Origin: Reclinomonas americana ATCC 50394
Taxonomy: Eukaryota
Assembly: GCA_048213135.1 (NCBI GenBank)
Contig: PS015181.1
Coordinates: forward strand, 1 to 64,000
Reading direction: 5' to 3'
DNA: 64,000 bases
Under the pieces are notes generated by a model. That model had not been told where the DNA came from. It ran no database searches and saw only the letters and a list, made by a program, of their open reading frames with translations. A program made the position numbers and the translations under genes. Shown in pieces: positions 1 through 64,000 of this stretch (positions within the stretch are counted from its first letter, which is position 1; each line of letters starts with the position of its first letter).

Positions 1-25
1 CCCTCTCCCCTCCCTCACGACGCAC

Positions 26-489
26 CTGGTGGTATCTGCCAATCAACGGTAAGACCAGCGACAATGGTCTTTCATCATCGCGATACTCGTACACCGTGGA
101 GAAAGCATCGGGGCTCACAGAGAACGGACACTCGGGATCGCGCAGGATGGCGATCTGCCGTTGAACGCTAAAGATCTGCAACACCATGTCGGCAAGCAGT
201 CTCCAATCCTGCGCAGATGCATACCCACACGCAACTCGCAGCGGCCCAAACACACCCGGCCATCTCGGCATCGGCTGTCGATCGAGTGCAAGAGCGCCGG
301 CGGGCAGCGGCGGAAACTCTACCGGAGCTGATGAATCAAACTCTGACGGACACACAAGTGAGTGCGAGGCATTGTCGTCGACCACACAGACAGCACCGCC
401 TGCTCACCAACTGGATTCATCACTGACGGTCGAATGGTACGGGGGAGATCCTCCAGCGTCACGTCGAAATCCTCCTCTCCGTCGTGCAG
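26..489 (-). CDS. Internal exons of an unidentified protein (partial)
   Basis: Minus strand: CAG|LHDGEEDFDVTLEDLPRTIRPSVMNPV, a GT-AG intron, then an open exon ending ...DWRLLADMVLQIFSVQRQIAILRDPECPF...LIGRYHQ|GTGCGT. No family recognised. Confidence 0.5.
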
Positions 490-1259
490 CTGCAGAACAC
501 AATGAATCACTCGTGCGCGCGCGCGCGCGAGGGCACACACACATTGACAAGACACACACACCAAANNNNNNNNNNNNNNNNNNNNNNNNNNNNNNNNNNN
601 NNNNNNNNNNNNNNNNNNNNNNNNNNNNNNNNNNNNNNNNNNNNNNNNNNNNNNNNNNNNNNNNNNNNNNNNNNNNNNNNNNNNNNNNNNNNNNNNNNNN
701 NNNNNNNNNNNNNNNNNNNNNNNNNNNNNNNNNNNNNNNNNNNNNNNNNNNNNNNNNNNNNNNNNNNNNNNNNNNNNNNNNNNNNNNNNNNNNNNNNNNN
801 NNNNNNNNNNNNNNNNNNNNNNNNNNNNNNNNNNNNNNNNNNNNNNNNNNNNNNNNNNNNNNNNNNNNNNNNNNNNNNNNNNNNNNNNNNNNNNNNNNNN
901 NNNNNNNNNNNNNNNNNNNNNNNNNNNNNNNNNNNNNNNNNNNNNNNNNNNNNNNNNNNNNNNNNNNNNNNNNNNNNNNNNNNNNNNNNNNNNNNNNNNN
1001 NNNNNNNNNNNNNNNNNNNNNNNNNNNNNNNNNNNNNNNNNNNNNNNNNNNNNNNNNNNNNNNNNNNNNNNNNNNNNNNNNNNNNNNNNNNNNNNNNNNN
1101 NNNNNNNNNNNNNNNNNNNNNNNNNNNNNNNNNNNNNNNNNNNNNNNNNNNNNNNNNNNNNNNNNNNNNNNNNNNNNNNNNNNNNNNNNNNNNNNNNNNN
1201 NNNNNNNNNNNNNNNNNNNNNNNNNNNNNNNNNNNNNNNNNNNNNNNNNNNNNNNNNNN

Positions 1260-1381
<122 letters not shown>

Positions 1382-1614
1382 CTGTGACACACACAGTTGT
1401 GCCTGTCGCGGTTGCAGTCTATATCCTTCCTCCAGTCACCGCTCTGGCCCACCCTCCTTTTTCTCTCACACACAGTTGTGCTGTCAATGTAATCTGAGGG
1501 TTCTTACTTGCAGCCGCAGCTGTGCGTACTCCCTCTCCTCACTCCCTTCTCTCTCTTTCTCTGAAGCTCGAAAGAAAGCGCGTCTAATCCCTTCCTCTTT
1601 ATTTGCCACAACAG

Positions 1615-2909
1615 AACGACTACGACATCTTGCGCATGCAGCGCATCTCCATGCCTGAGGGCACCGACGTGCCCGTCCTCGACAAGGGAGTGTTCATGCC
1701 CGCGCAACATCTCGCGGCACTGCTGCATCGCAATCGTATCGGCGTCGCGAACTTTATTCTTGGTGTGCTTCTGAATCCCCATATCGCCACCACCACCTCC
1801 ACCGCAGCTGACGTGTTGTCGCGACTGTGCAGCTCGAACTGCCGTGGTGGAGCGCACCAGAGAGAACTCCATGTATCACTTCGGCTCGAATGAGTTGACC
1901 GAGGGTATCCGGGTTCAAGTGCGCACTGTGTTGTTGTCGCAGCAGTGCGTGCTCGACGACGACGGCGAGTCGCAGTACTTTCATGCGTTGCGTGAGGCAG
2001 AAAAGAAAAGTGGGGGGGAGGATGGGAGAGAGGAGTGGGATGCATGCTTGACAATTCTTTTTGTCACTCCCTTGCTTATCTTTGTGCGCGCAGATACACG
2101 ATCCGCATCACCAACGAGAGCCACCCGTATACCGTACAACTGGTGCGTTTCTCTCGTGTTGCCTTTCTTTTTCTCCGACATCCACACTGACGTTGACATC
2201 GCAGCTGAACCGACATTGGGACATTGCTAGGCATGTAGACAGTGAGTTGCAGGTAGTCGAGGGCCCCGGTGTCGTTGGTGAGCAGCCGGTGCTGGCAGTT
2301 GCGTTATGCGGTCGGCGTTGGAGATTTTCGCCTCCATATTGGGCCAACTCAGTGTCTGTGTCTCGCAGCCTGGAGCGTCGCACGAGTACACGTCGTATAG
2401 CGGGCACATTAGCGACGCTGGGGTGAGTGTGTGTGCGGTGGGAGATGTCGCGGGTATTGCTGTTGAACTCACTGCCCGCGCAGTTCATGCAAGGCTTTTT
2501 CGAGTTCACTACGTTGGTGCGTGAGTGTATGTCTTTTTCCCTGCTGTGACGCGCAGTTGATCGCTAATTTGACTTCTCCACAGAATGGTGCCTGTCGCGC
2601 AGCTGGCGTGTGTGTGTGCGGGAGAAAGAAATAGAGAAAAAGACAGAAGGAGTCGGATGAGGGGAGAAGAGAGACAACAAGAAACAGATTACAGACATGA
2701 ACAGGAGCGTCAAGCACAGACAAAGTACAAGAGAAGTGTCACAGAAAGATAGCAAAGAGCAGAAAGACACAGAGTGCGTTCGTGTTTAGTGTGTGTGTTT
2801 CTCAATGGTGTTATGTGCAGGTCCACACACTGGCCGGCACTTCAACGCGATCGTCGGCCGCTTTCTGTTGAACGCCCATCTCGAAGTCGGTGACGGTGTG
2901 CAGGGTTGA
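1615..2909 (+). CDS. ApaG (DUF525) domain protein, 5' end missing (POLDIP2/FBXO3/ApaG-like)
   Basis: Spliced translation TEGIRVQVRTVLL...YFHAYTIRITN...VQLLNRHWDI...VEGPGVVGEQPVLAPGASHEYTSY...MQGFFEF...FNAIVGRFLL matches the ApaG motifs. Stop at 2907-2909. Confidence 0.85.
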
Positions 2910-3150
2910 TAATGAGTGAATTGGTTGTTGCAGTTTCGGAAAAAACGTAATGTAAAGACGAATTGTAGACACCGTGCGAGAACACTCGCACACAAAACAC
3001 TTTGCATCGCACGCTCTCGCTTGGTGAGTTCTCTCACATTCCCAGTGCGCGCGTGTCCCATCCACTTACTCACTCACGCACGCAATCAACAGCGGTCTGT
3101 CTCTCTCTCTCTCCCTCTCTCCCCCTTTTTCCCCCAACACACTCGACATA

Positions 3151-3630
3151 ATGGGCGGCGGCGGCGGCGGCGGCGGCTACACTCCCCCACCCCCACCGGT
3201 GGTGCACACTGTGTTGCGTTGTGTGTGTGAGAGAGAAATGAGAAATGAGAGAGAGAGAGAAAGTGAAAGTGCGCGCTCTCCGATATTCCGTGCACTCACA
3301 CTCATTCGACGCACACAGCTCTCCGCATATCACGGTCGCGGGCCAGAACATCCACACGGTGAGTGCGGTGACAAGAGTGCATCCAGAACGCACTCTCACT
3401 CCTATTCCTTCTCCGACTCTCACGCATAATGCACACACGCTTGCACACACTCACTCGCTCTCTCTCTCTCTCTCCCACACACACACACACTCACTCACTC
3501 CACGCACACACACACACAAAGTCTCCACCACTCAGCCTCTCCTCCTCCCTCTCCTTCTCCCTCTCTCCTTCTCCCTCTCTCCTTCTCCCTCTTGCCTTCT
3601 CCCTCTTGCCTTCTCCCTCTTGCCTTCTCC

Positions 3631-3678
<48 letters not shown>

Positions 3679-4312
3679 CTCTCTCGTCTCTCTCTCGTCT
3701 CTCTCTCGTCTACGTCTCTCGTCTCGTCTCNNNNNNNNNNNNNNNNNNNNCGCACACTACTCTCTTCTGCTGTACGGCCTAACGGCGGACCGTACGTCTA
3801 CGCTCCCTCTTGCCTTCTCCCTCTTGCCTTCTCCCTCTTGCCTTCTCCCTCTTGCCTTCTCCCTCTTGCCTTCTCCCTCTTGCCTTCTCCCTCTTGCCTT
3901 CTCCCTCTTGCCTTCTCCCTCTTGCCTTCTCCCTCTTGCCTTCTCCCTCTTGCCTTCTCCCTCTTGCCTTCTCCCTCTTGCCTTCTCCCTCTTGCCTTCT
4001 CCCTCTTGCCTTCTCCCTCTCGCCTTCTCCCTCTCGCCTTCTCCCTCTCGCCTTCTCCCTCTCGCCTTCTCCCTCTCGCCTTCTCCCTCTTGCCTTCTCC
4101 TTCTCCCTCTCGCCTTCTCCCTCTCGCCTTCTCCCTCTTCTCCCTTCTCCCTCTCGCCTTCTCCCTCTCGCCTTCTCCCTCTCGCCTTCTCCCTCTCCCT
4201 CTCCTTCTCCCTCTTGCCTTCTCCCTCACAATCCCTCTGCTGTTCACAGACTGTGCATGAGATGCGCGAGGAAATGCCAGACGGAGAGATTGGAGGCGGC
4301 GCAGACCTCTAA
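3151..4312 (+). CDS. Micropeptide copy 1, 54 aa: MGGGGGGGGYTPPPPPVVHTVSPHITVAGQNIHTTVHEMREEMPDGEIGGGADL
   Basis: Exons 3151-3212, 3319-3358, 4250-4312 with GT-AG introns. Same exon structure as three paralogues; differences after the first base of exon 2 are all synonymous. Confidence 0.88.
3800..4225. repeat. 14-bp polypyrimidine minisatellite (TTCTCCCTCTTGCC / TTCTCCCTCTCGCC) in intron 2 of micropeptide 1
   Basis: Tandem units directly visible; the variant switches near 4020. Confidence 0.93.
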
Positions 4313-4691
4313 CTTGGGAGGTCACTCGAGGCGATCCAGCTCTCTCTCTCACTGGCGAGATTATGTCTTGTAAAACACAATCAATGCTCGTCAACAATTA
4401 AGTGAGACACTGTCCACTGCATTCTGCCAGAGCTCCTCGTCCTCGCCTCCTATGTACACCTTTCTTCTGCAAGCTCCTCGTCCACGTGAAACGTCGCTTG
4501 TTGTCGTCCTGCATCCCTTCCGTTCCGTTCCTTGTGAGCGCACACACTCTCTGTTCCTCAAGTGTGCTGCCTAGGCCCATGCAACGTACTCCTCGTCCAC
4601 GTGAAACGTCGCTTGTTGTCGTCCTGCATCACATCCAATCTACTAGTGTAACAGAATCCCTCCCTCGTTCACCGTCCCCTCTTCTTATGCT

Positions 4692-5658
4692 ATGCACAAA
4701 CCTCTCTTCTGCAAGATCATCCGCGGCCACACCGATTTTGTGCGCTCGGTCGCCATCTCGCCCGACGGCCAGCACATTGCCAGTGGGAGTGGCGACGAGA
4801 CCGTGCGAGTGTGGTCCATGGCGAATGGAGAAGAAGTGCAGCAGCTGGAGGGACACACCGCAGAGGTGTTTTCTGTCGTGTTCACCCCCGACGCTCGCCA
4901 CGTTGTGAGTGGCAGCTGGGACATGACGGTGAGAGTGTGGTCGCTGGCGAGTGGTGCAGAGGTGCGGCGGCTGGAGGGGCACACTGGGGCGGTGCGATCG
5001 GTGGCTGTTTCACCGTGCGGTCGGCTGGTGGTGAGCGGGAGTTATGACAAGACAGTGCGAGTGTGGTCATGGGCAAGTGGAGAAGACGAACAAGTGCGGC
5101 GCTTGGAGGGGCACACGGGAGTGGTGTTTTGCGTCGCCNNNNNNNNNNNNNNNNNNNNNNNNNNNNNNNNNNNNNNNNNNNNNNNNNNNNNNNNNNNNNN
5201 NNNNNNNNNNNNNNNNNNNNNNNNNNNNNNNNNNNNNNNNNNNNNNNNNNNNNNNNNNNNNNNNNNNNNNNNNNNNNNNNNNNNNNNNNNNNNNNNNNNN
5301 NNNNNNNNNNNNNNNNNNNNNNNNTTTGGAGAGCGGAGAGGAGGTGCGACGGCTGGAGCGGCACACCTCGTGGGTGCTTTCAGTCGCCGTCTCTCGCTGC
5401 GGTCAGCACGTCGTGAGTGGAAGCTACGACAAGACTGTGCGAGTGTGGTCTTCGCCACGTGGCGTCGCTCAACTCGAGCTTGACGTGTCTCGGTTGGCCA
5501 TGCGCGCGGTTCAAGAGATGCAGCGTGAGGCCTTGGAGGAGGAGGCGGAAGAACCGGATTCACGGTGCCTGCCAGAGATGGTTCTCCGCTGTTTTATCGT
5601 CGAGGAGGCAGCTGTCGTTCTTCATCGATGTCACAGTAATCCTCGGTTGTGCATCTGA
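4692..5658 (+). CDS. WD40 + conserved-tail protein, copy A (gap 5139-5324)
   Basis: GH...WS repeats on both sides of the gap; ends LELDVSRLAMRAVQEMQRE...PDSRCLPEMVLRCFIVEEAAVVLHRCHSNPRLCI. Confidence 0.88.
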
Positions 5659-6711
5659 GGTGCGGATGCTTCTGAAGAGAGAAAAAGAGGGAAGTGGTCC
5701 AAGTAAACCCGTCAAAAATGAAAGTGGAATCGATATGGATAATGAATGGCCTTTCGTTGCCAGTGTGGTGGCAGTAGGAGCAGCTGATACGCACGGGGAG
5801 CCACTACACGTCCACAACAACAGATGGAGACTTTGCACTGTGGTCCCACGTCCCCTCAACACACNNNNNNNNNNNNNNNNNNNNNNNNNNNNNNNNNNNN
5901 NNNNNNNNNNNNNNNNNNNNNNNNNNNNNNNNNNNNNNNNNNNNNNNNNNNNNNNNNNNNNNNNNNNNNNNNNNNNNNNNNNNNNNNNNNNNNNNNNNNN
6001 NNNNNNNNNNNNNNNNNNNNNNNNNNNNNNNNNNNNNNNNNNNNNNNNNNNNNNNNNNNNNNNNNNNNNNNNNNNNNNNNNNNNNNNNNNNNNNNNNNNN
6101 NNNNNNNNNNNNNNNNNNNNNNNNNNNNNNNNNNNNNNNNNNNNNNNNNNNNNNNNNNNNNNNNNNNNNNNNNNNNNNNNNNNNNNNNNNNNNNNNNNNN
6201 NNNNNNNNNNNNNNNNNNNNNNNNNNNNNNNNNNNNNNNNNNNNNNNNNNNNNNNNNNNNNNNNNNNNNNNNNNNNNNNNNNNNNNNNNNNNNNNNNNNN
6301 NNNNNNNNNNNNNNNNNNNNNNNNNNNNNNNNNNNNNNNNNNNNNNNNNNNNNNNNNNNNNNNNNNNNNNNNNNNNNNNNNNNNNNNNNNNNNNNNNNNN
6401 NNNNNNNNNNNNNNNNNNNNNNNNNNNNNNNNNNNNNNNNNNNNNNNNNNNNNNNNNNNNNNNNNNNNNNNNNNNNNNNNNNNNNNNNNNNNNNNNNNNN
6501 NNNNNNNNNNNNNNNNNNNNNNNNNNNNNNNNNNNNNNNNNNNNNNNNNNNNNNNNNNNNNNNNNNNNNNNNNNNNNNNNNNNNNNNNNNNNNNNNNNNN
6601 NNNNNNNNNNNNNNNNNNNNNNNNNNNNNNNNNNNNNNNNNNNNNNNNNNNNNNNNNNNNNNNNNNNNNNNNNNNNNNNNNNNNNNNNNNNNNNNNNNNN
6701 NNNNNNNNNNN

Positions 6712-7514
6712 AGGGACACACAGATGAGGTGTGGTCTGTCGCCGTTTCTCCCGACGGTCGGTACGTTGTGAGTGGGGGTAGGGACAGCACAGTGCGAATC
6801 TGGCAGTTGGCGAGTGGCGATGAGGTGAGACGATTGGAGGGACACCAAAGTGTGGTGTTTGCTGTCACCGTCACTCCCGACGGCGAACGCATTGTCACTG
6901 GCAGTGAGGATAGGACTGCGCGGGTGTGGTCGTGGGCGAGTGGCGAGGAAGTGTTACGATTCGAGGAGCACACTGAGCGGGTGCGATCAGTCGCTGTCAC
7001 TCCCGACGGTCAGCACGCAGTGAGTGGATGCGAAGACGGCATTGTGGGTATTTGGTCTCTGGCGAGTGGCGAGGAGATGCGAATGTTGGATCACAGTCGT
7101 TTGGTGTATTCTGTTGCCGTTACTCCCGATGGCCAGCACGTCGTGAGTGGGTGCTGTGACAAGACTGTGCGTGTGTGGTCCTTGGTGAGTGAAGAGCAGG
7201 AAGCACGGCAACTGAGAGGTCACACAAAAGAAGTGACTTGTGTTGCCGTCTCTCGCTGCGGCCAGCACATTGTTAGCGGCAGCTGGGACGATACTGTGCG
7301 AGTGTGGTCCTCGCCATGTGGCCTCGCTCGGCTGGAGCTCGCTGTGGCTCGGTTGGCCATGCGCGCGGTTCAAGAGATGCAGCGTGAGGCGAAGATGGAG
7401 GAGGAAGAACCGGATTCTCGGTGCCTGCCGGAGATGGTTCTTCGTTGTTTCATTGTCGAGGAGGCAGCTGTCGTTCTTCATCGGTGTCGCAGTGATCCTC
7501 GGATGTGCATGTGA
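6712..7514 (+). CDS. WD40 + conserved-tail protein, copy B (5' end in gap)
   Basis: Five visible WD40 repeats and the same C-terminal tail; no introns in the visible part. Confidence 0.9.
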
Positions 7515-7789
7515 GCTTCAGAAGAGAGGAAGGAAGGCTCCATGCGAGCCCGTCAAGAATGAAAGTGGTATCGACATTGACAATGCACGGCCGTGCGACG
7601 CACATGCTGTGGTGGTAATAGGAGCAGCTGATACACATGGGAAGTCAATCAGGCATCGCAGTCAGACGTTTGTGGTCCCACGTCCTTTTCATCCACAAAC
7701 CCACTCTCCGTCTCGCACCTCTCTCTTGTGTGTGTTTTCATCCTCCTTGATCTCTCCCTTCTCCCTGCATCTCCCTTCCTACTTCCTTC

Positions 7790-8887
7790 ATGTCATCAAA
7801 GTCTCTCTCCTGCAAGATCCTCCACGGACACACTCACTATGTTTGGTCCGTCGTCGTCACTCCCGATGGCATGCACGTGGTCAGTGGCAGCAGCGACAAG
7901 ACCGTGCGAGTGTGGAACATGGCGAGTGGCGAAGAGGTGCGACGGTTGGAGGGACACTCATATCATGTGCTGTGTGTAGCCGTCACTCCAGATGGCCAGG
8001 AAATAGTTAGTGGGAGCGAGGATCGCACAATTCGCCTGTGGTCACTCGCGAGTGGGAGGGAACTGCGGCGGTTGGAGGGTCACACTGGCTCGGTGTGGTC
8101 GGTCGCCTTGTCTCCTGATGGTCAGTTCGTTGTGAGTGGGAGCAGCGACAGGACTGTTCGCTTGTGGTCATTGGCGAGTGGATCGCGAGTGCGGCGGTTG
8201 AAAGGGCACAGTGGAAGTGTAATGTCCGTCGCCGTCGCTCCCGATGGTCAATACGTTGTGAGTGCGGGCGATGACATGACTGTTCGAGTGTGGCCCATGG
8301 CGAGTGGCGAACAAGTGCGACGGCTGGAGGGACACATTAGTCTGGTATGGTCTGTGGCCGTCGCGCCCGACAGTCGACGCGTTGTGAGTGGGAGCTGGGA
8401 CAGGACTGTTCATGTGTGGTCGCTGGAGAGCGGAGAAGGAACAACACGGCGACTGGTGGGGCACACTGATTTCGTGTGGTCTGTCGCCGTCACTCCCGAC
8501 GGTCAGCACGTTATTAGTGGGAGTCAGGACAAGACCGCTCGTGTTTGGTCTCTGGCACGCGGAGAGGAGGTGCAACGGTTAGAAGGACACGACCAGGCAG
8601 TGTCGTGTGTCGCCGTCTCTCCAAGCGGCCAGCACATTGTCACAGGCGGCTGGGATAAGACTGTGCGAGTGTGGTCCACACCGTGTGGCCTCGCTCGGCA
8701 GGAGCTTGATGTGGCTCGGTTGGCCATGTGCGCAGTTCAGGAGATCCAGCGCGAAACGATGGAGGAGGAAGAAGAACCGGCCGCGGATTCACGGTGCCTG
8801 CCTGAGATGGTTCTCCGCTGTTTCATTTTAGAGGAGGCAGCTGTCGTGCTACATCGATGTCGCTGTGACCCCCGGTTATGCATGTGA
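7790..8887 (+). CDS. Intronless 7xWD40 + conserved-tail protein, copy C (365 aa)
   Basis: Seven complete ~42-aa WD40 repeats plus the tail in one uninterrupted ORF. Confidence 0.95.
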   Translation: MSSKSLSCKILHGHTHYVWSVVVTPDGMHVVSGSSDKTVRVWNMASGEEVRRLEGHSYHVLCVAVTPDGQEIVSGSEDRTIRLWSLASGRELRRLEGHTGSVWSVALSPDGQFVVSGSSDRTVRLWSLASGSRVRRLKGHSGSVMSVAVAPDGQYVVSAGDDMTVRVWPMASGEQVRRLEGHISLVWSVAVAPDSRRVVSGSWDRTVHVWSLESGEGTTRRLVGHTDFVWSVAVTPDGQHVISGSQDKTARVWSLARGEEVQRLEGHDQAVSCVAVSPSGQHIVTGGWDKTVRVWSTPCGLARQELDVARLAMCAVQEIQRETMEEEEEPAADSRCLPEMVLRCFILEEAAVVLHRCRCDPRLCM

Positions 8888-9203
8888 GGTGCAGAGTGCT
8901 TTGTAGAGTGAGGGAAAATCCAAGTGAACCCGTACGCGTCAAGAATGAAAGCGGGATCGACATTGACAATGCACGGCCTTGCACAGCACATGCTGTGTTG
9001 GCTATCATGCAAAGGGGCAGCTGATACACATGGGTAGTCAACCAGCCTCGCGTTTCTCTCAACAATAGGAGACGTCGCTTGTGGTCCCTCGTCCTTTTCA
9101 TCCACAAACACGCGAGCGCAAACATCTCTCTCTCACACGTCTCTCTTTGTGTGTGTGTTTCCATTCCACTCTGCTCCCACCCTCCTCTCCTCCCACTCCC
9201 CTC

Positions 9204-10295
9204 ATGTCATCTCCGCCTTTCTCCTGCCAGATTATTCGTCTGCACAGTGATTTGGTGCGTGCTGTTGCCTTCACTCCCGATGGCATGCACGTAGTCATTG
9301 GCAGCAACGACAAGACAGTGCGAGTGTGGAACATGGCGAGTGGCGAAGAGGTGCGACGGTTGAAGGGACACTCATCTCCTGTGCTTTGTGTGGCCGTCAC
9401 TCCAGATGGCCAGCACGTTGTGAGTGGGAGCGAGGATCGCACAATTCGCCTATGGTCACTGGCGAGTGGGAGAGAACTGCGGCGGTTAGAGGGTCACACT
9501 GGCTCGGTGTGGTCTGTCGCCGTTTCTCCCAACGGACTGCACATTGTAAGTGGCTGCTATGACAGCACAGTGCGAATTTGGCTGTTGGCGAGTGGCGAGG
9601 AAGTGAGACGGTTGGAGGGGCACAGGAGTGCGGTGCATGCTGTCGCCGTCACTCCTGATAGTCAGCACGTTGTGAGTGGGAGTAATGACTGCACAGTGAG
9701 AGTGTGGTCCATGGCGAGTGGCGAAGAAGTGAGACGGTTGGAAGGACACAATAGCTTAGTGTGGTCTGTAGCCGTCACTCCCGACAGTCGACACGTTGTG
9801 AGTGGGGGCTGGGACAACACAGTGCGAGTGTGGTCCTTGGGGAGCGGAGAAAAATTGTGGCGACTGGTGGGGCACACTGATCTCGTGTGGTCTGTCGCCG
9901 TCACTCCCGACGGTCAGCACATCGTGAGCGGCAGTGCTGACAAGACCGCACGTCTTTGGTCTCTGGCACGCGGAGAGGAGGTGCAACGGTTAGAAGGACA
10001 CGACAAGGCAGTGTCGCGTGTCGCCGTCTCTCCATGCGGCCAGCACATTGTCACTGGCGGCTGGGACAAGACTGTGCGAGTGTGGTCCTCGCCATGTGGC
10101 CTCGCTCGGCAGGAGCTTGACGTGGCTCGTCTGGCCATGCGCACAGTTCAGGAGATGCAGCGTGAGGCGACGACGGAGGAGGAAGAAGAACCGGATTCAC
10201 GGTGCCTGCCAGAGATGGTTCTCCGGTGCTTTATCGTCGAGGAGGCAGCTGTCGTTCTTCATCGGTGTCGCAGTGATCCTTGGATGTGGATGTGA
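9204..10295 (+). CDS. Intronless 7xWD40 + conserved-tail protein, copy D (363 aa)
   Basis: Start MSSPPFSCQII aligns with the paralogue starts; seven repeats plus tail. Confidence 0.93.
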   Translation: MSSPPFSCQIIRLHSDLVRAVAFTPDGMHVVIGSNDKTVRVWNMASGEEVRRLKGHSSPVLCVAVTPDGQHVVSGSEDRTIRLWSLASGRELRRLEGHTGSVWSVAVSPNGLHIVSGCYDSTVRIWLLASGEEVRRLEGHRSAVHAVAVTPDSQHVVSGSNDCTVRVWSMASGEEVRRLEGHNSLVWSVAVTPDSRHVVSGGWDNTVRVWSLGSGEKLWRLVGHTDLVWSVAVTPDGQHIVSGSADKTARLWSLARGEEVQRLEGHDKAVSRVAVSPCGQHIVTGGWDKTVRVWSSPCGLARQELDVARLAMRTVQEMQREATTEEEEEPDSRCLPEMVLRCFIVEEAAVVLHRCRSDPWMWM

Positions 10296-10580
10296 GTTGC
10301 AGTGTCTGGATGCTTCAGAAGAGAGAAAAAGAGGGAAGTGGTCCAAGTAAACCTCAATTCAGTTGCGATCGAAGTTGACAATGCACGACGTTGTGACGCC
10401 AGTGCGGTGGTAATGGGAGCAGCTACTAAACATGGGAAGTCAACCAGCCATCGCAGATAGACGTTGCTTCGCAGTCCCAGGTCCTTCCAAACCGTCGCAC
10501 CTCTCTCTTGGTCCTCTCTTGTGTGTTTTCATCCTCCCTGATCTCTCCCTTCTCCCTGCATCTCCCTTCCTACTTCCTTC

Positions 10581-11669
10581 ATGTCATCTGCGCCTCTCTC
10601 CTGCAAGATCCTTCGCGGACACACTCACTTTGTTTGGTGTGTCGCCATCACTCCCGATGGCATGCACGTGGTCAGTGGCGGCAACGACAAGACCGTTCGT
10701 GTGTGGTCCATGGCGAGTGGCGAGGAACTGCAGCGGCTGGAGGGGCACTCGTCTTCCGTAGTGTGTGTAGCCATCACTCCCAGCGGCATGCACGTTGTGA
10801 GTGGGAGCAGCGACAACACAGTGCGAGTATGGTCACTCGCGAGTGGAGAGGAACTGCGGCGGTTCGAGGGACACACAGATGTGGTGTGGTCTGTCGCCGT
10901 TTCTCCCGATGGTCAGTACGTTGTGAGTGGGAGTAGAGACAGCACAGTGCGAATTTGGCTCTTGGCGAGTGGCGAGGAAGTGAGACGGTTGGAGGGACAC
11001 ACTGCCATGAACTCGGTTGCTGTAACTCTTGATAATCAGCACGTTGTTAGTGCTGGCGATGACAGCACCGTGAGAGTGTGGTCGATGGCGAGTGGCGAAG
11101 AAGTGCGACGGCTGGAGGGACACAGTAGTACAGTGTGGTCAGTGGCCGTCACCCCCGACAGTCGACACATTGTGAGTGGGAGCTGGGACAAGACTGTGCG
11201 AGTGTGGTCGCTGGAGAGCGGAGAAGAGTTGCGACGGCTGGTTGGGCACGCCAGATGGTTGCAGTCTGTCGCCGTCACTCCCAATGGACAGCATGTGGTG
11301 AGTGGCACTTCTGACGGCACCGCACGAGTGTGGTCTCTAGCAAGCGGAGAGGAGGTGCAACGGTTAGAAGGACATGACAAGGCAGTGTCGTGTGTCGCCG
11401 TCTCCCGCTGCGGCCAGCACATTGTCAGCGGCAGCGGCGACAAAACTGTGCGAGTGTGGTCCTCGCCATGTGGCGTCGCTCGACTCGAGCTCGATGTGGC
11501 TCGGTTGGCCATGCGCGCAGTTCAGGAGATGCAGCGTGAGGCGATGATGGAGGAGGAGGAAGAACTGGATTCTCGGTGCCTGCCAGAGATGGTTCTTCGT
11601 TGTTTCATTGTCGAGGACGCAGCTGTCGTTCTTCATCGGTGTCGCAGTGATCCTCGGTTGTGCATGTGA
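10581..11669 (+). CDS. Intronless 7xWD40 + conserved-tail protein, copy E (362 aa)
   Basis: Seven repeats plus tail, single ORF. Confidence 0.95.
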   Translation: MSSAPLSCKILRGHTHFVWCVAITPDGMHVVSGGNDKTVRVWSMASGEELQRLEGHSSSVVCVAITPSGMHVVSGSSDNTVRVWSLASGEELRRFEGHTDVVWSVAVSPDGQYVVSGSRDSTVRIWLLASGEEVRRLEGHTAMNSVAVTLDNQHVVSAGDDSTVRVWSMASGEEVRRLEGHSSTVWSVAVTPDSRHIVSGSWDKTVRVWSLESGEELRRLVGHARWLQSVAVTPNGQHVVSGTSDGTARVWSLASGEEVQRLEGHDKAVSCVAVSRCGQHIVSGSGDKTVRVWSSPCGVARLELDVARLAMRAVQEMQREAMMEEEEELDSRCLPEMVLRCFIVEDAAVVLHRCRSDPRLCM

Positions 11670-11905
11670 GGTGTTCGCCTGATCGCTGCATTGTGTCTTG
11701 TGCTGGTAGCTGTGGTCGACAGACTTCGAGCAGCCAGTTTCCGTGGACCGACCGGCTCCGTTGTATTTATTGTTTGCTGTTCGTAATGTGAGTGCGTGCG
11801 AGAAGAGTCGCTGGTGTGCGTGCGCGCACTTTCTCACCCCCCACTCATTCTATTGTGTGCATGTATGTCGCCACAGCTGCGCAACTTTCTCATACTCAAA
11901 CAAAC

Positions 11906-12247
11906 ATGGGCGGAGGAGGAGGACACCATCACAGCTGGCACTACACGCCGCCGCCGGTCGTGCACACTATGTTGCGTCTCACACGACGCTGCGAGGACTC
12001 AGCGACAAGATAGCAGTGTCACTGACTACTTCAAGACCACCACAGTTCGCCGCACATCACCGTCGCCGGTCAGAACATCCACACGGTACGTGGTACTGAT
12101 CACGCGAGCTCGAGGTGTTTTGTTCGACCCACGCACTTCTCACACTCGTGTCTTGCGGTTTCCTCCCCATATGCATCGTAGACCGTGTCGGAGATGCGCC
12201 AGGAGATGCCGGATGAGAGCTTTGAGCACGGGGCCGGCGGGCTCTAG
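11906..12247 (+). CDS. Micropeptide copy 2, 56 aa: MGGGGGHHHSWHYTPPPVVHTISPHITVAGQNIHTTVSEMRQEMPDESFEHGAGGL
   Basis: Exons 11906-11970, 12046-12085, 12182-12247. Confidence 0.88.
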
Positions 12248-12665
12248 ATCTGAGGAGTTCCAGTGATACACCGCAACTCAGCGCGTGGTGGAAGTCCCGT
12301 TATCTGTGCGTATCATGGTGGCGGAATGAAAGGCGGTGATCGCGCTGCACTCTCGCACCAGCTGCAGCTGCAGGTTATATAGGGCGGATGCCTTGCAAAT
12401 CAACAAGCATGTCGCCACTTCGAGTTCACGTGAGGGAACGACGAGAGAAATCGCCCCAGATCGTGCACACCGGTCATAGAAGCAACAACAGCTGTGGAGT
12501 CCACCAGCGAAGGCGCGCGAAGGTCTCGCTTTTCAATGCATGACGACAAGAGGACATTCTTCTCAGTCACAAGGTCGGTGTGTGTGTGCGAGAAGAGTCG
12601 CGTTCTACTCTCACTGCTCATCGTGACCACCACAGTCTTCTTCCACACACACACACCACACAAAC

Positions 12666-12990
12666 ATGGGCGGAGGAGGAGGCCACCACCATCATCACCA
12701 CTACACACCGCCGCCAGTCGTGCACACCATGTTACGTCCAAACTCACACACAGAGAGAGAGATAACAAAGAAAGTGGAGCATTAACACACGTACACACAG
12801 CTCGCCGCACATCACTGTCGCCGGCCAGAACATTCACACGGTGAGTTTGTAACATGCATGTTCGAAAATCAGCAACAGCACTTCTCATCGCTTTTTGTTT
12901 GTTGTTTGTGTTGTCATGTTATAGACGGTGTCTGAGATGCGCCAGGAGATGCCGGATGAGCACGACGACGGTCTTGGAGGCGGGCTCTAA
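12666..12990 (+). CDS. Micropeptide copy 3, 56 aa: MGGGGGHHHHHHYTPPPVVHTISPHITVAGQNIHTTVSEMRQEMPDEHDDGLGGGL
   Basis: Exons 12666-12730, 12801-12840, 12925-12990. Confidence 0.88.
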
Positions 12991-13359
12991 CACGCAGAAA
13001 GTGTTGTGCAGCGTATAAGCAGCAAAATGAAATGACGACTGTGCGTGCGCGTGCAAGTTGAGCAACGCAGGGAAACAGAGCATGAGAGAGATAGGCGAGT
13101 GGTTATCCGACAAAAAAAGGTCGACATTTTGCATGTGAGTGAGGTAGTGCGAGACTTCTCGCGTCCGCTTTTCTCGCACTCGACCAACCAACGTTTTTGC
13201 TTCCTCGCCTGCGCACAGGTGACCTCCTCCATCTCCTCTTGTGTTGTTGTGTTGCGCTTATCATGCTCACTGACACTGTGCGTGTGTGTGTGCACAGCGG
13301 CATTCTCCACACACTCTCCTCACTCTCTCTCTTTTACCTTTCTTCTCCTCACATAAGAA

Positions 13360-14363
13360 ATGGGCGGCGGCGGCGGCGGCGGTGGATACCATGCTCCTCC
13401 TCCTCCTCCAGTGGTGCACACAATGTTGCGCTTCTTTGCACGCGCGTGTGTGTGTCACTGTGTGTGTCTTATCAATATACTCGACTTGCAGCTCCCCGCA
13501 CATCACGGTGGCGGGCCAGAACATCCACACGGTGAGTGTACACACTCTCGCATGCACGCACGCATGTTATGAGTGCACGTTTTGCCAACTTGCATTCTCA
13601 CACTTCTTCTCACACTCACTCTCGCGGCTCTTGTGTCTGTGTTTGTGTGTCTCTCTCTCTTGTCATGGTACACACTGGCGCAAGTTGTGCACACATCTGC
13701 TTCTGTTTCACTCACATTCTCACACTTCTTCTAACACTCCTCCCGTACTCTCCGTGTGTCTCTTATCTCTCAAATCGCAATCTCACACTTCTCACACTCA
13801 CACTCCGCCCTTCGCTCTCCGTGTCTGTGTGTGTGTGTCTCTTGGCACGGTACATACAGGCGCAAGTTGTGCACACAACTGCTTCTCTCTCTCTTCCCTT
13901 CTCACACGGACTCACACATGCTCTACGCCCGTCACTCTCCGCCTTTGTGTCATGGCACACAAGCGCACGTGCATTCGTGTCTGCTTCTCTTTTCACTCTC
14001 ATTCTCGCACTTCCCTTCTCGCACTCTCCTCCCTTCTCTCCGTGTCTGTGCTCTTATCTCTCTTTCTCGCTTCCTCTCACTCTCCTCCCTTCTGTTCCCG
14101 TGTCTGTGTCTCTGTTGTCATGGCATACAAACGCACGTGCATTCTTGGTTGCGTTGCACACAACTTTCATTCTCACTCATTCTCGCACTTGCTTTCACTC
14201 ACTTTCCTCCGTGTCTCTCGTCATGTGCACACCAGCGTGCAAGATGATTCTCTTCCACTCACAATCCCTTTTCTTCTTCTTCTTCTTCTTCTCGCAGACT
14301 GTGCACGAGATGCGCGAGGAAATGCCTGACGAAGCAGTCGGCGGAGAGCACGGAGGGCTCTAA
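13360..14363 (+). CDS. Micropeptide copy 4, 56 aa: MGGGGGGGGYHAPPPPPVVHTISPHITVAGQNIHTTVHEMREEMPDEAVGGEHGGL
   Basis: Exons 13360-13424, 13492-13531, 14298-14363. Confidence 0.88.
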
Positions 14364-14878
14364 ACCGGCAAGGAAACAAGGAGGAGAGCTGGTCTCTGTT
14401 CTCTCTGAAGGCCTTTTCTCCAGGCTTCGTTTTTTCTCTTGCGGTGCTTCCGCTGCGGTAGTAAAACTGTAGTGTGACTTGTCACAGTGGTGCCACGGGG
14501 CGGGGAAGCAAACAGAAATAGGTGTCCCTCCTCCCTCTGCTTATCTGTAATTCCTTCTCCTATTCCTTTGAGCTGCAAGCCATTTCCTGCAGAGTGGCAT
14601 TCCTTCGTCTCCTTCAACTCATTCTGTCTTCCACCTACCTCCCTTTTTCTTCCAAGTCTCTCGCTTCTCAACATCCTCTTTTCTCTTTTTGCTCCCCTTC
14701 TCTAGCAACTGAGAAACATGGGAGTTGCACCTGCACTTCTCCTTCATCAGGCGCTCCTTCTCGATTTCACTTCCTTCATCTTCTTCCTCTCCTCCTCAAT
14801 GCAGCACCAAGATTGCCGAGTGGAGAAGAACCGACATACGAGGAGACGGGACGCACTCTCCTCTGAAGCTTGTCCTGC

Positions 14879-20770
<5,892 letters not shown>

Positions 20771-21582
20771 NNNNNNNNNNNNNNNNNNNNNNNNNNNNNN
20801 NNNNNNNNNNNNNNNNNNNNNNNNNNNNNNNNNNNNNNNNNNNNNNNNNNNNNNNNNNNNNNNNNNNNNNNNNNNNNNNNNNNNNNNNNNNNNNNNNNNN
20901 NNNNNNNNNNNNNNNNNNNNNNNNNNNNNNNNNNNNNNNNNNNNNNNNNNNNNNNNNNNNNNNNNNNNNNNNNNNNNNNNNNNNNNNNNNNNNNNNNNNN
21001 NNNNNNNNNNNNNNNNNNNNNNNNNNNNNNNNNNNNNNNNNNNNNNNNNNNNNNNNNNNNNNNNNNNNNNNNNNNNNNNNNNNNNNNNNNNNNNNNNNNN
21101 NNNNNNNNNNNNNNNNNNNNNNNNNNNNNNNNNNNNNNNNNNNNNNNNNNNNNNNNNNNNNNNNNNNNNNNNNNNNNNNNNNNNNNNNNNNNNNNNNNNN
21201 NNNNNNNNNNNNNNNNNNNNNNNNNNNNNNNNNNNNNNNNNNNNNNNNNNNNNNNNNNNNNNNNNNNNNNNNNNNNNNNNNNNNNNNNNNNNNNNNNNNN
21301 NNNNNNNNNNNNNNNNNNNNNNNNNNNNNNNNNNNNNNNNNNNNNNNNNNNNNNNNNNNNNNNNNNNNNNNNNNNNNNNNNNNNNNNNNNNNNNNNNNNN
21401 NNNNNNNNNNNNNNNNNNNNNNNNNNNNNNNNNNNNNNNNNNNNNNNNNNNNNNNNNNNNNNNNNNNNNNNNNNNNNNNNNNNNNNNNNNNNNNNNNNNN
21501 NNNNNNNNNNNNNNNNNNNNNNNNNNNNNNNNNNNNNNNNNNNNNNNNNNNNNNNNNNNNNNNNNNNNNNNNNNNNNNNNNN

Positions 21583-21828
21583 ATCACTGCTCCCACTAAT
21601 AATGTGACGACCATCAGGAGTGATGGCAACTGAAGTCACCCAGTCAGTGTGCCCCTCCAATCGCCGCACTTCGTGCGCACTCGCCAGCGACCACACTCTC
21701 ACAGTGCGATCACCACTCCCACTCACGACGTGCTGCCCATCTGGAGTCACGGCGATGGACCACACAATAGAGAAGTGTCCGCACAGACACTTGCAGAAAA
21801 CAGAAGCCGGAGAAGCAGCTGCGGTCAT
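21583..21828 (-). CDS. WD40 family protein, copy F (only 5' part visible)
   Basis: MTAAASPASVFCKCLCGHFSIVWSIAVTPDGQHVVSGSGDRTVRVWS..., closely similar to the copy G start, then runs into a gap. Confidence 0.82.
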
Positions 21829-22007
21829 GGCGTGCGTGGATTAGATACGTAGTGTCTTGAGCGAGGAGGACGAATTCTGATGCATTCTTTGTTGGTGAAG
21901 TTACCAGGGGCGTCAGAACCACACGGCGGACCACATACAATCTCTTTACTTCAGGGTGATGGCGACAGGAAACCGTGGAGATGAGAGAAAAACACAAGAC
22001 TGGTGAG

Positions 22008-23096
22008 TCACAGTCGGAGACTCTCATTCATGGCGCAGCGGTGAATAACGACGGCCGCCTCTTCGACAATGAAGCAGCGCAGCACCATCTCTGGCAGACA
22101 GCGTGAGTCCGGCTCTTCCTCTTCCCTCTTCTCGCGCTGCATCTCTTGGACAGCACGCATGGCCGATCGAGCCACTTCAAGCTCCAGTCGAGCAAGGCCG
22201 AATATTGTGGACCACACTCGCAATGTCTTGTCGGCACCGCCACTCACAATGTGCTGGCCATCGGGAGTGACAACGATTGAGTGCACCCAGTCATTGTGTC
22301 CCTCCAGCCGTCGCACCTCTTCTCCACTTGCCAGCGACCACACTCGCAAGCTGTTGTCGTTACTCCCACTCACAACGTACTTCCCGTCGGGAGTGACAGC
22401 GACTGCTTGAACTGTGTCAGCGTGCCCATTCAACCGTCGCACATCCCTGCCACTTGCCAGTGACCACACACGTATTGTTCGGTCCCTGCCTCCACTCACC
22501 ACATGCTGACCATCTGGTGTGCTAGCGACACAGTGCACCGGCTGAATGTGCCCCCTCAGTCGTCGCACTTCTTCGCCACTCGCCAGGGACCATACATGCA
22601 CACTTCCGTCTCGACTGGCACTCAAGACATGCTTGCCATCGGGGGTGACGGTGACCTCGCTCGCATGTGCCTCAAACCGTCGCACTTCCTTTCCATTCGC
22701 CAGTGACCACACACGCACTGTACCGTCGTCGCTCGCGCTAACAACGTGTTGACTGTCGGGAGTGACAGCAACAGACACCACCCCCCAGGTGTGTCCCTTC
22801 AGCCGTCGAACTTCTCGTCCACTTGCCAGAGACCACACTCGCACTGCTTCATCATCACTGCCGCTCACGATGTACTGCCCGTCGGGGGTGACAGCGACAG
22901 AGCGCACCCAGTCAGTGTGCCCCTCCAACCGTTGCACTACATGTCCACTCGCCAGCGACCACACTCTCACAGTGTGATCAGCACTCCCACTGATCACGTA
23001 ACGACTATCAGGAGTGACGGCGACGGACCACACAGTAGTGGAGTGCCCATACAGACACTTGCTGAAGAGAGCAGGCGGAGAAGCAGCTGCGGTCAT
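22008..23096 (-). CDS. Intronless 7xWD40 + conserved-tail protein, copy G
   Basis: MTAAASPPALFSK, seven repeats, then LARLELEVARSAMRAVQEMQRE...PDSRCLPEMVLRCFIVEEAAVV. Confidence 0.93.
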   Translation of the reverse strand: MTAAASPPALFSKCLYGHSTTVWSVAVTPDSRYVISGSADHTVRVWSLASGHVVQRLEGHTDWVRSVAVTPDGQYIVSGSDDEAVRVWSLASGREVRRLKGHTWGVVSVAVTPDSQHVVSASDDGTVRVWSLANGKEVRRFEAHASEVTVTPDGKHVLSASRDGSVHVWSLASGEEVRRLRGHIQPVHCVASTPDGQHVVSGGRDRTIRVWSLASGRDVRRLNGHADTVQAVAVTPDGKYVVSGSNDNSLRVWSLASGEEVRRLEGHNDWVHSIVVTPDGQHIVSGGADKTLRVWSTIFGLARLELEVARSAMRAVQEMQREKREEEEPDSRCLPEMVLRCFIVEEAAVVIHRCAMNESLRL

Positions 23097-23302
23097 GGCG
23101 TGCGTCGAGTGTAGGATCGTGTGTAGTGTGTCCTTGAACTTGGAGGACGATCTCCCTTCTTCGCCACATCGTTGTCGAGCGCGTGACGTGGTAGGTGCAG
23201 TCTGTAATACTGCAGCAGGCTTCCAACCGCAAAGCACCCGAGCTTGCCTGGCCCCCCACACACGCGCGTGCGTCCACATTCAACTCGACGTCGTCTCCGT
23301 CG

Positions 23303-24639
23303 ATGTCATCCGTTCCCCCTCTCCACTGCAGCGTTCTCCGCGGGCACGCGGGTTNNNNNNNNNNNNNNNNNNNNNNNNNNNNNNNNNNNNNNNNNNNNNN
23401 NNNNNNNNNNNNNNNNNNNNNNNNNNNNNNNNNNNNNNNNNNNNNNNNNNNNNNNNNNNNNNNNNNNNNNNNNNNNNNNNNNNNNNNNNNNNNNNNNNNN
23501 NNNNNNNNNNNNNNNNNNNNNNNNNNNNNNNNNNNNNNNNNNNNNNNNNNNNNNNNNNNNNNNNNNNNNNNNNNNNNNNNNNNNNNNNNNNNNNNNNNNN
23601 NNNNNNNNNNNNNNNNNNNNNNNNNNNNNNNNNNNNNNNNNNNNNNNNNNNNNNNNNNNNNNNNNNNNNNNNNNNNNNNNNNNNNNNNNNNNNNNNNNNN
23701 NNNNNNNNNNNNNNNNNNNNNNNNNNNNNNNNNNNNNNNNNNNNNNNNNNNNNNNNNNNNNNNNNNNNNNNNNNNNNNNNNNNNNNNNNNNNNNNNNNNN
23801 NNNNNNNNNNNNNNNNNNNNNNNNNNNNNNNNNNNNNNNNNNNNNNNNNNNNNNNNNNNNNNNNNNNNNNNNNNNNNNNNNNNNNNNNNNNNNNNNNNNN
23901 NNNNNNNNNNNNNNNNNNNNNNNNNNNNNNNNNNNNNNNNNNNNNNNNNNNNNNNNNNNNNNNNNNNNNNNNNNNNNNNNNNNNNNNNNNNNNNNNNNNN
24001 NNNNNNNNNNNNNNNNNNNNNNNNNNNNNNNNNNNNNNNNNNNNNNNNNNNNNNNNNNNNNNNNNNNNNNNNNNNNNNNNNNNNNNNNNNNNNNNNNNNN
24101 NNNNNNNNNNNNNNNNNNNNNNNNNNACGCACGTGGTGTGCGGCGGCCGTAACGGGGCGATACGATTTCGATCACTGGCAAGTGGCAAGGATGTGTGGCA
24201 GCAGGTGTCGGGACCCGCTCACTGGGTGAAAAGCGTGGTCGTCTCCCCCAACGGCCTGTACGTGGTGAGTGGAAGCGAAGACAAGACAGTGCGGTTGTGG
24301 TCGTTGGCGAGTGGCGATCAAGTGCAGCTTCTGGAGGGACACACCAGCTGGGTGCAGTCTGTTGCCATCTCGTCGGATGCTCAACACGTGGTCAGTGGCA
24401 GCTGGGACACCACTGTACGTGTGTGGTCTTCTCCATGTGGCCTCGCGCGCCTCGAACATGACACGGCACGGGCGGCCATGCATGCCGTCCAACAAATGCA
24501 GCTGGCGACTGAAGACGAAGAAGAGGACCGAGTGCCGGATTCGCGCTGTCTCCCAGAGATGGTGCTTCGTTGCTTCTTGGTCGAGGAGGCAGCGGTTGTG
24601 GTGTACCGCAGTCAATGCGATCCGCGGCTGTGCTTGTGA
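23303..24639 (+). CDS. WD40 + conserved-tail protein, copy H (middle in gap)
   Basis: MSSVPPLHCSVLRGH before the gap; WD40 repeats and PDSRCLPEMVLRCFLVEEAAVV after it. Could be parts of two genes. Confidence 0.8.
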
Positions 24640-24830
24640 GCTTGATGGGCGAGTGAATGTAACGAGAGACACGAATCAAGCAATCTCTCCGTAGTTCAAC
24701 ACATCATCATCATCATCACAACACATCAGGAGGGGATAGCGTCGATAGAGCGAGTGTCGTACGATGCTGGCCGAGCAGAGGACGGAGAAGAAAACAGGCG
24801 GCTGATGCACACGCGGGCAGTTACCGGTGT

Positions 24831-25752
24831 TCACGAGTACGAGACAAGCTCGACCTCGAAGATCAGCGTCGCGTTGGCCGGAATGACTGGAGGGTAACCA
24901 CGAGCACTGCAAACACACACACACAGAATGAGAATGCAAGCGATGCGGAGGGAGGACAAGCGAGCACCACATGCTCACCCGTAGCTGCCAGAGGTCGCAG
25001 GAAACACACACACAACTCATGTGAGCCAGACCGACGCATTTCGAAGGTTCACAGGAGACGCAACGCATAGTCGGGGCTGCAGGTGAGCTTGGCGGTCTCG
25101 CCGACCGACATCTGCGCCACACCCTCGTCCCATCCCTTGATGACCTGCACAGCAACACACCAGTCACACACAAAAAGCAGACACCGACAATGACAACTCG
25201 CTGTCCGACGAACCTGGCCAGCACCGAGCGTGAACTCAAAGTGACGGCCTGCAAATTACATCAGTCGACCATGCTTGCAACTCACACACACGACAAGGCA
25301 CACTCACCGCGATCGCGCGACGAGTCGAACTGCGCAGGTGCGAAAAAAAAAAAAGGAGCGGTCACAACGTTGCAATTCCTCACACGAATTTGAGTGTGAG
25401 TGTGGCTTACCTTGGTGCCATTGGTCAGCGTGCCCACGTAGTGCACCTTGACCTTGGAGCCGCTCTTGGGCTTGTCACCGTTGCCTGTTGGTGAGCACAT
25501 AGTGAGCGATTCGCCATGTCCTTGTTCTCCTTCTCACGCTCTCTCTATTTTTCTCTCTCTCGCCACGCACCAGCCTTGATGGTCTCGACCTCCACGCCCT
25601 GTGTGCACACGCGTGTGAGTGACAAGTCGCGCGCGCCATTTCCTCCATCAGACAGAAATACACATTGTTTTGCAACGCGCAGCGACACAGGCTCGTGCGA
25701 CACCATGCATGTACGCAGACACAGAAGAAGCAACGGGGGATCAACGCACCAT
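24831..25752 (-). CDS. FKBP12: FKBP12-type peptidyl-prolyl isomerase (7 exons)
   Basis: [107 protein letters not shown]. The ATG exon is placed by best donor match. Confidence 0.95.
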
Positions 25753-25957
25753 GATAACAACAAACAAATGTGTGTGCGTAGCGCGAGCGCGTCTGTCCTC
25801 TGTCCTCATTATTTCGCGCGCGCTCATCAAAAGCGAAGTGAGCCTGCACGCAGCACGCAGCACAGCAGCCTCGTTTCGCGTTGCGCGTGCGTCTGCATCC
25901 CTTCCTCTCCCTCTCTTTCCCGTTTGATTTCGTCGTTTTTGTGCGTGCGCGGTGAAA

Positions 25958-26175
25958 ATGTCGCAAGCACCCTCGTCGTCTTCGTGGGGCGCCTCACGCG
26001 GATCGCAACACACGCTCGGTGTCGATGAGCTTCTTCGCAAGCACAATCGCCAACGCACCATTGTGACCACCACCACGACCACTACCACAGCATCGCAACA
26101 ACAGCAACAGCAACAACAGCATCAGCAGCAGCAGAGCAATGGTGGCTTCCCGTTGCTTCCACTGGACTCGCAATC
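25958..26175 (+). CDS. Low-complexity first exon, possibly the N-terminus of the downstream kinesin
   Basis: ATG-initiated ORF MSQAPSSSSWGASRG... with poly-T and poly-Q, divergent from FKBP12, running into a gap. Confidence 0.5.
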
Positions 26176-27018
26176 NNNNNNNNNNNNNNNNNNNNNNNNN
26201 NNNNNNNNNNNNNNNNNNNNNNNNNNNNNNNNNNNNNNNNNNNNNNNNNNNNNNNNNNNNNNNNNNNNNNNNNNNNNNNNNNNNNNNNNNNNNNNNNNNN
26301 NNNNNNNNNNNNNNNNNNNNNNNNNNNNNNNNNNNNNNNNNNNNNNNNNNNNNNNNNNNNNNNNNNNNNNNNNNNNNNNNNNNNNNNNNNNNNNNNNNNN
26401 NNNNNNNNNNNNNNNNNNNNNNNNNNNNNNNNNNNNNNNNNNNNNNNNNNNNNNNNNNNNNNNNNNNNNNNNNNNNNNNNNNNNNNNNNNNNNNNNNNNN
26501 NNNNNNNNNNNNNNNNNNNNNNNNNNNNNNNNNNNNNNNNNNNNNNNNNNNNNNNNNNNNNNNNNNNNNNNNNNNNNNNNNNNNNNNNNNNNNNNNNNNN
26601 NNNNNNNNNNNNNNNNNNNNNNNNNNNNNNNNNNNNNNNNNNNNNNNNNNNNNNNNNNNNNNNNNNNNNNNNNNNNNNNNNNNNNNNNNNNNNNNNNNNN
26701 NNNNNNNNNNNNNNNNNNNNNNNNNNNNNNNNNNNNNNNNNNNNNNNNNNNNNNNNNNNNNNNNNNNNNNNNNNNNNNNNNNNNNNNNNNNNNNNNNNNN
26801 NNNNNNNNNNNNNNNNNNNNNNNNNNNNNNNNNNNNNNNNNNNNNNNNNNNNNNNNNNNNNNNNNNNNNNNNNNNNNNNNNNNNNNNNNNNNNNNNNNNN
26901 NNNNNNNNNNNNNNNNNNNNNNNNNNNNNNNNNNNNNNNNNNNNNNNNNNNNNNNNNNNNNNNNNNNNNNNNNNNNNNNNNNNNNNNNNNNNNNNNNNNN
27001 NNNNNNNNNNNNNNNNNN

Positions 27019-27569
27019 GACGTCGCACTGGCCGGTCTCCGCATCGGCGACGTTCGCGCCGATCGACTGGCCGCCGGCGACGCGCTCCTCCTCGACCGCC
27101 CACTCCTCTGCTGCTGATGCTGCAGCAGTCGCATCAACTCATCCGTGGTCTCCGACTGCTGCTGCTGCTGCTCGGCGGCTTCTGTTGCTGCAGCAGTCGC
27201 AGGGGCGGCCTGCGGGGTGGCTCGCATTCGCGCCAAATGCGCCGTGTACAGCGACGGATGCATGTGCTGTCGATACAAATCCGCCGCCGCTGCCGATGAC
27301 GTCACCTGCTGCGGCGGCGGCGGCGATGGCGCAGCAGCGGCAGTCNNNNNNNNNNNNNNNNNNNNNNNNNNNNNNNNNNNNNNNCAAGTGTGAGAAACGA
27401 CGAGAGAGAGAGAAAGATAGAGAGAGAGGGAGGAGAGAGCAACGAGCAATGAGAAACGAAACCGAAACTGAAACGAGTTTGCATGATCAAGCGCACCTGC
27501 ACGGGACACAAGAAGGACGCGGCTTGCGCCACCGCTGCCGACTGCGATGACGGCGGCGGCGGCACCGAC
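27019..27569 (-). CDS. Low-complexity coding fragments between gaps
   Basis: Minus strand reads ...AASFLCPVQ|GTGCGC (donor followed by a CT-rich intron) and DLYRQHMHPSLYTAHLARMR...DELMRLLQHQQQ. Confidence 0.45.
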
Positions 27570-28272
27570 NNNNNNNNNNNNNNNNNNNNNNNNNNNNNNN
27601 NNNNNNNNNNNNNNNNNNNNNNNNNNNNNNNNNNNNNNNNNNNNNNNNNNNNNNNNNNNNNNNNNNNNNNNNNNNNNNNNNNNNNNNNNNNNNNNNNNNN
27701 NNNNNNNNNNNNNNNNNNNNNNNNNNNNNNNNNNNNNNNNNNNNNNNNNNNNNNNNNNNNNNNNNNNNNNNNNNNNNNNNNNNNNNNNNNNNNNNNNNNN
27801 NNNNNNNNNNNNNNNNNNNNNNNNNNNNNNNNNNNNNNNNNNNNNNNNNNNNNNNNNNNNNNNNNNNNNNNNNNNNNNNNNNNNNNNNNNNNNNNNNNNN
27901 NNNNNNNNNNNNNNNNNNNNNNNNNNNNNNNNNNNNNNNNNNNNNNNNNNNNNNNNNNNNNNNNNNNNNNNNNNNNNNNNNNNNNNNNNNNNNNNNNNNN
28001 NNNNNNNNNNNNNNNNNNNNNNNNNNNNNNNNNNNNNNNNNNNNNNNNNNNNNNNNNNNNNNNNNNNNNNNNNNNNNNNNNNNNNNNNNNNNNNNNNNNN
28101 NNNNNNNNNNNNNNNNNNNNNNNNNNNNNNNNNNNNNNNNNNNNNNNNNNNNNNNNNNNNNNNNNNNNNNNNNNNNNNNNNNNNNNNNNNNTTGATGCTC
28201 CTGTTCACACGCCCTTCTCCCTTTCTCTTCTTCTTCTTCGTCTCCCTCTCGCTATCTTTTCCTTTCCCGCAG

Positions 28273-31200
28273 GTGGTGGTTCGCGTGCGACCGCCTCCAC
28301 CGTCACACGTTCGACGCAACGAGATTCTGCAGTCGGGCGACGACATGCAGACGCTGACGGTCTCCAAGGACCTGTGTTTCACGCGATCGCACGATTACCC
28401 GCTGCACAAGTTCACGTTTGATCGTGTGTTTGACGGCGGCTCTCGCAATGGTGCACCGTCGCCTGCGGCGTTTTACAACAAGTGCGCCCGTCCGCTGGTG
28501 CAGGCGCTGTGCCAGGGTGTCAACGGGTGCTTTATCATGTACGGCGAGTCCAAGTCGGGCAAGACGTACACGCTGGAGGGTCCGGCCGCCAGCGCGGAGC
28601 ACGAGGCACGTGGTGTCGTTCCGCGAGCCACGGAGCAGATTTTTGAATGTTGCGCGTCACGAATGGAAGGGCATGTTCAGCACTTCCACTGACTCTCTCC
28701 CCTCCCTCTCCCACTCCCTCTCCCTCTCCCTCTCCCTCTCCGTCGCCCTCTCCGTTTGTTGCCATCACAGACATCACGGAACACTCGACGAGTGGACGAC
28801 ACTTTGCAGTGACGGCCAGCTACATGCGCGTGGAGAACGACACCAACATTGTCGACTTGCTGCGACCAGGCAACACCAAGAACCTGCGAGTGGTGGAGGA
28901 CAAGGATCGTTCGGCGGGTGCCGCTGGCGGCTATCGTGTGTCGGTGGTGGGTCTGACAGAGAAGGAGCTGCACTCGCCGGTGGACATTTACGACGTGCTG
29001 CGACGGCGGTACACGCTCGAGGAGTCGAAGAGCAACAAGCACGCCACCGTGCTCACCATTTCGCTCACTGTGGCATCGCGACCACGTGCTGGTGAGTGCA
29101 TGAGTTGGGGGGAAAAGGGTGCAGAGGGGGTGGGGAAATGTTGCAACGATGTGATGAAATATTTCAACCATCACTTTAGCTACTAGATGGACTTAGTACC
29201 TCGTGCTGACTTGAAGTTGTCTGATTTGTCGTGCACGCACACACTCTTGATGGTCTCCTTTTCTCTCTTTTTTCGTTTATCTCTTCTACTTTCTCGGTGC
29301 TCACACTCGCTGTGGCAGGCAAATACATGTCGTCGGCGTCGGTGGATCTGGACAGTGGCAACACTCGCGTGTCGCCCTTCACTCAGAAGACTCTCTCGCG
29401 TCTGTCCGAGACGGTGACCGGGATGCCGGTGGCGTACGGCGAAACATTCCGGCTGAGCTTTGTGGAGTTGCCGTCGGCCGAGCTGACGCACAAGACGCGC
29501 AAGGCATCGGCTGCCAGCGGCGTCAGTGGTTCCAGCAAGGCCTCATCGAGCGCGCAGCACGTGTCGCGCACGCTGAATGCTCTGTCCACTGTTCTGTCGA
29601 GTCTGCGACGTACCGAGGCTGGCGGCCACGTGCCGTATCGCGATTCGAAGCTGACTCATGTGTTGAAGGAATGGTTGGTTTGGCAACAGGGGGGGATGGG
29701 GGTAGGGGTGTTGTTCAGCCTGTCGCTGTTCTCCTTTCACCCTCCAGCGTCCCTTTCTTTCATTCTTGCATCCTCCTTTCTGAGTCTTTTCCGTGTCCCT
29801 CTTTCCGTCGTTGCTTTCATATTTTCTTGTCCCTCCCTTCTTGCTTTCTCATTTCCGTGTCCTTTTTACATCGTTGATTTCTCTTCCACTCTTGATTTGT
29901 CTTTTACTCTTGCATTCTCATATCCGTGTCCCTCTTTCGCTTGGTGTCTCATATCCCTCCCTTCTTCCACTCTTGCTTTCTCATTTCCATGTTTCTTTTC
30001 CATCGTTGCTTTCACTTTCCACCCTTGCCTCTCACTCACATGCCTGTGCTCTCCAGCCTGAACCCCGACTCGGTCATTATGTTTGTGGCCACGGTGCACG
30101 GCAATCTGGATCACTTTACGGAGACGCTGGCCACCTGCAAGTACGCCTCGCGCATTCGTGAAAATGCGCAGGCTCTGCACTCGGTGGGCTTGGCGTCGAC
30201 TCTGCGTTTCTACGACAGCGAGGGTGAGAGTGGCGACTTTGGTGTCGGCGAATTCGACGATGACGAGGGTGCGGTTTTTCTGTTCTCTTCTCTCTCGCTG
30301 TTACTGTTCCCTCATCAACGCTGCTGTGCAGGCTATCGCTCTGGTGGCGAGTCATCGGCATCGGCACGACCCGTGCGCGCCATAATTTCGCCCATGGACA
30401 AGGCCGACACAGAGGTGGTGCAGCTGCGCCGTGAGTTGGCCGCGATGCGTTCCAACTATCAGCACATGATGGAGGACCGCCTGGAACTGGCCCGTCAGTT
30501 GCAGGAAACCGAGGCGGAGCTGCTGCGTGTGAAGACGGAGCGTGATGAACTGCGCGCGTGGTACACACAGCGGTTTGAGGACCTGCAGCGGGGAGCTGAG
30601 CAGATGCAGGTGTGTATGTCCTTCTGCTGGCTGTCGCCTCTGGTGTGTGCACTCGTGCCAGCCACTGTTTCACATCTCCTCACTTCTCTCTGCCACATAT
30701 TCAATTGCTTGGTGTGCACTCGTGCCACTCTTTTCACGACTGCACACGCATTGTTCTTCTTCTTCTTCTTCTTCTCACTCTTCTTTCATGCTTTTTGTTC
30801 CTCTGTACCTCTTCATTCCCCTCCCCACGCATTCTCTTTGTCGTCGTTCCCCCTCCCTTTCTCACCCCCTTTCCCTTATCCCCCCTGCAGCAACTGCAAG
30901 CAGAGTTGAGCGAGGCCAAGGAACGCGCGGCAGGCACCACGGAGGAAGCCGACCAGCTGCGCAAGAGTCTGCAGACGTCGGATTTCAATGCGTCGGGAGA
31001 TTTCACACAGCTGGAGAACGCCCGTCGCGAACTGCTCAGTGCCAAGACGGAGCTGCTGCAGTTGCGGCAAAAGGTGCACTCGAACGAGATTGAGTTGCTC
31101 GATCTCCGGCACCAGACGCAGCGCGGGGAGGATCGGTGCGGCAACGAATCATGCCTCTCTGCTGTGCTTGTTTTTCTCACTTTGTATGTGTAGCATTCGT

Positions 31201-34200
31201 GAGCTGCAACTCGAGGTCATGCACTGGCGCTCCGAGTTCACTCGTGTCGATGGTGAAAAGCACGAGATTCGCAGTCGGGTGCGTGTTCATTCTTGATCGT
31301 GTCGTAGCATAGAAAGAAAGCGCAAGTGCTTGCCTGACGCATGCCCCTTGCAGATGTTGGATTCCGCACAAAAGGATGGCGACGCGCACTACATTATCGA
31401 CGATGTGCGGCGTGAGTTGACGGTGGTCAATCACAAGTACGATGAAGTTGAGTCGTTCTCCCCTCGTGCGCGTGCGCTTGTGTGCTCCTCTTGCTCATGC
31501 GTGCGTTGAATGACCGCAGTCACTGCGCACGTGTCACCAACTGCAAGTCGCTCTGGAGCGTGCGCAGAACGAGTGCACCTCACTCCGTTCGCAGCTGGTG
31601 GTCGGTGGCAGTGGCGGTGCAAGCCGTGTGACTGCCTTTGACGAGAGTGCTCTGGCGCCGTTCGGACTTCCGCGATCCGCACTACAAGCAGAGGCACGCG
31701 ATTATCCGTCGTTACTCCACCACCCTCTTGTGTCGCTTCTCTCGCCTCCGCCCTCGTCGTCAGTGGCCACCACGCGCAGTCCGTTTTCTGTTTGATGCGT
31801 GTTGTTTTCTTTCTCTCTTTCTGGTGCAATGAGTCGTGTACAAACATGGTCGCTCGCTTCCCGTGCTTTGTATGCATTGCCACTTCCTTTTTCTCTTTCT
31901 CCGCCTATGTGTATTATCTGTGCCGTTTAAAGTCGATGCTAACCGCGCGCTTTCCCTCCCACTCTCAGTCGTACCGATCGCCCGCCAGCCGCCGCCAGGT
32001 TTCGTTCTCGCTCGATGAGCGCCGCATGGAGGTCGGCGACGCTGGTGACGAGACCTCGGAGGCCATGCGTGTCCGCGATCTCTCCGAGAGCACTGTCGGG
32101 TACTCGGAGGCCCTGAGGCTCAAGGATGGTGCGCGGGGGGCCTGTTGTGTGCGCAGCGGCACTGCAGACGACTTGGCGTGCTCAGTATTTGTTCTTTATG
32201 TGCATGCAGATTTGCTGGCACGCATGGAGGACTCAAATGCCTCGCTTCGTCGGCGCATCATGGAGCTGGAGAGAGATCGCGACAGCATTGCTACGATGCG
32301 CGCCGAGTCTATCTCTGCCGCACTCGGGTCTGTGTCTCCGCCGCCAATGGGATCGCGCCCACTCTCCTCCTCGGAAGTCGACAAGTACATTGCCGAGCGG
32401 GACAGGGCGACACGCGAGGCCGTACACGCGCGCATCTTGTATCAGCAAACGGAAGCCGCAAAGGGCGACTTGCAGCATGAGGTTCGCCCTCGCCACTATT
32501 TTCTCTCATGCTGCGCGCACTCACCGTGTCCCCGTTGTGCAGAACTCGAACCTGCAAAGCAAGCTCGATGCGCGCGAGCGTGAGCTTGCCTCACTTCGTC
32601 GGGCCTCTGCCGAGTACCGCATGCAGCTCGAGCGACTCACTGCTGAAAAGGAGCAGCTGCGCCGCGAGTCGCTGACTTCACGTGGCGCGTCGCCATCGCC
32701 GTCGGTGCTGCGATTCCAGCAGCTGGCGCGTGAGCGAGACGAAATGGAACGCGAGATGCTGAAGAGGGCGCACGAGGTGCACACATTGCGCGAGCACATT
32801 AGCGACATGCAGGTGAAGCTGCAGGACACAACCGCCAAGTTTGATGCCGCGCAGCAGAGCCGCGATCGTCTGCTGCAGACGTCGTCGGAGAGCTCGAACG
32901 AGTTGCAGAAGCTGGTGAGGGAGGGACGGATGACGCGCAGTGGGATTGTTCTTGTCGCCTGAGACTTTTGGTGTTGCAGTTTGCCGAGCTGGAGGAGCTG
33001 CGTGTTCGTCTGCGCGCCGCACAGGATGCCGAGCTGCAGTTGCGCGACATTCAAGACATCTTGCGCTCCGCTCCCGCATCGTCGGCGTCGGCCTCGTCGC
33101 CTTCTGGGGATGCGTCAGTCAACGTCAGTCGTATTCAGCGGCTGGCGTACGACTTGCGGCAGAAGACCACCGAGGTGGTGGAGGCGGCGCGAGAGCGTGA
33201 TGCACTGCGGCGGCAGATTGAGTTGCGGTTGTGTGTGTGTGTTTTTTTCCTTCTTTGGCAGCTGTCTGCTGGGGTTGCTGAACAAGGTAGTGCCTGTTGC
33301 AGTGAGCTTCACGATCAGCTGCGACTGACCACACAACGTGTTCACCGCCTGGAGGAGTCTGATACTATTTCGTCGGCACAACTGCGCGAAACGACGCGCA
33401 CATTGGAGGAGACGCGCGCCTTGCTTTCGGCCACGGAGGCGTCGCTGGCCACCACACGCTCCGATCTGCTCAATTGCGAATCACAGAGGCGGCAGTTGAG
33501 TGTGCTTCGCGGTCGGTATTCTTTCTTCTGGCGTTCACTCATCCTCTCCGTAGGCTGCAAGACGAGATCTCGCAGCATCTGGCCGACATGTCCACACTGC
33601 GTGACACCACTGAAGGCCAGGACGTCAGTCTGCGCTCGCTGCGGGACGAGGCCGACCGCCAGCGCATCAAGGTGTCGCAGTTGAATCAGTCGATCACACA
33701 ATTGGAGTTTGCCAAGGACGAGTTGCAGACCGACTTGAATCACGCCAAGGAGGAGTGGACACGATGGAGGTGCGTGATTGTGCTCGTCCGCCGCTGCGCC
33801 ACGTCGTCTCATTTCCTTCTGGTTCGGTGCAGAGAGGAAGCCGAGTTGCTGGCGGCAGAGTTGCACGAGAGCCACCGGCTTGTGAGCAACTCACATGACG
33901 TGCTTCGGGAGACGCTGGGCGCATTGAATGTGCCACTGAATGGCCACAGTCACACGCCGCTCGCACGCATCTCACCGACGCTGGCGCGCTCTTCGTCGGC
34001 CACTCTCGAGGCCGCCAGTCCGCACTCCGCGCAAGCGCGCTTCGCCAGCAACATGGACGAGGCGGCTGGCGAGGTTTGTTTGCTGTGTGCACTGCATGTT
34101 GTGCACAAGCCACCTCATTATGACATGTTCTCGCAGGGCGCCGCTGCGGGCGGCTCTCCACAATCGAGCCCGTCGAATGCGCTGTCCCCGGTTCTTGTCG

Positions 34201-37170
34201 ATGATGCGCACTTTGTGCGGGTGATTTCGACACCCGGCACTGGACGGCACGGGGACGTGAATCAGACCTCCAAGGCGCGTCTTCCGGAGATCGCCAACTC
34301 GGTGCTGGCGTTTAGCAAGATTTTGACCAGAGTGAGTCGCCCTGCACGCACAGCTTGTCCCTCCACGATCTTCCTCACTTGCGTGTTGCGACGTGGTAGA
34401 TTCACGTGGATCAGCGGAATGACATGAGGCAAACCGAGGAGGACAACATGAGACTCCGCGAACAGTCGGGTATTCTCGCGTCGGATTTGGAGCACCGAAT
34501 GGACGAGCTGGCGGCGGCGCGTCTGCGTCTGAAGACACTGGAGGAGTCTGACGTGGAGACACGAGCGCAGCTGGCGGCGGCCGAGAAGCAGGTGTCACAG
34601 CTGACGACGGCGTTGACGACGACGGAGCGGCAGTGCTCGCTGCTGTCGGAGCAAGTGGCCGAGCTGCAGGGGAAGGACGACGAGAACACGGATCAGCTGC
34701 GACGTGCCGTCACTGAGCGCGACGAGGCAAAGAAGCGTTTGTGGAGTGTGGAGAGCGACCTGCAACGCACCATGTTCCAGGCCGAGAATCTGCGCGAGGA
34801 GGTCACCAAGTCGGCGGAGGAGATGACACGACTGCGCGAGCTGCGCGACGAGACGCGCATTGAGTTGAAGCAGAGACAGGAGGCGGTGCGTGAGAGTGTG
34901 CAGTGTGGCGAGAGATTGCTGGGTTGCTGACTTTTTTTGTGGCGTGCATGCAGTTGGAGAAGTTGACGGCGGAGCGGGCGCGTCTCGTCATCAAGAACGA
35001 GGAGGCCGAGACTCTGATTGACCGTCTCAGCCGCGAGCGTGATCAACTGAGGCGAGTGTATCCGTGTGTCTGTGTGTCTCTCTCTCTACCTGTGTGTGTG
35101 TTCTGAATGCGTGCTGTTCTCGGTGCACAGTGCGAGCAAGAGTGACCTGCTGACCGACGTGGATCTGTTGCGTCGCTCCGAGACATCGCTGAGCGAGTCG
35201 GTGACAGAGTTGCGCGGCGAGTTGCAGCACTTGCTGGACGAGAAGTCCGATCTGCTGCGTCGCACCACCAGTCTGGAGCAGCAGCTGGAGGAAGTGGTAG
35301 CGGTGCGTATTATCAACACAATGTCTCTATGTGTGATGCACACGACAGTCGCTTATCCACATATCAGTCGCTGGAGGAGCGCGACCGTGAGGCAACTGCG
35401 TTGTCGCGCGATCTGGTGTCCCTGCAGCGCGAGTACGAGGAATCGACGAGCCGCGCCGCCTCCTTGCAGCACCGTGCCGACGAGTTGGAGTCCACGAAGA
35501 AGGCACTGATGATGCAGAATGCCGACCTGAAGGTGGAACTGCATCGCGAGAAGGAGTTCTCGCACGAGAAGATCCGCATTCTCGAACTGCAAGTCGAATC
35601 ACTGCGACAGGAGCGGGATTCGTTGTCGAATCGTGCCAATGGCTTGCAGGTGATTGCCGTGCATGCATGCGTGCGTGCGTCTCTGTTGGGTTGTACGGAT
35701 GTCTCACATGGTTTTGTTCAGACCGAGTGTGAGCGGTTAGTGGCTCAGTTCCGTGAATCGGACGAGGCGTTTGGCGCGGCGGAGACCGATCGTCAGGCCC
35801 TGTCGCTGAGATCGGCGGAGTTGGAGCGCGAAGTGCGTGACTCCCGCACCGAAGCCGATGGTGAGCGAGATGTGCAAAGAGTGAGGTACTTGAATGCATG
35901 TGTCTCACTGGATGGCGTGTTGCTTTCTTGATACAGCGCTGCGCAATCAGCTGTATCGGGCCGAGGACAACCTGAACACACTGGAGAACCGAGTGGAGGC
36001 GCTGAAGCGGCAGCTGCGCGAAACCGAGGAGCGTGACAATGAGAATCGGCGTCGCGTGGAGGCCACACAGCAGCGATGTGTTGCGGTGCGTCACCTCGTC
36101 CCCCCCCCCCTCCTCTCTCCCTTCTCGTCTTGATGCTCATGCGATGTGCGACGCAGGCACAAGAGGAGGCTCAGGTGTCGAATCAGCGTCTGCAGGCTCG
36201 CGAGGAGGAGTGTGAGCGGCTTGAGGCGGCGAATTCTCGCCTCACGCGCTCACTCTCGGCCGCCGAGGTCAACATCAAGCACATGACGCAGGAGATTGAG
36301 AGTGCGTGAGCGATTGCAGCATCGCGTGTGTTGTGTCTTCGTCGTTGCGATTCACTGCGGATGATGCAGCGCTGCAACGAGAGACGACTGCACTGCGCCA
36401 GGAGATTGAGCAGAAGCGCGACGAGAAGGATGCCGTCAGCACCCAATTTGTCACCACACGGTCACAAGTGGATCGTCTGCACGAGGAGCGAGACGATCTC
36501 CGCTTGCAGCTCAACGACTTGAAGGTATGTTTGCCTCTTAGCCTCCTCGTTTTCTCGAGAAATGTACTCACAATTGGCGCAGTCGCTGCTGGCACAACGC
36601 AATGCGGAAATGGACCACTTGGTGCAGGACTTGGTGCTGAAGGAGAAGGAGCTGCGGTCAATGTACATGCAACGCGACGACGACCACAAGCGGTTCGCTG
36701 CTCAAGAGGCCGAAATGCGACGCCTGGACGAGGAGCGAAGGGTGCGTTTCGAGATTTTTGTGATGATGATTGGTGTTACTCACCGCGTCGCCGTAATGCA
36801 GCGGTTACGCGACGAAATGATGCGTCTCAGCTCCGAGCATCACATGGCCGTCGACGACGCGAAGCGTGCATTCCAACAGCTGGAGGACTGCCGCACCGAG
36901 CTTGACCGCTCCAAGCGCGCCAATGCCCGCATCACGCAGGACCTGAACAACATTATCACAGCGTTCGGGCTCGACGCACAAGTCGGCGGCGGCATGCAAG
37001 GCACCGCTGGCGGCGGGTATGTCGCGGGGTTGGAAGTGTCGTCCAGTGTGCGCACGACCATGCAGTCGTCATCGTCGTCTTCATCACTGGCTGTCACAAA
37101 CACGGCCACACCCGGCCGACCACATACCGGCGCCGCCGCCGGCAGCCAGTACACTCACGAGCGACCGTGA
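28273..37170 (+). CDS. Divergent kinesin motor domain plus very long coiled coil, many exons
   Basis: VVVRVRP, KFTFDRVF, GVNGCFIMYGESKSGKTYTLEG, GVVPRA, LNALSTVLSSL, HVPYRDSKLTHVLKE and ETLATCKYASR, followed by about 6.5 kb of heptad-rich exons. Confidence 0.9.
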
Positions 37171-37336
37171 GCGCACCAGCTGTTCGTTTATCTTCTTTTT
37201 GTCACAGACTACGTATGATGCATTCGCTTTGATATGTAATGCACGGTTGTTGTTTTTATGATCACGGCCGTCGGTCACGTGTCGTCCCGTTGTCATGAAG
37301 TCGCAGTGCTTTTCGTTCTCTTGTCAGAAGCACAAG

Positions 37337-38060
37337 ATGGAAAGGGCAAGAAGTCGCGCCTCGATTCTCCTCGCACACATGAGCAGTGGTGACGCTGCTG
37401 TTGAGACACGTCGCACAGATGACGACGCAGCCAGCGAGTTGTGTGTCACGCGCGCACGCACACGCGTGTAATCTCTGTGCTCGCCCTCACTCCTGTGATC
37501 ATGCAGATTGCTCTGTGTGGAACCCGTGTGTGGCATCTCACAGGAGAGCTCCATGGTCACACGCAAGGTGGCCGCAGGCGACATCCACAAGGGATTCCTT
37601 GAGCTGTTGGGCGAACTGACAGTCGTGGGCGACGGCATCACTCCCGAGGCGTTTGCTCGTTGCGTCAGCCGTGTAACATACGATCCCTCTCCTTTCCTCA
37701 CAAGTGTGTGCAGAGCGCGTCAAGGAGATGGATGACACGGGCAAGATCGTGCTGGTGATCGAGGACATGTCGCGAGGGCGAGTGGTGGCGACGGGATCGT
37801 TGGTGGTGGAGCTCAAGTTTGGGCGATCGCTCGGCAAGTGCGGGCACATTGAGGATGTGGTGGTGTCGTCCGAGTACCGCGGCAAGCGCCTCGGGCAGCG
37901 CATGGTGGAGGCCTTGCAGGCGACGGCGCGCGAGGTCGGCTGCTACAAGGTGATTCTCAATTGCACCAAAGCCAACGAGCCCTTTTATCGCAAGCTGGGC
38001 TTTGTGGAGAAGGAGATCCAGATGCGCTACGATCCAGCAGCCCCTTCCCCGTCCGTATAA
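37337..38060 (+). CDS. GNA1: Glucosamine-6-phosphate N-acetyltransferase
   Basis: KGFLELLGELT, VVATGSLVVELKF, GHIEDVVVSSEYRGKRLG, GCYKVILNC, FYRKLGF. Two introns. Confidence 0.93.
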
Positions 38061-38199
38061 ACAAAAAGAAGTGGAGAAAAAAAAGCATATGTCACCGGTG
38101 TTACAATGGGGGCTACGTAAATTGGACGGGATGTGACGGCACACGCGAGGATTCGGTGCCGACACACACGCGTCTGGATAGCACGCAAGCACGAGAGGC

Positions 38200-40245
38200 T
38201 TACTTGCCGCCAAACTTCTTCTCGATCCAATCGGTGGTGATGCTCTTCGGGCGCTCGATCGGGAAACCGAGGGCGCGGTCCCACAGCAGCGAGGCGCACA
38301 CGCCCAGCGTGCGCGACACGCCAAACAGCACCGTGTAGTAGTTCTCTTGCGTCAGACCAAAGTGTTGCAGGATCACTCCAGAGTGAGCATCAACGTTCGG
38401 CCACGGGTTGGCGACCTTGCCGAGCTTGGTGAGCACCGGCGGCACGACCTCGTACAACTGCGCGAGGACGGGGGGTGAGTGAACCAGGGATNNNNNNNNN
38501 NNNNNNNNNNNNNNNNNNNNNNNNNNNNNNNNNNNNNNNNNNNNNNNNNNNNNNNNNNNNNNNNNNNNNNNNNNNNNNNNNNNNNNNNNNNNNNNNNNNN
38601 NNNNNNNNNNNNNNNNNNNNNNNNNNNNNNNNNNNNNNNNNNNNNNNNNNNNNNNNNNNNNNNNNNNNNNNNNNNNNNNNNNNNNNNNNNNNNNNNNNNN
38701 NNNNNNNNNNNNNNNNNNNNNNNNNNNNNNNNNNNNNNNNNNNNNNNNNNNNNNNNNNNNNNNNNNNNNNNNNNNNNNNNNNNNNNNNNNNNNNNNNNNN
38801 NNNNNNNNNNNNNNNNNNNNNNNNNNNNNNNNNNNNNNNNNNNNNNNNNNNNNNNNNNNNNNNNNNNNNNNNNNNNNNNNNNNNNNNNNNNNNNNNNNNN
38901 NNNNNNNNNNNNNNNNNNNNNNNNNNNNNNNNNNNNNNNNNNNNNNNNNNNNNNNNNNNNNNNNNNNNNNNNNNNNNNNNNNNNNNNNNNNNNNNNNNNN
39001 NNNNNNNNNNNNNNNNNNNNNNNNNNNNNNNNNNNNNNNNNNNNNNNNNNNNNNNNNNNNNNNNNNNNNNNNNNNNNNNNNNNNNNNNNNNNNNNNNNNN
39101 NNNNNNNNNNNNNNNNNNNNNNNNNNNNNNNNNNNNNNNNNNNNNNNNNNNNNNNNNNNNNNNNNNNNNNNNNNNNNNNNNNNNNNNNNNNNNNNNNNNN
39201 NNNNNNNNNNNNNNNNNNNNNNGGCGTGAGTGCCACGCACGCGCACAGAGGAGAGAGGGAGACTACGCAACCGTCCTCAAACATGTAGTTGAAGTACTCC
39301 TTCTTGTTGACACCATCGGAGTAGGCCTGAGCAAACACCGAATCCTTCTGAAGGGCAAGGATACCAATGGAGAACTGGGTCATCGGATGCATGTCCGACG
39401 GCAGGCTCAGCATGAGCGGCTCGACGTGCGACGGCAGCTTGTCGCGCGCATGCAGCTCGGCAGTCAGACCGCGGACCTGGGCCGTGGTCGGAATCTCTCC
39501 CGTGCACAGCAGCCAGAAGAGTCCCTCCGGCAGCGGCTCATCGCCACCAGGGGCCTTGGGCAGCAGCTTCTGGCACTCGGGGATGGTGTAGTTGCGGAAC
39601 TCAATGCCCTCGTTGGCGTCGAGCAGGCTCGTCTCGTACACCAGACCAGTGATACCGCGCATGCCACCGTAGCACATGTTGACAGTCACCTCACCCAGCA
39701 CCTTGTTGCCGTACTTGTGCTTCACATCCTTGATGCGTGCTTGCTCACGCGGGATGATCTCATTCATGCGCTTCTTCAGCTCCTGTAAAAACACACAAAA
39801 AACAAACAGCACGCGACATGTCGGTCATGTGTCGTTTCTCTCTCGCACGCTCTCTCTCTCTCTTCCCATCGTTTGACACAACGATGCGTGCAAGACACAC
39901 AGGAAATGCAGTGGTGGTGAAAGAGAGATGACGAATGCACACTGATGCAGACAACGAGACACGGAGATGCTTGATCTCCGATACATAATCATTGCAGGCA
40001 CGCGCGATATAGAATCAAGCACAAGACAAATGCACGACAAATGCAAAGGAATCGCACGTGTGCAGAACACACAACGCGCGTGTGTGTGTGTGTGCGTGTG
40101 AGGAAAATGGCCACGCGCTCAACAAACTAATGATGACTGCGGTGGCGTATGCGTGCCCGTGCGTGTGTGACTACGCAACAGAGGAGAAGCGGACTTGTGC
40201 GCCAGTGGCGACAGAGGCGCCGAGGCGAACGCGCGAGAGCAGCAT
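38200..40245 (-). CDS. CS: Mitochondrial citrate synthase (middle in gap)
   Basis: [63 protein letters not shown]; presequence-like first exon MLLSRVRLG. Confidence 0.96.
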
Positions 40246-40326
40246 TGCAATCGGGACAGTGGACAGACGACGACGAGGCGAGCAGCGACTCAAAACACAG
40301 CGCGAAGGGAGCGGTGCTTGTGTGTC

Positions 40327-40357
<31 letters not shown>

Positions 40358-40389
40358 AGAGTGCAAAGGAGACTGCAGACTACGCGAGA

Positions 40390-40879
40390 ATGGGCTTTCG
40401 GTTTTCTGATCTGTGGATTGCCAGGTTTGCTCTTCGTTGTCTGTCAGAGTGCGCTCCTTGCTTGTGTCACTCAGCCACTCACTTGTTCATGCACAGCACA
40501 CTGCTGATCAACGCACTGGGCATGCTGGTCAATTTCGATGCGCCACCACCAGGGTGCGTCACTCTCTCTTTCTCAATCACTCGCATGCCCTCTCCTCGTG
40601 TTTTTGTGACACTTGTCGTGCATGTAGTCAACACAGTGACGGCTTCAATGCCGCAATGCCTGGCTCCAATGGTGGTGGAGGTGGTGTGGCGGGAATGTTG
40701 CAAGAGGTTCGCGCCAAGTTGTCGGAGACGCTGGAGCACATTCGTTACATGCGTTACCTGATCGCCTGTTGGAATGTGGTCACGCTGCTGGCCATGGCCT
40801 TGTTGCGTTGGATTTTGTTTGCTCAATGCGTGGCATTGAGTTGTCCTCACTCTTTTTGTGCAGCGTGTTCTCGTCATAG
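40390..40879 (+). CDS. SMIM7: Small integral membrane protein 7 homologue (4 exons)
   Basis: MGFRFSDLWIAS|TLLINALGMLVNF...IRYMRYLIACWNVVTLLAMAF|VFSS resembles SMIM7 (TLLMNAGAVLNF...LRYFRIFIALWN), recognised from memory. Confidence 0.78.
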
Positions 40880-41670
40880 TAAACGGTGGAGGATGAAGGG
40901 TTACAACGTGTGGGTGGTGAGGGTGAGAAAGGATCTTGTTTGACAGGTCAATGGATGTGCAGAGATCGGTGCGAGGAGCTTGGTGACGGCAGGGACACTG
41001 CCGAGTGCTGCTCTTCGTTGCATATCTCTTCGGTGGATAGGATCGTACGTGGTGCAGGGCTTGCGATCGCTGCAACGACGTTGGTTGTGGCAGCTCTGTG
41101 TGTCGCTGCGCTCCCTGTCTTGCAGGCTGTCAGGAAGGCATCACAGGTGCATGGTTTGTGGAGATCACGATGGTAACTTGTCGCTTTACGTCTCGACAGG
41201 GAAAGCATCACACTTTGCATGCACATGTGCCAGGTGCGGTCTCGAGTTATCACTGCCGGTGTCGAGGGTTCCGTGCGCCATAGCTCGACGAGCTTCAACA
41301 GAAGTGGCGATCAGCACGCTGTAAGGGAGTTTCTGAGAGATCCCAGCGAGTGGACGTGTTGGCGAAGCTGTGGATCAGGCAGCAGTGCAACGTCTCTCGC
41401 CGCCGTTGCTGCAACTTTGCTTTTCAATTCTAGTCCAGCATGTCAGTGCTCGTCGTCACGCTGTTGCGTACGCGTTCGAGTCGACGCTTCTTCCTCGACG
41501 TCGCTGGTGGACGTCGACGTCAATCGCCTGCAGCTCCTCAGATCATGATGCAGCTCCTCAGATCATGATGCAGCTCCTTCACCACACACCACGCCCGACA
41601 CACCAACAAGCTGCCTCCCTCCCACCGTCTCCCACCTCCGTCCTGCACAGTTCAATTTTGCATACCCGCA

Positions 41671-44600
41671 ATGCGAGCGCAGGCCGCCCCCCTCCTGCTG
41701 CTGCTGCTGCTTGCAGTCGCCGCCATTTCCGGCCTTGCCAGCGCGAGCTCCAGCAACTCCGCTGACTTTGTCGGCTGCGGCGGCTTTGTGCGCGGCTCGG
41801 GCGCCTCCACCAAGACCGACTTGTCGCGAGTGCGTGTGCTCCTGCGAGTGCCCTCCTCGGCGTCGTCGGCCTCGAGCGAGCCCGTGGTGCGCGAGAGCAC
41901 AAGCTGTGCGCCCTCCGGTTACTACTTTATCCCCATCTACGACTACGGAACCTATGAGCTGGCCATTGCGGCGCCTGCAGGCTGGCATTTCGGTGAGCCA
42001 TGGACACACACACACTCCCTCTCTCTCCTGTGTGCTCATCCTCTCTCTCTCTTGCAGACCCGCCGAGCAAGCGCGTGACTGTGGACGCCTCTGGTGGCTC
42101 GTGCACTGGCGATGTCGACTTTGTGCTCACTGGGTACACGGTGACTGGCCGTGTGCGTGGTGCGTGCCTGGGTGGCGCCGACGACGAGTGTGATGGTGAC
42201 AAGGAGGGCCCTGCTGGAGTCACTGTGCGACTGGAGCTGGCCGGGGGTGACACGTTGCGTAAGTCATGCATGCATCCATGCACCCTTGTTGTCTCTCTTG
42301 CACACACGCACACACGCACTCTCTCTCTCTCTTGAGTGATGCGTTCCTCACTATCGTTGTGTGCACAGTAAGAAGGCGGTGACGGACGCCACTGGCGCGT
42401 ACTCGTTCTCGCGAGTGCCGTCGGGCGAGCACCGCATTGTGGTGGCCTCGCACTCGCAGTGGTCGTTCCAGCCGGAGGATGGTGTGTCTGTGACGGTGGA
42501 GGGTGACAACACGGTGGCTGGTGATCTGGCGGTGATCGGCTACGATGTGCGTGGTCAGGTCGGTGCTGGTGACAAGCCGCTGCAGGGTGTGAAGGTGCTG
42601 CTGTTCCGCGGGTCGAGCAAGAAGACCAAGATGCCCAAGTCGTTCCAGTGCCCCGAGGCTATCACGTCCACTGCCAAGGGTGCGTATGTGTGGGTGCCAT
42701 GCGATGGTGTGTGCTTGTCTCACTCGTCGTGCAGGCGTCGTGTGTGAGACCGTGTCGCAACGCGATGGTTCGTTCAAGTTCGCCAACTTGCCGGCGGGCA
42801 AGTACGTGCTGAAGGCCGACTATGAGGTGATGATGATGATGATGATGATGACGCTGACGCTGTGGGGTGCTGACAAGTGCAACAGGCGGAGCACGGACGC
42901 TTCCACATTCATCCGCAGTCGCTGCCGTTCACTCTGTCGCACAGCAGTCTGGTGCTGCCGCAGAACTTTGAAGTCACTGGCTTCTCGCTGCCCGGACACG
43001 TGAAGACTCGTTCGGTTCGTGGCATGTCTCTGTGTCCCCATTCCCTCTCTCTCTCTCCAACCTCTCACTCTTTCTCTCTTTCTCTCTTCCAGGGTCTCGG
43101 TGTGGCCGGTGCCGAGGTGTTCCTCAACAATGAGCTGGTGGCGACCACCGACGAGAACGGTGCGTACGTGGTGCCGAGCATCACCGCTGGCGTGTACCGA
43201 CTGTATGCCACCAAGAGTGGTGCGGAGTTTGCGACCCTGGAGAATGTGCAGGTGTGTGTCTCGTCTTTATTCCTTTCTCCCCTGGAAGAAGCTTGTGCCT
43301 CACCGTGTGCCTGGTGAAAGATCGCACCCTCCATGTCGTCGGCGCCCGACATTCTCGTCTCCAAGTTCGAGGCGTGCGGTCAAATTGTCGTGTCGCTCGA
43401 CAGCATGCGCACCTACGTGAACCGCAAGCCTGTTCTCTTCTCGGTAAATATGCAACCCGTGTGTTTCTGGGCAACTCTCCTTCTGACCTTCTTGGTTCGC
43501 GGAGCAGCGCAAGGGCATTGCTTCTGGTGAAAAGCCGATTCGCACGCTGGCCCGCGAGGATGGCGTCTTCTGTGTGATGCTGCCGGAGGACGAGTACGAG
43601 GTGTCTCCATTCATCTCGGACTCGGAGCGCCAGGCCGGATTCCAACTGGCGCCGTCGGTTCGCACGGCGGTGGTGAAGGACGGTCCGGCGTCGGGCATCA
43701 TCTTCAGCCAGGACCTGCACTCCATCCGCGGCACTGTCAAGTGCCTGCAGCGCGAGTGTGGTCCGCAGGTGACGGTGCAGGTGTCGTCAGCACCCAGCTT
43801 TTCCAAGGAGGTCTCACTCGACGAGCATGGTGTGTGTGTGCTTCCTGATATGCAGCATGTCTTTCTTTGGTTGTTCATCCGACTGTATTGTGTTCGCAGG
43901 CTCGTTTGAGGTGTCGGACCTGCTGGCCGGTACCTACGAAGTATCGGTGCTCAGCCGTTTCCTGTGCTGGGATCAGCAGAAGCAGTCGGTCACGGTGTGT
44001 GTGACTTGTCATACTTTTTCACCCAGTGACACGCACTCATTTGTTTGTGTCTTTCTCCAGCTCAAGGACTCGGACACCAAAGTCACGTTCAAGCAGCTCG
44101 GCTTCAGTCTGGAGATTGATGCCAGCCACGAGGCGTCGCTGGTGGTGACCTCGAACGCCGACTCGGAGCCGGTGATCGAGTCAAAGTTGAAGCGCGGCAA
44201 GAATGCGTTCTGCTTGAAGACCGCAGGTTTGTAGCTTTTTTTTCTGTTGCACGTCGCGCCTCACCTGACGACTCACCGTCACCGCCAGGCTCGTACGTGG
44301 TCACGCCGAGCGGCTGCGTGCAGTTCCAGGCCGAGAGCTTCACTCACGACACCAAGTTTCGTGCCGGCGTCGCCGTAGCTCTGGTCTTCCCACACACTGC
44401 ACTCCTCACCCTTCTTCCATTTGCAGGAAGCCGCGCACGATTGTGCTGGAGACTCGTGCATACCTGGTGCGCGGTGTGATTCAGGCCACGCACGATCCTG
44501 ATCTGCCTGCCAATGTGGTCATTGGCATCAAGTTGCGTCGAGCAATTTCGATCTCTGGTGTCATCGATGATCTCACATTCATGTCACTTGCGCAGGCCGT

Positions 44601-46845
44601 ACGATCAGAATGCCGCGCCTGGACTGCAGGGCAGCTCGCACCTCGGCAGTGCCGGCAGCTCCAAGGTCGGCAATGCCGCTGAGGAATGTTGCGTGTGATG
44701 CAGTGCTGTTGGGGTGTTCGACAACTGTGCACACTCACTCTGTGTTGCGTTACAGCCGTGTCAGCCAAGCTGGCGGAGCATTCGGGCAAGCGCCACGTGT
44801 ACGAATTCACGTACTGGGCGGCCCCTGGAGAGGTAGGGTCACAGAGGGAGCATGTGTGTTTCCTTTTGTTCTCATCTTTCGCGATTCTTCTTCAACAATC
44901 ATTCCCCTGTTCTCCATCTCCCTTATCCTTCATCCTCACTCAACATGTTCACGCAGCGCCTGGAACTCGTGCCCTCGTCGCCGGCCTTGCTGTTCTACCC
45001 GCGCCACCAGCGCGTGACGGTGCCGAAGGATCGCTGCTCGGACGAGCCGGTCTCATTCACCGCTCGCCCCGGTCTCTACCTGTCTGGTCGCGTGTCGCCG
45101 AGCATTGCCGGTGTGCGCGTGTCGATTGTCGAGGCCAGTGCCGGCCACAGTGTGGTCGCCGAGGTGCAGACCGACGACACCGGCTCGTACTCGGCCGGCC
45201 CTCTTTACGACGATCGCAAGTACGAAGTGGTGCGGTTGCTGCTCGCCATCTCCTCCACTCCCCGTACTTGCCTGCTAACTCTGTCGATCGACAGCGCGCC
45301 GACAAGCGTGGCTACCAACTGAAGCTGGTGGACGGCTCGCAGACTGACTTTTCCGCCAAGCAGCTGTCGCATGTGGTTGTGCGGGTGCGTGTCGAGTCCA
45401 CTATTCTTGTGATTCACTTGTCTGCTAACAACGTGCCGCAGATCCGCGACGAGGAAAACGACTCGGCTGTGGGCGGTGTGCTCATCTCGCTCAGTGGTGC
45501 CGAGCGCTACCGCAACAACTCGGTGGTGCCGGAGAATGGCGAACTCGATTTCGTCGGCCTCTTCCCTGGTCAGTACTTTATCAAGCCGATGCTGAAGGAG
45601 TTTACTTTCAAGCCGGAGACTGCGGTGCGTGTGTGAGATGCTTGGTGGCCTAATGGGGGAGTGATGACGCTGACCGTGGTTGCTGCAGACACTGGAGGTG
45701 GAGCAGGGTCGCCGAGTGGAGACCACGTTCCGTGCCAAGCGCGTGGCGTTCTCGGCCTTTGGCCAGGTGTTTTCGCTGAATGGCAAGCCCATGTCCCGCG
45801 TCAGCATCGAGGCTCTGAGTCGTGAGGTGCGCTCGTAGTACTACGTCAGAGATATTGTGAGTGTGAGTGCGCGTGCAACTCACACGCGACGTGGGTGACA
45901 CAGGGCGACTTGGAGGAGACCGTCACCGACTCCGAGGGCAAGTATCGCTTGCGTGGTCTCGTGCCCGGCAAGACCTACGACATTCGCGTGCGTGTGGTCG
46001 GCAATCCGCGCGCCCCCAAGGACGTGACGATTGTGCGCGCCAGCCCGCCAGTCACCACTGTCACCACGCAGTTGAGTCAGTTGTTTGGTCACGCGTTTTG
46101 TTTCACGCTTGCCGTCTCACACGACGCCCATGCGCACGCAGAAACAAGGATGTGGAGAGTGTCGATTTTGTGGCCTTCTTCCCGCCGACTCGCTTCGATG
46201 TGGTCGGCACGGTGGATGTGCCGTGGGATTTGATCTCGCACGTGAAGGTTTCGTGAGCTGCGCAACAGATCCTCTCGCCTGCACACTGGCTCACTTCAGT
46301 CTCTTGTAGGTCGAGCTGGTGCCGCTGCAGACCGACGAGGATGTGTCGAAGCGCAGCTTGCCGCTGCCGGTGACTCGCTTCTTTGAGTTCAGCCGCCTGC
46401 CCACCGGTCGTTACCGCGTGCAGCTGACCAACGACCTCAATCCGCGCCTGTTCGCCGTCGACGAGGTGGCGCCGGTGGAGGTCGACGTGAATGGCCAGTC
46501 GGCGAGTGTGCACTTCAAGGTGCGTTTCTTTCTCACGTTTCTCCCCCGCCGAATCCCGCGCGTTGCTTGCTGATTTCTGTTGTGCAGTTCTCGGCGACGC
46601 AAAAGGCGGAGCTGCAAGACGTGGAGCGCACGTCCGTGATTCCCATGATCCTCGGCCTGCTCGGTGTGGTCGCCTACATTTTCCGCGGCTATCTGAGCCA
46701 GCACGTGCCGATGCTGGCCAAGGTGGCCGGCAAGGTGCGCCAAACTGTGGTGCAGGTGCGAGACAGTGTGCGTGGCATGGCAACGGGCAATGGTGCCGCC
46801 AGCGCCGCCAGTGGTGCTTCGTCACCCAAGAAGCCCAGAAAGTGA
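41671..46845 (+). CDS. NOMO1: Nodal modulator (NOMO), ER membrane protein, many exons
   Basis: Signal peptide, DFVGCGGFV, CAPSGYYFIPIYDYG, repeated Ig-like domains, LFPGQYFIKPMLKEFTFKP, EETVTDSEGKYRLRGLVPG and a C-terminal TM segment. Confidence 0.94.
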
Positions 46846-46975
46846 TGTGTGTGTCGGTGCTGTCTCTGTTTTCTTATCCCCTCTCTCCTGTCTCCTTCTC
46901 CATCTCCTCCTTTACGACTTCCAAAGTAATGCAACTGTTAGACCACACCTATACGATGCACAGTCCCCTCGTCGT

Positions 46976-47674
46976 TCACTCCCTCGGTCCCGGTCTCTGT
47001 CTGAACAGCGGTCTGATGGCATGCACGACAAAGCTGCACGTGGCAGCGGCCATCACACACGCCACCGACAAGCGCTGCCACGGAGCATCCCAGTCCAGCA
47101 GCAGCGACAGTGCCGACACCCACGCACCCGCCAGAGGCGCCAGCAACCACACCCACAGCCACAACTGCTTCCGCCTCTGCTCCACGCACCAACGCAGTGC
47201 TTCCGACAATGACCGCGCCGCTGCATCCGGCAGCACAGGCATTAACGCAGCCACCACATGCACGCTCAGCACCACATCCAGCAGCAACACGTCGACCAGC
47301 TGATCTCTGGCAAGGACAACTTGCATGATGAGAATCGAAAAAGAAAACCTGTGGAGGGTGGAAAGAAGAAGACCTGTCAAGCAACGACTTGGAGATGCCA
47401 GCACCCAGCAGCACCAGCACAGGCACGAGGGCGACAATCGTCTGCACCAGCAAGCTCATTGTACGTCGCTAGCAGTAGCCAGTGAGCACCAAAAGAGAGG
47501 CACCGAGTGAGAGACGCGGCTCACCGTGCTGGAGGCCATGCACGCAGCAACAGCAATGATCGCCGCATGCAACGCGATCGCCGTCTCATGATGCACACTC
47601 TGCTGAGTCACCAGCGCCAAGTCGGCAAACGCGACAACAACAGGCACCCATAATCTGTGATCAGTGGAGGGCAT
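46976..47674 (-). CDS. PIGF: GPI-anchor biosynthesis protein PIG-F/Gpi11-like
   Basis: Hydrophobic protein with GAWVSALSLLLDWDAPWQ, matching the PIG-F motif GAW...LDWxxPWQ. Start inferred. Confidence 0.75.
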
Positions 47675-47722
47675 CGCGCTCTCTGGAAGACAAAGGACAC
47701 GACCACTGGGACACAATCAGAC

Positions 47723-48403
47723 ATGTTGCCTGTGTTGTTGAGCACCGCACGCATGTCGACTCGTCGACGTGAGTGGTTCTACAGTGTGAGCGGTCGCGAT
47801 GGGCGACTGTTTCACTTGTTTGACGGGAAGCGTGCGTTGACGTGAGAAAGAGTGTCTTTCACTCTCTCAACTCGTGCATTGTAGAGTCGTGGTTGCGTGA
47901 CACGAGGTTCCTCGAGTTCTTCTTCAAGCGCCTGCGAAGGAATGACACAGGTGAGCATCTCCTTCCTCTTGCATTCATTCCTCACTCATCTTTCGCTCAC
48001 AGGCCGATTCACCAACGAGTTCCCCTTTATCTCCCCGTGCGCTGGCGAGATCAACTATGTCTCGTGTGAGCGATCGCCGATTGTGTTCTCGGAGATTGTG
48101 CTTGCGGATGCAGCAGGTCCTCCGCAGTTGGTCTACGCTGGTGGAGCGCTGCGTGTGCCACTGCAGGCGCATGAGCTGCGAGTGTGCATGGATTCTGGAG
48201 CGATTGTGCATCCGCATGGGCATGCTGCGTTGCGCGATGTGCCTGGTATGCTGGCGTCGTCGCTGGTGGTGACCATGGATCTTGTGGAGTGTGAGTGTGC
48301 GGCAGTCGAGTGCTCGGGGCTGGCGTTGCGCAGTGCGCCGCCGTGGATGCGTGGAAGCGATGCGCTGCCACTGCTTCGATGGAGAGCGAGTGCGACGAGT
48401 TGA
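47723..48403 (+). CDS. C8orf82/UPF0598-like protein
   Basis: REWFYSV..., RDTRFLEFFFKRLRRNDTGRF...FPFISPCAGEINYVSCERSPIVF, LVYAGGALRVP. Confidence 0.8.
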
Positions 48404-48415
48404 AGGCGTTCATCA

Positions 48416-49869
48416 TTACAGTTTCGCCCGCAGCGGTTGGCCTGCGGGCGTCAGCAGCACGTCGGTGGCGGCTTGCTCGATCGTGCGCACACCGGAGAGC
48501 GCCATGGCCAGCTGCAGTTCGTCTTCGAGGATTTGCAGTGCGCGCTCCACACCGACTTGTCCGTGCACGGCCAGCGCCCACAGGAGCGGGCGACCGACGA
48601 GCACGGCACGGGCGCCCATGGCCAGTGCCTTTAGAATGTCGGTGCCGCGACGAATGCCGCCATCAATATACACCTCGCAGTCCTGGCCGCTGGTGGCGGT
48701 CACAATGGCCGGCAGGGCGTCCAGCGCACTAATGGCGCCGTCCAGCTGGCGGCCGCCGTGGTTGCTGACCACCACACCGCGGCAGCCGCAGTGCACGGCG
48801 AGTCGGGCGTCGGCGGGGTGCAACACGCCCTTGACCAGCACCGGCAACGTCGTCGACTCCACCAGCCACCGAATGTCGTCCCACGTGAGACTGGCGTCCA
48901 TCTGCGCGCCCATGAACTGCGACAGGGCGCTCACTCCCTCTGGCACGTTCGACGAGAGTGTCTGCGAGAGGAAGAATGAACCCACAGAGCAAGAGGGAAA
49001 CGCGATCGGGTGACAGACCAGGGGAAAGTTGGCGAGCTGCGCATGACAGGCAATGAGAAGGTGAGCAATCGGAGAGAGCACGGAGGATAGACAGAATGCA
49101 CACCGTGATATCCGGCGGTCTGCAAACACACACACAGTGAGCACCGCTGCTTTCCGAAGATACACAAGAAGAACAGCACACGCAACAGATGAAAGCCGTT
49201 GCGCAAGTCGGCCTCGCGCTTGCCGGTCTTCGGCGCATCGACCGTGACACACAACGCCGTGTAGCCGGCGACCTCGGCACGCCGCACAAGCGCCGCCGTC
49301 AGCGCCCGATCGCGCAGCACATACAACTGCAGCCACTTGACAGCACCAGGCGCCGCCTCCTGCACCTGCTCCACGCTCGACGTGGCAAACGAGCTCAACA
49401 CAAAGCCCGCACCACGCTTCTCCGCGGCCTTGGCCATCGCCAGCTCGCCTTCCGTGTGCGCTAGCCTCTGCATGGCCATTGGTGCAATCAGGATCGGTGA
49501 TGCGATTGACTGCGCGATGCACGAAGTGAGCAGGAGAAGAGCGATGAGTGAGTTGCAAGTGGTCTTGTCGCAACCTTGCCAAGAACAGTGGTCCGCATAT
49601 CGATCGTGGACACATCGCGCAGCATGCGAGGCACCACTGCGATGCGAGCAAACGCCGCACGATTGTCACGCAACGTGTGCAAGTCATCGGCGCCAGTGCT
49701 TTGTATAACACGTGAGCAGCGTGCAAGCGGAAGAATGCATGCAAGGTACGAGACGCAACGCGTAATAGTCAAAGACCATCTGAGGCAGCACTTGCCGTGC
49801 CCGCTCCTCGTACTCTTGCACGTTGATCACCTTGGAGGCGGCGAGGCGGTCGTCTCCTCTCGCTTGCAT
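48416..49869 (-). CDS. HAO: FMN-dependent (S)-2-hydroxy-acid (glycolate) oxidase, peroxisomal
   Basis: FDYYATGA, WLQLY, VTVDAP, LPVLVKG, VVSNHGGRQLD, DGGIRRGTDILKALAMGA; C-terminal AKL is a PTS1 signal. Confidence 0.96.
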
Positions 49870-50164
49870 GTTTCGAACGTCGACAGTGATCGCAGGACGA
49901 GCTCGTTGTGCATGCAGAGTAGCGTGCAAGTGATGAGTGGGGAGAGAAAAGAGATACCATTGCGTGTCGCCAGTGGAGAATGTTTGCAGCGTGCTGGGAA
50001 TGCGAAAGCAATCGGTATCCGACGTCGACATCGAGCTCCAACAGATCTTGCTGTCGTGCAGCTTGAGCCAGCACTGCATGTATCAACCCCTCTTCTCCCT
50101 CTTTCATGTAGTAGAGCAGCCGATAGACAAGCACAGTGGACGCAATGACGAGATCGAACACACC

Positions 50165-51259
50165 ATGCGTCCACAGGACATTCTCTTTCTCAGTGTCTGT
50201 GCCAGCTACGTAAGCATGTGTCAAGGCAGTCAAGGGCCTGGCTACATGCGTGCCATCTGCACTGCACTTGATCGATCAGATGGTTCGCCTTCTTCTTCTC
50301 TCTGTGTCATCTCTGTATCAGTGACTGATTGTGCGTCCACACAGGCATCTTCTTCATTGTGCGTGCGTGTGCTGAGTGTGTGTGTGTGTATGAGAGAGAG
50401 ACAGAGTCACTCACTGCGCGTATCATGTGTGCATTGCAGTTTGTCTTTGCTGTTACGCGTGACAGTCTCTCACTGTCTCACTCACGCTCACTCAGTCACT
50501 CACTGTCTGTGCGTCGCAGTTGTGGCTGGTGGCGCTGCTGACACTGCCGTTTTACTACACTGGTCGCTGCATATACCTCACATTCCGGAGGAGAAAGTAA
50601 GTGGATGTGTGCGAGTGAGAGATGGATTGCGAGATCACTCTCAACGTGTGACAACAACACAGACAACGCATTGAGCATGAGCGGAATGTGAAGCGTAGTG
50701 AGCGTGATCGGTATCATGAGGCCGAGGATCACCGTTGAGTATCCACCCTGTCTCTCTGTCTCCTCCACTCTGCGTCCACCCGTTCGTGACTGCGATGCAA
50801 TCAATGATCGCAGGGAGAGCAGCGGCCAAGGTTGACTCGCCAGTGGCGGGCGCACACGACGAGCTGCGGGATGTGCGACAAGCGCCACCCAACTCGGTGG
50901 TGTGGGTGCGTTGCTATGCTCATTCGTCGTCGTGTGTGTGTGCGGTCTTGTCTGACGTGTGGCGAAAGCAGGAGGGCAGTCCGGTGCGCAGTCCGGCGCA
51001 CCAGGAGATACACTTGCCTGTGGAACCCGTGCGCCTGCAGTCGTTTGTGTTGGTGGCACCGACCGAGTCGCTGGCCGAGCTGGCCAGGAAGCGCGGTGGA
51101 GTGGATGGCAACGTGGCTGCAGCCGCGGCAGCACCACCACAACAACAACAACGACCACCACCATCACTACCGCCGGCAGACGAGCAGGAGGTAGATGCGG
51201 TGCATATTGATGATGGGCACGGTGGTGACATAGAGAGCGGCGGCGCGGTGCCGCATTGA
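50165..51259 (+). CDS. Hypothetical small membrane protein
   Basis: Tentative splicing gives MRPQDILFLSIFFILWLVALLTLPFYYTGRCIYLTFRRRNERDRYHEAEDHRRAAAKVDSP... ending at 51259. The 5' structure is uncertain. Confidence 0.45.
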
Positions 51260-51555
51260 TGCGGTGGCAGTGTGTAAACGAATTTCAAGGTATCGTGTGA
51301 CTGCTCTCTCATGCTATGTATGGTACACTTTGTAGGATTAAATTACAGGTCTTGTTGTCGAGGGCAAGGTGCGTGTGGTGTGCAATCACACAAAATCTCG
51401 TCCCCACGAGGCGCCTGCCACGCACGAGGCGCTCTCGATGACGCCGAGATGATGTGGATGCGTTCGCGAGCGAGTCTCTCGTGAGCAGGCCTGCAGCAGG
51501 GGAAGCACACAGGTGACGAGCCGTTTGCAGGATGAGACACTGACCGCCTCTGGTG

Positions 51556-51890
51556 TGCTGCTGTGCCTGTGCTGTGCTGTGCTGTGCTCTGTTCTGCTCT
51601 GCTCTGCTCTTTTCTGCTCCGCTCTGCTCTGTTCTACTCTGCATTTCCCTTCTCTGCTATGCTGTGCTCTGCCTCGCTCTGCTTTGCTCTGCCTTGCTAT
51701 GCTCTGCTCTGCTCTGCTCTGATCCGCTCTGCCTTGCTCTGCTTTGCTTGCTCTTCTCTTCCCTGCCCTGCCTTGCTCTTCTCTTTTCTGTTCTGTTCTG
51801 CTCTGCTCTGCTTTTCTCTTCTCTGCTTTGCCCTGCCCTGCTCTCCCTTGCTCTTCCCTTCCCTTCCCTTCCTTTCTCTTCTCTTCTCTT
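51556..51890. repeat. Degenerate pentanucleotide repeat (CTCTG/CTGTG/CTCTT)
   Basis: 5-bp periodic tract, probably intronic in the adenylate kinase gene. Confidence 0.9.
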
Positions 51891-51899
51891 CACACTCAC

Positions 51900-52995
51900 C
51901 ACCATGCTGAAGCGCTGTGCCAGACGAGGGGGAAAAGGTGAGTGACTCTGACACAGATGACACGCACTCTCTGTGTTCCCCGGCCCCACATACACACCAC
52001 TTGGATGCGGCGAAGGAGACCGAGCGACTCGAAATGTTTGATGGCCGGCTTTGTTTGCTCGTGGTACAGTCGCAGTCGTGCACGGACAACCTCCTCGATA
52101 TCGTCGGGTCTCTGTGCGCGCACTAAAATAAGGTGTGTGCACGAGACTACGGCTCTCGGTGCCTTCACGAAACTCGCGCCATCCAATCGCCCTTCTCGTC
52201 TGCTCGCTTCCCACAATGGTCGCACTCATCGCTCTTGCTCGGCAGTCGCGGCGGCAGCGTCAGCCCAATGTCCACAATGCCGGTGACATTGTAGTTGGCG
52301 CCGCAGTGTCGACAGTGCCGTCGGCCGGTCAGCTTTTGCACGAGAATGCTCTCCGGCTGCCACAGACTCAACGCGAATGTGCTGCGTCGTCTCGTGCGGT
52401 GAGCCTATGTCGGATTTCTCCAACCCTTCCCTCGCCACAGACGCAACAGCTGATGCTGAGGTCGCTGGTGGAGAAAGTCGGTGAGGAACGTGGCCTGTCG
52501 CAGACTCCTGCCAAAGCCGTCGAGCACTGCCTCCCCACGCGAGACGTATTGGTGATCTCATCTCACGTTCGACACAGCGCGCAGAACGCACCGAAACCAC
52601 CGCGCGTGCCCAGCGCCTGCTCCAATCGCTCGCCGACCATGTCACAGATGATGCTGTCGGGGCACAGCGCACCGGCCGCCGCATGCCGCTCCAACGCCTG
52701 CCCCAACTGCGAGGCGACACCAACAGTGAGCAACACAACACTGACCAGTCAGGTTTTCTTTTTTCCGACAACCTCTGTCGTACCTTGGTCCGCGCGGCAA
52801 TCTCCTCGCGCACGACTTCGCCAACCGACAGCCGTGGCACCTGATAGTAGCGCTCAAGTCGCTGACTGTAGCTCCCCTTGCCAACGCCTGTTCACGAAAG
52901 ATCAGTAATCACTATCATCGCTCGGAAATTGCCCTTGTCGCCAGCTGCTGCACACCTGGTGGTCCGAGCACCAGAACGCGCGGTAATCGACGCAT
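51900..52995 (-). CDS. AK: Adenylate kinase, long-LID type (3' end uncertain)
   Basis: VLVLGPPG...GKGS, LSVGEVVREEI, GGFVLDGFGRS, TGRRHCRHCGANYN...CDHCG, RPDDIEEVVRARLRLYHEQTKP. Confidence 0.88.
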
Positions 52996-53129
52996 CTCGA
53001 CTGTCGGACTGCTGTTGTTGCTGTTGGACCGACACAAAAGCATGAAAACGCGTCTGCTCATGTCAAAAAACAATGAAAAGACGAAGCAAAAGGGATCGTC
53101 GAGTCGACCAACTCAAACGCTTGCATTAC

Positions 53130-54750
53130 ATGGCGTCCATGAGCGACGATGCCGCTGTGCGAGAGACCAACGACGATGCAGCAGTCAGCAAACAGTTCTC
53201 TCTCTCTTTCTCTCGCTCAATGTCTCTGTGAGTGTGAGTGTTTCTCACTTGTCTCTTATTGTGCTGCGTGCAGATCGGCTGTCACTCTCGGCTACTGGGA
53301 AGACCCGTTTGTTGGGCTCTTTGTGCGGCGACCCACCCGCAGACATCCCATTATCAATCGCGGTGAGTGTGCGAGAGAGAGCGAGAGTGAGCAAAGGAGT
53401 GTCACTCAACGTGTGAGCTCGCAGGGTATTACACGCGAGTGGCGGCTGTGCGTGAGCTCATTCGTCGCTTCTTGCAAGGCGTTGCAGTCTCCAGGTGCAC
53501 ACTGATGCCCCCGCCTCTCTCAGTGTGTGTGTCTCACACTTTGCACAGTGGACCAGCGCAGATTGTCAGTCTCGGAGCTGGCTCTGATACGACGTACTTT
53601 TGCTTGAAGGTCTCGCTCTCCTTGTACAGTCTGCGCATGCCACACACACACACTGAGAGTTCGCGCGCAGAGTGGCGTGGTGTGCGAGCGAGCGCTGCTG
53701 GACTCTGTGCAGCTGCGCTACGTGGAGGTGGACTTTGAGGAGACGGTGATGCGCAAGATGCGCGTGCTGGGCAAGCAGCGACAGTTGTCGCAGTTGGTGC
53801 CGGGATTCGAGTCGTTGATGGGCTCCATGGGACCGCCGCGCTCGGAGACTGCGTCGCCGTGGGCGTCGTCGGAGTATGTGCTGCTGTCGGCCGACTTGAG
53901 AGATGTGCCGCAGTTGGAGGACGCGTTGCTGGTCAAGGCGGGGCTCGATCCTCGGTGCGTACATTCTCTCCCCTTGCACAGCTACTGCCACTCACCATTC
54001 CTCGTGCGTATAGCGCACCCACTTTGTTCCTCTCCGAGTGCGTCTTGGTGTACATGGAGCCAGAGGAGGCGGATCATTTGCTGACCTGGTGCTCGTCGAC
54101 GTTTTCTCGCTCCGCCATTGCTGTGTATGAGCAAGTGGGTGCCGACGACGCCTTTGGTCGCACCATGATTGAGAATCTCAAGGTATGCGTGCCGTACAGC
54201 AGGTCGTGGTCATCCTCTCGCCCACCCCTCCGAAACACAGGATCGATCGGCGCCGCTGCTGGGATTTGAGAAATACGGCACGCTGGAGGCACAGCGGCAG
54301 CGCTACTTGCAGCACGGATACGCCAGGTGTGCCGCGGTGACCATGCAGCGGCTGGTGCATGATGCCGCGCCGGCCACCGACCATCCACCGCATCCGCTCT
54401 CGGGGGAGGAGGTCATGGCGCTGACTCGCCAGCACCACCTGCAGCATCCCTCGCCTCCGTCGTCACCGCGTCGGAACGCGCCCCTGTCGCCCACCGCAGG
54501 CGGCAATCACAGTCCGCGCGCTCACAGTGGTTTTGCGGTGCCGGTGCCGCGGCGGCCGCACAGGAGAGACGTGACGACGCTGTTGGATAGTGACGATTGG
54601 GCGCGAGTGTGCCAAATCGAGTGGATGGACGAGCTTGAGGAGTGGGAGCTCATCCAGGCACACTACTCGCTACTGGTGGCGGCCACGGCGGCGGCCGATG
54701 ACGACGACGCCGCCATTGCCCCGCTGTTGCGCCTGACTCCTCAGTCGTAG
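53130..54750 (+). CDS. LCMT1: Leucine carboxyl methyltransferase 1 (PP2A methyltransferase)
   Basis: VRETNDDAAVSK, LGYWEDPF, PIINRGYYTR, QIVSLGAGSDT, YVEVDF, PTLFLSECVLVYM, DAFGRTMIENL, DELEEW...HY. Confidence 0.94.
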
Positions 54751-54992
54751 ACCGATTTTTCAATGAAAGCCGTACAGTCGGTTTTTGGGAGAGGTCCTGG
54801 AAACGCATCATGCGTCATCATCACTTTGTTTCGCACGCAGCCGGACACATTTCCACATTTTTTCACATTCGTCTCTCCTTCTCTCACACACACACTCTCA
54901 CGCCCACACGCACGCACGCTTGCGTTTTGCATCATCACCGTAGTCAGCAAATCCGTGTGTGAGTGCCTGTGTGATAGTGTCGTGTCGGCAAG

Positions 54993-57900
54993 ATGAGTCG
55001 ACGAGCGGCCAACGGTGTGCCCCCGCCACCGCTGGCGCCGCTTCCAAACCCACCGCCACCGCTGGACTTGAGGCTGCAGGCGCCACCGCGGCGCCCACCA
55101 CCACCTCTGGCCATTGCCGTCAACACAGCGTTGCCGCTGTCACCGGCCAGCAACAGTCTGGCGGCCTCGTCGAGTGTCACGCCTCTCACCATGCGCACAT
55201 CGCGCCCACCCAGTGCCAGTGCCGAGCGACACTCCTTCCTGGCCAACATGGATGCCTCGTCGCCACTGGCAGCCATTCCATCGCAGCTGTTGGTGCTGCC
55301 GAACAGCCCCGCGGGAGGCCGCTCGGTGCAGGGCTCGGCGGCGGCAGCGGCGACGGCTACCACGCGGACAAGGGCAGGCAATCATCCACGCAGCCCACCG
55401 TCGCCGTCGGTGTTTTCACCACCCAATCGACCTCTGCCGCCCTTGGTGCCTGTGCCACCGACGGCGAATGTGCCGCGCAATGCGCGTGCGCATGCGCTGC
55501 CGCTGGCCGTGCCGCTGCCTGAATCTATCGCGCTGCACACGCCGCAGTCACCACAGCAGCAGCAGCAACGAACCATTCTGCCGTCTGCCGAGCCGCAGCG
55601 GCGCAGCATCTCACAGCCGGATCCCAGCGACGACGAAACGTTGCGTGCTTTTCTTCTTCCTCATGATGACCTCGCTATTGATTCCTTCTCACGTTGAGTG
55701 GTGCGCGGGCGCAGAGCAACGACCACCTCGACGACACACCAGCTCACGGAACCCGACTCGAGCAATCGCAGTGTGGAGATCTTTGGCAACCACGCGCGTG
55801 GAACGCGAAACTTGCTGCTGGAAAAACTGGAGCGCGACGGCGAAGGTTTCCTCACTGTCGCCTTATCCTCGCTCCCACCTTGTCGAGAAGCTCACCACCA
55901 TCACTTCCTCTATCTAGCCTCCAACGTCATGGCGCCCGACAAGACGCGCACAGCAGCGTTTCCGACCACCAACAAGAGCGGCCGTCGCCACCAGATTTCC
56001 TTGCGTTGCGTGGAAAAGTCCAATGCCTGTCTTTCCGTGTTACTCACCTCCTCTCCTCCTCCACTGCCACACAGCATCGCTCGCCCAAGCTTCACCACTT
56101 TTGTTTCCGCGGCGCGTGACACCAGCACCCATGGAGAAACCAGTCGAAATCATCACGGAGGAGTCACCGATTGCGGTCAAGGGTACGCGGCACCTCCATC
56201 CTTTCTGTGTGGCTGACGCCATCTCAACTGCGCTCACCACCAACTTCGTACTTATTCCGTCCGCAGACAAGTGGTTCTCGCTGACACAGGAGACGGTGGA
56301 CGAGATGAATGTTGTGCGCCGTCGTCTCGACTGCTGTGGCTGGATCATTGTCGTGATCGCCGTGATTATCTTGACCATCGGACTGGTGTGGCTCATGACG
56401 GCCATGCTCGGTGCCAAGGCGCTCACCGTCAAGGGAGCTCTCGATTTGCACTCGTTCCAAACTCTGCAGCACACAAACCAGACATCGGCAGTGGTGCGCA
56501 CCGGTTTCTGTCCTTCCCGTATTGGCTGCTGTTCTCACCATGCATGGTGATCGGGTTGCAGAGTGTGTTGCCCGACGTCGACCGCAATCTGAACGTCTTT
56601 CCGCACATTCGGGTCAACAACACGGCGACAATCGTGCAGACCACAAATGTCGGCACCACACTACCGCGCAACTTTACCGGCATCCCCGCCGGCTTCACGT
56701 CGGGCGAGGTCTACGTCACCGGCACCATGATTATCAGCAGCGGTGCACGTCTCGGCACTGCCATTATCGATGGAAGCTCACTGAATGCTGTTGGTGGATC
56801 CCTGACGACGTGCGTGGATTACGAAAGAGTGATTCTTGTGTGCGATTTTTCTTGCTCACCTCTCACGACCACAGTGGTGAGCACACGACCGGATCGGTGA
56901 GTCTGCGGCTGGCTGCGAACACGCTGGAAATGGCCAGCGGTACGGCGGTGGCGCTCTCGGTGTCGTCGGCGGACGCGGTGGAGCTTGGTGCGTCGGTTTC
57001 GCACGTCAATCTCGGCAGCTCCACTGGCACCATCGAGGTCGGCGGTCCGGCCACGTTTCTCAAGCCGATGCAGGTGCGCCTTTGTGAGTGTCCTTTTTTC
57101 CCGTGTGCGGTGAGCTGACCCGTCGCCGTGCGCTTGCAGATCGACGAACTGCTCTTTGACACACCGGGCCTGTCGAGTGATCAAGACCTCGTTGTGCGCA
57201 GTGGTGCCAACGCCCAGCTCTTGATCGCAGAGGCAACCACTGCTGGTGTGGTGAGCGGCAGCAGCACCGCACCGACAGCCATCGGCGGCAACTTGTACGC
57301 CGAGGGAAATATTCGCCTCGGCACCGCCACCTCCATGCCCAACCTCACCCGAGCGCCAGCCCCCACTGGAGCACCGCAGACCATTGCCTTCAACGGACAG
57401 AGCTCTCCCATGGGCACCGGCGGCAGCGTGCAACTCGAAGGCGGTGCCGGTACTTCGTCGGCCGGCGACGTGTGGATCGGCACGCAAGTCTCCAATGTCA
57501 TCACTCTCGGCAATCCGAGCTCGGCGCTGAACGTGGCGGCGTCGAACTGGGTGGTGCACTCGCAGTTGCAAATGGACGGTACACTCCTCCACTGTCGTGC
57601 TACGCCTTTTGTCGTGTCGTCCTCACCGCTGTGCTTCTCGCAGCCACTCCCACCACTGCTTCGTCTGTCACCTGTGCCAATGCGTCGTTTCCGCTGGCGG
57701 TGGTCGGTCAGCGTAGCCTGGGTGGCACCGGTGGCAACCTGTACGTGGATGCCGGCCAGTCGTTTACCGGTGCCACTGACCTTAGTCCGGTCAGCATGGT
57801 CGGCGTGGGTTCGTCGGGCGATTTGCGAGTCGGCACGCAGTCCAGCGTCAGTATCGGCGCACCAACAGGAGTCGTACAGGTTTGCGTGAGACCCTCCCCC

Positions 57901-60900
57901 TCTCCACTTGCATTGCCACCCACTCGCCTTCTTGATGCACATGCAGTTGGCCGCTCACGACATTCAACTCGGCATGAACAATTCAGTGGTGACGGTGAAC
58001 ACGGCACTGCCACTGGTGCTCGGCGGCTCCACAGGCGCCACTGTGACCGCTCCCAACATCAACATCAACAGCACGGGACTGACCGACCTGTCGGCTACCA
58101 CGTCGGTATGGCTCCGCTGTGCTTGAAGCAAAATACCACCACTGACTCTCCTTCTTTTTGCTGCTTCCTCAGGTGACGGTCAATGGCGACCCTGTCGACA
58201 TCTCGGCCACCACCCTGACCATCTCACCGAGCACCGCCTTTAACATTTCGGCCGGCAACCAGCTCGTATTGCAGTCGCAGCAACTGCTGCAGCTCACCTC
58301 GCCCGTCATCACCGGTACGGCGGGCACCGAGGTGCGCTTGGGCGGCAAGCAGGTCAACCTGAACGCCACCGCCTTGCAACTGTCGTCGATGGCACTGGTG
58401 AATGTGGCCGGCACCACCAGCACCACCATCTCGTCGCCGTCCGTCGTCGTGTCGCCCACCGTCAACACCATGACGCTGTCGGGCGTCGATGTCACCATGG
58501 ACGCCTCCACCTCCCTGTCGATGACCAGTCCGACCATTACATTCGCCCCGTCGGGTGGCGGTGGTGGTGGCGGCGGTGCCGGATCGTCGTCCGCCATTGA
58601 CGCGAACCAGCTGTCGTTTTCGGCTTCGACCGTGGCCACCATCGGCGCAAGCATGGTGAACGGCGTCTACAACGTCACCTCGTCGACCATTTCGCAGTCT
58701 GCGGCCACAGTCGACGCTGCTGCCTCCATCGACGCCTCCATCCTGGGCGACTTTATCACTGTGCGCTCACTCAACAGCGTACTCCTGCAAAACACCGGCG
58801 GCAACCAGAACCTGAACAGCGGCGGTTTCGTGTACATTGGCAGCACGTCGGCCACCAATGCCGGCACAGCGACGGTCACTGGCACCACGGCGGTGAGCGC
58901 GTCCGGCCAGACGGTGCAGGTGACGCCCAGTACGCAGCTCGACGTGACGAGTTCGGCCACGGTCAACTTGCGTGGCGTGCAGCAGACCTCGTTGACGGCG
59001 CCGACTCTGTCGGCGACCTCGACAGCCGCCGCCACGCAGACGGCGAACGAGCGCCTGACCATCAACGCCACGCAACCGCTTACGCTCACCGGCGGCACCG
59101 TGAGTGTCACCAGTGCGTTCCCGTTCACCATCACGGCGTCGGCGACGGCCAACGTGCAGGCCTCGCGCGACATTCTGCTCTCGTCGGTCGCCGAAGTGCG
59201 CAGCATTGCGACCATTACGGCCAGCACCACTGGTGGTTCGGGCCAGGCGCTTCTCGCCGGCGGCAACGGACTGGTGGTCACCGCCGCCACCACGCTGCAG
59301 CTGGTGGGCGCACAGAGTGCGGCGCTCACCGGTGAATCGGCGCTGGTGGTTTCTTCCACGGCCTCCACCGGAACCGTCACGCTGTCGGCGGCGGCCACCG
59401 GCACCGCCTCGTTCACGAGCAAGTACATTACGCTCAGCGGCACATCCACGGCCACGGTGCTGTCCATGAGCGCCGGACGCAACCTCAGCACCAGCTCCAC
59501 GTCGACGCTGGTGGAGTCGAGCAATGTTGCTCTGATTCGCTCACAGACGGCGCGCTTGACCGTGTCGGCCGCCACCTCCAATGGCGATCTGTCGCTGACC
59601 GGCAACGGACACTTGCGCTGCAGCTCCGCTCCTGTCACCAACTGCGCCTGTCCGACGCCGCTGGTGAGCGTGCAGGGTGCCACCGCCACCTTCCAGGCGT
59701 CGGGCATCGTCACGGCCAATGCCACCACCTTGTTCCAGGTCGTGGCGCCCGCCGTCACCATCACCGCTCCGACCACCTTCCTGCTGTCGCCGGCCACCAC
59801 TGCCGGCCTCTCGGCCACCACCATCACCTCGACGGCGGCCAGCACGGCGTTGTTCGGCGCCACGAATACCGCCACTTTCAACGATGTTTCCTCTTCGGGG
59901 GCTGGCCTACTGTTCGCCACGTCGCTCTGCACGGCCACCGTCAACGCCTTCAACATGACCAATCTCCTCAGTGTCGGCACCTCTGTGCTGCGCACCGTGC
60001 CCAGTGGATACACGGGCACACCAGCGCGTCTGCTTGCCCTGCGTGGTGCCAATTCGAGCACCACTCCCGGCGGCGGCAGCATTGTTCTCGACGTCGGCAG
60101 CGGCACCACACAGAACGGCAACATGTTTGTCGGCACGCGCTCCAACTCGGTCATTCTCGGCAACACATCGTGCGTCTTCAGCACATCCTGCAATTGTTTT
60201 GGTCTGCTTGCTCCTCACCTCACCGCCGTGTTTGCCTTTGTTTTTTGCAGTGCCACGGTCACCGCACGCGGCTCTTTTCGAGTGTACGGCGATCTGACGT
60301 TGTCGAGCACGTCGGCCACCGATCTGTTCGTCACGCAGAACAATGCGGCGACCGCCACCCTCTACGACCTGACCATCGCAGGCCAACAAGTCACTGGCAC
60401 CGGCAACGGCGGCGACGTGTACTTTGACGGCGGTGCCGGCAGCAGCAGTTGCGCCACCATGAATCCCCACCTCACATGCGTATCACTCACATTGCTCGTG
60501 CGCCAGGTCGCGGCACGGTATACGTCGGCACACTGACATCGCCCGTCACCATCTCCACCGGCACGAGAACGCTCTCGATCTACACTGCCAACTTGCAGCT
60601 GGGACAGGCCGATAGCGCGTTTACGCTCACGCGTGCGGCCGCCACCAACGCCACCCGCAGGGCATTGTTATTGTGGGCGGCACGAGCTCGGCGGTGACCA
60701 TATCGTCCGGCACCGGCGGCACCGTGTTTGCGGCCAGCAGCGGCAATTTCGTGTTGCAAGGCGGCAACGGACCAGGCACGGGTGGCAGTGTCTATGTGCG
60801 CCACATCAACGTCACCACCGGCACCTCCACCATCAGCCTCACAACCACCAGCAGCATTAGCATCGTCTCGGCCACCACCAACATCGGCAACAATCTGTCG

Positions 60901-61332
60901 ATGCAAGTCGGCTTCCAGCCCGGTGCCGACGTCAGTGCACCACGCTTCCGCACGCTGATGGCTCGCTTCAGCCGCCTGTTCTTCCCCGACTCATTACCGC
61001 AGCAGGTGGCCCACAATATGGGTGCCACGTTTTACCAGCGAGTCATTTCGGTGCAAGTTTCGTCTGGGGAATGACAGCGCACTTGTTTGTCTGCGTTGTT
61101 GTTGCTGCTACTCATCCTTCTGCTTGCTACATAGTGCACGCTGTACGGCGGCACCATTGAATCCAGCACCGAGTTGACAAACTTCTCGCCACCCTTCTCC
61201 GTTGGCGGCGGCTGGCTTGATGGCCTGCCGATTCTCACGGCCTCCGTCGACTCCACCTTCATCTCGGTGTGGTCCAAGGGGCTGGGAACGAACTTTATCG
61301 GCACCGCCTACATCACCATCTTGTATATTTAG
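54993..61332 (+). CDS. Large type II membrane-like protein with a Thr/Ser/Gly beta-rich fibre-like ectodomain; one apparent frameshift
   Basis: Pro-rich N-terminus, TM segment GWIIVVIAVIILTIGLVWLMTAML, then a very long region of short alternating beta-strand repeats with GG.V.L.(A/G)G motifs. Stop at 61330-61332; frame change near 60656. Confidence 0.8.
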
Positions 61333-61437
61333 AGGAGAGAGGGGAGAAATGAGACTCGTCGCAATGCACGATGTCAACCAATCGACCAATCGTTCATCGT
61401 CCAACCGACGAGACCACCACGAATCCAGACAGAAAAA

Positions 61438-64000
61438 ATGGCGTCGTCGCAGTCGTCGCCGTCGCTGTGTTGCGTCTTCTCTCTCCCACGCACACATACT
61501 CACACAGCTCTTTGTCACACGCAATCTCACTCTCCCTCGCGCACACGCGACTCTCACTCACATGTGTGTATTGTTCGCTGCGGCGCAGCTGCACAATCAC
61601 CCGCAGTGATTGACTCGCGTCGAGTGTGGCGCCTCAAGCCACTGCCCGCGCCCTTCTCCTCACTAACAGGAGGACCAGGCGCCGCCCACGAGCATGACCA
61701 CGACATCTTCATCTCTTCATTATCATCTCATCCGCCGCATCCTCCACCACCACCACCTCCTCCATTGCCTCCCGCACAGGCCATGAGCATTGCCGCGCGC
61801 TTCTCACCCGCATGGCCTACTGCTGTAGCCTTGACACCACCACAGCCAATGCTGCCGGGCGCAGTAAATTGGACACCGCTGATGCTGACGGGAGAGACTC
61901 GCTCGCCGGCGCCCGCCCTGCGTCGCACGTCGGTGGCGGGCGGTGCGCAGTCGACTGGAACGTCGCAGTCGGCGAGCGCCATGTCGCTGTCGAGTGAGTC
62001 ATCCACGGGACGTCGGCTGCCGCGCAAGGTGGTTGTCGGCAACGAGGATGACTTTGAGGGCGAGGCGGAGGTGGCCGACGATGAACGCTCGTCTGTGTCC
62101 TCGTCAACAAGTGCGTCTGCCTCCTCGGTGCCGCCGATGCGTGGGGGCGGAATGCCGCGGCCCATGGATCCGGGTCAGCTGGACATGCCGCTCGATGCGC
62201 TGCCGCATGTCACCGACGTGGAGATGATGGATCCGCGCTTGACGCGCCTCCGGCAGCAGCAGTTGCTCGCAGCTCTGCTGGCCAACGCTCCTCCTGGCGC
62301 AGCGACAGAGGAGGCAGTCAAGCCGCGGCCTTCTTGGTGGCGCCGTCTGCTTCTGTCCATGGGCGTGCGCAGCGCGTACTGGCAGGATGTGATCTTGTCG
62401 ACCACAGTCGTGGCGCACGTGCTACTGATGTGGATCCTGTTTGGCATTGTCATGTTTCTCATCGCACGGTCGCCGACCTCGGTCACCACTCTCAATGTGG
62501 CCGGTTCGTGCTGATGCTTGCCTGTGTGTGTGCGCGCGTGCGCAGTACATGCAGCTCATTTTCTCGTTGCTTGGCAGGAGCGGCCACCACGACCACGCTA
62601 GTGGCCACCAACACTGTTAGTGCGCCGGCGGTGGTCGTGCAGTCGACTGTCGGCGACTCGCAATTAACATTGTCGTCGAGTCAAGCGGCGCGTCTGGTGT
62701 TTGCCGGCGGCGGAGCGAGTGCCAGCGCCGGGTTCACGCTCAAGTCCACCGATTCAGACACGTTGGAGTTCTCACGTGGCACAATATCTCTTCTCCAATT
62801 CACTCCGTCGGCTTCCGCACGCAGCGCCCAAACAATGCCCTCGGCTCGTCGGCGAAGGTGCGAAACACGTTGTCATGTGCTTCTGGGCAACACTCACTCT
62901 GCTCACCCTTCCGCTTCTCTCGTCAGCCTTCTCCAACAATCGTCCACGGACACTACCGCATTCACCGCCAGGATAGGGACCAGCTCGCTGGAGATTGGCG
63001 ACTCCACGCCGCAATCGTTGTTTAGTATCACGCGACTTGACGCTGTGGCCGGTAACGGCGGCACCACAATGCTTGCCGGGCAGAGTGCCAGGGTGTGTGT
63101 GTTTGTTTGAGTTCATGTCGAGCGGTGTCTCTTGGCACTCATGCACTCTTCTTCCGTTGTCGTTTATTATTGGGCAGGGGAGTGCCACGTACTCTGGCGG
63201 TGCGTTGCTGCTGGTCGCCGGCGATGGGTCACCCGGCGGCGACGCCACGATGCGAGCCGGCGATGGTCTGTAGCATTGTTCTGGTGTGAGATCTGGTTGC
63301 CATCTGTTGCTGATGCACGGGCGCTCTCTCTTTCTTCCTGTTGGGGGTTGCAGGTGTGATTGCCGGCGGTCGCGGAGGCGGTAATGTGTATCTGCAGGCC
63401 GGTAACCCCACGTCCCCCAGCACTGCCGGTTTTGTGCAGGCTCATGGTCGCTTCTTCCAAGTGCGCCCGAGTGGCTCCAACAACGAAAGTCGCACGTCGG
63501 AACTGCAAATGGCAGTTCGCGCCGACGGCTCGGAGGCATTCTCTGTCAAGGCATCCGCGACGTCACTGGACATTAATAATCCGTCTGGTGGCCTCGTGTT
63601 CTCCTTTCCGGCCTCCATTGACAATGGCTTCGAGTTCCTTTCGTCAGTCAGCGTGAACCGCCAGCTTCAGGTTTCCGCAGTCTCCGACAGTGCGGTCCTG
63701 TTGGCAAGCACCTCCTCGGCTGGTGGGTACCGAGTCAGTTAACTTTTTTGTCTCTCGCCGTCGTATTCCCTCTCTCACATGTCTATTTCTTCCTCACGCA
63801 GTGGCCGAGTCACGAATGGAGCTCCGTGCGGTCAGCGCGGTCGCCAAATTTGCATTGAGCAGCGCCACCGGTGTTGCGTCTCTTGTCAACACCAGCGGAC
63901 CACTGACATTGTCCGCGGGCACCAGCAGCTCGGTGCAAGTGCTGTCACCGCTGCAAGTCAGCACCATCAATACGGCAACAGATGTGGACTTGATTCTGTC
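61438..64000 (+). CDS. Second membrane-anchored beta-rich fibre-like protein (runs off the window)
   Basis: Pro/Ser-rich N-terminus, TM segment VVAHVLLMWILFGIVMFLIA, then GGTTMLAGQSA, GGALLLVAGDG and GGGNVYLQAG motifs across several GT-AG introns. Confidence 0.78.

What the first reader, a model, noticed from the sequence alone, without database searches (positions are those of the whole stretch)
3151..14363. Unannotated four-gene micropeptide family (54-56 aa) with a near-invariant core
Seen: four genes with the same three-exon layout and a 40-nt middle exon, none recovered intact by the ORF track. The core PPVVHT[V/I]SPHITVAGQNIHTTV[H/S]EMR[E/Q]EMPD is conserved while synonymous sites vary (Ser TCT/TCG/TCC, Thr ACG/ACC/ACT, Ala GCG/GCC) and the introns are largely unalignable, which is the signature of purifying selection. 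Layout: poly-Gly(+His), poly-Pro, a beta-prone V/H/T/I core, then an acidic tail ending in Leu (GGL in three copies). There is no signal peptide and I recognise no family. Inference: a self-assembling or amyloid-type signalling or structural peptide, a processed peptide precursor, or a short docking ligand (SPHITV loosely resembles PxIxIT).
Basis: partly seen in the sequence, partly recalled or inferred. Interest (0 to 1): 0.85.

Follow-up and report, generated by a model that had tools for sequence, protein, structure and literature searches.

The report
Jakobid beta-hairpin microprotein gene family
Four neighbouring, intron-split genes of a protist that is almost certainly Reclinomonas americana encode 6 kDa proteins with a nearly invariant core predicted to fold as one histidine-bearing beta-hairpin; one has a matching spliced transcript, none matches a described family, and their job is unproven.

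Summary
Observation confirmed. Four + strand genes each have three coding exons (62-65/40/63-66 nt) and encode 54-56 aa. In the 31-codon core, 28 residues are invariant, and 17 of 21 variable sites are third codon positions. A EukProt protein from a Reclinomonas americana EST matches spliced gene 4 at 55 of 56 residues across both junctions. So at least one copy is transcribed and spliced as modelled, and the organism is a jakobid. Pfam, NCBIfam, PHROGs and PDB give no family (62-65). AlphaFold2 from the single sequence gives four short strands at residues 18-41, with block pLDDT 93 and 90 for residues 21-40 (69). I read these as one long amphipathic beta-hairpin with a His-His cross-strand pair. 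Best guess (0.35): a cytosolic hairpin that docks on a conserved partner, gated by metal or pH. Caveat: my broad homologue searches had little power, and one missed the EST protein, so relatives in other eukaryotes are not excluded. The scan's look-ups showed no earlier look-alike sequence, but it noted two other tandem microprotein families in this assembly.

The parts
3151..3212 (+). P1 coding exon 1 (ATG, poly-Gly, Tyr, poly-Pro, start of core); 62 nt
   Evidence: purine at -3 and G at +4
3319..3358 (+). P1 coding exon 2, 40 nt, centre of the core (predicted hairpin turn)
4250..4312 (+). P1 coding exon 3 (end of core, acidic Gly-rich tail, TAA); the intron before it contains a 20-N gap at 3731-3750
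3024..3092 (+). P1 putative 5' UTR intron (69 nt), acceptor 58 nt before the ATG
   Evidence: inferred from donor and acceptor motifs; no transcript evidence
11906..11970 (+). P2 coding exon 1 (poly-Gly, His-rich arm, poly-Pro); 65 nt
12046..12085 (+). P2 coding exon 2, 40 nt
12182..12247 (+). P2 coding exon 3, 66 nt, ends TAG
11788..11876 (+). P2 putative 5' UTR intron (89 nt), acceptor 29 nt before the ATG
   Evidence: inferred
12666..12730 (+). P3 coding exon 1 (poly-Gly, run of six His, poly-Pro); 65 nt
12801..12840 (+). P3 coding exon 2, 40 nt
12925..12990 (+). P3 coding exon 3, 66 nt, ends TAA
12574..12635 (+). P3 putative 5' UTR intron (62 nt), acceptor 30 nt before the ATG
   Evidence: inferred
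13360..13424 (+). P4 coding exon 1, 65 nt; an in-frame TAA two codons upstream fixes this ATG as the start
   Evidence: matches EST protein P0002
13492..13531 (+). P4 coding exon 2, 40 nt; both of its junctions are present in EST protein P0002
14298..14363 (+). P4 coding exon 3, 66 nt, ends TAA
13219..13297 (+). P4 putative 5' UTR intron, acceptor 62 nt before the ATG; donor at 13219 or at 13135
   Evidence: inferred

Best explanation
A family of four cytosolic 5.4-6.0 kDa microproteins of a jakobid. Shown: the genes are real, selected at the protein level, and gene 4 is spliced and transcribed. Predicted: residues 18-41 fold into beta strands, which I read as one long two-stranded hairpin with its turn at Ala29-Gly30. 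One face is mostly Val/Ile/Pro; the other is Thr/Asn/Ser/His. Inferred mechanism: the flexible Gly(/His) arm, the poly-Pro spacer and the acidic tail are solubility and spacing elements. The hairpin folds on binding and pairs with the edge of a beta-sheet in a conserved cellular partner, or in a small defined oligomer of itself. The invariant cross-strand pairs His25/His34 and His20/Glu39 would make this docking sensitive to Zn/Cu or to pH near neutrality. The four copies give dosage or separate regulation, not different specificities. The partner is not identified.
For: 28 of 31 core residues are invariant although silent sites differ at 36-68% and the introns have largely diverged. Constraint covers both faces of the predicted strands, as expected for a segment buried in a larger interface (inference). 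AF2 single-sequence model: block pLDDT 93 and 90 for residues 21-40, strands 18-22, 25-28, 31-34 and 37-41, flanks at 53-72. The strand limits add up to 59 in both pairs, which gives a single hairpin register with His25:His34, Ile26:Ile33, Ile22:Val37 and His20:Glu39, and faces of mean hydropathy +0.76 and -0.99 (hydropathy scale recalled). No chain among 48,161 PDB representatives aligns at Z of 2 or more, and pTM is 0.34, which fits an extended hairpin rather than a compact domain (weak evidence). Exon 1 is 62-65 nt and exon 3 is 63-66 nt although their sequences are slippage-prone and differ, so arm lengths appear constrained. There is no hydrophobic stretch, no Cys and no Lys.
Against: The model rests on one sequence with no alignment. 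AF2 readily draws hairpins for Val/Ile/Thr-rich strings (my knowledge), and I ran no shuffled control. I did not see coordinates: the same strand list also fits a four-stranded meander, in which the His pairs would differ. No partner, metal binding or localisation was tested. No structural match is significant (Foldseek best E 0.46 in PDB and 0.33 in viral models). The His-rich arm is present in only 2 of 4 copies. Only P4 has transcript support.
Confidence: 0.35

Rival explanations
1. Self-assembling filament or functional amyloid: the hairpin or beta-arch stacks on itself without limit, as a structural fibre or as a prion-like switch, perhaps triggered by zinc as in shepherin I.
For: Alternating hydrophobic/polar core with a central Gly between disordered Gly/Pro and acidic flanks. 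HET-s-type motifs are about 21 aa with a conserved Gly and a hydrophobic-polar pattern (PMC7889193, passages). Zn(II) drives fibril formation in the Gly/His-rich peptide shepherin I (PMC10698721, abstract). Four near-identical copies suit an abundant polymer (inference).
Against: The motif is not shared with any neighbouring protein: best non-family hit in the six-frame window is E 0.11. The neighbours are WD40 propellers with a helical tail; no NACHT or NB-ARC family is among the best 25 Pfam families shown for each. The spliced protein has no Pfam hit (that Pfam holds RHIM and HET-s models is recalled). An invariant Pro sits in the middle of the first strand, and Glu/Arg lie in the second; uncompensated charges are not seen inside beta-arcades (PMC4262963, passages).
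Confidence: 0.17
2. Histidine-based metal store or chaperone, working like Helicobacter Hpn or other Gly/His-rich peptides.
For: 4-10 His per 54-56 residues, including a run of six in P3, plus invariant Met, Glu and Asp in the core. Small paralogous His-rich nickel-binding proteins are known (PMC4671568, search listing and abstract start).
Against: The His-rich arm is missing in P1 and nearly missing in P4. Selection is strongest on Val/Ile/Thr/Gly/Gln/Asn residues that bind no metal. A simple chelator would not need a 28-residue invariant core (inference).
Confidence: 0.13
3. Calcineurin docking peptide: PHITVA acts as a PxIxIT motif, making these small inhibitors or adaptors of the phosphatase.
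For: Pro, Ile and Val at positions 1, 3 and 5. In PVIVIT, Val at position 5 has little effect (PMC6728138, passages and section 8). The motif binds as a beta strand (established knowledge).
Against: Position 6 is Ala, not Thr; a Thr-to-Asn change there lowers binding (I did not see data for Ala). The pattern occurs in 4.8% (strict) and 11% (loose) of 20,000 shuffles of the core. A 6-residue motif does not explain 28 invariant residues.
Confidence: 0.07
4. Processed precursor or conjugated tag: the C-terminal Leu (or ADL in P1) is clipped to expose a di-Gly end that is ligated to targets, in the manner of ubiquitin-like or Pup-like modifiers; or a fragment is released as a peptide signal.
For: All four have a Gly-Gly 1-3 residues before the stop, and all end in Leu. 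The size and disordered flanks resemble Pup (recalled).
Against: The tails are Gly-rich, so Gly-Gly is expected by composition. The tail is the least conserved part. There is no ubiquitin fold, no signal peptide and no dibasic site, and I saw no processing enzyme among the genes I identified nearby (not an exhaustive annotation).
Confidence: 0.07
5. The peptides are ligands or substrates of the adjacent intronless WD40 propeller family, making the locus a sensor-ligand cluster.
For: Five WD40 genes lie between P1 and P2. Propeller top faces commonly bind peptides (established knowledge).
Against: The same WD40 family also sits at 22.0-23.3 kb and 24.1-24.6 kb, away from any peptide gene. The WD40 copies diverge quickly (62-78% identity to the first) while the peptides are nearly invariant. 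Adjacency alone is weak evidence.
Confidence: 0.04
6. Non-coding repeat or chance pattern.
For: Only 1 of 4 genes has a transcript match, and no protein-level evidence exists.
Against: Third-position bias (p = 1e-5), conserved intron phases, homologous starts and stops, and a spliced EST open reading frame.
Confidence: 0.02

Closest known systems
EukProt EP00694_Reclinomonas_americana_P000835 (EST EC784542.1, ORF type complete; P0002)
   Same: 55 of 56 residues identical to spliced P4, across both junctions; 41-45 identities to P1-P3. It is the product of this gene or of a very close allele or paralogue.
   Different: Ser instead of Gly at position 3. The source gives no functional name, and it is a one-member cluster. 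It is a record, not a description.
Hisactophilin of Dictyostelium (PMC9245636, passages read)
   Same: Protist protein with an N-terminal Gly, rich in His, cytosolic; a model for His-based pH control.
   Different: Hisactophilin is a folded protein with 31 His that sequesters its myristoyl group in a core. These peptides have 4-10 His, no such core, no Pfam or PDB sequence match and a poor NMT motif.
Shepherin I and Hpn-type Gly/His-rich metal-binding peptides (PMC10698721 abstract; PMC4671568 listing)
   Same: Small, rich in Gly and His, likely to bind Zn/Cu/Ni.
   Different: Here the Gly/His part is the variable arm and the conserved part is a beta-rich core. No sequence match was found.
Amyloid signalling motifs RHIM, HRAM, PP and BASS (PMC7889193 and PMC4262963, passages)
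   Same: About 20-25 residues of alternating hydrophobic/polar pattern with a central Gly and a following Asn, between disordered flanks.
   Different: Those motifs are appended to NLRs and effectors encoded next to each other. This one is the whole protein, is shared with no neighbour, has no Pfam hit and contains an internal Pro.
PxIxIT calcineurin-docking peptides (PMC6728138, passages and section 8)
   Same: Pro-x-Ile-x-Val spacing in a beta-prone segment.
   Different: Ala at position 6; the motif is embedded in a much longer invariant region; the match has about a 5% chance rate.

Membership tests
Functional small-ORF protein family (microprotein) | ORF under 100 codons with purifying selection | tested here: met
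   54-56 aa; pN 0-0.06 vs pS 0.36-0.68; 17 of 21 variable sites at third positions
Functional small-ORF protein family (microprotein) | Spliced transcript | tested here: met
   Met for 1 of 4 genes: EST-derived P0002 equals spliced P4 at 55 of 56 residues. No match to P1-P3 was returned.
Functional small-ORF protein family (microprotein) | Protein detected | not testable with these tools
   No proteomics or ribosome profiling available
Amyloid signalling sequences (RHIM/HRAM/PP/BASS) | Same motif at the N-terminus of an NLR and the C-terminus of an effector in adjacent genes | tested here: not met
   Profile of the four peptides finds no other copy in the window, best E 0.11; neighbours are WD40 proteins with a helical tail. 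The rest of the genome was not available.
Amyloid signalling sequences (RHIM/HRAM/PP/BASS) | Match to a described motif profile | tested here: not met
   0 Pfam families for P0002 at E up to 10, though filters drop most hits above 0.1; the recalled RHIM core pattern is absent in 4 of 4
Amyloid signalling sequences (RHIM/HRAM/PP/BASS) | Alternating hydrophobic/polar pattern with a conserved arch Gly | tested here: inconclusive
   Pattern and invariant Gly30 are present, but so are an invariant Pro24 and charged residues
Amyloid signalling sequences (RHIM/HRAM/PP/BASS) | Forms self-templating cross-beta fibrils | not testable with these tools
   Needs ThT, EM and seeding assays
Calcineurin PxIxIT ligands | Pro, Ile, Ile/Val at positions 1, 3, 5 | tested here: met
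   PHITVA in 4 of 4; found in 4.8% of shuffles
Calcineurin PxIxIT ligands | Thr (or a similar polar residue) at position 6 | tested here: not met
   Ala in 4 of 4. The paper's source-data supplements, which may cover Ala, were not read.
Calcineurin PxIxIT ligands | Binds calcineurin | not testable with these tools
N-myristoylated proteins | Gly at position 2 | tested here: met
   4 of 4 genes and P0002
N-myristoylated proteins | Preferred GXXXS(K/R) context | tested here: not met
   Gly at the Ser position in 4 of 4 and no Lys; preference taken from PMC8689648, one passage on human NMTs. It is a preference, not an absolute rule.
Hisactophilin / beta-trefoil His-switch proteins | Sequence or fold similarity | tested here: not met
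   No Pfam, PDB-sequence or fold match
Ubiquitin-like or Pup-like modifiers | Beta-grasp fold or Pup family match | tested here: not met
   0 families in Pfam and NCBIfam; the model has no helix
Ubiquitin-like or Pup-like modifiers | Di-Gly at or near the C-terminus | tested here: inconclusive
   Present 1-3 residues before the stop in 4 of 4, within a Gly-rich, poorly conserved tail

The most novel reading that the evidence does not exclude
The peptides are stand-alone, metal- or pH-gated self-templating switches. A His25/His34 clasp converts a soluble 6 kDa hairpin into a polymer that relays a signal or builds a structure, without being fused to any receptor or effector, and the interleaved WD40 propeller array could supply sensors. 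That would be an amyloid-type signalling or assembly unit of a new layout in Discoba, a lineage far from the animals, fungi and bacteria in which such motifs are described in the papers I read.
Probability: 0.08. Interest if true: 0.85.

Novelty: new variant of a known kind. Interest (0 to 1): 0.47.

Why it matters
Jakobids are a key lineage for reconstructing early eukaryotes, and genes this small and intron-split are easily missed by ordinary annotation. This family is a clean, testable case: a 31-residue core held almost invariant across four old paralogues, short enough to synthesise, with a specific structural prediction (a hairpin with a His-His cross-strand pair). If it docks on a conserved protein, it marks a regulatory interface not yet described. 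If it polymerises on metal or pH change, it is a new layout of functional amyloid. As it stands it is an undescribed microprotein family of unknown range. Lineage-restricted small-protein families are not rare, so the score is moderate.

Tried and rejected
No whole genome is held, so copy number outside the window is unknown. Sequencing runs: no RNA holder listed for 10400-15500; this is no evidence on expression, and no reads could be laid.

Protein searches with the unspliced P2 read-through gave no candidate at 50-160 aa, 0 of 6 candidates passing at 161-2000 aa, and one hit among 1.84 billion representatives, P0001, a repeat protein aligned mainly to intron text and rejected. These blanks have little power. 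One search missed P0002 although it is 56 aa and shares 12 five-residue words with the query, and the read-through scores only 17.6 bits against P0002, versus 71 bits for the spliced protein.

Locus scans found no relative: exact exon-2 pattern 0 in metagenome contigs; 0 of 22, 0 of 13 and 0 of 12 pattern matches confirmed with the 13-residue alignment in metagenome, viral and prokaryote contigs; 0 of 437 and 0 of 545 with P0002 in viral and prokaryote contigs; no phage match. A PDB sequence hit to a phage coat protein (E 0.047) used intron text and vanished with the spliced protein. ESM Atlas on the exon-2 region gave one row at 0.75, below its useful range. Fold searches gave no significant match. 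A four-copy complex prediction of residues 13-48 gave no verdict. An alignment of P0002 with single-exon fragments was mis-aligned and not used.

Literature: five motif strings matched 2 papers that look unrelated by title and abstract start; searches on Reclinomonas or jakobid small proteins listed nothing on this family (listings only, 20 of 466 and 15 of 40 shown).

Rejected ideas: an N-terminal extension or signal peptide from an upstream exon (in-frame TAA two codons before the P4 ATG; no in-frame Met in the modelled leaders back to the previous stop); alternative first exons of the downstream gene (each copy has its own stop); homology between exon 3 and the WD40 tail (tblastn E of 2 or worse).

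Full report
Observation. Each has three coding exons of 62-65, 40 and 63-66 nt, GT..AG introns in phases 2 and 0, and a product of 54, 56, 56 and 56 residues. In the 31-codon core, 13 codon columns are invariant, 15 vary only silently and 3 change the residue. Pairwise pN is 0-0.06 and pS is 0.36-0.68, and 17 of 21 variable sites are third positions (p = 1e-5). Most intron and flank comparisons score within or close to shuffled values; the clearest exceptions among 24 are named in the observation check. P1 pairs with P4 and P2 with P3. A profile of the four proteins finds no fifth copy in the window (best other hit E 0.11). All four first introns begin GTTGCG or GTTACG after a T. The same donor is needed to keep a kinesin gene of this window in frame (28649-28770), and earlier scan notes describe this donor class in the same assembly. 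Each gene also has a likely 5' UTR intron ending 58, 29, 30 and 62 nt before the ATG, distances that follow the P1/P4 and P2/P3 pairing (inferred from motifs only). P1 intron 2 spans a 20-N gap.

Transcript and organism. The third protein search returned 1 candidate of 1: P0002, 56 aa, at only E 4.2 because the query was the unspliced gene. It is EukProt EP00694_Reclinomonas_americana_P000835, translated from EST EC784542.1, with no functional name and no other cluster member. It equals spliced P4 at 55 of 56 positions and runs through both junctions. It also places the window in Reclinomonas americana or a very close jakobid (taxonomy), since the paralogues share only 41-45 residues with it. 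The TBestDB paper lists 17,644 ESTs for this species (PMC1899108, passages), so one hit suggests expression that is not rare but gives no level. No transcript match was returned for P1-P3.

Relatives. With the spliced protein, Pfam, NCBIfam, PHROGs and PDB sequences gave 0 matches each. Viral contigs, prokaryote genomes and phage records gave none. The searches that could have reached other eukaryotes were run earlier with the unspliced read-through and cannot be trusted as negatives. One search missed P0002 itself, which was in its length range and shares 12 five-residue words with the query, and the read-through scores 17.6 bits against P0002 where the spliced protein scores 71. The family is therefore unassigned, not shown to be an orphan. 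I found no description in print with five motif strings or with searches on Reclinomonas and jakobid small proteins (listings only).

Anatomy. The proteins have no hydrophobic stretch, no Cys, no Lys, one Arg, 4-10 His and pI 4.9-6.0. The order is: Gly arm (His-rich in P2 and P3 only), Tyr, poly-Pro, core, acidic Gly-rich tail, Leu. AlphaFold2 on P0002 alone gave mean pLDDT 72.8 and pTM 0.34, with 93 and 90 for residues 21-30 and 31-40, and strands at 18-22, 25-28, 31-34 and 37-41. The strand limits fit a single register (i + j = 59), that is one long hairpin turning at Ala29-Gly30 and interrupted at Pro24. In that register His25 faces His34, Ile26 faces Ile33, Ile/Val22 faces Val37 and His20 faces Glu39; one face averages +0.76 and the other -0.99 in hydropathy. 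This register is my inference from the strand list. A four-stranded meander fits the same list, and I saw no coordinates. No fold search gave a significant match.

Mechanism. Nearly every residue on both faces of a 24-residue segment is fixed across paralogues whose silent sites have diverged by 36-68%. A free hairpin buries too little to explain that, and a six-residue docking motif explains even less. The simplest reading is that the hairpin is buried in a larger interface, with a conserved partner or in a defined oligomer, and that the cross-strand His and His/Glu pairs make the docking depend on metal or pH (0.35). Shown: genes, selection, one transcript. Predicted: beta strands. Inferred: the hairpin register, the partner, the gating. 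Open-ended polymerisation is the nearest rival (0.17). It has precedent in the zinc-induced fibrils of the Gly/His-rich peptide shepherin I (PMC10698721, abstract). However, the arrangement that defines amyloid signalling, one motif shared by an adjacent NLR and effector (PMC7889193, passages), is absent from this window. A metal store (0.13) fits P2 and P3 but not the site of conservation. Calcineurin docking (0.07) meets positions 1, 3 and 5 but has Ala at position 6 and a 4.8% chance rate; the source-data supplements of PMC6728138, which I did not read, may say how Ala at that position behaves. Myristoylation is possible but not favoured: Gly2 is there, the preferred GXXXS(K/R) context is not (PMC8689648, one passage). 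Hisactophilin (PMC9245636, passages) is an analogy for His control, not a relative. A clipped di-Gly tag (0.07) is not excluded.

Neighbourhood. Five WD40 genes separate P1 from P2. The three complete ones are intronless with seven WD40 repeats; the other two are broken by assembly gaps. Two more copies lie 8-10 kb downstream without peptide genes. Their shared tail is predicted as two long helices and has no Pfam match above cut-off. I found nothing that links them to the peptides (0.04). Earlier scan notes report two other tandem families of about 55-60 residue spliced proteins in this assembly (not checked by me; no sequence look-alike was returned), so small hidden gene families may be common in this organism.

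Verdict. A real, expressed, strongly conserved microprotein family of a jakobid that matches no described family. The function is open and the range across eukaryotes is untested. Interest 0.47; the most novel reading not excluded (a stand-alone metal- or pH-gated self-templating switch) has probability about 0.08.

Noticed in passing
window 4647-5655 (+, gap inside), 6714-7511 (+, start in gap), 7790-8884, 9204-10292, 10581-11666 (+), 22011-23279 (-), 24127-24636 (+, start in gap): Seven copies of a WD40 gene family (the three complete + strand copies are intronless with seven repeats) in an otherwise intron-rich genome. All end in the same ~70-aa tail: helix, acidic linker, then a Leu-Pro-Glu-led helix that recalls F-box/SOCS-box adaptors (recalled resemblance). 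The tail has no Pfam match above cut-off, no Atlas hit, and AF2 predicts two long helices.
   Followed up: partly
window 3213, 11971, 12731, 13425 and kinesin intron 28649-28770: Splice donors GTTGCG/GTTACG preceded by T, a shifted-looking donor class. It is needed for frame in the kinesin gene (36) and supported by the EST protein at the P4 junction. Already noted elsewhere in this assembly.
   Followed up: partly
window 21583-21793 (-): Start of an eighth WD40 copy with the same N-terminal pattern, running into the assembly gap that ends at 21582 (read by eye).
   Followed up: no
window about 14900-20700 (+): WD40 protein gene that looks like WDR24/Sea2 of GATOR2 (recalled resemblance), directly downstream of P4.
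   Followed up: no
window about 24825-25755 (-): FKBP12-like gene split into many short exons, with the ATG apparently alone at the end of an exon (read by eye).
   Followed up: no
window about 56000-64000 (+): Long Thr/Ser/Val/Gly-rich open frames (796 codons at 58146-60533) after a predicted membrane segment; possibly large beta-rich surface proteins.
   Followed up: no
window about 48900-54750: Exons resembling glycolate oxidase, adenylate kinase and leucine carboxyl methyltransferase (recalled resemblance).
   Followed up: no
P0002 position 3 vs window 13366-13368: The EST protein has Ser where genomic P4 has Gly: allele, strain difference, EST error or a fifth paralogue outside the window.
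   Followed up: no

Follow-up and report, generated by a model that had tools for sequence, protein, structure and literature searches.

The window analysed here is a 64,000-nt stretch of contig PS015181.1 from the assembly of Reclinomonas americana ATCC 50394 (GCA_048213135.1), and it contains, at 4692-11669, the five head-to-tail WD40 genes that a preliminary description of the locus had reported; all are on the plus strand, three of them complete and two cut by gaps. Copy 1 (4692..5658), a WD40 propeller with its tail, holds an N gap at 5139-5324 and is followed by spacer 1 (5659..5864), which runs into a further gap, and copy 2 is represented by its 3′ part (6714..7514), its 5′ end falling within the N gap at 5865-6711. 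After spacer 2 (7515..7789) come copy 3 (7790..8887; 365 aa, seven WD40 blades and the tail), spacer 3 (8888..9203), copy 4 (9204..10295; 363 aa), spacer 4 (10296..10580), and copy 5 (10581..11669; 362 aa), for which a closed seven-bladed propeller is predicted over residues 7-294 and whose conserved plus-strand tail (11457..11666) is predicted to run as a helix, a variable acidic linker, and a second helix (a hairpin with pLDDT 88). The repeat unit, given earlier as about 1.4 kb, measures 1373, 1408, and 1374 bp from stop to stop, and the homology noted among the spacers holds for all six pairs, spacer 1 being homologous to spacers 2-4, with alignment scores of 127-276, whereas shuffled sequences reached at most 26-39; the stretch 3′ of copy 5 produced no alignment to the array spacers.

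Each of the three complete copies reads as one unbroken ORF, with seven stretches matching Pfam PF00400 followed by a tail of about 65 aa, in keeping with the original account. The repeats had also been called very regular; we find them to be only moderately similar to one another, with blades 57-61% identical in amino acids within a gene. The copies had been called intronless, which agrees with their unbroken open frames, the feature from which it is judged. An AG dinucleotide lies upstream of the first blade, but the in-frame, ATG-started segment before that blade is conserved throughout the family, where it would supply the predicted closing strand. Three additional family copies are found in the window outside the array, at 21.6-24.6 kb: a 5′ fragment on the minus strand (21583..21828) whose remainder falls in the N gap at 20771-21582, a complete member on the minus strand (22008..23096; 362 aa) with 67% nucleotide identity to the array copies, and a 3′ fragment on the plus strand (24128..24639) following the N gap at 23355-24126. 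The neighbouring genes were said to be split by introns, and this is true of an FKBP-like gene with at least seven exons on the minus strand at 24.8-25.7 kb.

The five genes form a single cluster within a far larger family, of which the assembly has about a thousand copies; two tail motifs have 1058 and 1098 exact sites (reversed control 0), counts that span both of the haplotypes that the assembly contains. The other haplotype carries four copies at the array locus versus five here, and one of its copies is chimeric, combining copies 4 and 5; its start is matched by the first ~30 codons of copy 4. The more than 1000 motif sites, the difference in copy number, and the chimeric copy support the recent amplification that had been proposed and also support its being ongoing. 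Family ORFs are ~345-380 aa long, comprise the propeller and tail alone, and are intact in 108 of 123 gap-free tail-bearing frames. A search of the titles and abstract openings of the literature found no description of this family.

The propeller was modelled with pLDDT >90 and a TM score of 0.97 to seven-bladed structures, its best structural matches being WRAP designs and a Thermomonospora WD40 domain (~42% identity), and bacterial propellers reach up to 52% identity to that of the family. Mean blade identity within a gene was 56% at the amino acid level (89 genes), and the nearest neighbour of a blade was the same blade of another gene in 120 of 150 cases and a blade of the same gene in 1 of 150; within-gene homogenisation of the HNWD type was not found among these blades, which keep their positional identity, a difference that the preliminary description had missed. 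The same blade type is used by an intronless NACHT-WD40 NLR family of this genome, as it is by the genome's own NACHT-pentapeptide-WD40 genes, and the host NLR blades are 77-82% identical to their best family blade versus 64-68% to bacterial blades. Because these NLR blades are closer than the bacterial ones, the family can be accounted for without retroposition or direct transfer, and the two origins put forward in the preliminary description are not supported in the form in which they were stated: intron-bearing relatives of the kind sought as a parent do exist, but the blades have a possible intronless source in the NLRs as well, and the tail had no match in 80 bacterial loci. The repeat phylogeny suggested as a check has taken the form of a quick tree, in which the family is not nested inside the bacteria (support 81-85, not decisive). 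The blade may still have come from bacteria at an earlier time, by way of the NLRs.

The tail is more informative than the propeller, a point that the preliminary description had missed. Its predicted hairpin consists of two long helices, both of which are conserved among tails down to 25% identity, with a linker of varying length and with conservation at nearly every position of helix 2. Matches to the tail were absent from Pfam (111 tails, with the F-box and SOCS_box profiles included) and from PDB sequences, and none of use was obtained from the ESM Atlas, which yielded weak leads alone for a non-WD40 tail carrier. Word-index searches of longer proteins, a weak test, gave no usable match to the tail, and the tail was confirmed in 0 of 19 pattern matches in viral contigs and 0 of 592 in metagenome contigs; its sole named relative is a jakobid EST, which encodes a typical family member. 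Among the matches listed, fold searches of the tail recovered generic hairpins only (best Z 9.2, rmsd 2.6, 67 aligned in one search; none with E <0.001 in another). The ESCRT-I headpiece hairpin (Vps23 core or Vps37 C-terminus), considered on account of a weak Foldseek row, was rejected; the tail profile scored <2 bits on the Vps23 and Vps37 frames of the genome, hhalign of the tail against ESCRT-I returned 0.2% (a weak test, the target being an intron-containing single sequence), and a search for Vps23 relatives found none.

Within the genome, the tail also terminates older, intron-split propellers, lies between the propeller exon and two MLLE domains of a WD40-MLLE protein, and forms the end of an E2-fold protein (profile E 2e-15; UQ_con E 1e-4) that appears to have no catalytic cysteine. 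A CAG acceptor-like site is located just upstream of the tail in 12 of 29 divergent loci. Its occurrence on intron-split genes, together with its absence from the 80 bacterial loci examined, marks the tail as a long-standing module of this lineage. Two Skp1-like genes and an Elongin C-like gene are present in the same genome.

Five positions per blade are hypervariable across 106 genes, with entropies of 3.1-3.8 bits versus at most 2.2 elsewhere; two conserved residues of the repeat, Val and Asp, are flanked by positions -25/-23 and -7/-5, and four of the five match sites under selection in the HNWD sensors of Podospora (codons 7/9/25/27). On the strength of the repeat register and the Podospora literature rather than coordinate mapping, the variable positions are predicted to form the top face of the propeller. 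Scaffold and tail are under purifying selection (omega 0.24-0.33 and 0.16-0.21, respectively), significantly so at 51 of 58 tail sites, and 29 of 35 variable sites lie above the gene-wide synonymous rate, as does none of the 238 scaffold sites and none of the 58 tail sites. The outcome for positive selection at the variable sites is model-dependent (omega 0.9-1.9): omega was 1.8-1.9 with gene-wide dS, 0.86-1.03 with each site's own synonymous rate, and 0.60-0.69 in the 12 closest gene pairs, and FEL returned 1 of 35 variable sites as positive, in fits for which the sites were picked by their variability and gene conversion breaks the single-tree assumption. Targeted hypermutation of the variable codons was rejected because silent change is not raised at unchanged variable codons or at neighbouring codons. 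The recognition repertoire suggested previously is supported as a pattern, in that the predicted top face is variable and the scaffold and tail are under purifying selection.

The explanation that we tentatively place ahead of the others is a repertoire in which the substrates vary and the adaptor is constant, probably with a link to ubiquitin. The single-propeller proteins would be interchangeable substrate adaptors in a large, still-recombining family, in which the predicted top-face positions bind differing proteins, some perhaps foreign, while the helical tail, being constant, docks the adaptors on one common partner, most likely of the ubiquitin system. Foreign ligands would drive the variation, and the young family may have arisen when an NLR-type propeller joined the older tail. 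A probable ubiquitin-pathway partner is favoured by the tail on the E2-fold protein, a single gene with two alleles, and by the analogous design of nematode F-box genes; it is disfavoured by the apparent loss of the catalytic cysteine from that protein and by the lack of a sequence match between the tail and the known E3 adaptor boxes compared. A bolder version, which we hold to be doubtful, is that a jakobid has assembled several hundred intracellular binders per haplotype, much like antibodies, by grafting NLR sensor propellers onto a lineage-specific helical box with ubiquitin machinery of its own, which might be recruited by the E2-fold protein that bears the tail. Under that version the family would represent a new class of E3 adaptors and would correspond, in a protist, to the immune arsenals of F-box proteins in nematodes and plants.

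The closeness of the NLR blades to those of the family, the probable alleles of one NLR whose identity is 96% over the NACHT part and 71% over the WD part, and two NLRs that lie head-to-head with divergent tail-bearing genes would also suit proteins that act by themselves as sensors or decoys in concert with the NACHT-WD40 NLRs and whose tail relays to an NLR or to a death or signalling effector instead of ubiquitin. This arrangement seems unlikely given that the three NLR frames examined have no tail, that the surroundings of the young arrays examined yielded no P-loop ORF, and that the tail predates the NLR-type propeller and is present on unrelated proteins. Distinctly unlikely, in our estimation, is a homotypic pairing module, through which tails would form four-helix bundles, propellers would become combinatorial two-headed binders, and the E2-like and MLLE carriers would be recruited as effectors; the hairpin predicted for the tail, in which helix 2 is conserved nearly throughout, and the recurrence of the tail on rare non-propeller carriers are consistent with pairing, but all-round conservation suits a single heterologous partner equally, and a predicted tail homodimer (score 0.00, without alignment, partner fold uncertain) weighs neither way.

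Recognition could instead be non-immune, directed through another partner at prey- or symbiont-derived proteins or at many host targets, and a purifying scaffold and tail together with omega ~1 at the variable sites under several models would fit subfunctional diversification without an arms race; the size of the family, its fast haplotype turnover, and its NLR kinship are typical of conflict-driven families, however, and make such a task improbable. If the expansion were largely neutral, with short tandem units multiplied by unequal crossing-over and each copy contributing little function, one might expect frames such as the 15 of 123 gap-free ones without a full ATG-started ORF and the 36 of 203 family-type ones without an in-frame tail (the result of edges, gaps, or frameshifts), as well as the tail fragments present as short repeats at one locus. 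The omega of 0.16-0.33 across tail and scaffold, the preponderance of purifying tail sites, and the existence of an EST-derived member argue against this, and we regard it as very improbable.

Cell-autonomous immunity in free-living protists is poorly known. With one undescribed and strictly conserved tail on several hundred variable binders, the protein that binds the tail would define the pathway of the whole repertoire. Should the ubiquitin-linked adaptor explanation be correct, the sensor domains of NLRs would have been reused as stand-alone receptors, and the tail could join the few ubiquitin-ligase boxes now known as a new adaptor box.

In WSB-type WD40-SOCS-box receptors, the propeller is followed by a C-terminal helix, a variable linker, and an LP-led helix, and the array protein presents the same succession. 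F-box and SOCS boxes are composed of three short helices, whereas the tail model has two long ones; the Pfam SOCS_box profile matched none of 111 tails and nothing in the genome, and hhalign of those tails against 12 F-boxes of the genome gave a probability of 0.2%. In our own alignment to the BC-box motif, the tail has an invariant Glu where the leucine would fall, and its second helix may resemble a cullin box. DCAF receptors are DDB1-binding WD40 proteins with a helix-loop-helix and a WDxR motif.

The WRAP-type propellers of bacteria and fungi consist of recently amplified similar blades (bioRxiv 10.1101/2022.03.13.484165), and the family propeller is likewise built of similar blades; whole genes are amplified here in contrast to single blades there, and the 80 bacterial loci are without the tail. 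The HNWD/NWD genes of Podospora anserina (het-d, het-e) carry paired variable codons around two conserved repeat residues and exchange their repeats through unequal crossing-over (Paoletti 2007, PMC1805685; Dyrka 2014, PMC4986451). The array genes share with them the regular WD40 blades, the pairing of variable codons around two conserved positions, and exchange through unequal crossing-over but comprise propeller and tail without a NACHT or N-terminal effector domain, maintain a fixed seven blades with positional identity in place of concerted near-identical repeats, number in the hundreds versus roughly ten in Podospora, and end in a C-terminal tail that is absent from HNWDs. Nematode F-box receptors form sets of hundreds to >1000 tandem duplicates for which foreign-protein recognition has been proposed; purifying selection keeps their adaptor part constant, and the part that binds substrates is variable (PMC8665587). 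The tail of the present family differs in being C-terminal, in not being an F-box by profile, and in being confined to a jakobid-like lineage, yet the two resemble each other in a proposed recognition of foreign proteins and in being large tandem families in which a constant module under purifying selection, here the tail, is joined to a variable one, here the predicted propeller face.

The array comprises five same-strand WD40 genes at window positions 4692-11669, of which copies 3, 4, and 5 are uninterrupted open reading frames (ORFs) of 365, 363, and 362 aa with seven Pfam WD40 stretches each, and copies 1 and 2 are interrupted by N gaps. The preliminary description of five head-to-tail copies with a unit of about 1.4 kb and homologous spacers was borne out: units measure 1373-1408 bp, six of six spacer pairs align well over shuffled controls, and the coding DNA of copies 3-5 is 80-83% identical. 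Three further family members lie at 21.6-24.6 kb. The complete copies appear intronless, copies 3-5 being unbroken, and the neighbouring FKBP-like gene (24830-25620, minus strand; presumably FKBP12-like) has at least seven exons. One subfamily of the wider family carries a GT-AG intron of 113-142 nt that falls between two codons ahead of the first blade (six of six copies examined). Upstream of this subfamily is an intron-split gene (stretch L071, about 1400-2550, plus strand), the last exon of which may resemble an H-type lectin end. The AlphaFold model of an array copy is a closed seven-bladed propeller with strand 1 supplied by a short N-terminal segment; in structural comparison it is best matched by seven-bladed WRAP designs, together with a WD40 domain from a bacterium. 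The array is surrounded by tandem copies of a small intron-split gene (plus-strand starts at 3151, 11906, 12666, and 13360) with a glycine run at its start and a short acidic exon at its end, of which the other haplotype seems to be one copy short; an intron-rich gene at about 14900-20800 (plus strand) is presumably WDR24/Sea2-like, judging from its translated frames.

Querying the assembly with the tail, the conserved C-terminal module of about 65 aa, returned 1548 candidates, and all 150 that were scored had E values of about 1e-19 or better; the genome-wide count proposed earlier was made with two degenerate tail motifs, which occurred 1058 and 1098 times (reversed controls, 0). Because the assembly holds a second haplotype of the window (contig C25, 85-98% identical across aligned blocks), with many family loci paired and some single, we infer a haploid count between roughly 550 and 1100. 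Contig C25 has four array copies versus five in the window. Over the first 30 codons, the final C25 copy is 96% identical to window copy 4 and 74% to copy 5, and in most later bins it matches copy 5 at 90-98%, a chimera as expected of unequal crossing-over. The motif counts and this haplotype difference uphold the suggestion of recent amplification. Several short partial tail repeats between full copies (L077, 4190-5170, plus strand) look like recombination debris. Among 163 tail loci from the first 70 fetched stretches and the window, a sample biased toward near relatives of the query, 108 of the 123 gap- and edge-free loci have intact ORFs; codon analyses used the 106 genes passing a length and motif filter.

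In these genes, mean entropy is 3.1-3.8 bits at five positions per blade (35 per gene) and at most 2.2 bits elsewhere. Four of the five flank one conserved Val and one conserved Asp, in an arrangement like that of codons 7, 9, 25, and 27, which a study of Podospora HNWD repeats places under positive selection on the interaction surface (PMC1805685); given this matching register, the variable positions would form the top face of the propeller. Purifying selection acts on the scaffold and the tail, with omega of 0.33 and 0.21, respectively, in 31 disjoint pairs and 0.29-0.33 and 0.16-0.18 by IQ-TREE. Variable-site omega is 0.86-1.03 using the sites' own synonymous rate and 1.8-1.9 using the gene-wide rate, which is probably the fairer yardstick because variable codons that keep their residue show no elevation in silent differences (0.045 vs 0.058; 0.143 vs 0.172) and codons differing at two or three bases reach 32% at variable sites versus 6.5% in the scaffold. 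Of the 35 variable sites, themselves picked for being variable, 29 exceed the gene-wide rate; none of the 238 scaffold sites or the 58 tail sites does. Against this, there is no excess among the 12 closest pairs (0.60-0.69), FEL finds only one of 35 variable sites positive, and gene conversion violates the single tree. A recognition repertoire of the kind envisaged earlier accords, as a pattern, with the hypervariable blade sites and the constrained scaffold and tail; diversifying selection is likely rather than established. The nearest neighbour of a sampled blade was the same blade of another gene in 120 of 150 cases and a blade of its own gene in one, with a mean identity of 56% within a gene; unlike HNWD repeats, the blades thus retain positional identity.

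Neither origin proposed in the preliminary description is supported in the form given there. Horizontal acquisition finds no support in the best 80 bacterial loci, which reach 52% identity and of which none has the tail, or in the genome's own long single-ORF NACHT-pentapeptide-WD40 (NLR) genes of about 1100 aa (L299, 1128-4457, plus strand; L300 and L301, minus strand), whose blades are 77-82% identical to the best family blade versus 64-68% to bacterial blades. Retroposition is not needed, as an intron-free NLR-type propeller in the same genome could have supplied the intronless blades. Between two probable NLR alleles, identity is 96% over the NACHT part but 71% over the WD part. The N-terminal domain of the three NLRs had no Pfam hit; two contain an R-x4-H motif, which we take as suggestive of a HEPN RNase. 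A quick tree, unrooted, with 61 rows and with long branches that meet, sets 16 young and most intermediate members apart from 22 bacterial rows, with unstarred support of 85 and 81, and places nine of 11 intron-split members beyond a starred branch. The genome contains intron-bearing relatives, in these members and the intron-bearing subfamily, as well as an intron-free NLR source of the blades. The simplest history would join an intron-free NLR-type propeller to an older lineage-specific tail, followed by whole-gene amplification. New propellers arise repeatedly from single blades, according to bioRxiv 10.1101/2022.03.13.484165. The blade may, further back, have come from bacteria.

The tail is predicted to form two long helices, connected by an acidic linker that varies in length (pLDDT of 88 when modelled from 111 sequences; 54-76 within the full-length model). 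It had no match in Pfam, PDB, Atlas, viral, or metagenome searches and matched only three proteins among 1.84 billion representatives: two propeller-plus-tail proteins and an EST-derived Reclinomonas americana protein resembling a typical member. The EST points to a jakobid as the probable source of the genome and shows that at least one jakobid transcribes the family. Profile comparison rejected an F-box, and comparison with ESCRT-I components rejected an ESCRT-I hairpin. Because loci were collected by motif, how invariant the RCF residues appear is subject to bias. A variant tail motif (69 occurrences; control, 1) identified divergent loci, 30 of which were tallied: 23 have blade-profile hits, two more have Pfam propeller evidence, and five have none. 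A CAG acceptor-like site immediately 5' of the tail in 12 of 29 loci suggests that the tail occupies its own last exon. One gene model (L154, 4758-6432, plus strand) combines a propeller exon, the tail, and, C-terminal to it, two MLLE domains, which are found in PABP and a HECT ligase. Searching for the E2 family (82 matches, 20 regions fetched) yielded an E2-fold gene, with a probable allele, that ends in the tail, has Asn instead of Arg in RCF, and appears to lack the catalytic cysteine. No tail was found at a cluster of several divergent E2-like exons located some 10 kb from a WD40 array (L199, contig C78 84.7-88.2 kb; L201, contig C303 69.5-72.1 kb). A non-WD40 tandem family (L091, 1363-2724, minus strand; also L137) bears an internal tail and then a conserved helical extension, with no Pfam match and weak Atlas leads to viral clusters; long tail-bearing frames (L141, 3124-5601, plus strand; L145; L152), also without a Pfam match, are possibly very divergent propellers.

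We tentatively favour a repertoire in which the variable propeller face would bind differing substrates and the constant tail box would link them to a system that is probably that of ubiquitin, a link to which the E2-fold and MLLE carriers of the tail weakly point. No SOCS box was found in the genome, which does contain Elongin C, a pair of Skp1-like genes, and 24 F-box-like hits. Two of the three NLRs stand head-to-head with divergent tail-bearing genes, and an NLR-linked sensor or decoy role is the foremost of the alternatives, if an unlikely one. Homotypic pairing of the two-helix tails is slightly less probable still, a non-immune role is doubtful, and neutral expansion, set beside the purifying selection on scaffold and tail, is the least credible.

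In the literature listings searched, no description of the family was found. The family shares with nematode F-box genes a variable face, a constant box, and tandem birth and death (PMC8665587), but its tail is not an F-box by profile comparison, and it differs from HNWD NLRs in having neither NACHT nor concerted evolution (PMC4986451). By analogy, the family would work like a substrate-receptor repertoire with an HNWD-type face, yet it belongs with neither the HNWD NLRs nor the F-box proteins.
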